The notes beneath the pieces were generated by a model. It worked only from the letters and a program-made list of their open reading frames with translations. It had not been told where the DNA came from and did no database searches. A stretch of 64,000 nt of DNA from contig CAZPTI010000001.1 of assembly GCA_964588925.1 (NCBI GenBank), positions 26,933-90,932 on the forward strand, given 5' to 3'. This document shows, piece by piece, positions 1 through 64,000 of the stretch (positions within the stretch are counted from its first letter, which is position 1; the number at the start of each line of letters is the position of its first letter). The DNA comes from an uncultured Anaerolineales bacterium (lineage in GTDB: Bacteria; Chloroflexota; Anaerolineae; CG2-30-64-16). Position numbers and translations under genes: made by a program.

Positions 1-1
1 G

Positions 2-148
2 GAAGAGCAACCGGTCAAAGTGCATCATGTCAAGTTTCCGTTGTTGGATCCGATCGAAGGCGCGCCGATAATTACTTCTGAACAGGTGTATCAAGCGCTT
101 CGGGATATGGAAGACGAGGAAGACGCCCATTATGCAAGCTTTATGTGA
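2..148 (+). CDS. Putative type II antitoxin, C-terminal fragment (5' end lies outside the window)
   Basis: Frame-2 ORF is open from the window edge (...PIITSEQVYQALRDMEDEEDAHYASFM*) and stops at TGA 146-148. It overlaps the ATG (132) of the downstream PIN ORF by 17 nt, the usual antitoxin-toxin layout. No domain is recognisable from 48 aa. Confidence 0.4.
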   Translation, partial: EEQPVKVHHVKFPLLDPIEGAPIITSEQVYQALRDMEDEEDAHYASFM

Positions 149-605
149 CGTCAATGTATTGTTTTCGCTTGCGGTGCCAACGCACCAACATTATCCTATC
201 GCCACAACATGATTGAACAAACAACCGGAGATGGGCGTTGCAGTTTGCAGGGTGAGCCAAAATGGTTTACTGCGTCTCTTAACGCAAAAGGGCATCGTGG
301 GTGACTATGCCCGCACAATGAGTGAGGCGTGGAAGGTCTATGACACCTTGATGACCGACACAAGGTTCTTGTTTTTAAATGAGCCGTCAGGGGTTGAAGA
401 GCTATGGCGCACCTTATGCCCGCCGTCTGTTATTGCCCCGCACCTCTGGACGGATGCTTATCTGGCAGCGTTCGCGGCGGCGGGAGGAATGCAACTCGTC
501 ACGTTTGATAAAGGATTCCGGCGGTTCGTCGGCGTTAATGCGCTAATTCTGGGACAGCAGCCCGCGATACGTGAGGAGCAGCCGGAGTATCAGGTGGGCT
601 TTTAG
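132..605 (+). pseudogene. vapC: PIN-domain VapC-family toxin interrupted by an in-frame TGA (210-212)
   Basis: ATG 132 reads MQALCDVNVLFSLAVPTHQHYPIATT, then TGA, then in the same frame LNKQPEMGVAVCRVSQNGLLRLL...WTDAYLAAFAAAGGMQLVTFDKGFRRF. The N-terminal acidic PIN motif (LCDVNVL) and the C-terminal TDAYL/TFD motifs lie on opposite sides of the stop. Confidence 0.7.
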
Positions 606-653
606 CAACAGGCGCACGACGTTTATGTGGTGCGCCTGTTGCTGCTTCCGGGA

Positions 654-1970
654 CTAAACCTTTTCTCCTGCAACCACCCCGCGCAGTCCAGCTATCATCT
701 CCTCCGCCACCTCCGCCCGCTGACCGCGGCGCGCCGCCTCCTCGCACGCTTCCGCCGGCACGATGCCCAGCCGGTTCAGCGCGTGCACGGACAGCAGCCA
801 CGCCAGATTCTTCCTGCCGCCCTTGATGCCCATCGCGTCCAGATCGACCACGACTTTGCGCGCAGGCGTGTCGAGGTTGGCGAATTCGGGCGTGGTGAAG
901 AGCCAGCTTTCTGCGGTCAATGCCTTGAGGTAGCGCGCAGAGGCTTTGCGCCCTTCCTCCGTCGCAAGGACGAGCGCATCGGGCCGGGTCACGCCCGTGA
1001 AGAAGATCCGGTTGGGGCTGAAGATTAGCTCGCTGATGCTGTGGCCGGTCTGCACTGTTACGGGGTAATCGTCCTGCTGCGCGGCCCATAGGCCGGAGAG
1101 GATCGCGGCCTCACCGAGCACGCGCGCGGCCGAGCGCACTTTGCCTCCCGCTGAACCGGCAATGACGAAACGAAACTCCTCTTTAAGCGGCGAGCTAAAG
1201 AGCGTCGGCAGCGGATTCGCGGGGAGAACTGGCTTGCCGCGTTGCGCAGCGTTCGCGTCGCGCACCGCGCGCGCATACTCAGGGCGCGCCTCGCGGTGGA
1301 TCAGTCCCGCGGGCATGCCGAGCCGCTCGCGCATTTCGAGCAGCGACTTGCGCGAGAGGTCGTTGTTTGGCACGTAGTACGCGGTGCATAACTCCCAGAT
1401 GTCGAGCAGGGCAAAGGACTCGCTGTTGGATGCCTCGACAATCACGTCCGGCAGTTCGCGGTCGAACGCGGCGCCGCGCCAGACGTAGCCCGCGCCGTTG
1501 GCCGCTACCGTCGCGCAGATGTCCAGCGGGCGCTCCAAGTTGCCTGCGCGAGTCGTCACCGTGACGCCGCCGGACGGAGTCGTGACACTGTGCTCGCCGC
1601 CCGTCATGCCAAAGTTGAAGTTGTTCATCACAAGCACAGTCATGGCGACATTGCGCCGCGCAGCGTTCAGCAGGTGCGCGCCGCCAATGCCCGTGCCGCC
1701 GTCGCCAATGAGGACAAAGACCTTTAGGTCGGGATCGGCCAGCTTGATGCCAGTGGCGTAGGCGAGGCTGCGACCGTGCAGCCCGTGGAACGCGTTGGCG
1801 ACGAAGTACTGATCGGCCAGCCCCTGGCAGCCGATGTCGGTCACGAGCGCGACGCGGTGCGGGTCGAGGCCGAGCTTGACCAGCGCGGTGTTCAGGTGGT
1901 TGAGGATGAGCGAGTGCCCGCAGCCGGGGCAGAACGGGTAATCGCGTTCGTTGCGATAAGTATGCAGCAT
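654..1970 (-). CDS. korB: 2-oxoacid:ferredoxin oxidoreductase beta (TPP-binding) subunit fused to a gamma-type domain
   Basis: N-terminal YPFCPGCGH and the TPP motif LIGDGGTGIGGAHLLNAARRN identify the beta subunit. The C-terminal half (FRFVIAGSAGGKVRSAARVLGEAAILSGLWAAQQDDYPVTVQTGHSISELIF) resembles the gamma subunit. Start moved to ATG 1970, which has GAGG 6-9 nt upstream; the ORF-track start at 1985 is TTG. Confidence 0.85.
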   Translation of the reverse strand: MLHTYRNERDYPFCPGCGHSLILNHLNTALVKLGLDPHRVALVTDIGCQGLADQYFVANAFHGLHGRSLAYATGIKLADPDLKVFVLIGDGGTGIGGAHLLNAARRNVAMTVLVMNNFNFGMTGGEHSVTTPSGGVTVTTRAGNLERPLDICATVAANGAGYVWRGAAFDRELPDVIVEASNSESFALLDIWELCTAYYVPNNDLSRKSLLEMRERLGMPAGLIHREARPEYARAVRDANAAQRGKPVLPANPLPTLFSSPLKEEFRFVIAGSAGGKVRSAARVLGEAAILSGLWAAQQDDYPVTVQTGHSISELIFSPNRIFFTGVTRPDALVLATEEGRKASARYLKALTAESWLFTTPEFANLDTPARKVVVDLDAMGIKGGRKNLAWLLSVHALNRLGIVPAEACEEAARRGQRAEVAEEMIAGLRGVVAGEKV

Positions 1971-1977
1971 ATCGGCC

Positions 1978-3165
1978 TCACACAATCTGCGCCAGGAACT
2001 GGGCCGGGGTGATCAACTCGCCGTCGACGCGGTTGATGCCGACGATCTCCGGCGGGACGACGCCGTTCTGCGCGCACCAGCGATAGACGACGCGCTCGAC
2101 CTCGCGGCGAAAGTCGCCGTTGTTAAGCTCGGCGACCACAATCCGGCGCACAACCGGCTCCGACGGCGCAGGTTTGACGATCTCGATGATCGATTTCTCC
2201 GGCACGGGCCACAGGGTGCGGACGGCCAGCGTGTTGACGCGCCGCCCCTCCGGGCTCGCCGTCATCGAAGCTTCCTCCATTGCGGCCGTCGTCACGCCGT
2301 AGGAAATGAACGCGGTCGTTGCGCCGGTAACGGTGCTGGCGAAACCCATCTCCAACTCGTCCGCGTGGTCCTCGATCTTCCGGCGCAGGCGCTCGTTCAG
2401 TTTACCGACCTTAACCGGGTCTTTGGTGAGGAAGCCGTGCTCGTCGTGGGTGGAGCCGGTGAAGCGGACGATGTGCGGGCCACCGATAGGCGCGTATTCG
2501 GGCGCCCTGTCAGGAGCGGTTGCGCGGTAGGGGATGTAAGTTTCTTCCGCGCGCAAACCACTCGTTCCTACCGGTAGGGCCTCGGCCGTCTTGCGTTCGC
2601 GCACTGGCGGCTCTTCAAAGCGGTCGACGTCCGCCGTCGTCAACGCCTGGAACAGTTCCTTGTCGGTCAACAGGAAAACGGGGCAGCGATATTCCTCGGC
2701 CAGGTCGAATGCGACGCGGGTGAGGCTGTAGCACTCGTAAACGTCGCCCGGCGCCAGCGCGATGATCGGATAGCCGCCGGAGTTGCCCCAGCGCGCGAAC
2801 TGGACATCACCCTGGCCGGGCGTGGTTGCGCCGCCGGTGGCCGGGGCGAGCCGCTGCACGTCCAGGATGACGAGCGGGACTTCCCCCATGATGGCAAGGC
2901 CGATGGTCTCGCTGTAGAGCGACATGCCAGGGCCAGAGGTGGCGGTGAACGCGCGCGCGCCGGTCATGGCTGCGGCGACGCACATGCTGATGGAGGCGAT
3001 TTCGTCTTCGCCCTGAATCGCAACGCCGCCGACTTTCGGGAGTTCCCGAACCATATGAAGCAGGATGGGTGTGGCGGGGGAGATGGGATAGCCGGCGAAG
3101 AAGGTTGCGCCGGCATCTATTGCGCCGCGAGCAATGGCCGTGGCGCCGTCGATAAACTCACGCAT
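1978..3165 (-). CDS. korA: 2-oxoacid:ferredoxin oxidoreductase alpha subunit
   Basis: MREFIDGATAIARGAIDAGATFFAGYPISPATPIL and GEDEIASISMCVAAAMTGARAFTATSGPGMSL are typical of KorA/PorA. ATG 3165 is preceded by GGAGAA. The stop lies 7 nt before the korB start. Confidence 0.9.
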   Translation of the reverse strand: MREFIDGATAIARGAIDAGATFFAGYPISPATPILLHMVRELPKVGGVAIQGEDEIASISMCVAAAMTGARAFTATSGPGMSLYSETIGLAIMGEVPLVILDVQRLAPATGGATTPGQGDVQFARWGNSGGYPIIALAPGDVYECYSLTRVAFDLAEEYRCPVFLLTDKELFQALTTADVDRFEEPPVRERKTAEALPVGTSGLRAEETYIPYRATAPDRAPEYAPIGGPHIVRFTGSTHDEHGFLTKDPVKVGKLNERLRRKIEDHADELEMGFASTVTGATTAFISYGVTTAAMEEASMTASPEGRRVNTLAVRTLWPVPEKSIIEIVKPAPSEPVVRRIVVAELNNGDFRREVERVVYRWCAQNGVVPPEIVGINRVDGELITPAQFLAQIV

Positions 3166-3288
3166 AGGTTCTCCACGTTGAGAAGGAGGGGATAGGACAC
3201 AGATTGAACTGATCCAACTGACTCGCAGGATACGCTTCGGCGCCAACAGGGGCAATGACGCGGCGCAGTTTCGGGATTAAACAAACGA

Positions 3289-3324
3289 GGGAAAGCGCGC
3301 CCGCTTAGCCGGACGAGCTTTCCC
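3289..3324 (-). terminator. Candidate intrinsic terminator after the small ORF
   Basis: On the minus-strand RNA an 8-bp stem GGGAAAGC/GCUUUCCC with a 20-nt loop is followed by UCGUUUGUUUAAU. Confidence 0.45.
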
Positions 3325-3358
3325 CCGAACTTCTTTTTGAGCTGATCGGCAGTGGCGG

Positions 3359-3502
3359 CTAGTTGTTGATCCACCGGGCCAGGCGCTGAAGGCGCGAGGG
3401 CTTGTTCTCACCGTTAAGCTCGGCGTCGGCGACACGATCCAACTGCGGCAACAAGGTCCAGGTGAGCAAAGCCAGAATCGCGATCAACAACGGGATGTCC
3501 AT
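3359..3502 (-). CDS. Small (47 aa) hypothetical membrane protein
   Basis: MDIPLLIAILALLTWTLLPQLDRV... contains one hydrophobic helix. ATG 3502 is preceded by AAGGAG with a 7-nt spacer, and a terminator-like hairpin follows the gene. Confidence 0.5.
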   Translation of the reverse strand: MDIPLLIAILALLTWTLLPQLDRVADAELNGENKPSRLQRLARWINN

Positions 3503-3651
3503 AGGTCGACTCCTTACGTGCTGCTTGTGTCCCTTCAGACGAGCGTCCGCCTGCCCTGGTTCCAATCATAACTACGTATATATAAACGGTTTGTTGCGCG
3601 GAAATTACGACACTCAAATGAAGTCGCTATGAAGTTTGACAGAGGGAAATG

Positions 3652-4857
3652 TTAATCTTCTGTAAGGCGCGGGGTGGAGACGCGTTGGACGAGGAAGGCG
3701 AGGGTTAGCATGAGCGCGATGGGGAACAGCGCGAGCGCGATGCTGCCCGCGACGCCGATGACGGGGATGAGCGAGCCAGCAGCGAGGGGCAGGAACATCG
3801 CGCCGACCGAGCCGGACGCAACAAAGAGCGAGCCGATTGCGCCGGAGCGCTGCGGCGCGAGTTGGCTGGCATAGCCGAGGGCTGTCGGGAAGATGGGGCC
3901 GAAGCCGAGGCCGACGAACAGCGCGCCGGCCCAGAAGGCGGGCATGACCAGTTGCCCCGCGAGGATCAGCAGCACGCCGAAGGCGGCCAGCGCGAGGCCG
4001 GCGCGGACGAGCCGCAGACTGCTGAGACGGCCAAGCAAGGCGACCGCGGAGATGCGCCCCCCAAGCATTGCGCCCCAGAACAGCGAGGTGGCGAGGCTGG
4101 CCGTGGTCGCCAGCTGGCTTAGCTCGATCTGTCCGTAGGTGAAGAGCCAACCCGCCAACACCTGTTCGGTGCCAGTGTAAAGCATGGCGAGCGCGAACAT
4201 CAGCAGCAAGGGGGTTAGGGCAAAGAGGCTGCTGCTGCGCCCCGCGCGCTCCGGCGCAGGATGGCGCACCGGCTGTGGGGGCAGCGAGAAAAGCCACAGG
4301 ACGGCGACGATGAGCATCAGCCCCGCGCCCACACGGTAAGCGGTCGTGTAGTCACCGCCCAGGCGCAGCGCCGCGGCAAAAACGAGCGGCCCGACGAACG
4401 AACCGACGCCGACAGACACATGCAGCTTGTTCAGCGCGCGGCCTGCGCCTGCGCCAAAGTGATCGACGAAGATAGCGTTCGGGACGGTGCCCTCCGTGCT
4501 CATGGCGAGGCCGGTGAGCGCGATCGCCAGACCCGTAAGGGCGAAGGTGTTTGCCGCGGCCACGCCCCACAGCCCGGCGGCCATCAGCAGCGCGCCGGCG
4601 AGAAACGTCCAGCGGCGGACAGGGTGGTCGTTGAAGCGCGCAAGCAGGACCGTGGCGAGAATGGAGCCGCCGGAAAAGAGCGTGAAGAGGAAACCGGCCT
4701 GGGGCAGGGTCACGCCCGTGCGCTGCGCAATGGCGGGGAGGCTTGGGCCGAGGAGCGAGATCGTGAAGCCGAGCATGAACATGGCCGCGTAACACGTGAC
4801 CACGGCGAGTTGTTCGCGCGGCGCAACGCTGCGTCGGGTATTTGTGTCCTCGACCAT
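3652..4857 (-). CDS. MFS transporter
   Basis: 401 aa with about 12 hydrophobic segments, an MFS-like loop (LLARFNDHPVRRW) and internal two-fold repeat organisation. Confidence 0.8.
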   Translation of the reverse strand: MVEDTNTRRSVAPREQLAVVTCYAAMFMLGFTISLLGPSLPAIAQRTGVTLPQAGFLFTLFSGGSILATVLLARFNDHPVRRWTFLAGALLMAAGLWGVAAANTFALTGLAIALTGLAMSTEGTVPNAIFVDHFGAGAGRALNKLHVSVGVGSFVGPLVFAAALRLGGDYTTAYRVGAGLMLIVAVLWLFSLPPQPVRHPAPERAGRSSSLFALTPLLLMFALAMLYTGTEQVLAGWLFTYGQIELSQLATTASLATSLFWGAMLGGRISAVALLGRLSSLRLVRAGLALAAFGVLLILAGQLVMPAFWAGALFVGLGFGPIFPTALGYASQLAPQRSGAIGSLFVASGSVGAMFLPLAAGSLIPVIGVAGSIALALFPIALMLTLAFLVQRVSTPRLTED

Positions 4858-4884
4858 GTTCTCCGGCCGTTTATCCCATTTGCC

Positions 4885-4934
4885 ACAGAGGGCTCAGAGA
4901 ACGCAGAGAACCTCTGTTGCCTCTGCGCTCTCTG
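4885..4934 (-). other. 14-bp hairpin with pseudoknot potential in the DUF1801-MFS intergenic region
   Basis: Arms 4895-4908 and 4921-4934 pair over 14 bp. The single non-Watson-Crick position is G.U on the minus-strand RNA but A.C on the plus strand. Loop sequence 4911-4917 is complementary to 4885-4891. Confidence 0.5.
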
Positions 4935-5011
4935 CGGCTAAGCTGGACAGAGTATATCACGCCAAGGATCAAGGCGCATACTGTTCCGGCATGGCTGGGG
5001 CGGATTCGGCC

Positions 5012-5479
5012 CTAACTCACGGCCTTCCTGATGAGCGCGGCAATCCTGTCCTCTTCGGCGGGGGTCAACTCTATCAGCGCGTAGGCGGTCGGCCACATGT
5101 TGCCGTCATCCAGCTTAGCCGCATCGTTGAAGCCTAACGTCGCGTACCGCGTGCTGAACTTCTGGGCGCTCTGGAAAAAGCAGACGATCTTGCCATCGCG
5201 AGCATACGCGGGCATCCCGTACCAGGTCTTCGGCGAGAGGACGGGCGCACTGGCTTTGATGATTTCATGGAGCCGCTGCGCCAGGCTGCGCTCTGGCTCC
5301 GGCATCTCGGCAATCTTCGCCAGCACGTCGTTTTCTCCCTCGGCCTTGCTTTTGTTTGCGCGCGCTTCCGCCTTCAGTTCTCTGGCGCGCTCCTTCATGG
5401 CGGCGCGTTCCTCGGCCGTGAAAGACTGGGTTGCGCTGCTGCTCTCGCTTTGGTCCTGCGTAGTCTTCTTTGCGCTCAT
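5012..5479 (-). CDS. DUF1801 (YdhG-like) domain protein
   Basis: [36 protein letters not shown] matches the DUF1801 pattern. Start moved to ATG 5479, which has GGAGG 10 nt upstream; ATG 5488 is only 1 nt from that SD. Confidence 0.6.
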
Positions 5480-5590
5480 AGAAACCATACCTCCATATGC
5501 GATGGGCGATAGGATCGCGCAGATGAGCTTATCACAAGGGGGGCGCGCGAAAACGTATCGTTGATTGCGCAGGAGCGGTTGTCGCGCCTG

Positions 5591-5599
5591 TGCTATACT
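5591..5599 (+). promoter_or_regulatory. Extended -10 promoter element TGCTATACT upstream of the hydrolase gene
   Basis: TGnTATACT lies 34 nt upstream of ATG 5633. The RBS is TAGGAGG. Confidence 0.45.
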
Positions 5600-5632
5600 G
5601 CGCGGCGTTCAATTTAACCGTAGGAGGCGCGC

Positions 5633-6427
5633 ATGGAGACAGTCGTCAACGGTATCAGGATGGCGTATCGGATGGCGGGCGAACCGGGACAGCCCGCGCT
5701 GATTTTGATACACGGGTTTCCGCTTGACAGCGCGATGTGGCAGGCGCAGCTAGAGGGGCTGGCGCAGCATTGCTTTATCGTCGCACCCGATTTACGCGGG
5801 CACGGGCAGTCGGAGGTTCCGCCGGGGCCGTACTCGATTGACCAACATGCGGATGATGTGGCCGCGCTGATGGATGCGCTCGGCGCGCGTGAGGCCGTGA
5901 TCGGTGGGCTGAGCATGGGCGGGTATGTCGCGCTGGCGTTCTGGCGGCGACACAGTGATAAGGTCAGTGGGCTGACGCTCATTGATACGCGCGCAAATGC
6001 TGACACGCCCGAAGGCAAGGCCGCGCGCGACGCGACGATTGAGCGAATCCGCGAGAGCGGCGTCGCGATTCTCGCCGACGAGATGCTGCCGCGGCTGCTG
6101 GCGCCGGAGAATCAGGGCGACACCGAAGTGGCGCGGACGCTGCGAGCCATGATCGAACAGCAACCAGTCGAGGGGATGGCCGGCGCGCTGGCAGCGATGC
6201 GCGACAGGATGGACGCCACGGCCTTGTTGACCACAGTCAGCGTTCCCGCAGCGGTGATTGTTGGCGAGGAGGATGCGATTACGCCGGTGGCAGTGGCGCA
6301 GGAGGTGGCACGCGGCCTGCCGGATGTAAAGCTGACCGTGGTTGCGGGGGCAGGGCACATGGCGCCGATGGAAGCGCCGGAAGAAGTTAATCTGGCGCTG
6401 CTTGACCTGGTGCGACGCGCGAGCTAA
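5633..6427 (+). CDS. Alpha/beta-fold hydrolase
   Basis: HGFPLD oxyanion region, nucleophile elbow GLSMGG, and C-terminal GAGHMAPME histidine motif. Confidence 0.85.
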   Translation: METVVNGIRMAYRMAGEPGQPALILIHGFPLDSAMWQAQLEGLAQHCFIVAPDLRGHGQSEVPPGPYSIDQHADDVAALMDALGAREAVIGGLSMGGYVALAFWRRHSDKVSGLTLIDTRANADTPEGKAARDATIERIRESGVAILADEMLPRLLAPENQGDTEVARTLRAMIEQQPVEGMAGALAAMRDRMDATALLTTVSVPAAVIVGEEDAITPVAVAQEVARGLPDVKLTVVAGAGHMAPMEAPEEVNLALLDLVRRAS

Positions 6428-6428
6428 A

Positions 6429-6530
6429 CGGACGGGCGCCAAAGCGCCTACTACGAACCGCTCAGGGGCGCGGGCCAGGCGGACGGGCGCTGAAGCGGCC
6501 TACTACGAACCGGTTAGCGGCGCGGCCTCG
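6429..6530. repeat. Tandem ~51-bp direct duplication (2 copies, ~80% identity)
   Basis: CGGACGGGCGCCAAAGCG-CCTACTACGAACCG... (6429-6479) aligns with CGGACGGGCGCTGAAGCGGCCTACTACGAACCG... (6480-6530). Copy 1 contains the hairpin GGCGC-CAAA-GCGCC. Copy 2 overlaps the 3' end of the Nudix gene. Confidence 0.8.
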
Positions 6531-7039
6531 CCCCACTGGCGGATTACGAGTTGATCCATTTGATCGTAGGAGTAGGACAGGAAGAGCGGCGGCGCGCCCG
6601 GCGGCAGCGCCATGACCCGCGGCAGGAGGACCGGCAGGTCGGGCGCCATTTGCGCGACGGGGAGATGGGCAAGGGGATGCCATTCCAGCGTTCCCTCGGG
6701 CGACTCGCGCACCGTCCTGTCGTCAACGCGTCCCGTAAAGACGAAGAAAAGGACGCCAAAGAGAGGGTCGCCGCCGTCGACGTGGACGACGGCAGCGAGA
6801 CGAATCTCGCGTGGCGATAGTCCCGCTTCCTCACGCACCTCGCGCAGCGCGGCGGACAGCACGTCTTCCCCACGCTCGACGTGCCCGCCGAGACCGTTGT
6901 AGCGGTTGGCCCAGATGCGCTTGTGAGGCGCACCCTTGAGCAACAGCACGTCGCCCCCGTGGCGCAGGAAGCAGAGCGTGCGCGGCGTGACCTGGTAGCG
7001 TTGTCGGCTGACGGATAGTCCCTGATCTTCGCGTCCCAT
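6503..7039 (-). CDS. NUDIX hydrolase
   Basis: Nudix box GGHVERGEDVLSAALREVREEAGL. Start set to ATG 7039 (MGREDQG...); the longer ORF-track N-terminus overlaps the murJ upstream region. Confidence 0.85.
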   Translation of the reverse strand: MGREDQGLSVSRQRYQVTPRTLCFLRHGGDVLLLKGAPHKRIWANRYNGLGGHVERGEDVLSAALREVREEAGLSPREIRLAAVVHVDGGDPLFGVLFFVFTGRVDDRTVRESPEGTLEWHPLAHLPVAQMAPDLPVLLPRVMALPPGAPPLFLSYSYDQMDQLVIRQWGEAAPLTGS

Positions 7040-7098
7040 TGTTCCCCTTCTTGCGGCGCGGTACCGCAAGTTGGCAACTTGCGGTACAATTGTCTTCC

Positions 7099-8655
7099 AT
7101 GACCGCCCGCCCCGCAACCGTTTCCCGCTCCACGCGCCAGATTGCCCGCGCCGCCGTGCTTGTCATCGGCCTGTTTTTCATCAGCCGTGTGCTTGGCCTG
7201 GCGCGGGAGATGATTATTGGCGCGCGGTTCGGGACGAGCGCGGAGTTGGATGCGTACCAGGCGGCGTTTCGCGTGCCCGACCTGCTGTTTCAGTTGATCG
7301 CGGGCGGCGCGCTTGGGTCGGCCTTCATCCCCGTTTTCGCCGGCGCACTGACCCGGAAAGACCTGCGCGGCGCGTGGCGGCTGTTCAGCGGCGTCACAAA
7401 CCTCGTCCTGATCCTGCTCACCGCGCTCGCCGCTATTATGGCGCTTGCCGCGCCGTGGCTCGTGCGGACGGTGCTGGCTTCCGGCTTCTCGCCCGAACAA
7501 CAGGCGCTCACTGCGGAACTGGTCCGCTGGATGCTCATCAGCACGGTGATTTTTGGCGTGAGCGGGATCGTCATGGGCGTGCTGAACAGCTTCCAGCACT
7601 TCCTGCTCCCCGCGCTGGCGCCGATATTATACAACCTGTCGATCATCGCGGGCGCGTGGCTGCTGGCGCCGCGGCTGGGGGTGTTCGGGCTGGTGCTCGG
7701 CGTGATCGTTGGCGCAGCGCTGCACCTCGACATCCAGCTCTTTGGGCTTTGGTGGTACGGCGCGAAATACACGGCGACGCTCGGCCTGCGCGATCCGCGC
7801 GTGCGCGAAGTGGGCCGGCTGATGGGGCCGCGCGTGATCGGGCTGGCCGCGGTGCAGGTGAATTTCTGGGTGAACACGCTGCTCGCCTCGCACCTGCCCA
7901 CGGGCAGCCTGGCTGCGCTGAATTACGCGTGGCTGTTGATGCTCCTGCCGCAGGGCATCGTCGCGCAAGGCGTGGCAACCGCCGCGTTTCCGACATTTGC
8001 GACGCTGAGGAGTCAGGGGCGGTTTGCCGAATTGCGCCAAACCGTAACCGCAACGCTGCGCGGCGTGCTATTCCTCGCGATTCCCGCAGCGGTGGGCCTG
8101 CTCGTGTGGCGGACGCCGCTCGTGCGGCTGCTGCTGGAACGCGGGGAGTTTACCGCGCAGTCGACCGCGTTGACGACGGCCGCGCTGGCCTTCTACAGCT
8201 TCGGGTTGATCGGTCATTCCGCGGTGGAAATCCTGGCGCGCGCCTTCTACGCGCTGCACGACACGCGCACGCCCGTCGTCATCGGCATCGGGGCGGTTGT
8301 GCTGAACGTTCTCCTGAGCCTGCTGCTGCGCGGACCGCTGGCGCATGCAGGGCTGGCGTTGGCGAACACGATCGCGACTCTGATCGAGATGGGGCTGATG
8401 TTCGTCCTGCTGTCAGTGCGGATCGGCGGGCTGGACTGGTCAGGGTTGACCTTGACCGTGGTCAAGACGAGCGTCGCGTCGCTGGCGATGGGTGTGGCGC
8501 TGGCGCTGATCCTGAGCCAGTGGAGAGATGCGCCGGTGCTGCTGCTCGGTGTGGGCGGTTTGATGGCCGGCGCGGCGGTCTTTGTCGCGGTTGCAGCCGC
8601 GCTCCGCACGTCTGAGTTGAGCATGCTGCGCCGATTGTTACCGGAGCGGCGCTAA
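7099..8655 (+). CDS. murJ: Lipid II flippase MurJ (MviN family)
   Basis: FISRVLGLAREMIIGARFGTSAELDAYQAAFRVPDLLFQLIAGGALGSAFIPVF is the MurJ N-terminal signature, followed by about 14 TM segments. Start set to ATG 7099. Confidence 0.9.
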   Translation: MTARPATVSRSTRQIARAAVLVIGLFFISRVLGLAREMIIGARFGTSAELDAYQAAFRVPDLLFQLIAGGALGSAFIPVFAGALTRKDLRGAWRLFSGVTNLVLILLTALAAIMALAAPWLVRTVLASGFSPEQQALTAELVRWMLISTVIFGVSGIVMGVLNSFQHFLLPALAPILYNLSIIAGAWLLAPRLGVFGLVLGVIVGAALHLDIQLFGLWWYGAKYTATLGLRDPRVREVGRLMGPRVIGLAAVQVNFWVNTLLASHLPTGSLAALNYAWLLMLLPQGIVAQGVATAAFPTFATLRSQGRFAELRQTVTATLRGVLFLAIPAAVGLLVWRTPLVRLLLERGEFTAQSTALTTAALAFYSFGLIGHSAVEILARAFYALHDTRTPVVIGIGAVVLNVLLSLLLRGPLAHAGLALANTIATLIEMGLMFVLLSVRIGGLDWSGLTLTVVKTSVASLAMGVALALILSQWRDAPVLLLGVGGLMAGAAVFVAVAAALRTSELSMLRRLLPERR

Positions 8656-9234
8656 CCACAGGAAGCGCCACGGCCGAGCGCGCGCCTCGTCATCCCCACG
8701 CACGCCAATGCGCGGCGTGACATGCACCGATTCCTCTCCCACCTGCGCATCTTCCTCAATGAAAAGCGCTTCGCCGCTGACTAAACTCGCGCCGTTTTCC
8801 GCCAGTGTGATGCCTAACGCCTGACATAGCTTGCCCGGACCGTCGGTCACGCCGCGCGTGTCCGTCTCGGACGGCGGCAGGCCGCGGCGACGGCGCATCA
8901 CAGTAAGGTTCTCGTCGGGGATCAGCGCGCGAATCAGCACCGCGCCGGGAATGCCGGCGGGGGCAGTGATGACATTGAGGCAGTGGTGCGTTCCGTAGAT
9001 AAAGTAGACGTAGGCGAAGCCGGGCGCGCCGAACATGATCTCGCTGCGCGCGGTGCGGCGATAGGCGTGGGAGGAGGGATCATCCGGGCCACCGTAGGCC
9101 TCGGTTTCGCAGATGCGACCGCTCAACCGAAGGCCATCGACGAGGCGCACGAGGCGCTGCCCCAGCAGGGCGCGCGCGACTATAACCGTGTCTCGTTCGT
9201 AGAACTCACGGGACAGTCGCGCGGCCTGCGGCAT
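8638..9234 (-). CDS. mpg: DNA-3-methyladenine glycosylase (Mpg/AAG family)
   Basis: FYERDTVIVARALLGQRLV, ICETEAYGGPDDPSSHAY and PGFAYVYFIYGTHHCLNV match the family. The start is 8 nt after the lexA stop. The 3' end overlaps murJ convergently by 18 nt. Confidence 0.85.
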   Translation of the reverse strand: MPQAARLSREFYERDTVIVARALLGQRLVRLVDGLRLSGRICETEAYGGPDDPSSHAYRRTARSEIMFGAPGFAYVYFIYGTHHCLNVITAPAGIPGAVLIRALIPDENLTVMRRRRGLPPSETDTRGVTDGPGKLCQALGITLAENGASLVSGEALFIEEDAQVGEESVHVTPRIGVRGDDEARARPWRFLWLAPLR

Positions 9235-9242
9235 GGCTTCGG

Positions 9243-9896
9243 CTACGCCAACTGGCGGACGACCGCGACGACCTTGCCCTGGATCTCAAGTTGATCTGCA
9301 TCAACGTAGATCGGGTCGTACTTCGGGTTCGCCGGCTGGAGCCGCACGCGCTCGCCTTCGGGATAGTAGTACTTGAGCGTCGTCTCTTCCTTATCGAGGA
9401 TGCGAGCGACGACCATATCCCTCGGCTGCGCGGTTGTCTGGTGCTTGATGACGACCCAGTCGCCATCGTTGACCAGCGCGTCGATCATCGAGTCGCCTGT
9501 GACCTGAAGCGCATAGACGTCCCGCGGGTCGCGCACCATGTCGACCGTGAGCGTGAGCATCTCGCCTGCGTACGGGTCTTCCTCTTCGCCAAAGGTCGGC
9601 GTCAACGCGCCCGCGTGGATGACTCCCAGCTTGCGGATGTTGACGACGCCCACGCCGTTGGCGTGCCCGCTCGAGCCGAACGACGGACCGTCCTTGAGCT
9701 TGAGGCCGCGCGAGACCTCGCCGCTGCGCTGGATGAAGCCTTTCTCCTGCAAGCGTTCGAGGTTGTACTTGACGACCGAGGTCGACGGGATGCCAACCGC
9801 CTTACCGATCTCGCGGATGGTAGGCGGATAGCTGTGTTCTTCGAGGTACGCGCGGATGAACTCCAGCATGCGCACCTGGCGATCAGATAGATTCAT
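9243..9896 (-). CDS. lexA: LexA repressor (S24 peptidase)
   Basis: N-terminal wHTH (PPTIREIGKAVGIPSTSVVKYNLERLQEKGFI), an Ala-Gly cleavage site (HAGAL), Ser (TGDSM) and the Lys region (VVARIL...TTLKYY). Confidence 0.95.
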   Translation of the reverse strand: MNLSDRQVRMLEFIRAYLEEHSYPPTIREIGKAVGIPSTSVVKYNLERLQEKGFIQRSGEVSRGLKLKDGPSFGSSGHANGVGVVNIRKLGVIHAGALTPTFGEEEDPYAGEMLTLTVDMVRDPRDVYALQVTGDSMIDALVNDGDWVVIKHQTTAQPRDMVVARILDKEETTLKYYYPEGERVRLQPANPKYDPIYVDADQLEIQGKVVAVVRQLA

Positions 9897-9938
9897 TGAA
9901 GGCTCCTGGATTCTCCGGCGAAAGTATGTTCTGAGAGT

Positions 9939-9967
9939 ATTATACGGAACGGCTGTTCTTTTGTCAA
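9939..9967 (-). promoter_or_regulatory. lexA promoter: TTGACA, 17-nt spacer, TATAAT, with the SOS box inside the spacer
   Basis: The minus strand reads TTGACA (9967-9962) AAAGAACAGCCGTTCCG TATAAT (9944-9939), about 43 nt upstream of the lexA ATG. Confidence 0.8.
9947..9958. promoter_or_regulatory. LexA operator (SOS box) GAAC-N4-GTTC
   Basis: Perfect palindrome GAACGGCTGTTC of the Gram-positive/Chloroflexi CGAACnnnnGTTCG type, in the lexA/moxR divergent intergenic region. Confidence 0.8.
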
Positions 9968-10015
9968 GTGGGTATTTTGCATGTTAGACTAAATTGATTA
10001 GCAGGAGCGGATGAG

Positions 10016-10960
10016 ATGGACGAAATACGGGCGTTTGCGGAAGCTGTGACCGGCAACGTCGAGAAAGTGATCATCGGGCAGCGGGACGCGATCGAGCTGA
10101 TCCTGACCGCGCTGCTGTGCGAAGGGCATGTGTTGATCGAGGACGTGCCGGGGGTGGGCAAGACGATGCTCGCGCGCGCGATAGCGGCATCACTCGGCGT
10201 GACGTTCCGGCGGCTCCAGTGCACGCCCGACCTGTTGCCCGGCGATGTCACGGGCGTGTCGGTGTTCAATCAGCAGAAGGGCGCGTTTGAATTCGTCCCC
10301 GGCCCGGTGTTTTCCAACCTGCTCCTGGCCGATGAAGTGAACCGCGCGACGCCGCGCACGCAGTCCGCGCTGCTTGAGTGCATGGGCGAGCGGCAGGTGA
10401 CAGTCGACGGGCTAACCCGGCCCTTGCCGCAACCATTCATCGTCTTCGCGACGCAGAACCCGATCGAATACGAGGGCACCTTTCCGTTGCCAGAAGCGCA
10501 ACTTGATCGCTTCCTTATCAAGATACGGCTTGGCTATCTTGACGCAACTGCGGAGGGGCAAATGCTGCTCAACCTCCAACGGCAACACCCTATCGCGGAG
10601 CTCGAACCAGTCTTCGACGGCGCGCGGTTGCCCGAACTGAGCCGTCGTGTGTGGGACGTCCACGTCGACGAGACAGTGCGTGATTACATCGTGAGGCTCG
10701 TCCAGTCCACGCGCAGCCACCCGGACCTTCTGCTTGGAGCGAGCCCGCGCGGTTCACTGGCGCTTTTCAAGACGAGCCAGGCATGGGCCGCGCTGCATGG
10801 CCGGGACTACGTGCTGCCTGACGACGTGAAGCGGCTTGCGCCCCTCACCCTCGCGCACCGCTGCCTGACGCATCCCGAAAGCGCGCTGCGCGGCCGCACT
10901 GCGGAAGGAATTGTCGCGGAACTGCTCGGCCAGATCAAGCTCGACCTGGAGAAGGCGTAA
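10016..10960 (+). CDS. MoxR-family AAA+ ATPase
   Basis: [14 protein letters not shown] Walker [10 protein letters not shown] Walker [23 protein letters not shown]. Confidence 0.9.
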
Positions 10961-11664
10961 TGCTCACGTTCGTCGCAACGCCCATCGGCAATCTCGGCGA
11001 CATCACTTTGCGCGGCCTGGAAGCGCTAAAGGCGGCGGATGTGATCGCGTCTGAGGACACGCGCAAGACGGGCATCCTGCTTAAGCATTACGGCATCTCC
11101 AAACCGCAGATCACGTTTGAGGAACACAACGAGGACCGCGCCGGCGCGCGGATCATGGAGCTGCTGGCTGAAGGGAAAAACGTTGCGGTGGTGAGCGAGG
11201 CGGGCACGCCGGGGATTTCCGACCCCGGTTACACCCTCGTGCGACGCGCGATCGAGGTCGGGGAAGAGGTCACAATGGCGCCAGGGCCGGCCGCGGTCAT
11301 CATGGCCGTGGTGCTCTCCGGCCTGCCGGTCCACAGCTTCACGTACCGCGGCTTCCCGCCGCATAAGGGCGGCCCGCGACGGCGCTTCCTCCAGGTTGAC
11401 GCGCAGTCGCCGCATACGCTGGTTTTCTACGAAAGCCCCTACCGCGTCGAGGCATTCCTGCGCGACGCTCTTGAAGTGTACGGCGACCGGCCGGCCGCGG
11501 TCACGCGCGAGCTGACCAAGCTGCACGAAACCATCGAGCGCGGGACGCTGTCCGAGCTGCTGGCGCGCGTGGAGAAGGGCAAGACGCGCGGCGAGTATGT
11601 CATCGTCATTGGCGGCGCGGGCCGCGGTTCTGCCAGCGCGGAGGAGCCGGAAGAGGAGGAATAG
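10960..11664 (+). CDS. rsmI: 16S rRNA (cytidine1402-2'-O)-methyltransferase RsmI
   Basis: [45 protein letters not shown] and [13 protein letters not shown] are tetrapyrrole-methylase-fold RsmI signatures. The start overlaps the moxR stop by 1 nt (TAATG). Confidence 0.9.
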
Positions 11665-12878
11665 TGTACGAACTGCCCATCGTGCTCTTGATCCTCCTGG
11701 CGATTGCCATCCTGCTGCGGATGGACATCATCTTCTACCTCGTCTACGTGGTGGCCGGAAGTTACGGCCTGGCGCGCTGGTGGGCCGCGAAAAGCCTTAA
11801 GTCCCTCAGAGTAGAGCGCCGCTTCACCGACCACATCTTCAGCGGCGAGAATTCCACCGTTACCATTCGCCTGATAAACCAGAGCGTCTTACCCGCGCCG
11901 TGGATGCGGTACGACGAATCGGCCGCACCGCAACTGACGGGCGCAAAGGGGCTGACTCGCGCGGTCGCGCTAGGACCGCGCGAGGCGGTCGAGATGCAGT
12001 ATGAGTTGGTGGGCCGGCAACGCGGGGTGTACCCGGTGGGGCCGGGGCGGATCGCGACGGGCGACCTGTTTGGCTTCGTCGACCTCCACGGCGCGGCGGA
12101 TGAACCGCGACAGCTCGTGGTCTACCCGCGCGTCATTCCGCTGGCGCGGCCGGCGCTGACCTCGCATGCGCCGCACGGCCGGATGCTCAGCCGCGAGCCG
12201 ATCTACGCGGACCCCGCGCGCGTGAACGGCGTGAGGGAGTACACGCGCGGGGACCCGCTGCGCCTGATTGACTGGCGCACGAGCGCGCACACCGCGCAGT
12301 TACAGGTCAAGAAGAACGAACCGGCAGTGTCGCTTGCCAGCGCGATCTTCCTCGACCTGCGGACAGCGGCATACTCGCGGCATCTGCTCTACAACGCAAC
12401 TGAGTGGGCAGTCGTCCTCGCGGCGTCCGTGGCAACCTACTTAATCGAAGAGCGGCAGGAGGTCGGGCTGGGGAGCAACGGACGCGACATAGTGACCGGG
12501 GTCGCGCCGTGGATGATCAAGCCCAGGCAGGGCCGGGCGCACCTGATGAAGCTGCTGGAGTGGCTAGCGCGCGTCGAAGCGGCGGAGACGGAGACGCTTG
12601 CCGCATGGTTGCCCCGCGCGGCAACCGGGCTGACGTGGGGCGCGACAGTGGTGGCGGTTGCCCCCACGGGAGACGAGGAGACGTGCGCCTCTCTTCACCG
12701 ACTGCGCCGCGCGGGGTTGAATCCGGTGCTGCTGGCGGTCGAACCGCACGCGCATTTCGGACTGGTACGCGAACGGTGCCGGCGGCTCGGCATTACCGCG
12801 CACCTGGTGACGGACGAAGCCGACCTGCGCCGGTGGCAGGCAGCCGGTGTTCCGCTGCGCGGGAGGGGGGCGCCATGA
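11664..12878 (+). CDS. DUF58 (vWA-like) domain protein
   Basis: REYTRGDPLRLIDWRTSAHTAQLQVKKNE is the DUF58 core motif, with two N-terminal TM helices. The GTG start overlaps the rsmI TAG by 1 nt. Confidence 0.85.
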   Translation: MYELPIVLLILLAIAILLRMDIIFYLVYVVAGSYGLARWWAAKSLKSLRVERRFTDHIFSGENSTVTIRLINQSVLPAPWMRYDESAAPQLTGAKGLTRAVALGPREAVEMQYELVGRQRGVYPVGPGRIATGDLFGFVDLHGAADEPRQLVVYPRVIPLARPALTSHAPHGRMLSREPIYADPARVNGVREYTRGDPLRLIDWRTSAHTAQLQVKKNEPAVSLASAIFLDLRTAAYSRHLLYNATEWAVVLAASVATYLIEERQEVGLGSNGRDIVTGVAPWMIKPRQGRAHLMKLLEWLARVEAAETETLAAWLPRAATGLTWGATVVAVAPTGDEETCASLHRLRRAGLNPVLLAVEPHAHFGLVRERCRRLGITAHLVTDEADLRRWQAAGVPLRGRGAP

Positions 12879-14530
12879 TCCGGCGCTTTGCAGGCGGTCG
12901 CGTCTTTACGAATTACCACGACGAGGCGTGGCACGTCAGCCTGTTTCGCATCGCGCTCATTGCGCTGATGGCTGGCAGCTTCGCGGCCGGGCCGGTGGTG
13001 CTGCGATATGCGCTCGGTCTCAACTGGGCCGGTTACCTGCTGCCGATGGCCGCGCTCTACGGCGCGGTCGGCGCGCTGACCACCGGCTTGTTGGGGCGCC
13101 CCTCATGGCGGGACCGGCGAGACCTGGGCTTTCGCCTGGGCGAGGTCGTGATCATGCTCATCCTGGCGCGGCTTGCCGTATGGGTCTTTTCCGAGGGGCT
13201 GCCCGGCATCGCAACCGTTCGCGGCTGGGTGCTGGCGCCGGAGAGCTTCTTCAGCGGCGAGTTCCTCTTCGCAACAGTGACGCTCCTTCTCAGCTGGAGC
13301 CTGGCCGTCGCAGCGGCGGCCGATTTTCGCGATCTGGCAATCCAGGCGGATGAGGTGGCCGCGCGGGAGAGCCGCGAATGGGGCGACAGCAAAAGCCAGT
13401 GGCGCGCCGGAAACCCGCGCTCCCGCATAGACATCCTGCAGGGGTTCGCGGTGCGTTGGATCGGGCTTGGCGCGGCGCTGGTTGTGTGCGCGGGGTTGAC
13501 CCGGGTCGAAGTTTCGGCGAGTGTAGCCGGCGTGGTGCGCGTCGGGTTGCGGGGGCTAGGCCTGCGCGCGGAAGTGGTCTTCGCGCTCGTGGTTTACTTC
13601 CTGTCCGGCCTGATCCTAATGAGCCACGGACGGCTGGCCGTGTTGCGCGGGCGGTGGTACAACCAGGAGGTCGACATCGCGCCGTCGCTGATGAGCCGGT
13701 GGCACACGACGAGCCTGCTCTTTATTGCTTTGGTTGCGCTGGTCGCGCTGCTGCTGCCGCTCGGCACGACTGGATGGCTCACGGACGCGTTGCAGTGGGT
13801 GCTTGCGCTGATTGCGCGCATTGCGATGGCGGTGGTCTTCCTCCTTTCCCTGCTCATAGGCCTGCTTGCCCGGCTTCTGAGCGGCTTGCTCGGCGAAAGT
13901 CGGCCGCTGCCGGAGGATGCGCTGCCGCCGACCCCAGAACCCCTCCCGTCACAGGCGGAAGTGGCCGACATGATGCCGCCCTGGCTCGGCGGAGCCGTGC
14001 TGTGGATCATCGTCGGAGTCATTACCATCTCTCTGCTGCTCAACTTCGCGCAGACGAGCGGGTTGCTCGAAGGGCGGCTGGGCGAGCAACTGATGCGGTT
14101 GCGGTTGTGGTGGCGCGCGCGACAGGCGCATCTTGCGCAGTCGATGAGCAGCCGTCTTAAGCGCATACGCGCGCCCTTCCGGCGTCTTCGGCCCCCGGCG
14201 CTCCGGCCGGGTCTCACAGCGCGCGGACGCAGCGAGCCAAAGTTCCCGCGCGAGCAGGTGCGGCGTTACTATCTTGCCGCCGTGGAAGAAGCCGCTGAAG
14301 AAGGCGCGCCCCGGCAGGCAAGCCAGACGCCATCGGAGTTTGCGAATGATCTGGCGGCGAACTGGCCGGAGTCGGACCAGGACATCGAGAGCCTGACAGA
14401 AGCGTTTCTCGATGCGCGATACTCCGCGCGCGAGATTGATGAGGAGGATGCGACGGCTGCGCGAGGTGCATGGCGTCGGCTGGCTGAAGCATTCCGGCGA
14501 CCGAAGCCGGATTCGAAAGGTCCTCGTTAA
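12875..14530 (+). CDS. Multi-pass membrane protein with a C-terminal DUF4129 domain
   Basis: ATG 12875 overlaps the DUF58 stop (ATGA). The ORF-track N-terminus (12404-12874) is an Arg/Gly-rich shadow of DUF58. The C-terminus TPSEFANDLAANWPESDQDIESLTEAFLDARYSAREID fits DUF4129. Confidence 0.75.
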   Translation: MIRRFAGGRVFTNYHDEAWHVSLFRIALIALMAGSFAAGPVVLRYALGLNWAGYLLPMAALYGAVGALTTGLLGRPSWRDRRDLGFRLGEVVIMLILARLAVWVFSEGLPGIATVRGWVLAPESFFSGEFLFATVTLLLSWSLAVAAAADFRDLAIQADEVAARESREWGDSKSQWRAGNPRSRIDILQGFAVRWIGLGAALVVCAGLTRVEVSASVAGVVRVGLRGLGLRAEVVFALVVYFLSGLILMSHGRLAVLRGRWYNQEVDIAPSLMSRWHTTSLLFIALVALVALLLPLGTTGWLTDALQWVLALIARIAMAVVFLLSLLIGLLARLLSGLLGESRPLPEDALPPTPEPLPSQAEVADMMPPWLGGAVLWIIVGVITISLLLNFAQTSGLLEGRLGEQLMRLRLWWRARQAHLAQSMSSRLKRIRAPFRRLRPPALRPGLTARGRSEPKFPREQVRRYYLAAVEEAAEEGAPRQASQTPSEFANDLAANWPESDQDIESLTEAFLDARYSAREIDEEDATAARGAWRRLAEAFRRPKPDSKGPR

Positions 14531-14556
14531 GGACTTGCCGTCATTATGCGCATTTT

Positions 14557-14585
14557 TTGACACATGCGGAGGGTTCGGCTATACT
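14557..14585 (+). promoter_or_regulatory. Consensus sigma-70 promoter (TTGACA, 17 nt, TATACT) upstream of rpsU
   Basis: TTGACA at 14557-14562, a 17-nt spacer, and TATACT at 14580-14585. This implies a ~200-nt leader before rpsU. Confidence 0.7.
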
Positions 14586-14794
14586 GCATCCGGCCCAAAA
14601 TCCCACACGTGTCCCTGGCAGGAGCGCGGATGGCCTGAACGAAGGAAACGCGACAAGCGACTGGTTGACTGTTGGTTGACCGGCGAAACGCTGTGACGGT
14701 TTCGACAGGCGAGCGAGGGCCTCACCGTAAGGTGAGGTTTCGTTGTTAAGGCGACTGGTGTTGGAAGCGCTTGGCAGGGAAGGAGGTGAGTTGT

Positions 14795-15007
14795 ATGGCA
14801 ACCGTGACATTGCGAGCGGGCGAGTCCCAGGAATCGCTGTTGAAGCGCTTCCGCAAGGAAGTGATGAAGGAGCGCATCCTGCCGACGGTTCGTAAGAAGC
14901 GCTGGTTCACGCCGCCGAGCGAATTGCGGCGGTTGAAGAAGCAGAAGGCGATTCGCAAGGCCCGGCAGGCGCAGCGTCGCCGCGAGGGTCGCGAGAGCAT
15001 GCGCTAA
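14795..15007 (+). CDS. rpsU: 30S ribosomal protein bS21
   Basis: MATVTLRAGESQESLLKRFRKEVMKERILPTVRKKRWFTPPSELRRLKKQKAIRKARQ. ATG 14795 is preceded by GGAAGGAGGTGA. Confidence 0.9.
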   Translation: MATVTLRAGESQESLLKRFRKEVMKERILPTVRKKRWFTPPSELRRLKKQKAIRKARQAQRRREGRESMR

Positions 15008-15094
15008 TCTCGGCGCACCTCTGGCAAGCGCGATTGGGTCACGGGGACGGCAGGCAGCCGTATCCCGTGACCTTAGCAAAAGGGTGAAAAAGGC

Positions 15095-15334
15095 ATGACG
15101 AAACAAGAGGAGAAGCTGACCCTCGATGGCAAGGTGGTGGAGGCGCTGCCGAACACCACGTTCCGGGTGAAGCTCGAAAACGGACCGGAAGTCCTGGCGT
15201 ACCTGTCGGGCAAGATGCGGAAATATTATATCCGCGTGCTGCTGGGGGACCGGGTGCGCGTCGAGTTGTCGCCTTACGATTTGACAAAGGGTCGGATCGT
15301 GTACCGCCATCGGAACCCAACGGGCCCGGTGTAA
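15095..15334 (+). CDS. infA: Translation initiation factor IF-1
   Basis: [62 protein letters not shown], an S1-like OB fold. Confidence 0.95.
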
Positions 15335-15428
15335 GGAGTCAGCCATCCCGCGCGCCGAGGATCATGCGGATGCGGCGCGTCTGCTACACGTCCTTATGAT
15401 AAAAACCGCGTCAGGCATTGACATGACG

Positions 15429-15437
15429 TGCTATAAT
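15429..15437 (+). promoter_or_regulatory. Extended -10 promoter element TGCTATAAT
   Basis: TGCTATAAT lies 25 nt upstream of a strong terminator hairpin and 105 nt upstream of the methyltransferase start. Confidence 0.45.
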
Positions 15438-15462
15438 TATGGCGCAGAAGCGCAAGTCCTTA

Positions 15463-15495
15463 TGGGCGGTGGGTTAGCCACCGCCCATTTTTGTT
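15463..15495 (+). terminator. Rho-independent terminator
   Basis: 10-bp stem UGGGCGGUGG/CCACCGCCCA with loop GUUAG, followed by UUUUUGUU. Confidence 0.85.
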
Positions 15496-15541
15496 AATAT
15501 GGACGGGTTGGTAAGCCTCTATCAGGCGGCTGCTGTTTCAC

Positions 15542-16474
15542 GTGAAACAGTCTCCATATGAAAATCCACAGGAGCGGCAGGACGACTTGGAGCGAGATCA
15601 CGCCATTTGCGACTATGAGGGCACGAGCTATCGGGCCCGTTTCTGGGAAGGCACAGGCCGCGAGTACGAAGACCTTGCCGAGCGCATCGCATTACGCCAC
15701 CTTCTGCCTCCAAAGGGCCGGCGCATCGTCGAGCTGGGCGCCAGCTTTGGAAGATTGGCGGACCTCTATCAGGGCTACGAGCAGATTATACTGCTGGACT
15801 ACGCCAAGTCCGGCCTGCGTGAGGCGCAGGCGCAGCTCGGCCGGTCTGACAAATACATTTACGTTGCGGCCGACATCTACCACCTGCCGCTTGCGCCGGG
15901 CGCGTGCGACACCGCTGTAACCGTGCGCGTTCTGCATCATCTAAATGACGTGCCGGCCGCGCTGCGCGGCATTGCGGAGTTGCTCGAACCGAACGGCGCA
16001 TACGTGTTGGAGTACGCCAACAAGCGCAATATCAAGGCCGTGGCGCGCTATGCGCTGCGCCGCCAAAACTGGTCCCCCTACGATCCCAGGCCCTACGAGT
16101 TCGCAGAACTGAACTTTGATTTCCACCCTGACTGGATGGCCGCGGAACTCAAAGCCGCCGGTTTCCGTATAGAGGCGGGCAGGGCCGTGTCGCACTTCAG
16201 GCAGAACCTGTTCAAGCGCCTTCTGCCAGCGAAGACGTTGGCGAGCATTGACGGCGCCATTCAAGCGCCAAGCGCGGCGTGGAAACTGGCGCCGAGCGTC
16301 TTTCTCAAGACGACGCGTGCGGGAAGCGGGCCTGTTCAAACGGGCAGCCCGTTCTGCTGCCCCGGTTGCCGGTCGGTGGAACTGGTTATGGAAGGCGAGA
16401 CGTTAAGGTGTCAGACCTGCCGCGCGATCTGGGCGATCGACGACGGCATTTACGATTTTAAGAACCCGGTTTAA
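15542..16474 (+). CDS. Class I SAM-dependent methyltransferase with a C-terminal Trm112-like zinc ribbon
   Basis: Motif I IVELGASFGRL, acidic LLDYA, motif post-II VTVRVLHHL. The C-terminus is CCPGCRSVELVMEGETLRCQTCRAIWAIDDGIYDF (CxxC...CxxC). GTG start. Confidence 0.75.
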   Translation: MKQSPYENPQERQDDLERDHAICDYEGTSYRARFWEGTGREYEDLAERIALRHLLPPKGRRIVELGASFGRLADLYQGYEQIILLDYAKSGLREAQAQLGRSDKYIYVAADIYHLPLAPGACDTAVTVRVLHHLNDVPAALRGIAELLEPNGAYVLEYANKRNIKAVARYALRRQNWSPYDPRPYEFAELNFDFHPDWMAAELKAAGFRIEAGRAVSHFRQNLFKRLLPAKTLASIDGAIQAPSAAWKLAPSVFLKTTRAGSGPVQTGSPFCCPGCRSVELVMEGETLRCQTCRAIWAIDDGIYDFKNPV

Positions 16475-16713
16475 CAGGGAACCGGTCGCTAGACAGAATG
16501 TAACGTTGGACTGGTAACATAGCCCACGTTAAAGAAATAACGCCTACGGGTAAAATGCAGCAACTTGCGCAATAAGGCGCGGATGCGTGTCGCATTCCGT
16601 TGCCGCGGCAAGCGTTGAAGCCATTGTCCCCGTGGTCCGAAAGGCGAATGCGGCTGGCGCAGTCCACATCGAGCGCCAAAGACCGGCCCAGCCGACCGTG
16701 AAGGAGTGTGCCG

Positions 16714-17934
<1,221 letters not shown>

Positions 17935-17953
17935 TCCGTTAGGAACCGAGCTC

Positions 17954-17993
17954 AAACCTCCGAGGTTGCAATGGCCTCGGAGGTTTTTGTTTG
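17954..17993 (+). terminator. Rho-independent terminator of rpoD
   Basis: 12-bp stem AAACCUCCGAGG/CCUCGGAGGUUU with a 9-nt loop, followed by a UUGUUU tract. Confidence 0.85.
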
Positions 17994-18005
17994 CCCTGTC
18001 CCTAT

Positions 18006-18036
18006 TTGACAATAGACGCTTTGTCGGGAGTATAAT
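18006..18036 (+). promoter_or_regulatory. Candidate promoter (TTGACA, 19 nt, TATAAT) for the LTD exoprotein gene
   Basis: TTGACA at 18006-18011 and TATAAT at 18031-18036. The spacer is 19 nt, longer than optimal. Confidence 0.5.
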
Positions 18037-18105
18037 CTCCGCTCGGAAGCTTCTTTCTTCCACCCATCGCGCCATCGTTGCCTAACGAAAGGGTGGAGCC
18101 TCATC

Positions 18106-21100
18106 ATGCCGCGTCATCGCCTGTGCGCTGCCGTTGTCTTCATTTTGCTTCTGTTCGTTCTACTGGTTCCCGGCACCTCTCACGGAACCCCCGCAAATCA
18201 CCTGCTCATCACGGAGGTGATGTACGATCCCGCCGCGCCGGAGCCGGGCGCGGAGTGGATTGAGCTATACAACCCGACCGGCGCGGCGCAAAGCCTGAGC
18301 GGCTGGGCGCTACACGACAACTCTTCATCCGACGCGTTGCCCGACTTCACGCTGGAGCCGGGACAATATCTCGTCGTGACCGCGAATCGGGACGAGTTTC
18401 TCGCAGCAAACCCCGGTTATGGCGGCGCGCTGGTGGCGCTTGGCAGCCCAATCGGTAATGGGTTAAGCAATTCAGGCGATTCGCTGGCGCTGCTCGATGC
18501 AAGCGGAACCGTCATTGACGGCGTTAGCTACGGCAGCGACGCCGGTCTCCTTAACCCACCGTGTCCCGACGTGGACGAAGGGCAGTCGCTCGCGCGCTAT
18601 CCAAGCGACTCTGACACGGATGCCGCCTCCGATTGGCTTGCCGGCGCGGCTACCCCCGGCGGCCCGTCCACGCCACCTCCCCCACCTCCCACTGCCACCG
18701 ACACCCCTACCGTAACACCGTCTGCAACCACGACCGTCACGCCCACCGCAACGCCTCTGCCGCTTTCCACGCCCACCCCTTCCGTCACGCCAAATCCGGA
18801 CGAACCGACTGCGACGCCGACCGAGACGGCTACACCGACTTCGTGGCCGCGCCTGCTGTTGTCGGAAGTGTATTACGATGCGCCGCAGAGCGGATCGGAA
18901 GGCAAATACGAGTGGATTGAAATCTATAATCCAACGGATTCCGCCGTTTCACTCAAGGGATGGAAGGTGGCGGACAACAGCGCAACCGATTCGCTGCCAG
19001 AAGTGGAGATACCAGCGGGAGGATTCCTGGTTGTCGCCGCTTCAACGGATGGGTTTGCGACGAACTTCCCCCTGTTCACTGGCCCGCTCGTCTCGATTGA
19101 AGGGAGTATCGGGAACGGGCTGAGCAATTCGGGCGACCGCGTTCGATTGGTGGTGCCGGATAACAGCGTCATCGACGAAATGAGCTACGGCGATGACAAG
19201 AGCGCGTTCGATCCGCCGTGCCCCACGGTGAAGGCGGGTGAGTCGCTGGCGCGGGTCCCGGCGCGCGGCGATACTGACCGCGCGGCTGATTGGGTAGCGC
19301 AGGCGGAGCCAAAACCCGGCGAGGAAGGCACGGCGCCCACCGCTACCCCGACAGTCACCGTTACGGCCACGCCAACTGTCACGGCAACCGGCATGGCGAC
19401 GGCAACCCCGACTTCAACTGTGACCAAAGGCCCCACCCGGACGCCTACCCTCACCCGCACGCCGACTCGCACCGCTACCATCACCCGCACACCCACGCGC
19501 ACTCGCACGCCGACCCGCACCCCGTCCCTAACACCATCCCCGACGCCAACGCCTGGCGGAGAGTGGCCCGCGCTGCTGCTCTCGGAAGTAATGTACGATC
19601 CGGCAGAAGAGGGAAGCGACGCGGACTGGGAATGGGTGGAGTTGCGTAATCCGACGGGCGAAGATGTCACGCTCTCCGGTTGGGCCCTTGCTGATTCGGT
19701 GAGTCAGGATCGCCTGCCCCATGTAACGATCGCAGCCGGCGAATACCTCGTTGTTGTGGCAAAGGAGGCCGCCTTTCGGTCGAGCGACCCAGATTTCACC
19801 GGCCACTTGCTGGCGCTGGAGGGGAGCATCGGCAACGGGCTGAGCAACGCCGGTGACTCGGTGAAGCTGATCACAGCCGACGGCAGCGTGATCGACGCGC
19901 TGAGCTACGGTTCGGACAAGAGCGTCTTCGATCCCGCGTGCAAGGACGTTAGCGCCGGGCAGTCGCTCGGTCGGTTGGAGGGTGTGGACACGGATACCGC
20001 AGCGGACTGGATTCCGCAGGCGGAGCCGAGCCCGGGCAAGGCAACCGTCCCCGCGACGCCAACTCCTACACCGACGCTTACAGCCACAGCCACAGCCACG
20101 GCTGCAACGGTTACTCCGACACCGACTGCCACGGCAGCAACCCCTACACCGCTCCCCGATGCTGCATATAACGTGACGCTCAACGAAGTGCTGCCCGATC
20201 CGAACTCAGTTGACTGGGACCGCAACGGCGAAGTCTCATTCATAGATGAATGGATCGAGTTGCGCAACGGCTCAGACATCCCTGTCTCCCTGGGCGGGTG
20301 GACGGTCAACGACGATACGGGGAGCTACGAGATTCCTGCCGGGCTGACGATCTGGCCGCGCGGCTACCTGCTTCTGTACCGGTCGCAGACGCGGTTGTCG
20401 CTGGGCGATTGGAAGGATGTCGTGACGCTTACGCGCAGCGACGGCACGCTGGCTGATCAGCTTAGCTACGAGCGCGGGCCGGGTGACGACCGCAGCATTT
20501 GCCGTCTTCCGGACGGCGCCGGCGCGTGGACGACCGAGTGCGAGGCGACGCCGGGAGAGGCGAATCGAGGCCGCCCTCAGTCGCCTCCTACCACTGGCGG
20601 CGCGGCAAGTCCAACAGCAACGCCGAAAGCGAGCGCGCCGACAACGATTCGCGCCGCGCGAACTGCTGCGCCGGACACACGTGTAGTTGTTTCGGGTACA
20701 GTCACCTTCCCGCCCGGTTTGATCGACAAAACCATCTATATTCAGGACGATAGCGGTGGGATGCGGATTTACCTTCGCAAAGGCGAGTTTCCCGTGCTGA
20801 AGGTGGGAGATCAGGTCAGAGTGACGGGCTGGACGCGCGACTTCCACGGCGAAGCGGAGTTAAGCGTGCCGGACGCAAGTTATCTAAACGGGATTGCGAC
20901 CGGGAGCCCGCTTGTTGCGCGAGTGATCACCGCAAAGGACATTGGCGAGGCGCGCGAAGGGGAGTTCGTTCAGGTGATCGGCGCGGTGGTGAAGTTCGCG
21001 CCGCGCGGGCTGACGCTCAAGGACAAAACGGGGTTGATCGAGCTGTACTTCCCCGAAAGCCTGCCGTGGCAGCGGCCATACGTCGACGTCGGCGAGTTGT

Positions 21101-21255
21101 GGGCCGCTCAAGGGGTGGTGTCTCAATATCAGAGCGAGCGCGGCGAGGGATACCGAATCATCCCGCGGTTCAAGTCAGATGTGACGAACGGGCCGCTCGG
21201 GTTGCCAGTGACCGGCGGGACGGTCAGGGGAGCGCACACAACCAGGGCGCAATGA
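18106..21255 (+). CDS. Secreted protein with four lamin-tail domains, Pro/Thr linkers and a C-terminal OB-fold-like region
   Basis: Signal peptide (LCAAVVFILLLFVLLVPGTSHG). Four LTD units (L[IL]xEVxYD...EWIElxNPt...LsGWxlxD...GNGLSNsGD...D.xSYG). The C-terminus (VVVSGTVTFPPGLIDKTIYIQDDSGGMRIYL...VGDQVRVTGW..FHGEAEL) resembles the OB module of extracellular nucleases; no nuclease domain is present. Confidence 0.8.
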   Translation: MPRHRLCAAVVFILLLFVLLVPGTSHGTPANHLLITEVMYDPAAPEPGAEWIELYNPTGAAQSLSGWALHDNSSSDALPDFTLEPGQYLVVTANRDEFLAANPGYGGALVALGSPIGNGLSNSGDSLALLDASGTVIDGVSYGSDAGLLNPPCPDVDEGQSLARYPSDSDTDAASDWLAGAATPGGPSTPPPPPPTATDTPTVTPSATTTVTPTATPLPLSTPTPSVTPNPDEPTATPTETATPTSWPRLLLSEVYYDAPQSGSEGKYEWIEIYNPTDSAVSLKGWKVADNSATDSLPEVEIPAGGFLVVAASTDGFATNFPLFTGPLVSIEGSIGNGLSNSGDRVRLVVPDNSVIDEMSYGDDKSAFDPPCPTVKAGESLARVPARGDTDRAADWVAQAEPKPGEEGTAPTATPTVTVTATPTVTATGMATATPTSTVTKGPTRTPTLTRTPTRTATITRTPTRTRTPTRTPSLTPSPTPTPGGEWPALLLSEVMYDPAEEGSDADWEWVELRNPTGEDVTLSGWALADSVSQDRLPHVTIAAGEYLVVVAKEAAFRSSDPDFTGHLLALEGSIGNGLSNAGDSVKLITADGSVIDALSYGSDKSVFDPACKDVSAGQSLGRLEGVDTDTAADWIPQAEPSPGKATVPATPTPTPTLTATATATAATVTPTPTATAATPTPLPDAAYNVTLNEVLPDPNSVDWDRNGEVSFIDEWIELRNGSDIPVSLGGWTVNDDTGSYEIPAGLTIWPRGYLLLYRSQTRLSLGDWKDVVTLTRSDGTLADQLSYERGPGDDRSICRLPDGAGAWTTECEATPGEANRGRPQSPPTTGGAASPTATPKASAPTTIRAARTAAPDTRVVVSGTVTFPPGLIDKTIYIQDDSGGMRIYLRKGEFPVLKVGDQVRVTGWTRDFHGEAELSVPDASYLNGIATGSPLVARVITAKDIGEAREGEFVQVIGAVVKFAPRGLTLKDKTGLIELYFPESLPWQRPYVDVGELWAAQGVVSQYQSERGEGYRIIPRFKSDVTNGPLGLPVTGGTVRGAHTTRAQ

Positions 21256-21261
21256 CGAGTA

Positions 21262-21312
21262 GTCCGTCGATTATGTCGGGAGTTCAGGGAATAGCCCGCG
21301 TAATCGACGGAC
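21262..21312. terminator. Hairpin between convergent genes (possible bidirectional terminator)
   Basis: 12-bp perfect stem GTCCGTCGATTA/TAATCGACGGAC with a 27-nt loop. No U-tract on either strand. Confidence 0.4.
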
Positions 21313-21315
21313 CAG

Positions 21316-24132
21316 CTATTCGCGCTTGATCACCACGCAAGTCACGTCGTCGGCCTGCTCCGTGTCGCCAATGAAACCAGAGAGCGCGCCGGTGATCGCC
21401 CAAAGAATCTCACGCGCGTTGCCGGCGCAACTGGCTTGCACCACGTCGAACAGCCGCTGCTCGCCGAACTCCTCGCCCTCCCCGTTGAGCGCGTCCGTCA
21501 CGCCGTCCGTATAGAGAACCAGCACGTCGCCCGGCGCAAGGTCGAGTGTGTCGTCTTGCAGGGTAATCTCCTCGAACGCGCCGAGCACGATGCCCCGCTG
21601 AGTCAACTCGCTCAACTTTCCCGTGGCCGAGCGCACCAGCAAGGGCCGGTTGTGGCCTGCATTGCTGAACTGCACGCGGCCCGTCGTCGTGTCAAGGATC
21701 ATGTAGATGGCGCTCAGAAACAGATCCGCCTGGCTGTCGGCGAGAATCAACTGATTCGCGCGCATCAGGGCAGACGCGGGACTCCGTCCGCTGATCGCCA
21801 CGCTGCGGATGATCGTGCGGCTGACCGCCATGAAGAGCGCCGCGGGCACACCTTTATCTGCAACGTCCGCAATGACCACCCCGAGCCGCGCGGGGGGACC
21901 GGGCAGGTCGCAGAAGTCATAGAAGTCCCCGCCGACTGTGCGCGCGGCCTCGTACATAGCCGCGAACTGCCAGCCGCGCACGGTGGGATTAACCTTCGGC
22001 AACAGGCTCAACTGGATCTCGCGGCCGACCGACAACTCGGCCAGCTTACGCGCGAGCGCCTCGTCCGTGCGACGCAGCAAAAGCATATTGTGGACCGCGA
22101 TAGCAACCTGTGTTGCGAACTCGCCGAGCGTGCGCTTATAGCCGTCAGAGATGCGCACGCGGCCGATAGCGTATCCGAGTTCCAGTGTGCCGAGCTGCTC
22201 GCCACCCGCCAGCAGCGGCAGAAAAACGCGCAGATAGCGGTGCAAGCCGAAGCGATCGTGCAGGGCGCGATCTTCCGCATCCTCTGCGCCGCGTGAAGTC
22301 AGCATCCGCCCCTCGACCAGCGCAGTGATCGCCGGGTGCCGGCCGGTCAGTGGAAAACGGGCCTGTGCCTGCCACTCCTCCGTGACCACCTTGCCAACTG
22401 CGGCGGTCATCTGGAGCTGGCGCGCGGCCTCGTCGCGCAGGTAGAGCGCGCCGTAATCGCACCCCAACGCCTCCGCGGCCGTCTCCAACACGCGCTCAAC
22501 CGTCGGCTGCATAGCCTTGGCATCGAGAACCGCCTGGCCGATAGCCCGGTAGGCCGCGCGGGTGACGACGTTTTCCAGCGCGCCCGAAGCATGCTGCAGG
22601 AAGCGCAGCAGGTCGGGCAGCTCGTCGGGCAACTCGTGCGGATCGCGGTTTTCGACGTAACGCTCGATTGTCACTACACCGAGCGGGCGGTTGGCCGACG
22701 ACAGCGCGACGACAAGGCGCGCTTCATCGGCAGTGCCGCGCAGCGCGTAATTCCCCAGGCTAAACGTCTGCGCTTCGACGCAACTCGGATCGCGCAGGTC
22801 GACGTGTTCCTCGCGCCCATCCTGCGGATAGACACGCACCAGTCGCGCGGTGGCCGGCTGCGCGCAGTAAATGCCGATGTCAGCAAGGCCAAAGCCCAGG
22901 CGCAGCCCATCGGCCAGCAGCGCGATGGCTTGCTCCGAGGCATCGCTTGCGTAAATACTCTGGACGATGGCCTCAAGAAGCTGCGGCCGCGCGACGCGCG
23001 TGCGCTGCGGCGCGAGGTAGGCAATCGCCTCGTTCCACCGGCCGGCGATACGAAGGATATGACCCACGCGGTCAGTCGTGAAATGCGCGGCAAGCGCCTG
23101 CCGGCACGTCTCGTTGAGGAACGTATAGCACCCGTCGGCCAGGATCACCGCGCCGGAGAGTTGCAGCCGGTCGGTGCCCGTGCGCGTGGGCATCTGCCGC
23201 GAACGAGCGCGGGGCAGCGAGCCATGATCAAGCAGGTGCAGCGCATCAAGCACGGTGTCGGGGTCTTCCTCGATCATACGGACGGCCGCGCGAATCGGGG
23301 GCGCGGCGCCTCGTGTGACGAGATTTCGCCCGGCTTTGTCCGCAATGGCCGAGGTGACGTAATGCAGCCGGTGCAGGCTGACCAGTTCGGCGCTGTCCGC
23401 GCAAATCTTCGGGATCAGATAGCGGTCGCCCATCGCCCAGGCCAGCAGACGGTTCATGCCGTTCATGGAGGCCGAGCAACCGAGCGCCTTGAGCGACTCT
23501 TCGGCCAGCGCGCGGCTTTGCTCTGCGGTCAGCGGCGCAGCAACAACCGGCTTGGCAATGTTGAACGGCGACGTGGGGCCGGAGGACAGCCCGACGAGGT
23601 TAATGCCGCCGGTGACGACCGCAACCAGCGTATGCGGCGCGTCGGCCTCGCGCTCCATGTACGCCGCGCGCAACGCGAGAAGCAGCGAATGCACCAGATC
23701 GTGCGGCAACGCCTGCAGGTGGTCGATCAGCAGCGCCAGGCTCCGCTCGGCAGACATCGCGCACAGCGCCAGGTAGCTCTGGAAGCTGCGCGGGTCGGTG
23801 GGTGGGTCGACATCCCGCGGCGCGGAATCGCCAATCTCGCGCGCCAGCAGGTCGGCCAGGCTGGTGAAGAAAGCTGCCTCGTCGTTCGAGCGTGTGCGCC
23901 ACAGGTCGACGCGCAAGGGGCGGAACCGGCCGCCTGCCTCCAACGCCTGCGCCACGTCCAGCAGCAGGTGGCTCTTCTCCGACATCGGCGGGCCGAGCAG
24001 CGCGACGCATTCGTCGTTCATCAGGTGACGGACGACCGCGCGCACCCGCGCCTCGTCGCGCACGCGCACCTTCTTGAAGGGCGATGCCTCCTCGTATGGA
24101 ACAATCCGCCAGGCTCCGAGGCTACTCATCAA
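21316..24132 (-). CDS. Multidomain protein: degenerate P-loop NTPase, helical region, GAF-like regions, SpoIIE/PP2C phosphatase
   Basis: N-terminal LLGPPMSEKSHLL (Walker A with Glu in place of Gly) and LALLIDHLQ. The C-terminal PP2C/SpoIIE motifs are GGDFYDF, VVIADVADKGVPAALFMA, FSNAGHNRPLL and LVLYTDGVTDA. The start overlaps the upstream stop (ATGA, 24129-24132). Confidence 0.75.
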   Translation of the reverse strand: MMSSLGAWRIVPYEEASPFKKVRVRDEARVRAVVRHLMNDECVALLGPPMSEKSHLLLDVAQALEAGGRFRPLRVDLWRTRSNDEAAFFTSLADLLAREIGDSAPRDVDPPTDPRSFQSYLALCAMSAERSLALLIDHLQALPHDLVHSLLLALRAAYMEREADAPHTLVAVVTGGINLVGLSSGPTSPFNIAKPVVAAPLTAEQSRALAEESLKALGCSASMNGMNRLLAWAMGDRYLIPKICADSAELVSLHRLHYVTSAIADKAGRNLVTRGAAPPIRAAVRMIEEDPDTVLDALHLLDHGSLPRARSRQMPTRTGTDRLQLSGAVILADGCYTFLNETCRQALAAHFTTDRVGHILRIAGRWNEAIAYLAPQRTRVARPQLLEAIVQSIYASDASEQAIALLADGLRLGFGLADIGIYCAQPATARLVRVYPQDGREEHVDLRDPSCVEAQTFSLGNYALRGTADEARLVVALSSANRPLGVVTIERYVENRDPHELPDELPDLLRFLQHASGALENVVTRAAYRAIGQAVLDAKAMQPTVERVLETAAEALGCDYGALYLRDEAARQLQMTAAVGKVVTEEWQAQARFPLTGRHPAITALVEGRMLTSRGAEDAEDRALHDRFGLHRYLRVFLPLLAGGEQLGTLELGYAIGRVRISDGYKRTLGEFATQVAIAVHNMLLLRRTDEALARKLAELSVGREIQLSLLPKVNPTVRGWQFAAMYEAARTVGGDFYDFCDLPGPPARLGVVIADVADKGVPAALFMAVSRTIIRSVAISGRSPASALMRANQLILADSQADLFLSAIYMILDTTTGRVQFSNAGHNRPLLVRSATGKLSELTQRGIVLGAFEEITLQDDTLDLAPGDVLVLYTDGVTDALNGEGEEFGEQRLFDVVQASCAGNAREILWAITGALSGFIGDTEQADDVTCVVIKRE

Positions 24133-25682
24133 ATGCCCTCTTGCAGCACTTTGCGGAACAGGTAGTCCACGTCGTAGTTCTCGCTCAACATGCGCGGGAA
24201 GACGGGCGTGGCGAAGCGGAACATGGGGCCGCGTGAAGTGAAGGTGCCGGCCAGCTCAAGGTTGCGGCACGCAAGGTCAAGGTCGGAAAGGGGGATTTCG
24301 ACCCCGCGGCGTTCCAGCGCGCCGTCGATCTGCTGCGCGCCAAACGGATGCTCCGCGCCGAGGTCCGCCATGACGGCAAAGACGATGGCCTTTTCGAGGT
24401 GCGTCGTGTTGTCCATAAAGGTGCTCAGCATGAACGCGCGGAAGTCGTCATTGCCGTACACGTCGAAAAGTGATTCGGGCGAGATGGTGCGCTTGCCGTC
24501 CCGATCTAACCGCTCCACCAGGATATTGCAGTAGAACTGGATCAGGTTCGGCTGGCCTGCGGTCTCGTCGAAGATGCGGTTCACCACGTCGTTCCGCCGC
24601 TCGAACTGCACCCCGAGCTTCTCCAACGGGCCGAGGATCATGGCCGCGGCCTGCTCGCGGCTGAACTCCTTCAAGCGGATCGGCCGCGCGAAGTTGTAGA
24701 GCGGCGAGTCGAGGTCGCTGAACGCGCGCATAACGTCGCGAAAGCCGCCAACGATGTAGCGCGAGTGGCCCTGGTTGCTCGACGCGCGCAGGGCGTTGAG
24801 CAGCGCGTCATCCTCGTAGTGCCACGTCAGCACCTTGTCGAACTCGTCGAGGAAGAACATGATCGACCCGCCGTAGCGCTGCGCCATGCGCTCAAGGAAA
24901 TCTGGGAAGAAGATCGGGTACTGCTTGGATGAAAGCCGCGTCAGTTCCTGCGGGCGCAGCTTGCGCACGACTTCCTGAATGAAATTGTTAGGCGACGCGA
25001 TCGCGCTGCAATCCATGAAGATAATGCGTTCCAGCGATTCTTCGCTCTCGGCCTCCTGCGCCTGCTCCTTAAGTTGCCGCTCGATCTCGCGCATCAGCGA
25101 AGTCTTGCCGATGCGGCGGATGCCCATGATGGCGAAATTGCTGTCGGGCGTCTGGAGGATGCGGCGCACCTCGAACTCGCGGCCGAAGAAGCGCGAGCCG
25201 GTGACAGGCTTGCTCGTCTCGTAGGGCGCCAGGAGCGACAGGTCAAGCTGCGGCGCCAGCCGGTCCAGCAACTCACCCGAAGGGCGTCGCGACTCGCGGA
25301 TCGCCTGCGTGTCGGCCTCGCCAAGCACAAGGATCGACTGATACATCGCGCGCAACTGCTGCTTCAGCTCGTCCGCCGGCCCTTGCGCCACCACAATTGG
25401 ATTGCGCTCGGCGAGCGAATGCGCGCGAACCACTTCGGTGAGGCTCTGCGCCAGCTCGCGTGCGCTCATCGACGCCAGGTCGCCCTCTTTGACGATAATC
25501 ATCGGCGTCCGGTCAGAAAAGCGCAGCTTCCAGTCGGAGAGATCGACCAGGTAAATCTCATAGCCCAGCGCTTCCTTGCGCAGCTTGACCTTGTGCCCCA
25601 GCGTACCGTCCAACAGTTGGAGGAAGTCCGGCATGGATTGTCGCCACGGTGTCTTGACTGCGGTCATCATGCTCTCCCCCAT
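24129..25682 (-). CDS. P-loop ATPase (Arch_ATPase/ORC-Cdc6-like) with an unknown N-terminal domain and a winged-helix-like tail
   Basis: FFGREFEVRRIL, Walker A GIRRIGKTS, Walker B IMFFLDEFD. The start is uncertain: ATGs at 25682, 25670 and 25667 all lie near a GGGGGAGAG SD. Confidence 0.7.
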   Translation of the reverse strand: MGESMMTAVKTPWRQSMPDFLQLLDGTLGHKVKLRKEALGYEIYLVDLSDWKLRFSDRTPMIIVKEGDLASMSARELAQSLTEVVRAHSLAERNPIVVAQGPADELKQQLRAMYQSILVLGEADTQAIRESRRPSGELLDRLAPQLDLSLLAPYETSKPVTGSRFFGREFEVRRILQTPDSNFAIMGIRRIGKTSLMREIERQLKEQAQEAESEESLERIIFMDCSAIASPNNFIQEVVRKLRPQELTRLSSKQYPIFFPDFLERMAQRYGGSIMFFLDEFDKVLTWHYEDDALLNALRASSNQGHSRYIVGGFRDVMRAFSDLDSPLYNFARPIRLKEFSREQAAAMILGPLEKLGVQFERRNDVVNRIFDETAGQPNLIQFYCNILVERLDRDGKRTISPESLFDVYGNDDFRAFMLSTFMDNTTHLEKAIVFAVMADLGAEHPFGAQQIDGALERRGVEIPLSDLDLACRNLELAGTFTSRGPMFRFATPVFPRMLSENYDVDYLFRKVLQEGI

Positions 25683-25724
25683 CCCCTCAGCCCTGTGTCT
25701 CGCTGCAAGCGGCCTTGCAGCGCC

Positions 25725-27104
25725 TTATAGCGCCGGCTCCCGGACTGCGCCGGCGCGCACCAGATCGAACTGCAACATCACCCAGAACAGGCCGGGCAGC
25801 GCGGAGGCTGGAATGCCGCCCTGCTCGGCCAGCGCGACCACGCGGCCCTTCCCGACCGGGATGCCGTTCTCCGGCAGCAGGTCGTACACGCGCGCGGCGA
25901 GGCGCGCGGTCTGCTCCACGCCGACTGACGCGCTGTCCCACCGGCCGCGGCCCGCGTTCCACACGCAGGTGAGCCGGCCCGACTCCCGCTCGATGCGCGC
26001 GCCGCTGCGCGCCAGCGTGCCGATGCTCTCCCACCAACCAACGGGGATGGTCACAGTGCGGTGGTCGAGCCGCCAATCCGTCTCATTAATGCGCCAGTCG
26101 CCCTTCTTCATAATGAGCCGGCCGTTCACGTACACGGTCGGCTTGCGCGCGATCATGTCGCAGTGGATGACCGATTCCACATCGCCACCCAGCCCCGCGC
26201 TATGCCCCACCGCAACGTGCACCGTGTGCGCCTTCTTCTCGTCAATGATGCCCAGCCCGGTCAGATCCTGCACTGCGGGATTCAGCCCGAAGCCGACCTC
26301 GGCCAGGTTCGACCAGTTGCCGTCGCCGCGGCGCTCCGCATAGGCGAACTGCGTCTCGCGCAGGTGCCGCGCAGTAGGGCAGTCGTCCGGCTGCATCTCC
26401 GCAAGGCGTCCCTCCCGAAAGGTCAGGATGATCTCATCTGAAGGGCCAAGCACCTTGCCCGGCACCGAACCATTGATGACGATGCGCCCATCTGCGTCGC
26501 GCGGGACGAGATAGACCTCACCGGGCGGCAGGTTGCTCCACGCGCCCTCGCGAATCGTCCCATCATTAATTCCCGGCGGGTAGTCCCACCCTCCCACGCG
26601 CACGTTCAGCCGGTGCTCGCGGCGCTCCTTGTCCGTTGTGACAATTTCCAGCCGCTTACCAAGGATGAGCGCCAGGCTGAGAAGCTGCGCCTGCTCGCTA
26701 ATCGCGGCGTAATCCGTATCCATCGCGCCGAGCAACGCGGCGCTGAGACCCGGTGCGTGCGCGAACCGAGCGCGACGCCCCCAGCTGGAGTGTAGCACGC
26801 GCATCCGGTAGCTCAAGTGCTCCGGCAAGTCCGACAGGCAACTTAGAATTGCGTCGGACTCGCGAATCGCCGCCTCTACAGGCAGCGGCAGGCTCTCGTT
26901 GACCCCCATCTCGGACTGAAGCACGCGCGGCACAAACAACGCAGTTGTCGCTATGCGCATTTCCCGCGCCGCACGCGCGATGATCTCGACCACGTCCATC
27001 GATCCCGCGTCGGCGAAAATGAGCAGGTTCTGGTCACGCCGCAGGTTAAAGGTGCGGGTCAGGATGTTCTGGGCGGCCCGATTGAGCCTGGCAGTGTCTG
27101 TCAC
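25725..27104 (-). CDS. M29 (aminopeptidase T/AmpS-like) family protein with a ~110-aa C-terminal extension
   Basis: LPPGEVYLVP, EVGFGLNPA and IIDEKKAHTVHVAVGH...SVIHCDM match the M29 metal-site regions. The GTG start overlaps the GT4 stop (GTGA, 27101-27104). Confidence 0.6.
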   Translation of the reverse strand: MTDTARLNRAAQNILTRTFNLRRDQNLLIFADAGSMDVVEIIARAAREMRIATTALFVPRVLQSEMGVNESLPLPVEAAIRESDAILSCLSDLPEHLSYRMRVLHSSWGRRARFAHAPGLSAALLGAMDTDYAAISEQAQLLSLALILGKRLEIVTTDKERREHRLNVRVGGWDYPPGINDGTIREGAWSNLPPGEVYLVPRDADGRIVINGSVPGKVLGPSDEIILTFREGRLAEMQPDDCPTARHLRETQFAYAERRGDGNWSNLAEVGFGLNPAVQDLTGLGIIDEKKAHTVHVAVGHSAGLGGDVESVIHCDMIARKPTVYVNGRLIMKKGDWRINETDWRLDHRTVTIPVGWWESIGTLARSGARIERESGRLTCVWNAGRGRWDSASVGVEQTARLAARVYDLLPENGIPVGKGRVVALAEQGGIPASALPGLFWVMLQFDLVRAGAVREPAL

Positions 27105-28066
27105 GCGTCACCATCTTTATGCGTGGGTGTTTGCGCCGCAAACGTCATCGCTTCGAGCACAGGCAGGCCAAAGCCTTCGTACTCGCTCAAAAACAGCGCG
27201 GCGGCCGCCATGCGGTGCAGCGCAGCTTTATCCGCCTCGCTAACCCGGCCGGTGAAAACGACGCGGTCGCCGAGGCCCAGCTCGCGCGTAACGCGGCGCG
27301 GGTCGGGCGAAAAGGGCGTGTCTACGCCAGGGAGCCCGCCGGCAATCACGAGAGACGGCGGCTCCCGTCCCTCCGCGGTCATCCGTTCAGCAAAACGGGA
27401 GTACGCTTCCATCGTCCGCGGCACGTTCTTCCGCGTATCAAAGCCGCCGAGATAGAGCAGAAACGGACCCCGCGGCAGGCCGAGACGCGCCCGCACTGCA
27501 TCGTCATCCTCTGCGCTCGCCTCACCCGGCGCGGACGCAAGAGGTACAGCATGCACCCGACTGGCCGGGATGCGCAAATTGCGGATGATGTCGTTTCGGC
27601 TCGCCTCGGAATCCGTCAACACCGCAGCGGCGCGGCGCGCGGTATGCGCGACGAGCCAGGTATAGCCCCGCTGTAATGACCCTCCGCGATACAGCGGGAG
27701 CAGCAACGGGATCAGGTCGTGAACCGTGACGACCACCGGGCACGGGCAACGCCACGGCGCGCCCCAGTACGGCACAAACGCAACATCAGCCGCCAGTTGT
27801 CCGCATGCGCGCGGAAACGTCACCTGCTCAAACCACAGCTTCGCGAGGTTCTCGCCGAACCGGTCGGCCGGCGTCGCAAGTCGCGCCTCGAGCCAACCGT
27901 CGGGAAGCGGCGGGCCTTGCGCCGCAACGCTCGGCCGCGCCAGGATGAATTCGTGACCGCGGTCAAGGCGCGCGAACTGCTCCGCGAGCGCAGCCAGATA
28001 CTGCCCGCTGCCCGTAGTCGCCTGTCCCCAGAACCAGCCGTTGACGAGAATACGCACGTTAATCAA
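27101..28066 (-). CDS. Family 4 (GT-B) glycosyltransferase, apparently truncated at the C-terminus
   Basis: N-terminal VNGWFWGQATTGSGQY, then the EX7E motif EYEGFGLPVLEAM. The ORF ends 17 aa later (TFAAQTPTHKDGDA*), whereas family members continue ~60-70 aa further. The start is uncertain (TTG 28066 or GTG 28057). Confidence 0.7.
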   Translation of the reverse strand: MINVRILVNGWFWGQATTGSGQYLAALAEQFARLDRGHEFILARPSVAAQGPPLPDGWLEARLATPADRFGENLAKLWFEQVTFPRACGQLAADVAFVPYWGAPWRCPCPVVVTVHDLIPLLLPLYRGGSLQRGYTWLVAHTARRAAAVLTDSEASRNDIIRNLRIPASRVHAVPLASAPGEASAEDDDAVRARLGLPRGPFLLYLGGFDTRKNVPRTMEAYSRFAERMTAEGREPPSLVIAGGLPGVDTPFSPDPRRVTRELGLGDRVVFTGRVSEADKAALHRMAAAALFLSEYEGFGLPVLEAMTFAAQTPTHKDGDA

Positions 28067-28096
28067 CGCCGAGAATAGCCGAAAGGAAACGAGCCG

Positions 28097-30394
28097 TCAA
28101 CCGCTTTCAAGCAGCCAGTCCGCAGCGCGGCGCAGAATGCGCGCGAGGACCGGTTGCGGCGGCGGCAGGTAGACGGTCAGGTCGTAGATGTTGGACGCAA
28201 CCACAGCGCCTTCCGCCTCGCAAACCAGGCGCAATTCGCGTGGCGCAACGGCCAGCTTCGCGCTGATTTGTCCGACGCGCGCTGCGGAGGTGGGACTAAT
28301 TGCGCACGCGCCAAACTCAAACCCGACGGGGCTCCCGTCCTTCCGTTCCTGATTGTGGTCGAGTTCCGCCGTGATCCGATCAAGCTTCACCGCGCGCGGC
28401 GCGTCGTTGACCAGCCACACCTCTGCCTCAAACTGGTCACCGCGCTGATACGCCTTCCGCGCAAAGCGCGCGGCCACCAGCAGCGGCGTGTAGCTGCGCT
28501 TCAGCATCTCATACGCGCGCTTCGACCGCCCCGCGCGGTCCACCACCGACCATGACGCCGCGACCCACGGCTCGTTGAACTGCCAGAATGCGACTCCGCC
28601 GCACGGCTGCGGATGCCCCGACCCCTCGCGCCGCAACCGACACGCTTCGACCCCCGTTTGCAGCACCGCCGCCTGAACGCGCTGGCTCGCCTCGACCGCC
28701 TCCGGCCACTGAAGCGGCTGCGCCGACCCCAGGTAATGGCGCAGCTTATCGACTTGCAGCTTACGCTCGGCCCAGCGCGGATCATCAAGCGACGCGGGCA
28801 TCTCCGCGCCGAGCGTCTCCCTATCAGGCAACGCTTGCAGCCCGAACTCGCTCATGAATGGGGGCGTTTGCTCTGCCAATGTCTGCCACGGCGCAAACCC
28901 ATGCCACACATCCCAGTTGTGGACGTCGCCCTCGGACGGCGACGCGGGAATCCACGGCCGCGACGGATCCTCGCATTCCAGCACGCGTTCTATAGTACGC
29001 AGCAGAAGGCGTTCTCGTCGCGGGCTGATCTCATTGCCCCCGCACCAGGCCAGCAACGACGGGTGATTGCGCAGCGCGCGAACGATGCCGGTCGCTTCTT
29101 TTTCGAGCAGATTCAGGTACTCCGAGTCGCGCGGATAGTGATCGAGGAACGCGCAGGCCAGCGGAAATTCTTGCGAGACCAGCACGCCGCGGCGGTCGCA
29201 CTCGTCGTAGAACGCCGCTTTCTCGCGCAGACCGCCGCCCCACACGCGCAGGTAATTGACCCCCGCATCGACCGCCATGTCCACCAGGCGCGCGTAATCC
29301 TCCGGCTTGACTGTGCCGGGGAGGATGTCCACAGGGACCCAGTTCGCGCCGCGCAGGAAGACGTGGCGGCCGTTAACCGTGAAGCGCCAGGGATGGCCGG
29401 TCGACAACCGCTCCCGCGCCACCGTCCGCACGCCGACAGTCACTTCCTTTTCATCGCACGGGCCGTTTTCGTCCGACAGCCGCGCGGTCAGCCGGTAACG
29501 GCGCGGCTCACCCTGATCCCACGGCCACCAGCGGCGCAGCGGAGGCGCATCGAACGTGAACGCCTGCGCGTCGGCAGCGGAAAGCGGGAAGGTATCGCTT
29601 CGCGCAATCGGCGCGTCTTCATTCAATTCGCTCAGCGCGAACTCTGCGCGCAGGTCGTGACCGCAATCAAAGCGGCGGACGCGCAGCCTGATGCGCCAAC
29701 GGACGGGCGCGGGATCGTCATCGTCGAGCGGCTCAGGGACGGCGTGAACGTCTTCAATGTACGCGCCGCGGGCAAGGACGAGGCGAACATCGTCCCAGAT
29801 GCCGCATGTCAGCACACGCGGCGCGAAATCCCAGCCGAAACCGAACTGCGCTTTGGTAACATTCAGCCGGTCGGGGAAGTACTCGGCGCCGAGCCCGGTC
29901 CGCGCGAGAAACCCGCGCACCCCTCGCCGCAGCAACCCGTCCTTCCCCTTCCGCAGCGCGCCGCTGCCCCAGATGCGCACGCCTAACTCGTGCGGTCCGG
30001 GTTCGTTGATGCGCGGCGGGAGGACGACTGTTTGTCGACCGAACATGCCTTCGTGAACCGCGAGGCAGTCATGATCGAGCCAGACGCTGCTCAGGTAGTC
30101 GATGCCGTCCGCTTCAACCACCGCGGTCAGGCCCGCCGGGATCTGCTCCAGCGATGCGACATACCACCAGTCGCAGTCGTCCACCCACGCGGATTCCCGC
30201 AGCGGGATGAGATCAGTCGAGGCGGGCAGCTTGCCGGCCACGATCAGATCCGCGCGCGTGTCGCCAGGGACGGTGGCAGATCGCCACTCGGTCACGGCAG
30301 CGCGGTCATCCTGGACCGTAGAAGCGAAGATCTGCTGCTGCGCACTGCCAAAACGCCAGTTGATGTGGTTCAGGTCAAGAACGATTCGCGTCAT
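28097..30394 (-). CDS. Glycoside hydrolase family 2 (beta-mannosidase / exo-beta-glucosaminidase-like)
   Basis: GANWVPVD, NHPSLLAWCGGNE (acid/base Glu) and FMSEFGLQA (nucleophile Glu) fit a GH2 TIM barrel. 765 aa. Confidence 0.75.
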   Translation of the reverse strand: MTRIVLDLNHINWRFGSAQQQIFASTVQDDRAAVTEWRSATVPGDTRADLIVAGKLPASTDLIPLRESAWVDDCDWWYVASLEQIPAGLTAVVEADGIDYLSSVWLDHDCLAVHEGMFGRQTVVLPPRINEPGPHELGVRIWGSGALRKGKDGLLRRGVRGFLARTGLGAEYFPDRLNVTKAQFGFGWDFAPRVLTCGIWDDVRLVLARGAYIEDVHAVPEPLDDDDPAPVRWRIRLRVRRFDCGHDLRAEFALSELNEDAPIARSDTFPLSAADAQAFTFDAPPLRRWWPWDQGEPRRYRLTARLSDENGPCDEKEVTVGVRTVARERLSTGHPWRFTVNGRHVFLRGANWVPVDILPGTVKPEDYARLVDMAVDAGVNYLRVWGGGLREKAAFYDECDRRGVLVSQEFPLACAFLDHYPRDSEYLNLLEKEATGIVRALRNHPSLLAWCGGNEISPRRERLLLRTIERVLECEDPSRPWIPASPSEGDVHNWDVWHGFAPWQTLAEQTPPFMSEFGLQALPDRETLGAEMPASLDDPRWAERKLQVDKLRHYLGSAQPLQWPEAVEASQRVQAAVLQTGVEACRLRREGSGHPQPCGGVAFWQFNEPWVAASWSVVDRAGRSKRAYEMLKRSYTPLLVAARFARKAYQRGDQFEAEVWLVNDAPRAVKLDRITAELDHNQERKDGSPVGFEFGACAISPTSAARVGQISAKLAVAPRELRLVCEAEGAVVASNIYDLTVYLPPPQPVLARILRRAADWLLESG

Positions 30395-30485
30395 CAGATC
30401 AAATCATAGCACACGCGCCACGGGTCATCGCAATGTTGCCGTTGCCGGAGAGCCTGCGCCGCGGCTTGGGCGACTTAATGCGGAG

Positions 30486-30494
30486 TGCTATAAT
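30486..30494 (+). promoter_or_regulatory. Extended -10 promoter element TGCTATAAT upstream of the amidase gene
   Basis: TGCTATAAT lies 79 nt before ATG 30573. Confidence 0.5.
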
Positions 30495-30572
30495 CTTATC
30501 AGGGCTTGTATCTTGTCCTGCGCGTAGACCCGCTTCGCTTGTCCTCATCCTCACCAGTGAGAGGAAGCTGCC

Positions 30573-31430
30573 ATGAAAGTCCTGCGATGGATTCTTGCGG
30601 CTGGTTTGCTGATCCTTGCCCTGCAGCTTGCCGGGTGCTCTGAAGAAGATCAGGAGGCGCTGAAACGGCAGGCGGTCAGCGCGGCCGAGACTGCGGCAGC
30701 GCAGGTGGGCCAGGATGTGGGTACGGCGGTCGTGAACGCCAAAGACACGGCGTTAGCGGAAGGCAAGGAGAAGGCTCAAACGGCCATCCCGGCCGCCAAG
30801 GAGACAGGAGTCGCCGCAGCGCAAACGGAGGCCGCCAGGTTGCTCCGCAGGGCGCGGAAAGTCGTGCTTGATCCAGGACATGGCTGGCAAGGCGACCCGG
30901 GCGCGGTGTACGAAGGACACACTGAAAAAGATGTAAACCTTGCTATTGCGCTTGCAACGCGCGATGCGCTGGAGCGCATGGGATACCAGGTGGCGCTGAC
31001 GCGAACCGGCGACGATATGGAGCATGGGTTGGAATACGCTGCCACTTTCGCGAATCAACAAAAGCCTGATCTGGTGGTTTCGATTCACGCAAACGCAACG
31101 AGCAACGGGAAGGCATCCGGCACGGAAAGCTGCTATACGGTAGGCAAACCGACCGATGCGAACAGCCAGCGACTGGCCGGCTTGCTCACTGATGCCGTGT
31201 CCTCGCGCCTGGGGCTAAAGAAACTTGGCGACTTCCCCGAGAACTCCGCCCACAAATGCGCGCGCCAGGCGGAACGCGGCTGGACGCAAATTTACATCCA
31301 CGACATGGATTCTCCGGCAGCTCTGATCGAGACCGGCTTTCTGAGCAACGCGCAGGATCGGGACTTGCTTGTGAACCATCCCGAGGCCTTCGCTGAGGCC
31401 ATCGTTGCGGCCATCGAAAATTACTACTGA
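30573..31430 (+). CDS. N-acetylmuramoyl-L-alanine amidase (Amidase_3) lipoprotein
   Basis: Lipobox LQLAGC, VVLDPGHGWQGDPGA, EKDVNLAIA, VSIHANA and GTESCY. Confidence 0.85.
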   Translation: MKVLRWILAAGLLILALQLAGCSEEDQEALKRQAVSAAETAAAQVGQDVGTAVVNAKDTALAEGKEKAQTAIPAAKETGVAAAQTEAARLLRRARKVVLDPGHGWQGDPGAVYEGHTEKDVNLAIALATRDALERMGYQVALTRTGDDMEHGLEYAATFANQQKPDLVVSIHANATSNGKASGTESCYTVGKPTDANSQRLAGLLTDAVSSRLGLKKLGDFPENSAHKCARQAERGWTQIYIHDMDSPAALIETGFLSNAQDRDLLVNHPEAFAEAIVAAIENYY

Positions 31431-31436
31431 TGCGTG

Positions 31437-31445
31437 TGCTATAAT
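31437..31445 (+). promoter_or_regulatory. Extended -10 promoter element TGCTATAAT upstream of the M50 protease gene
   Basis: TGCTATAAT lies 30 nt before TTG 31475. Confidence 0.45.
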
Positions 31446-31474
31446 TCGAGGAACAGACTGACACGGAGCTTTCG

Positions 31475-32104
31475 TTGTTCGATTTCGACATTCCAACTCT
31501 GTTCGCCAAGGTGGTGATCCTCCTGGTGGGCTTTCCCATTCACGAGCTGGCGCACGCGTGGGTCGCGTACCGGCTCGGCGACAACACCGCGAAGTATCAG
31601 GGCCGGCTCACGCTGAATCCGCTGGCCCACCTCGATCCGCTCGGCTCGCTCCTCCTGCTCGTCAGCTTCATCGGTTGGGCGAAACCGGTGCCGGTTAACC
31701 CGTACCGCTTGAAATACGGGCCGCGCGTGGGGCACGCGATTGTGGCCGCGGCCGGCCCCGTGAGCAATCTGCTGATGGCCTCGCTCGTCGCGATCCCGTG
31801 GCGGCTCGGCGCGTTCGTCAACGCAGGCCCCGCGGTCCAACAATTCGCGCTCATGTTCGTCGGCATCAACGTCGCGCTGTTCCTGTTCAACCTGATCCCG
31901 CTCGCGCCGCTCGATGGCAACAGCGTGCTCAACGGGGTTGTCGGACAGCGGATCGCGGCGGTGCTGCGACCGCTTCAAACCTACGGGCCGTTCATCCTGA
32001 TGGGCCTGTTCCTGCTGAGTTGGGTTTCTCCGCAATTGAACGTGCTGGGGCGCTATCTCAACCAGGGCATGCTAAGCGTGACGCGTTTCCTGCTGGGCAG
32101 TTGA
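31475..32104 (+). CDS. Site-2 protease family (M50) membrane metalloprotease
   Basis: HELAHAW (HExxH) and the second motif FNLIPLAPLDG. TTG start. Confidence 0.85.
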   Translation: MFDFDIPTLFAKVVILLVGFPIHELAHAWVAYRLGDNTAKYQGRLTLNPLAHLDPLGSLLLLVSFIGWAKPVPVNPYRLKYGPRVGHAIVAAAGPVSNLLMASLVAIPWRLGAFVNAGPAVQQFALMFVGINVALFLFNLIPLAPLDGNSVLNGVVGQRIAAVLRPLQTYGPFILMGLFLLSWVSPQLNVLGRYLNQGMLSVTRFLLGS

Positions 32105-32664
32105 TGGCGGACACCTTCTTTCAGCGCGCAACCTACCGGGTCAGGCAGTTCGCGTGGGCGGTGGCCGCGTGGTGGGACCGGCCAACGCAAGAGCAGTTGG
32201 CGTCGGCGCATCGTTGGCTGCCCGAAAGCTGCTGGCTCATCTTCCTGCGCATGCCCGCGGTCGATCAGACGCACGCGCTCAAGGTGCTCGAAGCGGTGCA
32301 GGCCGCGGGGTTCAGTGACCCCGCGCTGGCGCAGGCCGCGCTGCTGCACGACGCGGCGAAGCGGCTCGGCGGCGTCACCCTGTTTCACCGCGTCGCCGTT
32401 GTGTTGATTAAGGCGTTTGCGCGGGAACGGTGGGAGCGGCTCAAGACGGCTGCTGCGCCCTCGCGAAACAACGCGCTCCTTTATCCGCTCTGGGCGCACG
32501 CGAATCACCCGCTAACGGGCGCGCAGCTCGCTGCCGAGTGCGGTTGCTGCGCGGAAGCAGTCGAGCTCATCCGCCGCCACCAGGACCCGCTGCCGCCCGA
32601 TGCGCAGCGCACGGAGCAGGACCGGCTGCTCGCCGCGCTGCAAAAGGCGGACGACGACAATTGA
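32104..32664 (+). CDS. HD-domain protein
   Basis: ATG 32104 overlaps the M50 stop by 1 nt (TGATG). AALLHDAAK is the HD motif. The ORF-track N-terminus (31798-32103) is a shadow of the M50 gene. Confidence 0.6.
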   Translation: MADTFFQRATYRVRQFAWAVAAWWDRPTQEQLASAHRWLPESCWLIFLRMPAVDQTHALKVLEAVQAAGFSDPALAQAALLHDAAKRLGGVTLFHRVAVVLIKAFARERWERLKTAAAPSRNNALLYPLWAHANHPLTGAQLAAECGCCAEAVELIRRHQDPLPPDAQRTEQDRLLAALQKADDDN

Positions 32665-32721
32665 GCGTTTGTAGCGCAAGGCGCCAAACTTGCGCTACAT
32701 CAACGAGAAAGAGACTCCCCC

Positions 32722-33714
32722 ATGACAGAAAAATTGCGCGTCGCCATCGTCGGCCTTGGCCTGGTCGGGCAATCCATCGGCCTCGCCCTGCGCCGCTATC
32801 CCGAAAAAGTGACTGTAATCGGGCACGACCCCTCGCCTGAGCTGTCCAGCAAGGCGAAGCGCGCTGGCGCAGTGGAACGCGCGGAGTGGAACCTGATCAG
32901 CGCGGTTGCCAATGCGGATCGCATCGTCCTCGCGCTGCCCCTCAACGAGCTCCGCTTCACGCTCGATGCCATCAAGCAGGATGTCCAGGAAGGTTGCGTC
33001 ATCGTCGACACGGCGGACATTAAGGCCCCGGTCATGCAGTGGGCCGCGGAACTCCTGCCCGCGAATGTTCACTTCGTCGGCGGGCACCCCATCCTGCTGA
33101 CCGACGCGCTCGAACCCGATGCGGCCCGCGCTGACCTGTTCGACAGCAAGCTCTTCTGCCTGACGCCCGACGCGCGCACCGACGCCACCGGCGTGCGGCT
33201 GGCCGCGGACATCGCGGAGGCCATCGGGGCGAAGCCCTACTTCATGGACGCATTGGAGCATGACGGGCTGGCCGCGGGCGCGCAGAACCTCCCGATGCTC
33301 ATGGCCGCGGCGCTCATGTCGGTGACGACGGGCAGCCAGGGCTGGAAGGAAATGCGCAAGCTGGCGGGCAACCAGTATTACGCGGGCACGGTGCTGGTCG
33401 CAGGGTCAGGGAAGCAGGTCGCAGCCGAGGCGCTGGCGAATCGCGAGAACGCCGCGCACTGGATCGACGCAGTGATCACGGAGCTGGCATCTTACAAGGC
33501 GCAACTGTTGGGGGGCGATGCGGAGCAACTGGCCGCCAGCGTGGATCGCGGGCTGGAGGCGGGGAAGAGCTGGCTCAATGCCGCTGTGTCCGGTCAGTGG
33601 GAGATCGACGGCATCCCGCCCACGCCGCCGGTAGGCATGGGGATTCGCGAGCTATTCTTCGGGCGGCTGGGGAAGCCGCGCGAGCGGTCGCAGGGAGAGA
33701 AAAAAAAGTCGTAG
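32722..33714 (+). CDS. tyrA: Prephenate/arogenate dehydrogenase
   Basis: Rossmann N-terminus VAIVGLGLVGQSIGLAL, then HFVGGHPI and the C-terminal helical dimerisation domain. Confidence 0.75.
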   Translation: MTEKLRVAIVGLGLVGQSIGLALRRYPEKVTVIGHDPSPELSSKAKRAGAVERAEWNLISAVANADRIVLALPLNELRFTLDAIKQDVQEGCVIVDTADIKAPVMQWAAELLPANVHFVGGHPILLTDALEPDAARADLFDSKLFCLTPDARTDATGVRLAADIAEAIGAKPYFMDALEHDGLAAGAQNLPMLMAAALMSVTTGSQGWKEMRKLAGNQYYAGTVLVAGSGKQVAAEALANRENAAHWIDAVITELASYKAQLLGGDAEQLAASVDRGLEAGKSWLNAAVSGQWEIDGIPPTPPVGMGIRELFFGRLGKPRERSQGEKKKS

Positions 33715-33735
33715 GCGAGTATGCGCTAGAGGTGT

Positions 33736-33806
33736 GCCATCTCGAATAAACGAATCGGGCCGAATAAACGAATTTCGCGTGCGCACATTCGTTTATTCGA
33801 GATGGC
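33736..33806. repeat. AT-rich 20-bp perfect inverted repeat with an internal direct repeat
   Basis: GCCATCTCGAATAAACGAAT (33736-33755) pairs with ATTCGTTTATTCGAGATGGC (33787-33806). The loop carries a second CGAATAAACGAAT copy (33761-33773). It lies between the convergent tyrA and ABC genes. Confidence 0.8.
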
Positions 33807-33851
33807 CGCGCCTATCCCCCTGCCGCGTACCCGTTCCCCTGCGCGCGCCTG

Positions 33852-34592
33852 CTAATACACCATCTCCCCCCTCACAAACGCCTGCGCCCGCGCATCCTTC
33901 GGCCGCTCGAAGAAGGTCTCGGTATCCGCCACCTCCACGATTTTTCCGTCCAGAATCAGCGCGACGCGATGCGCAAGGCGCCGCGCCTGGAACACGTTGT
34001 GGGTGACGAGCACGATCGTTGTGCCCCGCTCGGTGTTCAACTGGCGCACCGCGTCCTCGATCACGCCTATGTTGTACGGGTCAAGGTTTGCGGTCGGCTC
34101 GTCGAGCAGGAGGGCATGGGGGCGGATGACCAGCGCGCGGGCGAGCGCAACGCGCTGCGCCTCGCCGCCGGAGAGGGTGCGCGCGGCCTGTCCCTCCAGT
34201 GCGGCCAGCCCCACCATTTGCAGCGCCTCGCGCACCTGCCCGTCACGGTCGCGGCGTCCGCGCAGCCGCAGGCCGAACTCCACGTTGGCGCGCACCGACC
34301 GATCGAGCAGGATGGGCCGCTGGCTGACCGTGGTCACGCTGCGTCGCGCGTCGAGGGAGACGGTGCGCTCAGGGCTGTAAACCTCCAACCCGTAGGTAAT
34401 TCGCCCCTCAGTCGGCGGTTCGAGAAAATTAAGCAGCCGCAAAAATGTGCTCTTGCCCGATCCGCTCGGCCCGACGATGGCGAGGATTTCGCCCGCGCGA
34501 ATCGCGAGGTGGTCGACGTCTAGCACCCGCCGCGTCTTGTAGACCTTTGTCAGGTTTTCGATGGTGTATGCCGACCGCGCATCCCCGATCAT
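33852..34592 (-). CDS. ABC transporter ATP-binding protein (TupC/tungstate-type)
   Basis: Walker A GPSGSGKST, signature LSGGEAQR and Walker B LLLDEPT. Single-NBD size and the paired TupB-like permease support the call. Confidence 0.8.
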   Translation of the reverse strand: MIGDARSAYTIENLTKVYKTRRVLDVDHLAIRAGEILAIVGPSGSGKSTFLRLLNFLEPPTEGRITYGLEVYSPERTVSLDARRSVTTVSQRPILLDRSVRANVEFGLRLRGRRDRDGQVREALQMVGLAALEGQAARTLSGGEAQRVALARALVIRPHALLLDEPTANLDPYNIGVIEDAVRQLNTERGTTIVLVTHNVFQARRLAHRVALILDGKIVEVADTETFFERPKDARAQAFVRGEMVY

Positions 34593-35278
34593 TCCGTGAA
34601 GGCCTTTCCCTGCAGGCGCAGCATGGCGACGTTGATGATGAACGTGATGGCGAGGAGGATGGCGCCGAGCGCCAGCGCAAGGTCGAAGTTCCCCTGCCGC
34701 GTCTCCAGCACAATCGCCGTGGTGAGCACCCGCGTGCGCCCTTCGATATTGCCGCCGACCAGCATGACCGCGCCAACCTCCGAGATGATGCCGCCGAAAC
34801 CTGCGATAATGGCGACGATCACGCCCACCTTTGCCTCAAGCAGCACGGTAACGGTCGTTTGCCAGTCCGTCGCGCCGAGTGAGCGCACCTGCTGCCGCAG
34901 CCCCATGTCGACGCCCATCACCGCCGCCATCGTGAAGCCTGCGACCAGCGGAAACGCGATGATCGACTGCGCCAGGATCATTGCGCCGGGCGTAAACAGG
35001 TCAGGCACAAGAGGCGAGTTTATGCTGCCCAGCGGACCGCTCCGCGACAACAGCAGGTACACGAACAGACCGATGACCACGGGCGGGAAGCCCATGCCGG
35101 TATACATCAGCGCGACGAGCAGCCGCCGGCCAACAAACCGTCCCAGCCCCAGGACCGAACCGATGGGGATGCCGACGACCGTGGCGAAAACGAGCGCGAT
35201 TCCCGACACGCGCAGGGATAGCCACACGATTTCGGCCAGGTCGCCGTTGCCGAAGATAGATTGAATGAGTTCTTGCAT
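34589..35278 (-). CDS. ABC transporter permease (TupB-like)
   Basis: LRVSGIALVFATVVGIPIGSVLGL, GFPPVVIGLFVYLLLSRSGPLG and ISEVGAVMLVGGNIEGRTRVLTTAIVLETRQGNF resemble tungstate permease TupB. The stop overlaps the ATPase start by 4 nt. Confidence 0.7.
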   Translation of the reverse strand: MQELIQSIFGNGDLAEIVWLSLRVSGIALVFATVVGIPIGSVLGLGRFVGRRLLVALMYTGMGFPPVVIGLFVYLLLSRSGPLGSINSPLVPDLFTPGAMILAQSIIAFPLVAGFTMAAVMGVDMGLRQQVRSLGATDWQTTVTVLLEAKVGVIVAIIAGFGGIISEVGAVMLVGGNIEGRTRVLTTAIVLETRQGNFDLALALGAILLAITFIINVAMLRLQGKAFTE

Positions 35279-35369
35279 CGAAGGCGCGCTCGGCTCTGCG
35301 TATAGTTGTGTCAGTTGAATTATATACGCTTGGAGGCAGGTGTCCTAAACTGGCACGGAGCCTTCGATG

Positions 35370-35397
35370 TTGACACGCAAATGAACAAGGGTACAAT
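35370..35397 (+). promoter_or_regulatory. Promoter (TTGACA, 16 nt, TACAAT) ending 6 nt before the ubiB-like ATG
   Basis: TTGACA at 35370-35375 and TACAAT at 35392-35397, then GAGCGC, then ATG 35404. No SD is present. Confidence 0.6.
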
Positions 35398-35403
35398 GAG
35401 CGC

Positions 35404-37176
35404 ATGACTATCGGGCGCCGTTTGCGACGCGCCAGAACGACGCCTGGCGCTCAGGCGGCGCTTGGCGAGCTCGGGCAGTTGGCGCAGGCTGCCAGGGCTG
35501 AGACCACTGCCCCTCTGGATCGCGGGCGCTACCTGCGCGTGGCGTTCTTCTTTGCCCGCCTCTTCCTCTCCTTCATAGGCTGGAATCTGATCCTTGCCAA
35601 CACGCCCGGCTTCCGCGCCTTCGCGCGTAGCACTAATTCCGCCCGCTGGCAGGGCCACGCGCGGCGTTACCGCGGCCTGGCGGTGCGTTATGGCGGGGTG
35701 CTCATCAAGCTCGGCCAGTTCCTCAGCATCCGAGTTGACATCTTGCCCCCCGAAGTGACCGCCGAACTGCGCGGCTTGCAGGACGAAGTGCCCGCGGAGA
35801 GCTTCGAGGACGTGCGCGCGGTCATCGAGGCGGAGTTCAAGCGGCCCCTAGAAGAGGTCTATGCGTGGCTGTCACCCGAGCCGAAGGCCGCCGCATCGCT
35901 GGCGCAGGTGCATCTCGCCCGGCTGCGCGACGGCGAGGAGGTCGTCGTCAAAGTGCAGCGCCGGCGCATCGGCCAGTTGGTGGAAACGGACCTGGCCGCG
36001 CTTCGGCTGGCGACGAACTGGCTTAGGTTACCTCGGCCCAGCCGCCGCCTCGCGGACCTTGCCCGTCGGTCCGCGGCGGTCGCGCGACCGACGCGCGAAG
36101 AGCTGGATTTCGTCCAGGAGGGGCGCAACGCCGACCGGTTCGCGGCCGACTTCGCGAACGACCCCGGCATCTACATCGCGGACGTCTTCTGGGACTGGAC
36201 CACGCGCAGAGTGCTCACCTTGGAGAACGTCGCCAGCATCAAAATCGACGACCTGCAGGCCATCGAGGCCGCGGGGATCAGCCGGAGCGAGGTGGCGCGG
36301 CGGCTGTACGACACCTACCTCGAGCAAATCTTCGTCCACAGCTTCGTCCACGCCGACCCGCATCCCGGCAACCTGTTCGTCCACCCGCTCGACATGCCGC
36401 CGGACGCCCCTCCCGGCGCCCCGCGCCCCTTCTGGCTGATCTTCGTCGATTTCGGCATGGTGGCGGTTATCCCGGAGAGCATGCGCGGCGCGATGCGCGA
36501 TGTGGCGATTGCCGTGGGGACGCGGGACGCGCGGCGGCTGGTGCAGGCGTATTACGACGCGGGCGTGCTGCTCCCCGGCGCGGACCGGCAGCGCATCGAG
36601 GAGCTGCACGACGTGCTCTTTGCGCGCTTCGGCGGGGTCCGCATGGGCCAGTTGAGCGACATGGCAATGCAGCAGGCCGGTTTCCTCATCCGCGAGTACC
36701 GCGACCTGCTCTACGACCTGCCATTCCAGTTCCCCACCGACATCCTCTTCGCCATGCGCGCGGTCGCCATCCTCTCCGGCATGGCGACGACGCTCGACCC
36801 GCACTTCGACCCGTGGGCCGCGACCCTGCCCTTTGCCGAGCGGCTGGCGCAGGCGCAGCTCACGCGCGACTGGCGCTCGATCCTGGACGAGTTGGGCAGC
36901 ATCGCGCAGCTTGCCCTCATGCTGCCGCAGCGGCTCGACCGCTTCCTCACCGCAGCCGAACGCGGCGAACTGGTGCAGCAAACCGCGCTTGCGCCGGACG
37001 CGGCGAAGGCGATCAAGCGGCTGGAGCGCACGGTCGACCGCCTCACGTGGACCGTTGCCGCGGGCGGGTTGCTGATCGCCGGCATGATGTTCCGCACCGG
37101 AGATGGCTCGCCGGGCGTCAGCACCGCGCTGTTTATCGCATCCGGCGTGTTGTTTCTGTGGGGCCTCTTGAGGTAG
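35404..37176 (+). CDS. ABC1/UbiB-family atypical kinase
   Basis: LGQFLSIRVDILPPEV, ASLAQVHLA, VVVKVQRRRI, HADPHPGNLFV and FVDFGMV, with C-terminal TM helices. Confidence 0.85.
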   Translation: MTIGRRLRRARTTPGAQAALGELGQLAQAARAETTAPLDRGRYLRVAFFFARLFLSFIGWNLILANTPGFRAFARSTNSARWQGHARRYRGLAVRYGGVLIKLGQFLSIRVDILPPEVTAELRGLQDEVPAESFEDVRAVIEAEFKRPLEEVYAWLSPEPKAAASLAQVHLARLRDGEEVVVKVQRRRIGQLVETDLAALRLATNWLRLPRPSRRLADLARRSAAVARPTREELDFVQEGRNADRFAADFANDPGIYIADVFWDWTTRRVLTLENVASIKIDDLQAIEAAGISRSEVARRLYDTYLEQIFVHSFVHADPHPGNLFVHPLDMPPDAPPGAPRPFWLIFVDFGMVAVIPESMRGAMRDVAIAVGTRDARRLVQAYYDAGVLLPGADRQRIEELHDVLFARFGGVRMGQLSDMAMQQAGFLIREYRDLLYDLPFQFPTDILFAMRAVAILSGMATTLDPHFDPWAATLPFAERLAQAQLTRDWRSILDELGSIAQLALMLPQRLDRFLTAAERGELVQQTALAPDAAKAIKRLERTVDRLTWTVAAGGLLIAGMMFRTGDGSPGVSTALFIASGVLFLWGLLR

Positions 37177-37179
37177 CCC

Positions 37180-39660
37180 CTAAGAAGGTGTCAACATCAA
37201 CCGCCGCCGAGCGCCCCGCTCCACATCCTCCCGCCGGTACAGCATCGGGTGATACTTCCCCTTGAACCATCCCGCGATCTGATCGTCGTAATGGGGGCTG
37301 TCCGGCCGGCCGGAATTGCCCGGCGCGAGCAGGCCGTAGCTGCGCGACAAATCAGAGAAGTCAGCGATGAAGCGGAACGGCGGGCCGACCACTGCCGTGC
37401 TGGCCGCGCGCGTTAGCCCGCCGCCGGTGGCGAAGATGGTGTTGCCGTCGCCGCCGAGAGGGTACGGGCCGCGGCTGAAGTGGCCGGAGAGCGCGGGAAC
37501 TCGCCCCGCGACGTGACCGAACGTCACCATATGAATGCGGCCCCACGCCCAGTTGCGATAGTCGGGCGGCTGCGGGGGGCCGAGGCGCTCCGCGAGGTAG
37601 TTGCGCGTGCGCGCCAGCGCGAGGCGCATCACGGCATCGCGCGTCTCCCCGTTGCCGAGGTCAAACCAGCGGGAGTCGGGCTGCTCCAGGATCATGTAGA
37701 GCCACTCCCACAAGCGGTGATAGAAGAAGCTCGTTTCCTGTATCCCCGGCGTTGGCCCCTTGCCCATTGCGCGATCCACGAGCGACGGCCCGCCGCGCTC
37801 GCCACCCGCGTTCCCCAGCCGCGCTTCCAGAATGACCCGCTGCATCAGGCGGCCAAAGATTTCGCACACGGCCGCGGCCGGACTGTCTGCGCGCAACTCC
37901 CAGTCCCACTGCCTGACCAGGGTCACGAGTCCCTCCAGCTCGGGCTCGTTCACCTCCAGCTTGCCCAGCAGCTTAGCAAGGCGCACCATCGACGGCGAAC
38001 GCTGGTCGAGGTGCATCTGGCGGACGACCGGCGCGCTGACTTTCGGCGCGCGTTCAATCAGTGCCGCAATGCGTTCAGCCCGGTCTCCCATGCTAAACTC
38101 GCCGCTGATAAAATACGGATAGCTCTCGTCCACCACGCGGTTGTTCGCGGTCACGATGTAACCGCGTTCGGGGTTGCGCTGGTGTGGCAGTTCGTCGAAG
38201 GGGATGAAGCCAGCCCACTCCCACTCGCCGGTCCAACCGGGAACGGGCGTCTTGCCCTGGCCTTGCGCCCGAACCGGCACGCGGCCCGCATAGGTGTAGC
38301 CGATGTTCCCTGCCGTGTCGGCATACACCACGTTCTGAACCGGCGCGACCCACCCGCGCAGCGCCTCGCGGAACGTGTCGCAACTTTCTGTGCGGTTCAT
38401 GGCGCGCAGCGTGTCGATCATGCCGGGTGATTCATCGAGCGCGGTCCAGCGCAAGGCCAGCGGTTCCGCAGGCAGGCCGTCCGCGCCTGGCTGCGTGGCA
38501 AGGCCGCGCGCAAGCTCGTTAATCACCGGCCCGTGCGCCGTAACAATCACCTCCTGCGTGACGATCCCCGCGCCCTTCACGCGGATTTCCTCGTCCCGCG
38601 TTTCGGCCTTGCGCCACTCGCCGCGGCGCTCATATTCGACCGCGCGCCCCGTCCGTCGCAGCCTTTCGACATACAGGTCCTGGACGTCCGCGAAGCCGTT
38701 GGTGAAGCCCCACGCCACGCGGCCGTTGTGGCCGGAAACGACGTAAGGGATGCCGGGGAAGGTGACGCCGGTCACGTCGAGTGAACCGTCGGTCAGCGCG
38801 AGATGGTTCTCATACCAGATCGCCGGGCTGGAGATGGGCAGGTGCATGTCGTTCGCCAGCAGCGGTTTGCCGCTGACGGTGCGGGAACCGGCGATGACCC
38901 AGTTATTGCTGCCGCTTGAGCCGGGCGCGGAAGGCAGGTCGCGCTCATGTGAGGGAACTTGACCGGGGCCAACTTCGGCAGAACGCCCCTCGCTCGCGGC
39001 AAAATCCGGCCGGGAGCGAAAGAGGTTCGCCAGCGACGTAATGATCGGCGAGTCGCAGCCACCCTGCTCAAGCTCCGCCGCGCGCTCCGGGCCTAGCCGC
39101 GCAATGATCTCCGCGCGCAGCAACTCGGTCTCCCAGTTAATCGACAGCCCCCATGCCATCATCTTTGCCCAGCAGAGCGAGTCCGCCGGCGTCCACGGTT
39201 CCGGGCGATAGCGCAGCAGGGTGAACTCAATCGGCAGGGGTTGCGCGTCGATTGCCGCATTGACGCCCGCGGCGTAGGCATCCATGTCCGCGCAGCTCTC
39301 CGCGCTCAACGCAGCCGCCTCCGCCTCGGCCACGCGGCGCATGCCCAGGATGCGCATGGCGCGGTCCGTCTCGACGGTCATGGCGCCGAAAATCTCCGAC
39401 AGCCGCCCGCGCACGACGCGGCGCTGAAAGTCCATCTGCCAGAGGCGATCCTGCGCATGGACGAAGCCCTGCGCGAAGAGCAGGTCATGCAGGCTGGCGG
39501 CATAGATATGCGGCACGCCCCAGCGATCACGGAGCACCTCGACGGGCGCGGCCAGGCCGGAGAGGCGGAGGCGACCACGCGTCTTGCTCGAACGGGTGCG
39601 CTCGACGCCCGTGAGCGTCAGGTGCAAGGCTGCCGTGGCAGCGCGCGTCAGTGGCGGCAT
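37180..39660 (-). CDS. Penicillin acylase family (S45 Ntn-hydrolase)
   Basis: GSSGSNNWVIAGSRTVSGKPLLANDMHL shows an N-terminal nucleophile Ser after the spacer. Start set to ATG 39660; the ORF-track start at 39681 is TTG. Confidence 0.85.
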   Translation of the reverse strand: MPPLTRAATAALHLTLTGVERTRSSKTRGRLRLSGLAAPVEVLRDRWGVPHIYAASLHDLLFAQGFVHAQDRLWQMDFQRRVVRGRLSEIFGAMTVETDRAMRILGMRRVAEAEAAALSAESCADMDAYAAGVNAAIDAQPLPIEFTLLRYRPEPWTPADSLCWAKMMAWGLSINWETELLRAEIIARLGPERAAELEQGGCDSPIITSLANLFRSRPDFAASEGRSAEVGPGQVPSHERDLPSAPGSSGSNNWVIAGSRTVSGKPLLANDMHLPISSPAIWYENHLALTDGSLDVTGVTFPGIPYVVSGHNGRVAWGFTNGFADVQDLYVERLRRTGRAVEYERRGEWRKAETRDEEIRVKGAGIVTQEVIVTAHGPVINELARGLATQPGADGLPAEPLALRWTALDESPGMIDTLRAMNRTESCDTFREALRGWVAPVQNVVYADTAGNIGYTYAGRVPVRAQGQGKTPVPGWTGEWEWAGFIPFDELPHQRNPERGYIVTANNRVVDESYPYFISGEFSMGDRAERIAALIERAPKVSAPVVRQMHLDQRSPSMVRLAKLLGKLEVNEPELEGLVTLVRQWDWELRADSPAAAVCEIFGRLMQRVILEARLGNAGGERGGPSLVDRAMGKGPTPGIQETSFFYHRLWEWLYMILEQPDSRWFDLGNGETRDAVMRLALARTRNYLAERLGPPQPPDYRNWAWGRIHMVTFGHVAGRVPALSGHFSRGPYPLGGDGNTIFATGGGLTRAASTAVVGPPFRFIADFSDLSRSYGLLAPGNSGRPDSPHYDDQIAGWFKGKYHPMLYRREDVERGARRRLMLTPS

Positions 39661-39684
39661 GTCATACTCGGTTAAATACAAAGA

Positions 39685-39711
39685 CCTGTCAGGTTTGGGA
39701 AACCTGACAGG
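39685..39711 (-). terminator. Rho-independent terminator after the acyl-CoA dehydrogenase gene
   Basis: 12-bp stem CCUGUCAGGUUU/AAACCUGACAGG with a 3-nt loop. On the minus strand it is followed by UCUUUGUAUUU. Confidence 0.75.
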
Positions 39712-39722
39712 CCTGGCCTATT

Positions 39723-40865
39723 TCAGCCCTTCGTCAGCTCGCGCGCGATGATCACGCGCTGAATCTGGCTCGTCCCCTCGTAGATCTGGTAAATCTTCGC
39801 GTCGCGCATCAGCTTCTCGACGGGGTACTCGGCGCTGTAGCCGTAGCCGCCGAACACCTGCACTGCGTCGGTCGTTGCCTTCATGCACATATCGGCCGCG
39901 AATGCCTTCGCAATGGCGGCTTCCTTGACGTTCGGCTTGCCGTTGTCGACCAGCCACGCAGCGTGACGGACGAGGTGCTCCGCGGCCTCAATGTTCATCG
40001 CCATGTCAGCCAGCATGAAGCTAATGGCCTGGTTGGCGACGATGGGCTTGCCAAACGCCTTGCGTTCCATCGAGTAGCGCGTCGCTTCGTCGAGCGCGCG
40101 CCGGGCCACGCCGACTGCTGCAGCAGCCACCGGCGGTCGCGAGCGGTCGAACACTTTCATCGCAATCAAAAAGCCGTCGCCGTCGTTGCCGAGCCGGTTC
40201 TCCGCGGGGACGCACACATCCTCCATGACGATCTCGCCCGTCCAGGCGGCGTGCTGCCCCATCTTGTGGATCGGCTTGCTCAAGCTGACGCCCGGCCAGT
40301 CGCGCTCGACGATGAACGCGCTCATGCCCCTGTGCCGCGCCTCGGGGTCAGTCTTGGCGAAGATGACGAAGAAGCTGGCAACAGGGGCGTTGGTGATCCA
40401 CGTTTTTGTGCCGTTGAGGTAGTAGTCGTTGCCGCGCTTGACGGCGGTGGTGAGGATGCCGGCCACGTCCGAGCCGGCTGCGGGTTCGGTCAGGCCGTAG
40501 GCGGCAAGCTCGCCGCCGGTAGTGAGGCGGGGCAAGTAGCGCTGCTTCTGCTCCTCGTTGCCGCCGAGGATGATCGGCCAGGAGGCGAGGTTGTTGAGCA
40601 TGAGCGCGGTCTGGATGCCGGAACAGCCCCAGGCGAGTTCCTCGTTGATGATGCACTCTTCAAGGACGCCCAGGCCGGGGCCCCCGTAGGCCTCGGGGAT
40701 GTTGGAGCTGATCAGACCGAGCGGCCCGGCCTTCTTAACGATCGGCCAGGGGTATTCGTCGCTGCGGTCATAATGCTCGGCGACCGGGAGGATCTCCTTC
40801 TTCGCAAAGCTCCGGGCCATGTCCCGGATCATTTCCTGTTCTTCCGTGAGCCTGTAGTCCAACAT
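39723..40865 (-). CDS. Acyl-CoA dehydrogenase
   Basis: [18 protein letters not shown], the C-terminal catalytic region [34 protein letters not shown]. Confidence 0.9.
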
Positions 40866-41023
40866 TGGGCTTCCTCCATCTCTGCGCGTGTCAAGGGCCG
40901 GTATCGAAGCTTTGTTATTGTAGATGCGCGATGCGTCAAAAACCGGATGCGCTCTTCCGATGTGGCGCGTCGAGGGCAGTATCGCGCCGGGGAGACGGTT
41001 GTGTCAACGAGAACAAAAAAGAC

Positions 41024-41059
41024 CCGACGAGTTTGCAAACTCGTCGGGTCTCGCGATAG
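41024..41059 (-). terminator. Rho-independent terminator after the cNMP-domain gene
   Basis: Perfect palindrome GACCCGACGAGTTTGCAAACTCGTCGGGTC. On the minus strand it is followed by UUUUUUGUU. Confidence 0.85.
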
Positions 41060-41069
41060 CGGACGAAGC

Positions 41070-42824
41070 TTAGAAATTCTTGCGGAAAATGACGCTGAAC
41101 GAGTTGTGGAACAGCGTGTTGCCACCCTCGCCCGGCGAGCAATCCGCCTCGTCCGTGAAGTTCGAGTGCAGCGGCTGCGCAATGTCGGTGCTGGCCGGAT
41201 TTGAGCCGTCCGTGCTGATGTAGACGGAGTACTCGGCCATTTTCCACATGATGAACTCGGCCATGCCCGGCCCCTTTGAGCCGGACATCTGCTTGTCGAT
41301 CACGTTGCCATAGCCGCCGTTCGGCGTCTGGATGAGCAGCACGCCGTCGACCGGGTTGCCCGCCCCATCCACCACCTTAACGAAGATGTTGTGCTTACCC
41401 TTGTTCTCGCAGGGGCTGAGGCGACGCGCTTCGATCAGGGAGAACTGCACGCTCGGCTTTGCCGGAGCCGGGGCCGCCTTTGGCGCTGCGGCAACTGCGG
41501 CTTGAACTGCCGGGGCAGCCGGCGCCTTTGCCACCGCGCGCACAGGAACGCGGGTCGGCACCGGCGTGTTCGTCGGCGGGACCGGCGTGTCAGTGGGCGG
41601 CAGAGGCGTAAACGTCGCGGTCGGGATGGGCGTGTCAGTGGGCGTGGCGGTCGGCGTAAACGTCGGCGTCGGGATGGGCGTCTCGGTCGGCCACGGGGTG
41701 TAAGTCGGCGTGACGTCTGTGGGCAGGTCCGCGATCATAGCGACGCGCACCGCGCGGTCCTGGTAGCTGGCTGCGGCCATCGGCGCGCTGCTGATGCCGG
41801 AGGTCTGCGATACGAGCGAATTGATGATCGCCACCGCGGCTGCGCCGAGCACCCAGAGCAGGAGCACGATCACCGCAACGAGGCGGATCTTCGCGCCCGT
41901 GCTGCTGCGGCTCCACCAGGAGGTGGACGGGCCGGCCGCGCGGCTGAGGCCGGTCAGCGCGCCGGTGACTGCGGGGGCAGGGGGCGGAGGCGGCGCGGCG
42001 ACAACGGGCGCGGGAGCCACGGCAACCGGCGCAGCGCGCAGATTGCGCTCGCGCAGGCGGCGGCTGACCATGCGGCTGAGGTTGAGCGCCAGCACGGGGT
42101 AGCGCAGGGCCAACTGCTCGAAATCCGCGCGACCCAGCGACCACGCTTCCACATCGGTTAGAGCGGTCGCGGTGGTGCTGCGCGGCTCGCCTGTCAGGAA
42201 CGCGCCCTCGCCGAACACTTCGCCCGCGCCGATGGTCGCGATGACCGAGCTCACCCCGCCCACCTGCACCTGACCGGCATCGATCAGATACATGGCTTCG
42301 CCTTCCGCGCCTTGCCGGTAGATGGTCTGGCCGGACTTGAAATGCTCGGGGCGAAGGTGGGCGACAACGTCGCGCAGTTCCGGTTGCCCCAGCCCGCGCA
42401 TCAACTCAAGCTGGCGCAGGTGGCGTTCGAGCGCCTGGTCCTCGCTCACACCCAACGCAACCTTGAGCGCGCGGGCGATGGCAGGGTTCTGCTCGAAGAT
42501 GGCCTTCATGTCCGTGTCGCGCAACGACCAGAGGGACACATCCGAGGCCGCTTCGGCAGACATGCTGTAGGAGCGACCGAGCAGCATGTCGGTTTCGCCG
42601 AGCAGCGAGCCTGCGCCCACGTTGCTCAGGACGCCGAACTGGTCATTGAGGAGGCGCGCCCAGCCGGAGCGGATCAGGTACAGCGCGGTCGCAGGGCGTC
42701 CTTGCTGGTAGATAACATCGCCCGCGCGCCGCGTTTCTGTGACCATGCGGTCTGCGATCACGGTGCGCTGCTCCTCGGTGAGCACCGAGAAGAGCGGCGT
42801 GTTCTCCATCATGGATTCTTTCAC
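41070..42824 (-). CDS. Membrane protein: two cytoplasmic cNMP-binding domains, a TM helix, a Pro/Thr linker and an unassigned C-terminal ectodomain
   Basis: Two CAP-type cNMP-binding units (GDVIYQQG...LYLIRSGW...GSLLGETD; GQTIYRQG...MYLIDAG...GEVFGEGA) and the TM helix LVAVIVLLLWVLGAAAVAII. GTG 42824 lies 8 nt after AAGGAG. Confidence 0.75.
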   Translation of the reverse strand: MKESMMENTPLFSVLTEEQRTVIADRMVTETRRAGDVIYQQGRPATALYLIRSGWARLLNDQFGVLSNVGAGSLLGETDMLLGRSYSMSAEAASDVSLWSLRDTDMKAIFEQNPAIARALKVALGVSEDQALERHLRQLELMRGLGQPELRDVVAHLRPEHFKSGQTIYRQGAEGEAMYLIDAGQVQVGGVSSVIATIGAGEVFGEGAFLTGEPRSTTATALTDVEAWSLGRADFEQLALRYPVLALNLSRMVSRRLRERNLRAAPVAVAPAPVVAAPPPPPAPAVTGALTGLSRAAGPSTSWWSRSSTGAKIRLVAVIVLLLWVLGAAAVAIINSLVSQTSGISSAPMAAASYQDRAVRVAMIADLPTDVTPTYTPWPTETPIPTPTFTPTATPTDTPIPTATFTPLPPTDTPVPPTNTPVPTRVPVRAVAKAPAAPAVQAAVAAAPKAAPAPAKPSVQFSLIEARRLSPCENKGKHNIFVKVVDGAGNPVDGVLLIQTPNGGYGNVIDKQMSGSKGPGMAEFIMWKMAEYSVYISTDGSNPASTDIAQPLHSNFTDEADCSPGEGGNTLFHNSFSVIFRKNF

Positions 42825-42849
42825 TCGTAATTCTCCTTCGCCTTGGCCG

Positions 42850-44271
42850 CTAGTAGGAGCGGCGGAAGGTTACTGTCCAGGAATGGTGGCCGGTGCATCC
42901 GTTGCTGCGGACGAAGGCGTCGCACGTGCCGTCTTCGGTGCAGTAGCCTGCGCCCTTCAGATCATCCCGCGAGATGTCGGCAGAGGTAGTCGACAGCCCG
43001 GCCACATAGTCGCTGGTCACGTTGCGGCCATCGACATCTCGAATAACCGTAACTTCCTGACCGCCGCCCAGGACGAATTCAGCATCACCGGGAACACCCT
43101 TGTGCCCCGTGACAACTTCTTCCTTTGCGTCGCCGAGATGCGCCTTGATGGTGACGCCGTTGAGCGGGCTGCCGGCAGCATCAACTACTTTGACATGCAA
43201 CTCGCGACGCCAGCCGCAATTAACAGACGTTCCCGCATGGTAACCGCCGGTTTCCTCCACGGTCCAGAGCCGCCTCTCGATGACCCGAAAATCAGGTCCG
43301 CCGGTCGGCGCCTGAGTCACAGGCGCGGCCGTCGGCTGCGCGGCAGCAGTCGGGCGAGGCGCCGCGGTTGGAACGGGCGGGATGTTCTGCGCCACAGCCA
43401 CCGTGTCAATCGCACCGAGCACGCGAATGACGGTGCCCGCGACCCACGCCTGCTGCGCGCCACCGTATTCGATCTGCCACCAGTCGCCCGACTCGTTGCG
43501 GCCGATAATCGGGACTTCCTGCCCCGCGGCGAGGCGACCGATGACGGGATACGCCTTGCCCGGCCCGCCGCGCAAGTTCACCGCGCTGTCTGCGATCACG
43601 CGCGGATTTTGCGGCTCCGGCGTCGGGCTGCTGGTCGGCGCGGCAGCGGTCGCAGCCGGCGCTTCTGTTGCGGTAGGCGGAACGGAAGTCGCCGTCGCAG
43701 CGTCCGTGGGCGGAGGGGCAACGGTTTCCGTTGCCGGCGGCTCGACCGTCGCAGCCAACACGGTCGGCCCGGCTGCCGTCGTGGGTGCGGGAGCGACGGT
43801 CGGCGAGAGGTACGCGGTTAGTTTTTGACTGCGCGCGCCGAGCATCTCGGCCAGCCGCGCGCTCGCCTCAATCTCTTCGCGAGCGCGTCCCGCGACCATG
43901 TCCGACTCAGCCAGCGAGACAAGCAGTTGGGCGGGGTTGGCAAGGTTTAGCTTGTCCAGCCGCGCCTGGGCCTGCTGGAGGTCGCCGTTCGTTGCGTAGT
44001 CCGCCGCGATCTGGCGCAGCGCGGCCTCCCGGCTCTCCGCGGACCCAGGCTGGCCGCCAGAAGATGCGCAGGCGGCGGCAAACAGGGCGACGGAAAGCAG
44101 GAGAACGAAAAGAACGGCGCGTAACGACAAGCGCCGCAGGCCGAACCGGCTGCGGTTGGGGTGGCGGTGTTCAGTCATGCGGTTTTGGGACCAGGAGCCT
44201 GGGGAATGCGTTGGCGAGACGCTGCGGTCTAAACAGCTTACGTCGCGCGCTTCCCCGGAAGCGTCAAGCAT
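42850..44271 (-). CDS. Membrane/lipoprotein with a bacterial SH3 domain and the same unassigned C-terminal ectodomain
   Basis: TM/lipobox-like LLSVALFAAAC, SH3b-like NLRGGPGKAYPVIGRLAAGQEVPIIGRNESGDWWQIEY, and a C-terminal domain paralogous to that of 41070-42824. The start is uncertain (ATG 44271 or ATG 44178). Confidence 0.7.
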   Translation of the reverse strand: MLDASGEARDVSCLDRSVSPTHSPGSWSQNRMTEHRHPNRSRFGLRRLSLRAVLFVLLLSVALFAAACASSGGQPGSAESREAALRQIAADYATNGDLQQAQARLDKLNLANPAQLLVSLAESDMVAGRAREEIEASARLAEMLGARSQKLTAYLSPTVAPAPTTAAGPTVLAATVEPPATETVAPPPTDAATATSVPPTATEAPAATAAAPTSSPTPEPQNPRVIADSAVNLRGGPGKAYPVIGRLAAGQEVPIIGRNESGDWWQIEYGGAQQAWVAGTVIRVLGAIDTVAVAQNIPPVPTAAPRPTAAAQPTAAPVTQAPTGGPDFRVIERRLWTVEETGGYHAGTSVNCGWRRELHVKVVDAAGSPLNGVTIKAHLGDAKEEVVTGHKGVPGDAEFVLGGGQEVTVIRDVDGRNVTSDYVAGLSTTSADISRDDLKGAGYCTEDGTCDAFVRSNGCTGHHSWTVTFRRSY

Positions 44272-44430
44272 CTAAGTTTGTTCCCCATGCGTGATTTTAG
44301 GGTGCAGTTTGGCCGGAGACCGGCGGCGCTGCTATAATGCCTCTCGCTGACGAAAGCCAGCATTTGCCGGGCGCAACCGGCAACGACATGGGTGGATGGG
44401 AATTAACACGGACCTTGAGACAAGCGCGTG

Positions 44431-44513
44431 TGCCGAAGGTGGGAATCGAACCCACATGGGGCAACCCCCAGCGGTGTTTGAGACCGCCGCGTCTACCTTT
44501 CCGCCACTTCGGC
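44431..44513 (-). tRNA. tRNA-Leu (anticodon CAA), type II with a long variable arm
   Basis: Acceptor GCCGAAG/CTTCGGC with discriminator A. Anticodon stem GCGGT/ACCGC with loop CU-CAA-AC. Variable arm GGGG-GTTG-CCCC. T-arm GTGGG-TTCGATT-CCCAC. CCA is not encoded. Confidence 0.95.
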
Positions 44514-44525
44514 AAGCAAGAGGAA

Positions 44526-44554
44526 AGTATAATCGAAGGCGCATGGCGCGTCAA
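44526..44554 (-). promoter_or_regulatory. tRNA-Leu promoter (TTGACG, 17 nt, TATACT)
   Basis: On the minus strand TTGACG (44554-44549), a 17-nt spacer and TATACT (44531-44526). The predicted TSS is about 6 nt upstream of the mature tRNA 5' end. Confidence 0.7.
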
Positions 44555-44574
44555 GTTCGTTCGACTTGTGACCG

Positions 44575-45315
44575 GTGATACGGATGCTTAAACTCCCCAG
44601 GTTCGCCCTGGCGTCGTTCGCCTGGCGGCCGGTTATTTCGGTTTTGGTGCTGACCGCGTCCTTGCGCGATGAGGGATACCGCCGCGCGGGACGCGGCGCG
44701 CCCGGCGGACGGCACGAATATGACGAGGAGGCTTTGCTGGCGGCTGCGCTGCGCGGCGACCTCCCCGCCTTCAACCAGATCATCCTTCATTATCAAAGCC
44801 TCGCGTACAACATCGCGTACCGGCTGACGAATGATTCGGATGTCGCAGCGGATGCGGTGCAGGATGCGTTCATCAAGGCGTACCAGCGCCTCAGCCAGTA
44901 TCGCGGGGGTTCCTTTAAGTCCTGGCTGTTGCGCATCGTCACCAACACCTGTTACGACGCGCTGCGCGCGGCCAAGCGGCGGCCCACCACGCCGCTCGAC
45001 GGCGAAGAGGACGAGGACGATCCCGAGTACGATTCCCGCCTGATCGACGGCCACGAGCGGCCCGAGCAATACGCCATGCGGCAGGAACTGGCGATCGCGC
45101 TGCAAAAAGCCATCAGCCAGCTCCCGCCCGACCAGCGCACGGCCCTCGTCCTGTCCGACGTCGAGGGGTTGGATTATCAGGAAATCGCGGACGCGACCGG
45201 CGCGGCGCTCGGCACGGTTAAATCGCGGTTGAGTCGCGCGCGGGCAAAGGTGCGCGACCTGCTCCTGGAGCATGAGGAACTATTGCCCGCAAGCTACCGT
45301 CTGACAGACAGGTAG
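44575..45315 (+). CDS. ECF (group IV) RNA polymerase sigma factor
   Basis: Region 2 is AFNQIILHYQSLAYNIAYRLTNDSDVAADAVQDAFIKAY...SFKSWLLRIVTN. Region 4 is LPPDQRTALVLSDVEGLDYQEIADATGAALGTVKSRLSRAR. The GTG 44575 start gives an unusual ~50-aa N-terminal extension, so the true start may be internal (TTG/GTG at 44644-44662). Confidence 0.8.
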   Translation: MIRMLKLPRFALASFAWRPVISVLVLTASLRDEGYRRAGRGAPGGRHEYDEEALLAAALRGDLPAFNQIILHYQSLAYNIAYRLTNDSDVAADAVQDAFIKAYQRLSQYRGGSFKSWLLRIVTNTCYDALRAAKRRPTTPLDGEEDEDDPEYDSRLIDGHERPEQYAMRQELAIALQKAISQLPPDQRTALVLSDVEGLDYQEIADATGAALGTVKSRLSRARAKVRDLLLEHEELLPASYRLTDR

Positions 45316-45353
45316 ATAAATCCACCCAATTCCTTTGGAACCGTGAGTCATCC

Positions 45354-47324
45354 ATGAAGTCACTATTCGGAGGGCCGGTCCGGGGCCACGTCCAGGTTGA
45401 GCTGCTCTCAGCCTATCTGGACGGACAGACCTCTCCGGCCGAGCGAGCGACCATCGACGCGCACTTGCAGCAGTGCGGAGCGTGCCAGGCCGAGCTGGAA
45501 AGCCTGCGCCGCACCGTCTCCCTGCTGAAAGCGATGCCCCGCGTTGTCGTGCCGCGCGCATTCACCTTATCGGAAGCGCAAGTCGGCGTCCGCCGCACCG
45601 AACCTGCCCCCAACTGGTTCGGCGGGCTGGCGCGCGGCCTCGGCGCGGTGGCGGCCGTTTTGGTCGTCGCGCTCGTGGCCTTTGCGGTCTTGCGCCCCCA
45701 GAACGCGCCGTGGAATCCAGACCAGACTGTTGCGCGCATGTCTGAGCCCACGACGGCAGCGGTTGTGACGCAAACGGCGGAGCAACCTGTCGAATCAGGC
45801 CCTGCTATGGCGGCTGCGCCTCCGCCCGTTGCGCAAGCCGCGCCCACTACCCAGAGCTCAGCGCCTGCAGCAACCGAGGCCGCCGCGCCGGGAGCCGCGG
45901 CATTTGCCGCTGCGCCGACGCCTGAACCGGAAGCGCCCGCGCTGGCCGCAGCCGAAGCCGCGCCGACAGACGCAACCGCTGACGCAGCCGCTACACCTGC
46001 GCCCGAAGCAACCGCGACCGAAGAAGCGGTCATGGTCGCGAAGGCTGCGGGCACGCCGGAGCCGGAAATGGGCGCGGCTGCCGCGACCGGTCGGGGCGGT
46101 GGCGGCGGCATGGGCGGCGGCGGCGCAGGCGGACCGGGCATCCCGGCTGAGCACCTGACGCCCGAACCGACCCCGCCCGGCCAGCCGCTTGCGAACGCCG
46201 TGCCTACGGGAGTGCGCTTCGCCTATGCGGACCTGAACGCGCTGTGGGCGGTGGACCGTGACGGCGGCGCGCGGCAACTTGCGCAGGCGCGAGGGATCAA
46301 CTCGCCGCAGCTTTCGCCCGACCAGCAGTGGATCGCGTATCGGATCTACACGAACAGCGGCCTGCAACTGTGGGCCGTCCGCTTTGACGGCGGCGCGCCC
46401 AAGCTGCTGCTCGACGACGCGAATCTGCCGGCGGACAAACTGCCTGCGGGCTACACGCGGCGTGCGTTCAGCGACTCGCGCTGGGGGCCGGGGAGCAACA
46501 TCCTGTCGGTCACGCTGACCCTGGTGCCTGAGCCTGAGAAGCCGCTGCAACCGATCCTGGAACTGTGGCTGATCAACGTCGACACAGGCAACCTGAAGTT
46601 CTCGAATCAACTGGGCCGCGCATGGCGGCCCTTTTATTCGCCCGACGGCAGGCAGTACCTGACCGTGGCATATGGCAGCGAGGAGCAGCCGGACGGGACG
46701 ATCATGCTGTACGGAACGGAGGGCGGGAAGGCGACGACCCTTCTCACCTTTCCGGCCGGGCCCGGCAAGTTAGCGTACGACGCGCAGGTGGCATGGATCG
46801 ACAACTCGTCCGCATACATTGCGCTTCCCGTTGCGGACAACGGTCAGCCGATGCCGCCGAACGGAACCGAGATTTACCGGCTAAGCGGCGGACAGTTGCA
46901 AAAGATTGGCGACGTTGACGCGTATCTGGTTTACTGGTCGCCGGATGCGAGCAAGATGGCCTACACTCGCTTCGTGTCAGAGACGATGGCGACGAGCGAA
47001 CTGCACCTGGCAAACGCAGACGGCTCTGATCCCCAGTTGTACGAGACCACGACGGATGGGCAGTTCATCAGTTGGTCGCCTTCTGGCAAGCGATTCCTGT
47101 ATCAGGACAACTACCAGATTTTCGTCGGCGAGGCGGGAAAAGAGCCGGTGCGCATGGCAAACGGCGTCAGCATGGTCGGGCCGCGGTGGGTGTCCGATGA
47201 GAAGATCGCCGCGTTCCACGACCTGGGCGACGCGTGGCTGCTAACGCTGCGCGACGTGAACGGCGAGGCGGTCAGCCTGCTGCCATTGCCGCGCGAGGCG
47301 ATGTGGGATGTGGTCGCGCGGTAG
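45354..47324 (+). CDS. Anti-sigma factor (zf-HC2) with a TM helix, an Ala/Pro-rich linker and a C-terminal TolB-like beta-propeller
   Basis: HLQQCGACQAELESL (HxxxCxxC), TM helix AVAAVLVVALVAFAVL, and C-terminal repeats with SPDQQWIAY, SPDGRQYL, SPDASKMAY and SPSGKRFLY. Confidence 0.8.
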   Translation: MKSLFGGPVRGHVQVELLSAYLDGQTSPAERATIDAHLQQCGACQAELESLRRTVSLLKAMPRVVVPRAFTLSEAQVGVRRTEPAPNWFGGLARGLGAVAAVLVVALVAFAVLRPQNAPWNPDQTVARMSEPTTAAVVTQTAEQPVESGPAMAAAPPPVAQAAPTTQSSAPAATEAAAPGAAAFAAAPTPEPEAPALAAAEAAPTDATADAAATPAPEATATEEAVMVAKAAGTPEPEMGAAAATGRGGGGGMGGGGAGGPGIPAEHLTPEPTPPGQPLANAVPTGVRFAYADLNALWAVDRDGGARQLAQARGINSPQLSPDQQWIAYRIYTNSGLQLWAVRFDGGAPKLLLDDANLPADKLPAGYTRRAFSDSRWGPGSNILSVTLTLVPEPEKPLQPILELWLINVDTGNLKFSNQLGRAWRPFYSPDGRQYLTVAYGSEEQPDGTIMLYGTEGGKATTLLTFPAGPGKLAYDAQVAWIDNSSAYIALPVADNGQPMPPNGTEIYRLSGGQLQKIGDVDAYLVYWSPDASKMAYTRFVSETMATSELHLANADGSDPQLYETTTDGQFISWSPSGKRFLYQDNYQIFVGEAGKEPVRMANGVSMVGPRWVSDEKIAAFHDLGDAWLLTLRDVNGEAVSLLPLPREAMWDVVAR

Positions 47325-47340
47325 CTGATAAGGATTTCGC

Positions 47341-47388
47341 AGCCGGTGGGCGCGTCTCGCGATGCTCCACCGGCCTTTTTGTTTTTTC
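47341..47388 (+). terminator. Rho-independent terminator after the anti-sigma gene
   Basis: 8-bp stem GCCGGUGG/CCACCGGC with a 17-nt loop, followed by CUUUUUGUUUUUUC. Confidence 0.7.
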
Positions 47389-47402
47389 TAGGCTGAGGAC
47401 TC

Positions 47403-48272
47403 ATGCCTGAACTACCCGAAGTAGAAACCGTCGCTCACGACCTGCGAGGGCAACTCGTGGGTCGTCGTTTTGTTTCCGCAGCCATCCTGTGGCCGCGCAC
47501 GCTGGCGATGCCTGGGGTGGAAGAAGTGGAAGCGCGATTGAGTGGCCGCGAAGTCATTAGCGTTGGCCGCCGCGGCAAGTACCTCCTGATGCACCTTGAC
47601 GACGGGCAGACACTCGTCGCGCACCTGCGAATGACAGGCCGCCTCTCCATCGTCCCCGGTGACAGCCCGCTGCTCGAAGACAAGCACACACGCGCCTGGT
47701 TTGGCCTGGCGGACGGCGAGGCGCTTGTCTTCAACGATTCGCGCAAGTTTGGTCGTATCTGGCTGGCGGAGCGGCTGGAGGACGTGGTCGGCAAGCTGGG
47801 GCCGGAACCGCTGGCGTGGGACTTGACGCCGCAGGACTTCGCCGCGCGCATCTGCCGCCGCAAAACCGCGCTCAAAGCGCTGCTGCTCGATCAGACGGTC
47901 GTTGCGGGCGTGGGCAACATCTATGCTGACGAAGCCTTGTTCCGCGCGGGCATCCATCCGCTGCGAAAAGCGTCCACGCTCACGGACGCGGAGGCCGGAA
48001 GGTTGTATGACGCGCTGCGAGAGGTGCTCAACGAGGCGATCAACAAGCGCGGCACGCTCCTGCGTGACTATCGCACGCCCTACGGCGAGGACGGTTACTT
48101 CCAGAATCACCTGCGCGTGTATGGACGGTACGGCAAGGCGTGCTCGCAGTGCGGGGAGCCTATCGAGCGCATCCGCGTGACCCAACGCAGCACCCATTTC
48201 TGCCCGAAGTGCCAACCAGACTCGTCGGGTTTCGGAGAACCTGACGGGCCTCGCTCATCATCAGAGGATTGA
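47403..48272 (+). CDS. mutM: Formamidopyrimidine-DNA glycosylase (Fpg/MutM)
   Basis: MPELPEVETV N-terminus, the H2TH region and the C-terminal zinc finger CSQCGEPIERIRVTQRSTHFCPKCQ. Confidence 0.95.
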   Translation: MPELPEVETVAHDLRGQLVGRRFVSAAILWPRTLAMPGVEEVEARLSGREVISVGRRGKYLLMHLDDGQTLVAHLRMTGRLSIVPGDSPLLEDKHTRAWFGLADGEALVFNDSRKFGRIWLAERLEDVVGKLGPEPLAWDLTPQDFAARICRRKTALKALLLDQTVVAGVGNIYADEALFRAGIHPLRKASTLTDAEAGRLYDALREVLNEAINKRGTLLRDYRTPYGEDGYFQNHLRVYGRYGKACSQCGEPIERIRVTQRSTHFCPKCQPDSSGFGEPDGPRSSSED

Positions 48273-49894
48273 TGCAAACCGATCTCCCTCAACCACGCGC
48301 GCCCCGACTGTGGGCGCCGACCCTCATCGTCTTCATCTCCAGCGCGTGCATCATGGTGCTGGAACTGGTCGCCGGACGTATGGTCGCGCCTTACGTTGGC
48401 GTGTCACTCTATACGTGGACCAGCATCATCGGCGTGATCCTGGCCGGCATCAGCCTCGGCAACTATCTCGGCGGCAAGCTGGCGGACCGCTGGGCGTCGA
48501 CGCGGCTGCTCAGCCTGCTCTTCCTGCTTGCGGGGCTGACCAGCATCGGCGTGCTGCTGGTTGACCGGCTCGGCGGCATCCTGCCCGACTCCTGGCCGAT
48601 GGTTGTCCGCATTATCGCGCTCGTGGCTGCGGTGTTCTTTATTCCTGCGGTCATCCTGGGGACGGTCTCGCCGGTCGTTACAAAACTCGCGGTGCGCGAC
48701 CTTGCCAGCACCGGCAGCACGGTCGGGCGCATCTCGGCCGCGGGCACGGTTGGTAGCATCGTCGGCACCTTTGCCACCGGCTTCGTGCTCATCGCCTGGT
48801 TCGGCACGCACGCCATCGTGTGGGGTGTGGCGGTCATCCTCCTGCTCATGGCGCTCGGCTTCTTCGTCGCCGGCACGGCCACGCGCAGCCGAGTTGTCGC
48901 AGCCGTGCTGGGCCTTGCGCTCATCGGCGGGGCCACCGCGGTGGCTACTGCGGAGGGATGGACGAAATCGCGCTGCTCGCTGGAGACAAACTACTTCTGC
49001 ATCAACGTGCGCGAGGATGAGCGCGAGGGCGCGCCCGTCCGCATCCTCATCCTTGACCGCCTTGTCCACTCCTACAGCGACCTGAATGACCCGACGAAAC
49101 TGGTGTATGGCTACGAGAAAGTGTACGCCGAAGCGACCGAGTATCAGAGCGTCAAACATGACGATATGTCCGCGCTCTTCATCGGCGGCGGTGGCTACAC
49201 GTTTCCGCGCTACATGGAAGCGGTCTATCCGGGCAGCGCGCTCGACGTGATCGAGATCGACCCGGGTGTGACTGAGACAGCGTACCAGTTGCTCGGCCTG
49301 AGTCGCGACACGCAAATCCGCTCCTTCAATGAGGACGCGCGCATGTACCTCGAACGCGAACCAGACCGGCAATACCGGCTCATCATGGGCGACGCGTTCA
49401 ACGACTACTCCGTGCCGTACCATCTGACCACGCGCGAATTTAACGAACGCGTGAAGGCGTGGCTGGCGGACGATGGGCTGTATATGGTCAACCTGATTGA
49501 TGGGCCGCGGCGCGACTTCCTCCGCGCGTACGTCCACACACTCAAGGAGTCTTTTGACCACGTCTATGTCGTGCCCGCGTTTGGCAGTTGGCGCGAATCG
49601 CCGCGCGTCACGTTCGTGCTCCTCGCCTCACAGCAGCCGCTGGACCTGGAGCAGTTCAAGCAGATCGACGCGGGCGACGGCGACCACGCGATCACGCGGC
49701 TGATTCTGCCGGATGCGGAAGTCGACAAAATCCTCGGCGAAGGTCGCCTCGTCACGCTCACCGACCAGTATGCGCCGGTTGATCAGATGCTGGCGCCGGT
49801 GGCGCGCGGGGAAGTCGCGCGGCCTGATTCGCCCTCGCCCACAGGCGCGCCGGCGTCGGGCGCAGCGCCCGCGCGGACTACGCAGCCGCAATGA
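48272..49894 (+). CDS. Spermidine-synthase-like (polyamine aminopropyltransferase family) protein with an N-terminal multi-TM domain
   Basis: About 7 TM helices, then LFIGGGGYTFPRY, VIEIDPGVTE and GDAFND. ATG 48272 overlaps the mutM TGA by 1 nt; TTG 48269 is an alternative start. Confidence 0.8.
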   Translation: MQTDLPQPRAPRLWAPTLIVFISSACIMVLELVAGRMVAPYVGVSLYTWTSIIGVILAGISLGNYLGGKLADRWASTRLLSLLFLLAGLTSIGVLLVDRLGGILPDSWPMVVRIIALVAAVFFIPAVILGTVSPVVTKLAVRDLASTGSTVGRISAAGTVGSIVGTFATGFVLIAWFGTHAIVWGVAVILLLMALGFFVAGTATRSRVVAAVLGLALIGGATAVATAEGWTKSRCSLETNYFCINVREDEREGAPVRILILDRLVHSYSDLNDPTKLVYGYEKVYAEATEYQSVKHDDMSALFIGGGGYTFPRYMEAVYPGSALDVIEIDPGVTETAYQLLGLSRDTQIRSFNEDARMYLEREPDRQYRLIMGDAFNDYSVPYHLTTREFNERVKAWLADDGLYMVNLIDGPRRDFLRAYVHTLKESFDHVYVVPAFGSWRESPRVTFVLLASQQPLDLEQFKQIDAGDGDHAITRLILPDAEVDKILGEGRLVTLTDQYAPVDQMLAPVARGEVARPDSPSPTGAPASGAAPARTTQPQ

Positions 49895-50787
49895 AAGTCT
49901 TCTACTGCGACCACTTCACCTACCCGCTGCCGCCCGGCCACCGCTTTCCCGCGGCAAAGTACACGATGCTGCGCGAGCGCGTGGCGCGCGAGCTGGGCGA
50001 CCGCTGCGAAATGGTGGTCCCGGAAGGGGCCACCGACGAGCAACTGCGCCTTGTCCACGAGCCTGCCTATTTGGAGAAGGTGTTCACCGGGACGTTGAGC
50101 GTAAAGGAGGTGCGGCGGATCGGGCTGCCGTGGTCGCCGGAACTGGTGGAGCGGTGCAGGCGGTCGGTGGGGAGCACGGTGGAAGCGTGTCGCGCGGCGC
50201 TTGAGGAGGGGCTGGCGGTCAGCCTGACCGGCGGCACGCATCATGCGTTTGCCGACCGCGGCGAGGGCTTCTGCGTGTTCAACGACTGCGCGGTAGCCGC
50301 GCGCGTCGCGCAAAGCGAGGGCCGCAGTCAGCGATTGGTCATTATCGACTGCGACGCGCACCAGGGCAACGGCACCGCCGCGATCATGGCGAACGACCCT
50401 ACGGTCTACACCTTCTCCATGCACGGCGCGAAGAACTTCCCGTTTCACAAAGAGCGGAGCGACTGCGACGTAGAGTTGCCGGACGGCGCAAGCGATGCCA
50501 TGTTCCTCGACCTGCTCGACGCCGCGCTCGACCGCGTCCTGCCCGCCGCGCGCGCCGACCTCGCCGTTTACCTAGCGGGTGCGGACGCTTATGCGGGCGA
50601 CAGCCTCGGCAGGCTCGGCGTGACGAAAGCCGGCCTCGCCGCGCGCGACCGGCTCGTCTTTGAGCGGTGTCGCGAGGCCGGATTGCCCGTCGCGGTCGTG
50701 ATGGGCGGAGGGTACGCGCGGCGGCTGGAAGACACCGTTGACATTCAGTTCGCGACGGTCGCGACTGCGTTGAGCTATTCCGTATGA
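49891..50787 (+). CDS. Histone deacetylase-family amidohydrolase (acetylpolyamine/acetoin-utilisation type)
   Basis: GGTHHAFADRGEGFCVFND, IIDCDAHQGNGT and MGGGY. ATGA overlap with the upstream gene. Confidence 0.85.
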   Translation: MKVFYCDHFTYPLPPGHRFPAAKYTMLRERVARELGDRCEMVVPEGATDEQLRLVHEPAYLEKVFTGTLSVKEVRRIGLPWSPELVERCRRSVGSTVEACRAALEEGLAVSLTGGTHHAFADRGEGFCVFNDCAVAARVAQSEGRSQRLVIIDCDAHQGNGTAAIMANDPTVYTFSMHGAKNFPFHKERSDCDVELPDGASDAMFLDLLDAALDRVLPAARADLAVYLAGADAYAGDSLGRLGVTKAGLAARDRLVFERCREAGLPVAVVMGGGYARRLEDTVDIQFATVATALSYSV

Positions 50788-51851
50788 AAACCTTTAAGCG
50801 TCTGCTCGTCGTCCTCGCCTGGATGATCTCCGGCGCGGCCGCCTACCTTTTCTTTCTCAACCGCATCCTCATTCAGTCGCGCGACAAGCGCCTGAAGAGC
50901 TTTATGATTCGCGGCGGCGGTCTGCTCTCTGTCGGTACCAGTGCGGCAATTGGCTGGCGCACCGGGTTAAGCCGATGGATGGTTGTGCCCGCTGTGGGAT
51001 TGGTCGTGACAGTTGCGGGCGAGGCGCGGCGGCTGGCGCTCCGCGCGCGTCATGCCGGCGCGCCGCCGGTGCGCGAAGAGGGGCCGCGCCTCTCGCTCGC
51101 CAGGCCGAACACCACGACCGACCTTGTCCTCCGTTTCTACGAGACACGCGTCGAAGGATGGCGCGGGCCGCGCGTGCGCGTCGCGCACATCAGCGACTTT
51201 CACCTCAACCATCATCTGCCGCTCGAGTACTTCACCGATGCGCTGCGTCGGGTGGCCGCCACCGAACCCGATTTCATCTTTTTCACCGGTGACTTCATCA
51301 CCCGCGCGAAGTTTGTGCCGCTGATCCGCGCGGTTCTCCCGCTGGCAAAGGGCAGGTTGGGCACGTTCGGCGTGATCGGCAACCACGACCGCTGGGCCGA
51401 CATTGACGAAGTGCGCGCCGCGGCGCGCGCGGCCGGCATCCGCATGCTCGGCTCGACATTCGTTCATCTGCCGCTGGAAGACGGCTCCGCGGTTCGCATC
51501 GCGGGCTACGAGCATCCGTGGAACATCGGCCCGGCGGATATTCCCGCGTCGTCCGGCGCGGGCGAGTTACTTCTCGTCCTCACCCACACGCCCGACAATA
51601 TCCCCAGACTCCAGGGCCGCGGCATCGACGCGGTCTTCGCGGGCCACTATCACGGCGGTCAGATGCGGCTGCCCGGCCTGGGCGCGCTCGTCGTGCCGTC
51701 AAAATACGGGCGACAGTACGACCACGGTCACTTCGTCTTCGGCCGCACGCACCTCTTCGTCACGTCGGGCGTAGGGTCTGCGGAGCCGCCCATTCGGGTC
51801 TGGTGTCCGCCGGACGCGTTGATCGTTGACTTCCTGCCGGAAGGTGGTTGA
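50784..51851 (+). CDS. Membrane-anchored metallophosphoesterase (YaeI-like)
   Basis: N-terminal TM helices, then HISDFHLN, FFTGDFI, GNHD and AGHYHGG. ATGA overlap with the upstream gene. Confidence 0.85.
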   Translation: MKTFKRLLVVLAWMISGAAAYLFFLNRILIQSRDKRLKSFMIRGGGLLSVGTSAAIGWRTGLSRWMVVPAVGLVVTVAGEARRLALRARHAGAPPVREEGPRLSLARPNTTTDLVLRFYETRVEGWRGPRVRVAHISDFHLNHHLPLEYFTDALRRVAATEPDFIFFTGDFITRAKFVPLIRAVLPLAKGRLGTFGVIGNHDRWADIDEVRAAARAAGIRMLGSTFVHLPLEDGSAVRIAGYEHPWNIGPADIPASSGAGELLLVLTHTPDNIPRLQGRGIDAVFAGHYHGGQMRLPGLGALVVPSKYGRQYDHGHFVFGRTHLFVTSGVGSAEPPIRVWCPPDALIVDFLPEGG

Positions 51852-51853
51852 CG

Positions 51854-52510
51854 ATGCCCCCCTTGCGCGTGCTGATCGTTGCCGAAGACCCACTCGCGCG
51901 GGCCGGACTCGCTGCGCTGCTTGCCGCTGAGGAAGAGGTAGTCGTTGTGGGCCGGGCGGCGCCAGCGGAAGACCTGGCCGCCACCGCGGACGCGCTCCAG
52001 CCGGACGTGATCGCGTGGGACATGGGCTGGCAGAGTGGTGTCGCGCTAACGCGCATTGCCGATTCCGCGCTGGAGATTCCCGCCCTCGCGCTCATCTCCG
52101 AGGAAGATGATGCGCACGCAGCGCTCAACGCAGGAGCATCCGGCGCGATCCGGCGCGATTCCGGCGCCGCGCGCATTGCCGCCGCGTTGCTCGCTATCGC
52201 GGAACGCATGATCGTCCTGGATGCCGAATTCAGCCGCGCGCTGGAGCGCCCCCGTCCGCCTCGACTCTCCCCCGACCTGAGTTTGCGCCCTGAGAACGAA
52301 CCTCCGTTGCTTGAAGAACTTACGGCGCGCGAGCTGGAAGTGCTCCGTCTCCTTGCCGAGGGCTTGCCGAACAAGACCATCGCGCAGCGGCTCGACATCA
52401 GCGAGCACACAGTCAAGTTTCACGTCAACTCGCTGCTCGGCAAGCTGGGTGCGGGCAGCCGCACGGAGGCTGTCGTCCGCGCCACCCGCCTGGGTTTGAT
52501 CCTCCTGTAA
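51854..52510 (+). CDS. LuxR/NarL-family response regulator (atypical receiver)
   Basis: Receiver-like VLIVAEDPLARAGL...PDVIAWDM. The C-terminal HTH is LTARELEVLRLLAEGLPNKTIAQRLDISEHTVKFHVNSLLGKLG. ATG 51854 lies 6 nt after AAGGTGG. Confidence 0.8.
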   Translation: MPPLRVLIVAEDPLARAGLAALLAAEEEVVVVGRAAPAEDLAATADALQPDVIAWDMGWQSGVALTRIADSALEIPALALISEEDDAHAALNAGASGAIRRDSGAARIAAALLAIAERMIVLDAEFSRALERPRPPRLSPDLSLRPENEPPLLEELTARELEVLRLLAEGLPNKTIAQRLDISEHTVKFHVNSLLGKLGAGSRTEAVVRATRLGLILL

Positions 52511-52625
52511 TCCGCTTTCCGCTCACCTAACCGTTTTATCAGGTCGCTTCCTGCCCGGACAGGCGATGCGCCGCGCCTCCCAGCCGAGGTACCATGCGGT
52601 CAATCAATCGGGATGGAGGCAACTC

Positions 52626-53522
52626 ATGGCATCGGAAGTATTGACTGCATTCTCCGACGCGCTGGCGTCGGCAGTGGAAACCGCAGGGCCGAGCATCGTC
52701 CGCGTGGAAGGGCGACGCCGCCTGCCCGCGACCGGCGTGGTCTGGTCTGCGAACGGACTAATCGTTACCGCGCATCACGTCGTCGAACGCGACGACAACA
52801 TCGGCATCGGACTGGCGGATGGCCGAACGGTCACGGCGACCCTTGTGGGCCGCGACCCGACGACCGATCTTGCGCTCCTCCGCGCGCCGATTCAGGGGCT
52901 GACCGCGCCTTCGTGGGTGGACGGTTCGGCTCTCAAAGTCGGGCATATGGCGCTGGCGCTCGGCCGGCCGGGACAAAGCGTCATGGCGACGCTCGGCATC
53001 GTCAGCGCGCTCAAGAAGGAGTGGCGCACGCCGGCGGGCGGACAGTTCGACTATTACTTGCAGACCGACGCGCTCATGTATCCGGGCTTCTCCGGGGGGC
53101 CGCTCGTGGACGTCTCGGGCCGCTTCCTCGGCCTCAACACGTCGGCCATGCTGCGCGACGTGACACTGACCATTCCCGCCGGGACGATTCGACGCGTGGC
53201 TGAGGCGCTCGCCGCGCATGGCCGCGTGAAGCGCGGGTACCTGGGCGTGGGCGCGCAGACCGTGCGCCTGCCGAAGGCCGTCGCGGAGCAGGTGGGGCAG
53301 TCCACCGGCTTGCTGCTCGGCTCGGTGGAGGCCGACAGCCCCGCGGAGCGCAGCGGCCTTTTCATGGGCGACACGCTGCTCAGCCTCGACGGTCAGGGCA
53401 CAGCCGACCTGGACGACCTGCTGGCCCTGCTCACCGGCGACCGCGTCGGCAAGACGGTCCCCGCGCGCATCCTCCGCGGCGGCCAGGTGACTGAGGTCAA
53501 GGTAACGGTCGGCGAGCAGTAA
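52626..53522 (+). CDS. S1C (HtrA-like) serine protease with a PDZ domain and no signal peptide
   Basis: Catalytic triad contexts TAHHV, DLALL and GFSGGPLVD. PDZ region GLLLGSVEADSPAERSGLFMGDTLLSLDG. ATG 52626 lies 6 nt after GGAGG. Confidence 0.8.
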   Translation: MASEVLTAFSDALASAVETAGPSIVRVEGRRRLPATGVVWSANGLIVTAHHVVERDDNIGIGLADGRTVTATLVGRDPTTDLALLRAPIQGLTAPSWVDGSALKVGHMALALGRPGQSVMATLGIVSALKKEWRTPAGGQFDYYLQTDALMYPGFSGGPLVDVSGRFLGLNTSAMLRDVTLTIPAGTIRRVAEALAAHGRVKRGYLGVGAQTVRLPKAVAEQVGQSTGLLLGSVEADSPAERSGLFMGDTLLSLDGQGTADLDDLLALLTGDRVGKTVPARILRGGQVTEVKVTVGEQ

Positions 53523-53557
53523 CCCAAGTTCGCAACGGACGTTACAGGGGGTTGGAC

Positions 53558-54145
53558 ATGGACAAGGTGTTGAGCGCGCAAACAGAAAGCGCGGACGTTA
53601 TCGACAACGTATTGAAAAGTCTGGCGCAGGTGAGAAATGGCCGCCGCGGCGCGGGCGCAGGAACCATCTGGCATCCCAAAGGGCTGATCGTGACGAATGC
53701 GCACGTGGCGGGGCGTGGACCGCTCAAGGTGGAGTTGCAGGACGGCCGCGCGTTCGATGCGGAAATCCTCGCCGTCGATCGTGAGCGCGACCTGGCTGCG
53801 CTGCGCATCGCAGCGGAAGACCTGCCGACGATCCAGCTGGCCGACTCGCGCGCGGTGCGCCCCGGCCAGTGGGTGATGGCGGTGGGGCATCCTTATGGCA
53901 TCATCGGTTCCGCGACGGGTGGCGTGGTCATTGGCATGGGCCGCCAGTGGCCGGAGATGCCGCCGGCGAAGCGCGACTGGCTCGTCGTGGGGCTGCATAT
54001 GCGGCCGGGTCATTCCGGCGGACCGTTAGTGGACGTGCGCGGGCGGCTACTGGGAATTAACACTATGATCAATGGCCCCGACGTTGGCTTCGCGATTCCA
54101 ACGCACGTAGTGGTGGAGTTCCTGAAGGGGATGGTGGGGAAGTAA
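53558..54145 (+). CDS. S1-family trypsin-like serine protease (no PDZ, no signal peptide)
   Basis: TNAHV, DLAAL and GHSGGPLVD. ATG 53558 follows CAGGGGG. Confidence 0.75.
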   Translation: MDKVLSAQTESADVIDNVLKSLAQVRNGRRGAGAGTIWHPKGLIVTNAHVAGRGPLKVELQDGRAFDAEILAVDRERDLAALRIAAEDLPTIQLADSRAVRPGQWVMAVGHPYGIIGSATGGVVIGMGRQWPEMPPAKRDWLVVGLHMRPGHSGGPLVDVRGRLLGINTMINGPDVGFAIPTHVVVEFLKGMVGK

Positions 54146-54160
54146 GCGGCCAACAATAAA

Positions 54161-54193
54161 AGACCCGACGGGTTCTGGTAACCCATCGGGTCT
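54161..54193 (-). terminator. Rho-independent terminator after the secreted protease gene
   Basis: 14-bp stem with one mismatch, AGACCCGAUGGGUU/AACCCGUCGGGUCU on the minus strand, followed by UUUUAUUGUUG. Confidence 0.75.
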
Positions 54194-54201
54194 CTTGCTC
54201 C

Positions 54202-55779
54202 TTACAGTCGATCCATCTCGATCGGGTCCAGCTCCAGCACATCCGGGTCGTCTTCCAGGATTTCCAGCGCATCATCCTCCGCGATACGCTGATACCCCTT
54301 CGCGCCGACGATCACGCTGTACACTTCCCCGCGATCCAACGGTCGGTTGAGCACGAACGCGCCGTCCGCCCCGGTCACGCCGAACGCAAAGACCGTGTTC
54401 TCCTTATTCTCCGTATCGTCCGCGTCGAAGTCGTCCACCGTCTGGCCGGGGATCAGAATGGCAATCACCGCGTTGCGAATGGCGCGCTTGTTGGCGTGAT
54501 CGACGATGGCGCCCGTAATCGTCACGCCAGTGTCCTGCGCGGGCGGCTTCTGCGGCGGCCGGTTGGCGCCCGGCTGCCTGCCAACAGTGAAACCGGCTTC
54601 CTGCACCAGATCTCCACGCAGGAACACCTGCAAGTTGTACTCGCCATCGGTCAGGCCGCGCTTGCCGCTCAGGCTCAGGTCCAGCACGCCCGAAGTCCCG
54701 AAGTCCCACTCCAACTCCGGCTCGCCCGTCACGTCCTGGCCCTCGTACTGCCACGTATAGCCCCACGACGTGCCGTTGCGCATATTTTCATACGGCAGCC
54801 CCGCGTGCACTTCCTTGATGCCAGTCGGGAACACCTCGGCCTCGCCCGTGATGCCGCTGTTGTCGTCAAACCCAGCGCCGAAGGTAATTTCGCCGAACGA
54901 ACCGCGGCCCGTCGTCTGGCCGGGTGGGTTGGACGGATTCTTCGGCGGGGTTGCCACCTGGCCGCCGCTGGCGCCGACGCGACGCGCCTCTTCGATGTAG
55001 GGCACCGCGCGGTTCACCGGGCGGATCAGGTAAATCACGTTGCCAGAGCGGTCTTGCAGTCGCTGCGTCGGCACGCCGATCAACTCGCCGTTCGCGTTTA
55101 GCGCAGCGCCGCCCGAGTTGCCCTGGTTTACCAGTACGTCGGTTTTGAACCAGTCAAAAACGTCGTCGCCGTCCTCGTCCAGGAAGCCGGAGATGCGGCC
55201 CTCGGTAGCGGTGACCGTGTCACCCGCTATGCCGGGATAACCTACCACAATCACATCGTCAAGCGTTTCGACTGTGTCCGAATCTGCCATCGGCATGGTC
55301 ACGACCGGCAACGTATCGCCGATCTTCTGTTTGCTGTTGAACAGAGCAATGACCTTGAGCACGGCAATGTCGAGCTTCGGGTCGACGGAGAGCGCCTGCG
55401 CGACATAGGCTGGCTTCGGCAGCTTACGCGGATCGTCCGTCACCGCGATAACCGAGAGCGCTTTCGAGTTGAAGAAGTCGCCGGGCTGGAGGCCGAGCGC
55501 TTCCAAATCCTCATCCCGAATGCCGTCATCCGGGTAGCCGATGCAGTGGAAGTTGGTCAGGATGTACCCTTCCTGGTCGAGCATGGAGCCGGAGCACAGG
55601 CTGCCCGCATTTTCATCGGCATCCAGAGGCGTCAGGATTTTGACCGACGCGCGCAAGATGCGCTGCGCGATGTCCTTATCGACCGCCTGCGCTGGCCGCG
55701 CGCTGCCGACGAGGCTGAACGCAATGCTGACCAGAACCAGGGCCGCGAGAATCCATGTTTTGCTCTGTCGCTTCATCAT
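54202..55779 (-). CDS. Secreted S1C trypsin-like serine protease with C-terminal beta-sandwich (carboxypeptidase-regulatory-like) domains
   Basis: Signal peptide MMKRQSKTWILAALVLVSIAFSLVGSARPAQA, then TNFHC, DIAVLKV and NQGNSGGAALN. The C-terminus is GVTITGAIVD...VTGADGAFVL. Confidence 0.8.
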   Translation of the reverse strand: MMKRQSKTWILAALVLVSIAFSLVGSARPAQAVDKDIAQRILRASVKILTPLDADENAGSLCSGSMLDQEGYILTNFHCIGYPDDGIRDEDLEALGLQPGDFFNSKALSVIAVTDDPRKLPKPAYVAQALSVDPKLDIAVLKVIALFNSKQKIGDTLPVVTMPMADSDTVETLDDVIVVGYPGIAGDTVTATEGRISGFLDEDGDDVFDWFKTDVLVNQGNSGGAALNANGELIGVPTQRLQDRSGNVIYLIRPVNRAVPYIEEARRVGASGGQVATPPKNPSNPPGQTTGRGSFGEITFGAGFDDNSGITGEAEVFPTGIKEVHAGLPYENMRNGTSWGYTWQYEGQDVTGEPELEWDFGTSGVLDLSLSGKRGLTDGEYNLQVFLRGDLVQEAGFTVGRQPGANRPPQKPPAQDTGVTITGAIVDHANKRAIRNAVIAILIPGQTVDDFDADDTENKENTVFAFGVTGADGAFVLNRPLDRGEVYSVIVGAKGYQRIAEDDALEILEDDPDVLELDPIEMDRL

Positions 55780-55785
55780 CCACCC

Positions 55786-56391
55786 CTACTTCAACTCAAC
55801 CGAACCCAGGATGCGATCCCACGTCGCGCCAAGACCGTCGAAAGCGTCAGAAGCGGCGAGCATTCGCACGACTGTCAGCGTATCGCCGTTGCGCAGGAGC
55901 GCGTCTGAGCCGCGCGCCACGATGGGCAGCGCATCGGCGGAGGCGAACATCGGGTCGGCCACGTACGCATAATCCACGCGCACCGCATCCTTGCCGCGCA
56001 CCTGCGTCGGCTCGATGCTCAACACGCGGTACCCCAGCAAGTCCTTCGCCTGCTGATCCGACCACTTCAACGCGAAGTCACCCAGCGATTGAGCGGTGCG
56101 GCTCACATCCGCTGCGGGCAACTGCTGCGCAACGACGCGGGCGGGGAACAGATCGCCGAACCCCTCGCCCACGCTCAACACCACACCCGGCGCGTCGCTC
56201 GCGATCGGCGTCCAGCCAGCCGGATAGCTCAAGGAGAGACCGCCTTCGTTGAAGGTCGTCGTCCGGTTGACCACGAGCGTCCGCGCGACCAGGCCGATCA
56301 GCAGCAGGACGCCTACCAGCAGCCACACGAGCCATTCGGGCTCTTCTTCACGGAACGTGCGTCGTCGAGGAGACAGAGTTGTGGCGGTCAT
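55786..56391 (-). CDS. Hypothetical membrane-anchored protein
   Basis: Single TM helix (WLVWLLVGVLLLIGLVA) followed by a ~150-aa ectodomain with no motif I recognise. It overlaps the upstream gene by 4 nt. Confidence 0.6.
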   Translation of the reverse strand: MTATTLSPRRRTFREEEPEWLVWLLVGVLLLIGLVARTLVVNRTTTFNEGGLSLSYPAGWTPIASDAPGVVLSVGEGFGDLFPARVVAQQLPAADVSRTAQSLGDFALKWSDQQAKDLLGYRVLSIEPTQVRGKDAVRVDYAYVADPMFASADALPIVARGSDALLRNGDTLTVVRMLAASDAFDGLGATWDRILGSVELK

Positions 56392-57338
56392 TGGGACGCT
56401 CCTCCCGCGGCAGGCGCAGGCCGCGCGCCACGGCGCATAACGGCAAACAGGACCGCAAAGGTCACGGCGGCGAGGACGGCGGCGAGAATCAGGCCGTTGA
56501 GCGGCGTGGGGCGCAGGCCGCTGCGCGTGATCTCACTAAGCAAGGTCGTGACGACGCCGTTCAATACGGCCGCCAGCAACAGGCCCACGGGCAGCCAGAA
56601 CGGCCCGCGGTTCTCGAATTTCGCGCGGCCGAGGAAATAACCGGTGACGCCGGCAAAGGAAGCCTGCGCCAGCGCAACCACGGCCACGCGCACCGCGCCC
56701 ACGCCGAGGTCAACGCCGCCATTGGAGAGCACGTAGTCGACGTTGAGGTAAGTCGCGTAGCCGAGGCCAGCGGCGGCGCCGTAAATGATGCCGTCGATGC
56801 GCTCGTCAAACTCCGCGCTGCCGAATACGCTGTAGCGCACCGCCGCGTACTTGAGAAATTCCTGCGTGATGCCGACGATGACGACGCCGGCCAGCAGACG
56901 CAATCCCAGGCTGCCGCCGGCCCACTCATTGACGCGGAACACATCGCGGATAAGCGGTTGGCCGACCGCTGCGGCCAGCAGCAGGCCGAGGATGAACACA
57001 CCCGCGAGATACTGCTTCGGTTCCGGCTCGGTGCGGTCCTGGAGGTAAAAGACGACCAGCCAGATCACAGCAGGGACAAGGGCAAGCAGCAGGCCGACCG
57101 CCACCAGCGCCGTCCCACTCAGCGCATTTTCGGGCGCGAGGAAGAACACTGCGGCCACGAAGGCAGCCAGCCCAACGATCAGGGCCGCCATCGCCGTCCA
57201 CATGCCCTTGCGATTTCGCCCGACGCGACCGTAATGCTCGTCGCAAAACGCGCGGCCGCCAAGCATTCTCGCCGCGCCCGTCACCGGTTTTCCGCACACA
57301 CAACAAACTTCACCCACCATAAACACATCCCTCCTCAC
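56388..57338 (-). CDS. PrsW-family intramembrane protease with an N-terminal zinc ribbon
   Basis: CCVCGKPV...FCDEHY, multiple TM helices, ITQEFLKY (ExxK-type motif) and DGIIYGAAAGLGYATYLN, which resemble PrsW signatures. Confidence 0.55.
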   Translation of the reverse strand: MRRDVFMVGEVCCVCGKPVTGAARMLGGRAFCDEHYGRVGRNRKGMWTAMAALIVGLAAFVAAVFFLAPENALSGTALVAVGLLLALVPAVIWLVVFYLQDRTEPEPKQYLAGVFILGLLLAAAVGQPLIRDVFRVNEWAGGSLGLRLLAGVVIVGITQEFLKYAAVRYSVFGSAEFDERIDGIIYGAAAGLGYATYLNVDYVLSNGGVDLGVGAVRVAVVALAQASFAGVTGYFLGRAKFENRGPFWLPVGLLLAAVLNGVVTTLLSEITRSGLRPTPLNGLILAAVLAAVTFAVLFAVMRRGARPAPAAGGASQ

Positions 57339-57344
57339 GGTGTC

Positions 57345-58706
57345 TCACAAATCCGAACTTTCCTCGCCGGCGGCATTCGCAAAGACCAGCCCCGCCGTTT
57401 GAATGACCCCCTGCGCGTAGGCGTCCAAACCCTGACGTCGACGCTCGATCTCGCGCAGGTTCATGCGCGCTCGGCGTCCGCCGTCGGGCAAGGAATACTC
57501 GAATCCCAGCGCATGTCGCAGCCACTTCTCGGCCTCCGCCAGTTGATCCTTTTGCAGCAGCAGGTAGCCGAGGTTTGCCGCAGCGCCCGCATTCTTCGGG
57601 TCCGCGCGTAGCTCTTGCCGCAGCAGCGCCTCGCGGTTATCGCGGCCGTCATCCTCGCTACTGCCAACAAAACGACGCCCCACATCGAAGACGATGTCTT
57701 CCACCAGCTCCTTGAAGTCCTGCGGTCGCTGCGTCTCCGCGCGGTGGCGAACGAGGCAGCGGCTGCGCGGGACGATAAAGTCCAACTCTTCGGGCACGCG
57801 AATGATCAGCTTAACTGACTGCGCTTCGAGGTTCGAGATGTTCAGGTCGATCTGCTCGCCGCCGTCAACGACTGCATTGATCAACTCCTCGTGGTCTTCA
57901 TACATCAACGAATGCACCAGGATCGGCCATTCGTTCCGGTTTATGAGGTGAACGGTCCCCGGCTCCTTCTCAAGCACCAGCCCGTCACCCTCGAAGCGGC
58001 TGCCGGTTTCGAGCGCCACGTCGCGGCGCAGGGGATAGCGCACGTCGAGGATTTCGATGAAATCCTGGCTGTAATTCTTGAAAATGCCGACGTGCTCGTG
58101 AATGTCCTTGCCTTCGAGCAACTCGATCACGACGCGGCTGCCGATGTAACGCTCCAGCAGCGGATCGTAAATCGACCCCACCTGGCCGAGCACCTTGCCG
58201 CTGAGGCTCTTGATCGAAGACGTGCCGTCTGCCGCGATATAGCGGCCACCGGTCTTTCCGGCGCGGCCGAGTACGAGGCCGAAAACTTCATTTAGAGAAT
58301 CTGTGGCCGTGCCGAGGAAGTTCTGCGCGCTGCGCCGAAAGCGCCGCCCTATGCTGGGATGAAATGAGGAGTCAATGTCTCTCGCGCGCTGCTGCTTATT
58401 CTTGTCGGAGAGCTGCGCAACGTAGCGGTAGAGCGCCTGGATGTCGGCGTATTCGTTAGCGTAGAGGAGGTAAGAGGATTCGAGGTGGCGTTCGTCTTGC
58501 ACGGTGTCGGTATAGACGAACTCCATGCCGGTCGAGACCACATGGAGCTCGCCCCATACCAGCTTGCCGTTAGCGCGTTCGAGGGTAACGTGAAATCCTT
58601 CCCAAGACTTCAGGCAACGATCTCTCGTTTTGGTACGCAAATATGCGGCCGTCAGGGAGAGGAAGAAGATGACGCCGATGGTGATGATCAGCGAGAGATC
58701 GATCAT
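57345..58706 (-). CDS. Hypothetical protein with an N-terminal TM helix and C-terminal TPR-like repeats
   Basis: Start set to ATG 58706 (MIDLSLIITIGVIFFLSLTAAYL); the longer ORF-track N-terminus overlaps the upstream gene. The C-terminus is AANLGYLLLQKDQLAEAEKWLRHAL. Confidence 0.65.
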   Translation of the reverse strand: MIDLSLIITIGVIFFLSLTAAYLRTKTRDRCLKSWEGFHVTLERANGKLVWGELHVVSTGMEFVYTDTVQDERHLESSYLLYANEYADIQALYRYVAQLSDKNKQQRARDIDSSFHPSIGRRFRRSAQNFLGTATDSLNEVFGLVLGRAGKTGGRYIAADGTSSIKSLSGKVLGQVGSIYDPLLERYIGSRVVIELLEGKDIHEHVGIFKNYSQDFIEILDVRYPLRRDVALETGSRFEGDGLVLEKEPGTVHLINRNEWPILVHSLMYEDHEELINAVVDGGEQIDLNISNLEAQSVKLIIRVPEELDFIVPRSRCLVRHRAETQRPQDFKELVEDIVFDVGRRFVGSSEDDGRDNREALLRQELRADPKNAGAAANLGYLLLQKDQLAEAEKWLRHALGFEYSLPDGGRRARMNLREIERRRQGLDAYAQGVIQTAGLVFANAAGEESSDL

Positions 58707-58719
58707 ATAGTGTTTTCGG

Positions 58720-58974
58720 TTATTTGAGCCTTGCGCGCACCTGATCCACAATAAATTCGTTCGTCGTGTGCTTGCCGGTTGCGGCCTTCGAGTAGACAAG
58801 CTGCCCGTCCAGCGTCACCTCGAAGCGACCATTGCCCGAGGGGATAAGTTGAATGGACTCAATCGGATGGCGTCCGCCAACAATGGGCTTGAACGTGTTC
58901 ACCAGCGTCTCCGTCAAACTGACGGCCCGGGGCGTGTAGTTTCAAGCGATGCAGAATTCGATGGTGACTTTCAT
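58720..58974 (-). CDS. Rdx/SelW-like redox protein, predicted selenoprotein (in-frame UGA at 58942-58944, CxxU)
   Basis: ATG 58974 (SD GAGGGGAAG) reads MKVTIEFCIA-UGA-NYTPRAVS and runs in frame into the ORF-track ORF 58720-58917 (LTETLVNTF...LIPSGNGRFEVTLDGQLVYSKAATGK...). The pattern IEFC..U.Y..RA...L..F...LIP...G.FEV..DG.L.YSK..TG matches the Rdx family. Confidence 0.7.
58887..58947 (-). promoter_or_regulatory. SECIS-like stem-loop enclosing the UGA
   Basis: The minus-strand RNA has a 7-bp basal stem GCUUGAA (58947-58941, containing the UGA) paired with UUCAAGC (58893-58887). An apical hairpin CCGUC-AGUUU-GACGG (58925-58911) starts 16 nt after the UGA and has G at loop position 2. Confidence 0.5.
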
Positions 58975-59132
58975 GGCTTCCCCTCTGCCTCTTGCCGGGC
59001 GTGCTGCACGATCTGGCGGACTCCCACTGACGCGGCTGGCTCGTAGCGGTGTCGAGGAGCGCCATGAACTGCTGGAAGGACGAGTTCAGGGCAAGGGTTC
59101 CTCACCCCGCGAAACGACAACGATCAGGCGAC

Positions 59133-59354
59133 TCAGACAACCGGGCGCGTGACGCTGCGCGACTGGGCGAGTTGCGCTTCCAGCTCGGCGCGGCGCTCGG
59201 CCGCGGCGCGCTTGCCCTCTTCGAGCACCAGGTTGATGCGCCCCTTGATGCTGCTTTTCGTCTGCTCGCCCGACTGCGGAGCCATGAAAAGCGCCACGGC
59301 AGCGCCGACCACTGCGCCGATAATCAAGCCCTCGAAGAACTTCCCACCGTCCAT
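59133..59354 (-). CDS. YtxH-domain protein
   Basis: MDGGKFFEGLIIGAVVGAAVALFMAPQSGEQTKSSIKGRI. ATG 59354 is preceded by GGAGAAGGAG. Confidence 0.75.
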   Translation of the reverse strand: MDGGKFFEGLIIGAVVGAAVALFMAPQSGEQTKSSIKGRINLVLEEGKRAAAERRAELEAQLAQSRSVTRPVV

Positions 59355-59444
59355 CTGACGCTCCTTCTCCCATAAACACAACTCGTGAGCGAACGCGCGC
59401 AAGTATAGCACATCGCCGCGGGCGTCAAAAAACCAACTTTATCG

Positions 59445-61184
59445 TTAACAATGCGCGACCATATAGAGACCGTCGCGCTCGAACCCCTGCGCCTCGTAGT
59501 AGCGCCGCGTGCCAATAGCCGAAATCACAGCCAGGCGCGCAAAACCCGCTTCTCGCGCCCGGCGCCGCGCCTCTAAAATGAGCCGTCGCCCCAGCCCGAG
59601 ATGCTGCGCCTCGCCCGCGCTGTCCGATCCGATGCCGAGCGCCGGGCCGTATACGTGCACCTCGCGGATCAACGCCGCGCCGCGCAATTCGGGCAGCGCC
59701 TGCCAGATTTCCGCCGTCTCGACGATAGCCGGTTGATCGCTGTTCAGCCGCGGCAGCGACAGCCGCAGAAAGCCCGCCAGCGCGCCCTCCGCCGTCTCGT
59801 AAGCAAGAAACTGCTCGCGCGTCCCGTCTGTGTCGTACTCCTCCACTGCCAGGCGCAGGTCACTCCACGCCACGCGCGCGCCGCGCACCTCGCGGCAGCG
59901 GATGCAGTTGCAGCGCCGCCCTTGCTCGGCCAGCAGCGAGAGCGCCAGTTGGCGCAAGTTGGACTTCTTGCTGCCCGCAACGATGTCATCCGCCGGGATG
60001 TCGCGGAAGACGCGATTGATGCGGCAGTAGCGGGGCACAATGGCTTTGCAATCGGCGACGAGGGGAACGAGTTCTTCATCTGTGTACGGTCGGAATTGGC
60101 CTGCGCGCCACAGGTCGTACAATTCCGTGCCGTCGATTATGGAGCACGGGTAAATCTTCAACTCATCGGGCCGAATGGCAGGGTCCGTCCACAGCCGCAC
60201 GAAATCGGCCCGATCCGACTCAGGCGTCGCGCCGAAGAGGTTCGGCATCCAGTGCAAGTGCAACTTGAACCCGGCCGCGCGCAGCAACCGCACCGCGCGG
60301 CGCACCGCCTCCACGTCGTGCCCGCGCTGGTTGAGCGTCAGGATGCGCTCGTCGAGGCTCTGGACGCCCAGCTGCACCTTGGTCACGCCCAGCCGCCGCA
60401 TATGCAGCACTTCGGCGGGCGTCACCCAGTCGGGCCGCGTCTCCACCACGAGGCCGACGTTGCGGTGCGTTGCGGACTCGTTCTGAGCCTGCGCGTCGAG
60501 CAAGGCAGGCCAGTCCATCGTCTCCCGCTCGCTTGACGCGGTCAGCGGCCCCAGATCGGTCGCGTCGACTTGATCCGCATCGTTCATCGCCTGCAAGCAC
60601 CGCCCGACGAACCACTGCCGGTACTGCTTCGAGTATGCGCCCCATGTGCCGCCGAGGATAAGCAACTCCACCTTGTCGGCCACGTGCCCCATTGACTTGA
60701 ACGCGGTGAGCCGCGTGACGACTTGGCGGTACGGGTCGAAACCGCACTGCTCCGCGCGGCGCGCGCCCGGCTCGTTGGGCAGGTAGCTCTTCGGCATATT
60801 GTCCGCATCGGGGCAGAAGATGCAGCGGCCGGGGCAGCCCGCCGGCTTGGTCAGCACCGTCACCGGCGCAACGCCGGAAGCGGTGCGCACCGGCTTCATT
60901 TGCAGCCGCCGTAGCGTCTCGCGCTCGAATGGAATGACGCCCGCCGCGGTCAGCTCCTTATATGCCATGACCAGCTCGATCTTGGCGTAGAAGCCGCTCT
61001 CGCCGCTTGCCAGGCTCGTCTTGTTCGCCTTCGGGTGTTGCGCTAGAATCCGCATCAACGATTCGTCGTCCCAGTCCGCCGCGTTGCGGACCGCATCGAA
61101 GATGCGCAGCAGCATCTCCTGATGGCTGCGAATATCAAAATCGCGGCCGTGGGGCCGCCATTCCTTCTTAACGTTATCGACCAT
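59445..61184 (-). CDS. elp3: Elp3-family radical SAM / GNAT enzyme (tRNA U34 cm5 modification type)
   Basis: Radical-SAM cluster motif GCPGRCIFCP, a TIM-barrel region (VQLGVQSLDERIL), and the C-terminal GNAT motif A HLGLGRRLILEARRRAREAGFARLAVISAIGTRRYYEAQGF. Confidence 0.85.
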   Translation of the reverse strand: MVDNVKKEWRPHGRDFDIRSHQEMLLRIFDAVRNAADWDDESLMRILAQHPKANKTSLASGESGFYAKIELVMAYKELTAAGVIPFERETLRRLQMKPVRTASGVAPVTVLTKPAGCPGRCIFCPDADNMPKSYLPNEPGARRAEQCGFDPYRQVVTRLTAFKSMGHVADKVELLILGGTWGAYSKQYRQWFVGRCLQAMNDADQVDATDLGPLTASSERETMDWPALLDAQAQNESATHRNVGLVVETRPDWVTPAEVLHMRRLGVTKVQLGVQSLDERILTLNQRGHDVEAVRRAVRLLRAAGFKLHLHWMPNLFGATPESDRADFVRLWTDPAIRPDELKIYPCSIIDGTELYDLWRAGQFRPYTDEELVPLVADCKAIVPRYCRINRVFRDIPADDIVAGSKKSNLRQLALSLLAEQGRRCNCIRCREVRGARVAWSDLRLAVEEYDTDGTREQFLAYETAEGALAGFLRLSLPRLNSDQPAIVETAEIWQALPELRGAALIREVHVYGPALGIGSDSAGEAQHLGLGRRLILEARRRAREAGFARLAVISAIGTRRYYEAQGFERDGLYMVAHC

Positions 61185-61917
61185 GCAACCTCACACCGTT
61201 CAAGCGTTGCTGGCGCTCAACCGGCAGTTCTACGACCAGTTCGGCGGAGACTTTGCCGCGACGCGGCGCTCGCATCCACCCGGATACGACCGGATTTTAC
61301 CTTATCTCGCTCGCGCGACCAACGTCCTGGATCTCGGGTGTGGCAGCGGGCGATTGCTGAGTTACCTCGCGCAGCGAGATTGGTCCGGGCTGTACGTTGG
61401 CCTTGATAGCAGCGCGCGCCTGTTGGAAGAGGCCGCCGCACTCCCGCTCGGCGCATCTCGCATCCAGCGCACGCTGATCCACGCAGACCTCTTTAACGCA
61501 CCCTGGCCTGAAGAAGTCCAGAAGCCGGGGACGTTTGACGCGCTCGTCAGTCTCGCCGTGCTCCAACACATCCCCGGCGCGGCAAACCGCGCCACCTTTT
61601 TGCGCCGGTGCGCGGGCCTGCTGCCTCAGGGCAAGCCCTTCATTTTGACCACGTGGCAGTTTATGGCGTCCGAGCGCCTGCGTAAGCGCCTCGTCCCGTG
61701 GGAGCGAGTCGGGATCTCCGAAGACGAACTGGAGCGGGGGGATTATCTTGTGGGGTGGGGGGAAGGGTCGCCGGGCGCGCGCTACTGCGCGCTGATCGAC
61801 GAGAGAGCGTTAATTAACATGGCCGCCGGGGTGGGGCTCGATGCGGTCGAGACCTTCACCTCCGACGGCCATGAGGGCAGACTGAACCTTTACGCAATTT
61901 TCGAGAGGCGTCCTTGA
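61183..61917 (+). CDS. Class I SAM-dependent methyltransferase, Trm9-like
   Basis: FYDQFGGDFAATRRSHPPGY, VLDLGCGSGRLL, FDALVSLAVLQHIP, LLPQGKPFILTTWQF, LVPWERV and RYCALIDERAL parallel Trm9 motifs (IAPHFSQTRYKPWP, DVGCGNGKYL, FDFAISIAVVHH, GGQALIYCWALEQ, FVPW, RYYHLY.EGEL). Confidence 0.65.
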   Translation: MQPHTVQALLALNRQFYDQFGGDFAATRRSHPPGYDRILPYLARATNVLDLGCGSGRLLSYLAQRDWSGLYVGLDSSARLLEEAAALPLGASRIQRTLIHADLFNAPWPEEVQKPGTFDALVSLAVLQHIPGAANRATFLRRCAGLLPQGKPFILTTWQFMASERLRKRLVPWERVGISEDELERGDYLVGWGEGSPGARYCALIDERALINMAAGVGLDAVETFTSDGHEGRLNLYAIFERRP

Positions 61918-61920
61918 TCG

Positions 61921-63066
61921 CTAGCGCCAGGTGAAGCGCCGCGTCACGCTCGCGGGACTGGTCGCTTCGCCGGGCTTGTCCGAGCCGCCCCGGCGCACCT
62001 GCACGCGCCATGTGTAATCGTGGCCCGCCGTGCCGTTTGGCCGGTAGTCGGTCGGCAGCCGCCACGTCGTGCTCTTCGTCCACCAGCTTGCGACCGGCGT
62101 TTCCTTCTCAGGAGACATCAAGGTCACTACGTACCATTCGTCGGGCGCCAACACCCCCACCGAGGTCCACGTGAGCAGCACCGAATCCTCACCCGTGATA
62201 ATGGCGCCATCGCCCGGCGTCAGCAGGCTGGGAGCGGTCAAGCCGGGGATTTCTGTCGGCGTGGGCGGGAGCGGCGTCACGGCAATCGTCGGCATGGGGG
62301 TCGGCGTGGCGGGCACCAGCGGGATCAACAGCGCGCGGCCGATATGAAGCGTCTCGCCCGGCTTCATGCTGTTTGCCTGCATGATCCAGTCGACCTGCGA
62401 CTTGAACCGCGCTGCCAGGCCAATGATCGTGTCGCCCGAAGCCACCGTGTACATCAGGCCAGTCGTGCCGGGGGTTGCGGTGGGACCAGGTCCGCCGGAC
62501 GGCCCCGCGACCGGAATCAGCAGCTCCTGCCCGATGCCGATGCGCCCGTCCGCGGGCAGCCCGTTTGCGGAGATAATGTCCTTGATCGAGGAGCCGTACT
62601 TTTGAGCAATCACCGCGACCGATTCGCCCGCGGCAACCTTGTGCTTGACCGGGCCGGCCGGCGTCGCAGCGACGGCCGCTGGCACGGGTGTCTCGGTTGG
62701 CGCAAGGGTGGGCGGCGGGAGCGGCGTGGGCGAAGGGGTTGCGGTAGGATCATCCAATTGGAGCGCCGCGACCAGCGCCACAGTAGGGGTCGCCGCGGCC
62801 CGTTGCGCGCTCAACACGTCCTGAGTGGCTGTCGTGCGCGGTTCGGGGGAGTCGGGCGCGCGCAACCACCAAATTGCCAGCACGCCCGCGATCACTGCGA
62901 ACAAGAACAAATCCGCCCACGGCAGGCGGAACCGGCGGCGAGGCGCAAATTCTAGCGCTGCGCCACAGAAGAAACAGGTTTGGGCTTTCTGAGCAACTCG
63001 TGTCCCGCAATGGGGACAGCTTCGTTGTTGGCCGTAGCTCGGCCGGGGTAAATGCGGTTCGCTCAT
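61921..63066 (-). CDS. Membrane-anchored protein with an N-terminal zinc ribbon, a Pro/Thr linker and two LysM domains
   Basis: CPHCGTRVAQKAQTCFFCG, TM helix LFLFAVIAGVLAIWWL, and LysM domains HKVAAGESVAVIAQKYGSSIKDIISANGL and YTVASGDTIIGLAARFKSQVDWIMQANSM. Confidence 0.8.
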   Translation of the reverse strand: MSEPHLPRPSYGQQRSCPHCGTRVAQKAQTCFFCGAALEFAPRRRFRLPWADLFLFAVIAGVLAIWWLRAPDSPEPRTTATQDVLSAQRAAATPTVALVAALQLDDPTATPSPTPLPPPTLAPTETPVPAAVAATPAGPVKHKVAAGESVAVIAQKYGSSIKDIISANGLPADGRIGIGQELLIPVAGPSGGPGPTATPGTTGLMYTVASGDTIIGLAARFKSQVDWIMQANSMKPGETLHIGRALLIPLVPATPTPMPTIAVTPLPPTPTEIPGLTAPSLLTPGDGAIITGEDSVLLTWTSVGVLAPDEWYVVTLMSPEKETPVASWWTKSTTWRLPTDYRPNGTAGHDYTWRVQVRRGGSDKPGEATSPASVTRRFTWR

Positions 63067-63097
63067 AGTATGAACAGATTATAATAATTGAAGTTAA

Positions 63098-64000
63098 CTA
63101 GCGCAAGTTTGTCGAAGTCCCCTCGCCCTGCCGTCGTCGGCGATCAAGGACCAACAGGCCAGCTATGCCAAGCAGGCCCAGTGCGGAGAGAAGCGCACCC
63201 ACAACGCGCGCGGGTGTCGTCCCAAATACCAGCCTGACCTCGTGAGTCCCCGCGGGCAGCTCCAGCGCGATCAGCCCGTTTAGACCTTCCGGTCTAATCT
63301 CAGCGGGCTGCCCGTCCACCGTCGCGCGCCAGCCGGGAAAGTAGTAGTTGTAGAACAGGAGCCTTACCGGCCCGTCGGCTTCCACGCGCGCAGTCGCATG
63401 CAGCGCGCCGGATTCTTGCCCCGTAATCTTTCCGGGTCCCGACAGAATCGCCGCCTTTTGCAGCGGCTGCCCGGCGAGATATTGCGCGATCAGCGGTGAG
63501 TCCGCATCAGCAGGGGGTCGCTCGCCCCAGCGCGTCATCCCGCGCATGTCGGGAAACGCCATCTCGAAATCCAACACCGCGAGCGAGCTTTCGTCCTGCG
63601 GCCGGAGCGGAATAATTTCTGGCCGCGTGTATGCCAGACTCGTGACAATAATCGCAAGTCCAATGACGTAAACGAAGGGACTGCCGTTTCGATACGGCTT
63701 ACCCGTCGTTTGGTCCAAAACGGCGGCGCCCAAACCCGCAAAAAGCGATAGCGTAAACGCGGAGATTGCCAGCAGCCGCCACGGGAACTGAATGAGGTCG
63801 ACCAGCGGCAAGGCATCCCACACCGCAGCTGAGAGCGGAAGCATCATGAACACCGCGAATGCGGTCAGAAGCAGGAGAAAGCCGAAAATCAGCCGTGGCA
63901 CAGCCGCGCGCCGCAGCAGGAGCGCGCCCGCGCCGACCGCTGCCAGCAAGAACACGACAACGCCCACCTGGAAGCTCATCCCGTCGTTCGGCCCGGCGAC
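63098..64000 (-). CDS. GT-C type membrane protein (YfhO/ArnT-like), C-terminal part; 5' end lies outside the window
   Basis: The reading frame stays open to the window edge (VAGPNDG precedes the ORF-track Met). It has TM helices, then YYFPGWRATVDGQPAEIRPEGLNGLIALELPAGTHEVRLVF, typical of YfhO-like C-termini, and a final TM helix. Confidence 0.55.
   Translation of the reverse strand, partial: VAGPNDGMSFQVGVVVFLLAAVGAGALLLRRAAVPRLIFGFLLLLTAFAVFMMLPLSAAVWDALPLVDLIQFPWRLLAISAFTLSLFAGLGAAVLDQTTGKPYRNGSPFVYVIGLAIIVTSLAYTRPEIIPLRPQDESSLAVLDFEMAFPDMRGMTRWGERPPADADSPLIAQYLAGQPLQKAAILSGPGKITGQESGALHATARVEADGPVRLLFYNYYFPGWRATVDGQPAEIRPEGLNGLIALELPAGTHEVRLVFGTTPARVVGALLSALGLLGIAGLLVLDRRRRQGEGTSTNLR

Follow-up and report, generated by a model that had tools for sequence, protein, structure and literature searches.

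SelW-like proteins with a CxxU motif were recognized in bacteria some twenty years ago. For the recoding signal, the reference SelB-binding element is that of Escherichia coli fdhF, whose minimal upper stem-loop begins 11 nt downstream of the UGA, contains a bulged U, and presents G23/U24 (counted from the U of the UGA). Among the selenoprotein families of the Sargasso Sea data set, the SelW-like proteins are the most abundant (48 genes; PMC1088965), and they also rank first in the GOS data set, where 427 Sec forms and 56 Cys forms were found (PMC2398784). Completed genomes from several phyla also encode them, and organisms that decode Sec rarely have the Cys forms (PMC1794560). PrdB (pfam07355), which has a UxxC motif, appears in the same selenoprotein lists (PMC1088965, PMC1794560, PMC2398784). 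Bacterial SECIS elements are stem-loops located directly 3' of the UGA, with a small apical loop that contains a G (PMC1088965, PMC12013277). For Chloroflexi, both selenoproteins (PMC1794560, Table 2; PMC13326102) and tRNA-Sec (PMC5389517) have been reported.

The locus described here lies in a 64-kb stretch of DNA from an uncultured Anaerolineales bacterium, which was analyzed as a whole (hereafter the window) and has a G+C content of 64.6%. The region of interest is very likely a gene for an 84-aa SelW-like (Rdx-family) selenoprotein, in which the UGA at codon 11 specifies selenocysteine and which standard annotation reports too short. An earlier sequence-only reading of the window had proposed a selenoprotein gene of the Rdx/SelW-like type, with a CxxU motif and a SECIS-like structure downstream of it, and the proposal is supported by the family match, a census of TGA codons among homologs, and covariation. 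The main features of the gene are as follows:

58720..58974, minus strand: predicted SelW-like/Rdx-family selenoprotein coding sequence of 84 codons (Met1...Cys8-Ile-Ala-Sec11...Lys84) plus the TAA stop at 58722-58720, from translation and profile scores
58977..58985, minus strand: GAGGGGAAG, a Shine-Dalgarno-like stretch 2 nt 5' of the ATG, read from the sequence, with a putative role as ribosome-binding site
58951..58953, minus strand: TGC for Cys8, the first redox residue of CxxU, from an invariant Cys column and the alignment with PDB sequences
58942..58944, minus strand: in-frame TGA at codon 11, the predicted Sec codon, from the TGA census and the alignment with PDB sequences
58720..58917, minus strand: 65-aa ORF of ORF finders with a TTG start at 58917-58915, artefactual because the TGA is taken for a stop

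In the minus-strand frame that opens with the ATG at 58974-58972, translation gives MKVTIEFCIA-UGA-NYTPRAVS...RLK over 84 codons. This confirms the upstream start that the sequence-only reading had placed in the same frame as the 65-aa ORF; the ORF itself, with its TTG start, and the putative ribosome-binding site at 58985-58977, 2 nt before the ATG, are also present as it had claimed. Its further expectation that gene callers would truncate such a gene is borne out by the public databases. A search of 5.8 billion proteins yielded 86 homologs, and all 86 are called short. Most are about 53-75 aa in length, with a few made longer by frame errors, and they cover 55-82% of the query. The called start codons vary among TTG, GTG, and ATG and fall at different codons. 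Several of these homologs nevertheless bear JGI names such as 'predicted Rdx family selenoprotein' or 'selT/selW/selH-like putative selenoprotein'. In public databases, the gene is thus mis-annotated as a fragment of 60-65 aa, and all of its 86 close homologs are likewise recorded as fragments. A corrected annotation would add one more selenoprotein to the proteome of this organism, and the corrected gene would imply selenium dependence and Sec-decoding machinery in this Chloroflexota lineage.

Family membership was examined by profile searches with the 84-aa product, in which U was written as C. The product matches Pfam Rdx (PF10262) with 66.4 bits (cutoff 22.6), with residues 2-80 aligned to profile positions 1-73/74, and NCBIfam TIGR02174 (CXXU_selWTH) with 52.3 bits against a cutoff of 34.2. 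In comparison, the 65-aa ORF reaches 38.2 bits for Rdx over profile positions 23-73 only, and its 30.1 bits for TIGR02174 are under the cutoff of 34.2. The assignment to the Rdx/SelW-like family made from the sequence alone is thus upheld for the full-length product. For the equivalog NF041051 (SelTWH_Campy), the score of 68.7 bits is below the cutoff of 88; judged by this score, the gene is akin to the Campylobacter-type subgroup and is not a member of it. A sequence search of the PDB returned the Cys-form bacterial Rdx proteins 2FA8, 2OBK, 3DEX, 2OKA, and 2P0G, as well as human MIEN1 (2LJK). The YCxxC of 2FA8, 2OBK, and 3DEX is in register with FCIA-U of the window gene, and the TGA corresponds to the second Cys. 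The claim that the TGA falls at the second redox residue therefore agrees with the alignment to the CxxC of solved bacterial Rdx structures. The Cys8 column is invariant among 63 distinct sequences (TGC in 51 and TGT in 12). Similarity to the solved structures suggests that the product adopts a thioredoxin-like fold.

The related loci number 82, of which 80 came from a scan of one genome per species and two from exact protein look-up. According to record titles, they belong to Anaerolineae, Caldilineae, and other Chloroflexota; to Gemmatimonadota (Palauibacter and Longimicrobiales); to Acidimicrobiia (Actinomycetota), Armatimonadota, and Dormibacterota; and to one gammaproteobacterial MAG, such that at least five phyla are represented in all. 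One of the loci, L076, belongs to Leptolinea sp. HRD-7, a relative in culture. Residues 1-84 align in the related genomes by tblastn. The codon-11 column contains TGA in 81 of the 82 related loci and in the window (64/64 in the first set, then 18 further), and TGC or TGT occurs in none. The exception, L025, is frameshifted. In this locus (L025:3001-3251, MAG MFD02979.bin.2.144), the frame of the Rdx homolog is lost between the N-terminal segment and the remainder, and a PrdB-like neighboring gene also loses its frame past the TGA region; the frameshift is probably a long-read indel error rather than pseudogenisation. One of the loci, L001, is an independent Logan assembly that is 99.6% identical to window positions 48760-62154 and has the same gene, TGA, and hairpin.

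The codons that precede the TGA are also conserved. At the aligned start, 44 of 63 distinct homologs have ATG and six have GTG. For the Ile, Glu, Tyr/Phe, and Cys codons before the TGA, positions 1 and 2 are near invariant and the variation is found in position 3, with entropies at positions 1/2/3 of 0.20/0/0.82 bits for Ile, 0.12/0.12/0.71 bits for Glu, and 0/0/0.70 bits for Cys. This pattern indicates that the stretch upstream of the UGA is translated in this frame. The sequence-only reading had allowed that close homologs might start downstream and leave the segment MKVTIEFCIA-x-NYTPRA unconserved; instead, the segment and the TGA are kept in all readable loci. These observations bear on the idea that the short ORF of 60-65 aa, starting from GTG or TTG, is the real protein, with the 10-codon upstream frame being a leader peptide or untranslated. 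Gene callers do report such an ORF for all 86 database homologs. However, the 10 codons before and 8 codons after the TGA are conserved in frame as protein, and the short product would be without beta1 and the family-defining CxxC/U, consistent with its match to profile positions 23-73 only and its failure to reach the TIGR02174 cutoff. Moreover, the called starts differ among homologs, and the TTG "start" of the 65-aa ORF falls within the SECIS hairpin described below. Translation of the short ORF alone is accordingly hard to credit, and it is the least probable of the alternatives considered here.

For the UGA itself, codon reassignment is ruled out, as TGA is the stop of 16 of the 51 predicted genes in the window. 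Four other TGA-interrupted candidates in the window were rejected because they are antisense to or out of frame with real genes. The scan for TGA interruptions that was applied to the window did not flag the Rdx TGA, and its thresholds consequently miss cases in which the upstream ORF is short.

The RNA features that may direct recoding at this codon are the following:

58911..58925, minus strand: SECIS apical hairpin CCGUCA-GUU-UGACGG, with 6 bp and a GUU loop or 5 bp and an AGUUU loop, from folding, covariation, and synonymous sites
58941..58947, minus strand: GCUUGAA, 5' arm of a possible outer stem, holding the UGA; from the MFE fold, weakly supported
58887..58893, minus strand: UUCAAGC, 3' arm of the same possible stem, in codons Phe-Lys-Pro; from the MFE fold, weakly supported

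The apical hairpin begins exactly 16 nt past the UGA, and its loop G (58919) is the 23rd nucleotide after the UGA. In a single sequence, the fold energy is no better than that of shuffled sequences (z = -1.55 for 71 nt and +0.36 for 50 nt), so the case for a SECIS rests on the comparison of homologs. Among these, the hairpin has the consensus CCGYCA-GUN-UGRCGG. In a gap-free alignment of 64 sequences (A2), where the hairpin corresponds to columns 53-58 with 62-67, 95.8% of its cells are paired. The pair 56-64 is CG in 32, UG in 16, and UA in 13 sequences of the homolog alignment scored for pairing; over all 82 sequences (72 distinct in this segment), the counts are CG 29, UG 21, and UA 20, and C-A never occurs. 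Full flips or compensated pairs are found, for example, in L020, L031, L035, L072, and L079. None of 500 column shuffles reached the paired fraction, the number of cells changed on both sides, or the covariation score of the hairpin; this control ignores kinship, and related sequences can beat column shuffles without any structure, such that the result is supportive and does not amount to a probability. When the hairpin is slid by 1-3 columns, 24-55% of cells are paired. The first loop base is G in all 72 distinct sequences.

The hairpin overlaps conserved residues, with codons for Ala-(Val/Ala)-Ser-(Leu/Met)-(Thr/Ala), and part of its conservation is thus at the protein level. Synonymous sites were used to separate RNA-level from protein-level constraint, and they are frozen over exactly the five hairpin codons. 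The third-position entropies in these codons are 0.40, 0.28, 0.40, 0.12, and 0.60 bits, compared with 1.67-1.77 bits in the flanking Pro, Arg, Glu/Ala, Thr/Glu, and Leu codons. The Ser codon of the hairpin is AGT in 50 of 63 sequences, AGC in five, and TCN in none, despite the G+C-rich genomes. Taken together, the covariation, the invariant loop G, and the frozen synonymous sites identify the hairpin as a predicted bacterial SECIS, in line with the SECIS-like CCGUC-AGUUU-GACGG structure 16 nt downstream (58925-58911) that had been noticed at first reading. No Rfam model matched the element, and a permissive scan of 58700-59150 gave a chance miRNA match only (E = 6). A search of the window with two mismatches allowed found no copies of the hairpin besides the one at the Rdx site.

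The wider fold compares less well among homologs. The MFE structure from RNAfold combines a 7-bp outer stem, two short middle helices, and the apical hairpin. The outer stem GCUUGAA/UUCAAGC, in which the UGA was said to lie, does exist in the window sequence and in its MFE fold, but it is poorly conserved (72.8% of cells paired in A2), and roughly half of the sequences do not form its three outer pairs. In the conserved inner pairs, the invariant UGA-A faces a conserved Phe codon, and for this reason these pairs say little about selection at the RNA level. The middle helices are 33.9% paired in A2. Accordingly, neither the middle helix nor the outermost part of the 7-bp stem (three pairs) was accepted as conserved structure. 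The functional element is predicted to be the small apical hairpin, with the 7-bp stem around the UGA being poorly supported.

The SECIS core GCCGYCAGUNUGRCGG (A2 columns 52-67, L003-L082) is nearly identical in Chloroflexota, Gemmatimonadota, Acidimicrobiia, Armatimonadota, and Dormibacterota, and the proteins that carry it are only 45-55% identical between those groups. Such near-identity across phyla could reflect tight constraints imposed by SelB or a horizontal transfer in which gene and SECIS moved together. The phylum-spanning alignment of this element could be used as a covariance model for annotation.

As an alternative to Sec insertion, the UGA may be read through without Sec, with Cys or Trp inserted by a near-cognate or mischarged tRNA and the hairpin merely slowing termination. 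One example of such a route is the loading of Cys on tRNA-Sec when selenium is scarce. Since the corresponding column is Cys in the solved homologs, a Cys product would be functional. However, TGA is a normal stop in 16 of the 51 genes, TGC or TGT, which would be a simple way to encode Cys, occurs in none of the 82 loci, and the hairpin has the invariant loop G expected of a SelB ligand (PMC1088965). Furthermore, Cys carried on tRNA-Sec and delivered by SelB would still use the Sec machinery. Read-through of this kind is thus considered highly unlikely, and insertion of Sec is the preferred reading of the UGA.

Sec insertion calls for dedicated machinery, and the window was searched for it. 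Its 51 genes were called by GC3 and scanned against Pfam, and none encodes SelA, SelB, or SelD. ARAGORN and Rfam detected no tRNA-Sec in the 64 kb and found only a tRNA-Leu(CAA); ARAGORN also found no tRNA-Sec in the flanks of 60 related loci. When all loci and the window were searched by tblastn with unvalidated E. coli SelD, SelA, and SelB probes, there were no matches, which is a weak negative. Because 64 kb corresponds to about 1-2% of a genome, the absence of sel genes from the window is uninformative.

Good, if indirect, support for Sec decoding comes from a second gene interrupted by TGA in the relatives. In 17 Anaerolineae-clade loci, the Rdx gene is directly preceded by a gene of the GRDB/PrdB family (PF07355) that encodes about 251 aa, at these positions:

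L002:9132-9887, plus strand: PrdB-like gene
L004, L005, L008-L019, L022, and L025, at about 2150-2980 of each locus: PrdB-like gene

Its score of 143.7 bits for TIGR04483 is under the equivalog cutoff, and the gene is accordingly named PrdB-like. Every copy has an in-frame TGA within the motif LTPC-U-P[ILV]CQQS, and gene callers split the gene into two ORFs. A conserved hairpin, CAGUCC-GUN-GGACUG, is located 12 nt past this TGA and has the same apical design as the Rdx element. These two independent conserved TGA genes with similar hairpins show that the Anaerolineae clade of the window organism in all likelihood decodes Sec. The PrdB-like gene is absent at the locus in the window, L001, L003, L006, and L007.

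This absence, which extends to the nearest relatives L001 and L003, could reflect selenoprotein loss, and selenoprotein losses are common in bacteria (PMC1794560). Together with the lack of sel genes and tRNA-Sec within 64 kb, it is compatible with the Rdx gene being a relic, in which case the Sec machinery would have been lost in the organism or a recent ancestor, translation would stop at the TGA after 10 codons, and the gene would be a decaying remnant. Against such decay, the frame is intact, with a start codon, a Shine-Dalgarno-like site, no other stops, and a perfect hairpin, and two independent assemblies are identical here. The missing sel genes carry no weight given the small fraction of the genome covered. 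Moreover, L003 (89% protein identity), which is also without the PrdB-like gene, keeps both the TGA and the hairpin, and its differences from the window are mostly synonymous or conservative, which indicates continued selection. The relic explanation is therefore improbable, albeit somewhat less so than read-through without Sec, and the three alternatives jointly hold a small share of the probability. A functional selenoprotein gene remains the preferred explanation.

The genes around the Rdx gene in the window are the following:

59445-61184, minus strand: ELP3-like radical-SAM protein of 579 aa (Radical_SAM and Radical_SAM_C), upstream of Rdx
59133-59411, minus strand: YtxH-domain protein of 92 aa, upstream of Rdx
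57345..58706, minus strand: 453-aa protein with an N-terminal hydrophobic segment, starting 13 nt past the Rdx stop
56388-57338: PrsW-family intramembrane protease, next after the 453-aa gene
52566-55779: three trypsin-like/PDZ proteases, which follow a 201-aa protein beyond PrsW

The synteny of the YtxH and ELP3-like genes upstream of Rdx is conserved in 17 related loci, and the 453-aa gene occupies the same position in 15 Anaerolineae-clade loci, giving a conserved clade neighborhood of YtxH/(PrdB-like)/Rdx/453-aa/PrsW. The 453-aa protein has no match in Pfam or NCBIfam, and its gene is probably an operon partner that is co-transcribed with the Rdx gene. The run of the 453-aa, PrsW, and protease genes could represent a conserved envelope-proteolysis neighborhood. 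A limited literature search returned no description of this neighborhood or of the Rdx/PrdB-like adjacency. Elsewhere in the window, GC3 gave no confident gene call for 17934-21316 and 30394-31475, and the short ORFs at 18633-18920 and 19290-19649 are doubtful and without a Pfam match. In addition, a STAND/AAA-type NTPase gene (nSTAND1, TniB-like, 517 aa; 24129-25682, minus strand) adjoins a gene for a 938-aa GAF-SpoIIE (PP2C phosphatase) protein (21316-24132, minus strand); the two may form a signaling or defence-like pair unrelated to the Rdx finding.

In the proposed mechanism, translation would start at the ATG at 58974, and the ribosome would reach the UGA at codon 11. The hairpin at 58925-58911, acting as a bacterial SECIS, would recruit SelB-GTP-Sec-tRNA(Sec), and selenocysteine would be inserted at the UGA (58944-58942) in place of termination by RF2. 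Sec insertion in this organism presupposes selA, selB, selD, and selC, which its genome presumably encodes. The putative Cys8-x-x-Sec11 redox center would then cycle between the selenol/thiol and selenenylsulfide forms, and the product is most likely a small thiol-dependent oxidoreductase. A more speculative extension, and an unlikely one on balance, is that the Rdx and adjacent PrdB-like genes of Anaerolineae constitute a dedicated two-selenoprotein redox module. In such a module, the CUxxC reductase would be reduced specifically by the small CxxU protein, possibly with participation of the membrane-anchored 453-aa protein and the downstream PrsW protease. If so, the window organism would be a natural 'half-module' in which only the SelW-like partner is kept, and bacterial SelW-like proteins would have their first concrete partner and pathway. 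Apart from any such module, the Rdx/PrdB-like adjacency is a possible lead to the function of the SelW-like family.

Like the E. coli fdhF SECIS, the element in the window is a stem-loop that lies in the coding region shortly past the UGA, and its apical loop opens with GU. The window stem, however, begins 16 nt downstream of the UGA and shows no evident bulge, and the G/U are at 26/27 on the fdhF numbering. In the eukaryotic members of the same Pfam family (SelW, SelV, SelT, SelH, Rdx12, and MIEN1/C17orf37), the CxxU/CxxC motif and presumably also the thioredoxin-like fold are shared with the window product, and MIEN1/C17orf37 (2LJK) was matched in the PDB sequence search with E = 0.0023. These systems differ in having a 3'-UTR SECIS with a kink-turn quartet and in using SBP2/eEFSec, whereas the window element lies within the coding sequence, as in bacteria (PMC1088965). 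The solved Cys-form Rdx proteins 2FA8 (Atu0228), 2OBK, 3DEX (SAV_2001), 2OKA, and 2P0G can be aligned near full length (E = 4e-6 to 2e-3), and their [IV]x[FY]CxxC...RA motif matches IEFCIA-U-NYTPRA of the window gene. Unlike the window product, they have Cys at the UGA column, are about 20 residues longer, and are without the six-residue stretch GGRHPI, and the identity is low.

The closest counterparts are the bacterial SelW-like selenoproteins (PF10262 Rdx, formerly PF05169; TIGR02174), to which the window gene corresponds in family by profile, in length (about 80-90 aa), in the N-terminal CxxU, and in having an in-frame UGA and, directly after it, a small hairpin whose apical loop contains a G. 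Like the window gene, these genes are routinely truncated by gene callers. Nothing essential differs, and the window copy comes from an uncultured Anaerolineae-type member of Chloroflexota. The gene is thus a mis-annotated member of a well-known bacterial family and represents no new kind of system; what is mildly new relative to the known systems is that the SECIS core is nearly identical from phylum to phylum and that Rdx and PrdB-like genes are repeatedly adjacent in Anaerolineae.

Follow-up and report, generated by a model that had tools for sequence, protein, structure and literature searches.

In eukaryotes, Elongator and the methyltransferases (MTases) Trm9-Trm112 or ALKBH8 produce mcm5U34 and mcm5s2U34 in tRNA, and Trm9 requires Trm112. 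Bacterial Elp3 is known from solved structures. In measurements on the bacterial enzyme DmcElp3 and the archaeal enzyme MinElp3, both bound tRNA, and tRNA triggered their hydrolysis of acetyl-CoA; cm5U formation in vitro was reported for MinElp3 (PMC6367351, PMC5372719). In archaea, the co-occurrence of a Trm9 homologue with a stand-alone Elp3 has been cited in support of an mcm5(s2)U-like modification (PMC2584109, PMC5372719, PMC6144793). The Haloferax set consists of Elp3 HVO_2888 and the Trm9 candidates HVO_1032 or HVO_0574, which bind Trm112 (PMC6144793). Clustering of the Elp3 and Trm9 genes was reported in 2008 for Sulfolobus solfataricus (PMC2584109), a case overlooked by the initial annotation of the locus described here, which held that stand-alone Elp3 enzymes have been treated mainly as solitary. 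In Firmicutes, mnmL(ytqA)-mnmM (mnm5s2U) is likewise a bacterial xm5U34 pair (bioRxiv 10.1101/2023.12.21.572861), coupling a class I MTase with a radical SAM enzyme that has the Elp3-type Radical_SAM_C domain. No bacterial Trm9 was named, and no report of mcm5U in a bacterium was found, in the searchable literature; no published description of a bacterial Elp3-Trm9 pair was found either, and an earlier mention of the Dehalococcoides mccartyi neighbour is possible.

The window, a 64,000-nucleotide stretch of an uncultured Anaerolineales genome, contained a divergent pair of genes for Elp3 and a Trm9-like MTase. This pair is a new bacterial member of the known pathway, and we give a probability of about 0.65 to the reading that the two enzymes form a minimal two-step wobble-uridine pathway to mcm5U34. 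The same two catalytic families act in the same order in eukaryotes, and Trm9 residues R29, D72, H116, W145, W168, and R241 all had conserved counterparts in the window MTase family. In contrast to the eukaryotic pathway, the window system was without Elp1, 2, 4, 5, and 6, no Trm112 partner was seen among the neighbors scanned, the counterpart of Y243 was lost, the two genes were physically paired, and mcm5U is the predicted product. Likened to archaeal Elp3-Trm9 through published descriptions, the window pair differs in being bacterial, strictly divergent and, in one clade, overlapping at its start codons. DmcElp3 (PDB 5l7j), the model bacterial Elp3, belongs to the same family as the window Elp3 (E 4e-104) and also has a divergent Trm9-like MTase neighbor, but it is without the lineage-specific N-terminal extension of ~90 aa found in the window protein. 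The D. mccartyi MTase (224 aa; 4283-4957 of locus L086, CP019867.1) falls in a sister family nearer to Trm9, and its gene lies 43 nt upstream of Elp3, across an AT-rich spacer rather than overlapping. Relative to the window pair, mnmL-mnmM is an operon; MnmL has no KAT domain and takes cmnm5/nm5 side chains as its substrates once MnmEG has acted, and MnmM N-methylates an amine. The MnmL model TIGR01212 also matched the window Elp3 (E 6e-17), and no MnmM-named chain was among the 60 best PDB matches of the MTase family profile.

The Elp3 gene (positions 59445 to 61184, minus strand) encoded 579 aa, with radical SAM, Radical_SAM_C and GNAT/KAT domains (Pfam PF04055, PF16199, and PF13673), and its product is a predicted tRNA U34 cm5U synthase. 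The protein reached 505 bits with TIGR01211 (ELP3), whose cut-off is 350. The best solved structures were archaeal MinElp3 and bacterial DmcElp3 (PDB 6ia8 and 5l7j, E ~1e-104), both of which aligned with the window Elp3 from end to end. The motif CPGRCIFC occupied residues 117-124, and C117, C121, and C124 were invariant among 29 homologues. The acetyl-CoA-binding Q/RxxGxG motif of the KAT domain was present as Q527-H528-L-G530-L-G532, and Q527-H528-x-G530-L-G532 was invariant in the same 29 homologues. The TIGR01211, Pfam and PDB matches bear out the initial annotation of an Elp3 homologue with CPGRCIFC and a GNAT domain. Orthology to MinElp3 and DmcElp3 suggests that the window Elp3 would form cm5U34. 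No statement of the in vivo end product of a bacterial Elp3 was found in the searchable literature.

A divergent MTase lay upstream of Elp3, always on the opposite strand, in 61 of the 71 Anaerolineae loci (species representatives with at least 1 kb of upstream sequence). The Dehalococcoidia-type pair occurred in 49 of the 59 metagenome loci; the synteny proposed as a check of the initial annotation is conserved in two classes of Chloroflexota. Approximately 15% of Elp3 loci had no MTase within flanks of 3-4 kb. All five MTase homologues that were looked up adjoined Elp3 divergently, and in two of these loci all other neighbors differed. Other associations were not general: YtxH followed Elp3 in the closest relatives only (9/80 loci), and a CysH-like gene was inserted in 17/80 loci. 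Ten further nearby genes in the window showed no link to tRNA modification, nor did its single tRNA gene (Leu-CAA, 44430-44513). The 80 best genome matches, of at least 554 in one Elp3 scan, were all from Chloroflexota; Elp3 is far from rare in this phylum, as against the label of "rare example" given to DmcElp3 in the literature.

The MTase gene (61183 to 61917, plus strand) encoded a class I SAM-dependent enzyme of 244 aa, a predicted cm5U34 carboxyl O-methyltransferase. The best solved structure for the MTase family profile was Yarrowia Trm9 (5cm2_Z, 55.6 bits, E 3.9e-14). This match spanned profile positions 25-218, reaching beyond the Rossmann core and entering the W...RY region, whereas the best generic MTase scored 7 bits lower and covered positions 39-157 only. 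CmoM, the cmo5U carboxyl MTase, reached 32.8 bits (8joz_A) and 32.9 bits (4htf_A). Trm9 was also first for the profile of the D. mccartyi MTase family (5cm2_Z, 77 bits, E 1.3e-20), and the profiles of the two bacterial families aligned at 99.4% probability. A reverse search with the Yarrowia Trm9 fragment against 9,616 ORFs of the fetched loci and the window gave 122 matches, all of them Elp3-adjacent MTases. The window MTase scored 12.4 bits in this search, and its clade was the most divergent from Trm9. The JGI pipeline independently names MTase homologues TRM9 or ALKBH8. The Trm9 relationship of the window MTase thus holds at the family level only: the Trm9-like assignment made initially is upheld by the family profile and the conserved residues, while the single window protein was marginal against solved structures (Trm9 at E 0.78, with generic MTases on top).

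Residues essential in yeast Trm9 have been established by mutagenesis (PMC4678810), and conservation of their counterparts was computed over 214 members of the MTase family. Six of the eight were 98-100% conserved. The carboxylate-positioning pair R29/H116 corresponded to R28 (98%) and H129 (100%), the acidic D72 at the end of strand 2 to D75 (98%), and W145, W168, and R241 to W158 (100%), W192 (99%), and R200 (100%). Motif I (DxGCGxG; D50-L-G52-C53-G54) and D75 were 97-99% conserved, H128 90%, and Y17 97%. The essential Y243 was not matched, position 202 being Cys in 49% and Val in 43% of members, and the adjacent Y201 (Y242 of yeast Trm9) was 98% conserved. The Dehalococcoidia sister family mostly retained RYY. 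N235, the probable counterpart of the uracil-ring-recognizing N271, was Asn in 57% of members; it aligned with N212, invariant in the Dehalococcoidia family, and the alignments with Trm9 end before this region. A VPW motif assigned earlier to V171-P172-W173 was misplaced, as the counterpart of the Trm9 VPW tryptophan is W192 (LVGW).

In the proposed first step, the radical SAM and acetyl-CoA (KAT) domains of Elp3 would add a carboxymethyl group to C5 of U34, giving cm5U34. In the second, the Trm9-like MTase would move a methyl group from SAM onto the cm5U34 carboxylate, giving mcm5U34; this esterification step is predicted from homology, residue conservation and synteny. R28 and H129, as an Arg/His pair, would orient the carboxylate, with the nucleotide kept in place by W158, W192, and R200. 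The mcm5U might be 2-thiolated further, to mcm5s2U. A two-step mcm5U-type pathway in a bacterium, as the initial annotation had it, is supported by family placement and synteny, mcm5U being the product these would imply. The alternative that best survives, though we consider it unlikely, is that the two enzymes do act together, with the MTase catalyzing some other methylation. It might, for example, modify a different Elp3-derived side chain, target another atom or nucleotide in the tRNAs that Elp3 acts on, or supply an intermediate on the way to a different product. In its favor, synteny gives a functional link and not the chemistry, conservation is lost at the Y243 counterpart and partial at that of N271, no clade is more distant from Trm9 than that of the window, and the readable literature gives no in vivo product for bacterial Elp3. 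Against this, the counterparts of the Trm9 residues that place the cm5U carboxylate and stack on U34 hardly vary, and Trm9 tops the solved-structure matches for both bacterial MTase families, with CmoM at 32.8 bits.

The start codons of the two genes overlapped in CATG at 61182-61185, where the plus strand reads ...cgacCATGcaacc... and two nucleotides (A, T) are common to both ATGs. The overlap recurred in frame in 16 other loci (L001, L003, L005, L007-L014, L016, L017, L019, L020, and L025), for 17 including the window, among which the DNA around the overlap and the size of the N-terminal peptide of Elp3 varied widely; because it recurred despite these differences, the overlap is more than chance. 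The Elp3 motif WRPxGRDFD (residues 9-17) was conserved across homologues, and the stretch from there back to the ATG at 61184 contains no other ATG, GTG or TTG, so that this ATG is the sole usable Elp3 start. Conservation of M1 of the MTase was at least 90%, and M1 is the first in-frame start codon after the upstream stop. Both ATG starts are thus supported by homologue alignments, and overlapping ATGs at 61184 (minus) and 61183 (plus), as first annotated, are borne out by the sequence, these alignments and the 16 further loci. It is improbable that the overlap is an annotation artifact, with Elp3 starting at Met24 or Met44 behind ~130 nt of ordinary intergenic promoter region. Gene callers chose a shorter Elp3 (532-534 aa) in L001 and L004, DmcElp3 is without the whole N-terminal region (PMC6367351), and a ribosome-binding site upstream of the ATG at 61184 was not conserved (GAGG in 5/17 loci); but Elp3 residues 9-43 (WRPxGRDFD...LLxIFxAV...WD) were conserved at the protein level in >20 homologues, and the ATG of CATG was in the Elp3 frame in all 17 loci although DNA and peptide length differed. 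With genuine starts, the conserved CATG is an unusually clean example of a head-to-head gene overlap.

From the geometry of the start codons it follows that each transcript either begins within the opposite gene or is leaderless and begins exactly at its own ATG. A sigma-70 promoter scan of 60800-61600 revealed no site, and across the 17 CATG loci no conserved TANNNT -10 element kept a constant spacing to either ATG. No Shine-Dalgarno sequence was evident before the MTase ATG in these loci; such sequences were mostly absent before both ATGs, and leaderless mRNA is therefore possible. The head-to-head layout suggests that a single control region serves both genes and co-regulates them; in the window clade this region would have been compressed until the start codons overlapped.

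Searches with generic models bear on whether the MTase belongs to an unrelated family. Only generic MTase models of Pfam matched the window MTase. The weak NCBIfam matches included UbiG (30.1 bits, cut-off 103), UbiE (18.8 bits, cut-off 216) and CpaM, all far below their cut-offs. The Pfam and NCBIfam matches shown included no Trm9-specific model and so are uninformative on Trm9 membership. The AF2 model of the window MTase had a pLDDT of 92.4 and a Rossmann-type topology. Foldseek against the PDB placed Trm9 5cm2_Z at rank 28 (E 1.2e-11) among dozens of class I MTases with similar E-values; its target-normalized TM-score of 0.75 was the highest listed. Fold search cannot resolve Trm9 within the class I MTases. 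An unrelated small-molecule or generic methyltransferase (UbiE/UbiG-like) merely adjoining Elp3 is disfavored and very improbable: the Pfam models are generic, Foldseek is unspecific, and some sources call the homologues ubiquinone methylase, but the profile check put UbiE and UbiG far under cut-off with Trm9 as the best solved-structure match, the reverse Trm9 search matched these MTases alone, and the divergent pairing is kept in two classes even where all other neighbors change.

A partner protein of the kind needed by eukaryotic Trm9 was sought near the genes. Trm112p (PF03966) was not seen in the few neighbors scanned, a fused Trm112 domain gave no match in the N-terminally extended MTase representatives (~75 extra residues), and the short ORFs that follow the Dehalococcoides MTase gave weak zinc-ribbon matches only, not Trm112p. 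If the MTase acts alone, Trm9 chemistry would not be intrinsically Trm112-dependent.

Judged from sequence comparisons, these Chloroflexota probably make an mcm5U-type tRNA modification, hitherto described in eukaryotes only and predicted for some archaea. A broader version is tentative: that Chloroflexota (Anaerolineae, and Dehalococcoidia including D. mccartyi) make mcm5(s2)U by Elp3 and Trm9 without Trm112 or Elongator accessory subunits, the module perhaps having been acquired whole from archaea, and that one clade has a fully overlapped face-to-face control region, possibly with a pair of leaderless mRNAs overlapping by two base pairs at their AUGs. With DmcElp3 crystallized and the neighboring MTase gene now identified, D. 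mccartyi is a ready experimental system. The conserved Trm9-like neighbor of Elp3 leads to the testable prediction that bacterial tRNA carries mcm5U or mcm5s2U.

The window encodes a 579-aa ORF on the minus strand (59445..61184) and, diverging from it, a 244-aa class I SAM methyltransferase (MTase) on the plus strand (61183..61917). Judged by its domains and motifs, the first protein is a complete Elp3. It scored 505 bits against NCBIfam TIGR01211 (curated cut-off 350), contained the Pfam Radical_SAM, Radical_SAM_C and GNAT domains, and aligned over residues 93-578 to the crystallised Elp3 proteins of Methanocaldococcus infernus and Dehalococcoides mccartyi (DmcElp3) at E about 1e-104. Its catalytic motifs were intact, and the cluster cysteines C117, C121 and C124 and the acetyl-CoA motif QHLGLG (527-532) were invariant in 29 homologues. 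An N-terminal extension of ~90 aa (residues 1-92, window 60909-61184) with a conserved WRPxGRDFD...RILAQHP segment is absent from DmcElp3 and was unalignable with archaeal or eukaryotic Elp3 N-termini. In the archaeal and eukaryotic enzymes the N-terminus binds tRNA. A YtxH-like small protein gene (59133-59411, minus strand), 33 nt past Elp3 and probably co-transcribed with it, had its conservation confined to the nearest relatives (9 of the best 80 loci among at least 554 matches). The NCBI product name for TIGR01211 Elp3, '5-carboxymethylaminomethyl modification', is spreading into bacterial genome annotations and is misleading; cmnm5U (5-carboxymethylaminomethyl) is the MnmEG product, and the Elp3 product is cm5U.

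The two start codons meet in a CATG at 61182-61185 (plus strand cgacCATGcaacc), so that the ATGs diverge with two bases in common. This arrangement, reported in the initial annotation, was upheld, with both starts backed by homologue alignments. Elp3 residues 9-43, including the motif WRPxGRDFD, were conserved at the protein level in more than 20 homologues; the codons from the ATG at 61184 to that motif (GTC GAT AAC GTT AAG AAG GAA) include no start codon, and the ORF has no start upstream of 61184. Position 61184 is therefore the sole start that translates the conserved segment, which is lost when, as some gene callers do in homologues, an internal Met is chosen. For the MTase, Met1 was at least 90% conserved in the family alignment, and the N-terminus M-x-P-x-T-V-x-A-L-L-A-L-N-R-Q-F-Y aligned from residue 1 across homologues.

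An Elp3-alignment scan of species-representative genomes gave at least 554 matches encoding relatives of the window Elp3, the best 80 of which were all labelled Chloroflexota, mostly Anaerolineae. A CATG joining the MTase ATG to an in-frame Elp3 ATG also occurred in L001, L003, L005, L007-L014, L016, L017, L019, L020 and L025, with wide variation in the flanking DNA and in Elp3 peptide length before WRP. By scan rank, the nearest 16 species-level loci (L006-L020 and L025; Elp3 65-77% identical) kept the overlap in 13 cases; in two others the genes stood 49 and 60 nt apart, and the last was apparently disrupted. The start overlap is thus conserved within one clade and is not peculiar to the window.

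The pairing itself extended further. Five MTase homologues (36-60% identical to the window MTase) were traced by exact sequence, and all of them lay divergently beside Elp3; in two of these five loci all other neighbours differed. D. mccartyi Elp3, its sequence rebuilt from the PDB alignment and its gene then located, lies at 5001-6380 (+) of L086 (CP019867.1), and a divergent 224-aa class I MTase at 4283-4957 (-) lies 43 nt upstream. L087 and L089-L168 were the further loci considered for this sister family. Synteny across Chloroflexota was borne out. Among the best 80 loci, of Anaerolineae type, 71 extended 1 kb or more upstream of Elp3, and 61 of these had the MTase, always on the opposite strand; of 59 metagenome loci that reached far enough upstream, 49 had the Dehalococcoidia-type pair, always divergent. 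Among the loci examined, the Trm9-like MTase was the only Elp3 neighbour conserved in both classes.

In 17 of the best 80 loci, a PAPS/APS-reductase (CysH-like) gene on the Elp3 strand, which may relate to thiolation or be coincidental, lay between MTase and Elp3 (L081, 3158-3910 (+), PF01507, E 6e-46; likewise L050, L053, L057, L066-L070, L072, L073, L075-L077, L079, L080 and L084); several such loci were labelled Candidatus Villigracilis. In the Dehalococcoidia loci, a conserved 72-75-aa ORF with weak zinc-ribbon matches and no Trm112p match (L086 3423-3650 (-); L087 3387-3605 (-)) lay two genes downstream of the MTase, past an ArsP_1-like permease fragment. One 7,310-nt contig from an archaeal MAG labelled Nitrososphaerales archaeon (P0026 / P0171) had relatives of both window proteins, at 59% identity for the MTase and 74% for Elp3; it probably belongs to Chloroflexota and was mis-binned.

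Given the ATG overlap, a transcript of either gene begins precisely at that gene's ATG or within its partner. No sigma-70-like site was found at 60800-61600, and the 17 CATG loci shared no -10 element at a fixed spacing from the ATGs; only five of them had an SD-like GAGG before the Elp3 ATG. Because CATG is a palindrome, both strands necessarily carry ATG and not GTG or TTG, a feature that, speculatively, would suit leaderless initiation. In D. mccartyi the AT-rich 43-nt spacer includes a TATAAT, suggestive of a compact bidirectional promoter that would be a less extreme form of the window arrangement. A perfect 6-bp GC hairpin (GCGGCC-GTGG-GGCCGC, 61143-61158) occupies Elp3 codons 9-14 and precedes the MTase ATG by 25-40 nt; a terminator scan flagged it on both strands. 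Comparable palindromes recur in relatives and may simply result from the R-P-x-G-R codons.

The proposed Trm9-like identity of the MTase held for its family profile and not for the window protein alone. The single sequence matched only generic Pfam MTase models, came near the cut-off of no NCBIfam model, and matched 5cm2_Z (Yarrowia lipolytica Trm9, the only solved Trm9) insignificantly (E 0.78). With a profile of 29 homologues, 5cm2_Z was the top match among 177,635 distinct PDB sequences (E 3.9e-14, 55.6 bits); its alignment spanned the F..TR motif before motif I to the W...RY region past the Rossmann core, and what ranked next matched the core only. CmoM, the enzyme that esterifies cmo5U in an analogous reaction, scored 33 bits. 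An AlphaFold model (pLDDT 92.4) placed Trm9 at rank 28 in Foldseek (E 1.2e-11, target-normalised TM-score 0.75), not separable from many class I MTases. In reverse, a Yarrowia Trm9 fragment searched against 9,616 ORFs (all fetched loci and the window) gave 122 matches, all Elp3-adjacent MTases and no other ORF, among which the window's own clade was the most divergent. Several homologues were labelled TRM9 or alkB family protein 8 by the JGI annotation pipeline.

By profile comparison, the Dehalococcoidia sister family resembles Trm9 more closely than the family of the window MTase does. Relatives of the D. mccartyi MTase carried the Trm9-like motifs IAPxWYNFRH, VATYHH, TVWNRWQ, VPWR, RYYYLF and SRNICLL; a profile of 16 of them found Trm9 first (E 1.3e-20, 77 bits) and aligned to the window MTase family at 99.4% probability. 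The window MTase family is large: clustered at 50% identity, it counted 2,056 representatives matching at E <=1e-30. Unusual architectures were noted among the representatives P0204, P0206, P0254 and P0213: some members had a DUF559 (Vsr-like endonuclease) domain inserted mid-MTase domain, and one cluster (P0213, 19 members) had a C-terminal GNAT acetyltransferase fusion.

Mutagenesis of yeast Trm9 (ScTrm9) defined eight essential residues: R29, D72, H116, W145, W168, R241, Y243 and N271 (PMC4678810). Mapped by profile alignment, with conservation over 214 family members, these corresponded to R28 (98%), D75 (98%), H129 (100%), W158 (100%), W192 (99%), R200 (100%), C202 and, as probable counterpart, N235 (Asn 57%). 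Position 202 was Cys in 49% and Val in 43%, so Y243 is not conserved. The initial annotation had taken VPW at 171-173 for the Trm9 VPW, wrongly; the counterpart of its tryptophan is W192, within LVGW. Y17 (ScTrm9 Y18) was 97% conserved, and H128 (ScTrm9 H115) was His in 90%.

The two-step Elp3 to Trm9 route to mcm5U is textbook in eukaryotes. In the pair described here, Elp3 would form cm5U34, as archaeal Elp3 forms cm5U in vitro (PMC6367351, PMC5372719), and the MTase would methylate the cm5U34 carboxylate to mcm5U34, using the R28/H129 pair and a pocket of W158, W192 and R200 as proposed for Trm9 (PMC4678810). This pathway, put forward in the initial annotation, is supported by comparative genomics, and we infer mcm5U as its product; we give it a probability of roughly 0.65. 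Another methylation by an MTase that still acts with Elp3 is improbable; it would share the conserved pairing, and the family profile and six of the eight mapped residues point to Trm9. Since either reading joins the two genes, a functional link of some kind is very likely.

Elp3 and Trm9 gene clustering was reported in Sulfolobus solfataricus in 2008 and was the basis for predicted archaeal mcm5s2U-like modifications (PMC2584109; repeated in PMC5372719 and PMC6144793), so the idea that Elp3 had always been treated as solitary overstated the gap. In the accessible full-text literature, which does not include Glatt et al. 2016, no paper linking a bacterial Elp3 to a Trm9-like gene was found, and DmcElp3 papers named Trm9 only as the eukaryotic enzyme. 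The Firmicutes mnmL(ytqA)-mnmM pair, a functional analogue, likewise combines a radical SAM enzyme having an Elp3-type C-terminal domain with an MTase but serves different chemistry. DmcElp3 has been described as a rare case of Elp3 in bacteria (PMC6367351). The Elp3-MTase pair is well supported by comparative genomics as a putative bacterial addition to the known Elp3-Trm9 route. Through it, what bacterial Elp3 ultimately makes in vivo becomes directly testable with an already crystallised enzyme, as does the Trm112-dependence of Trm9 chemistry.
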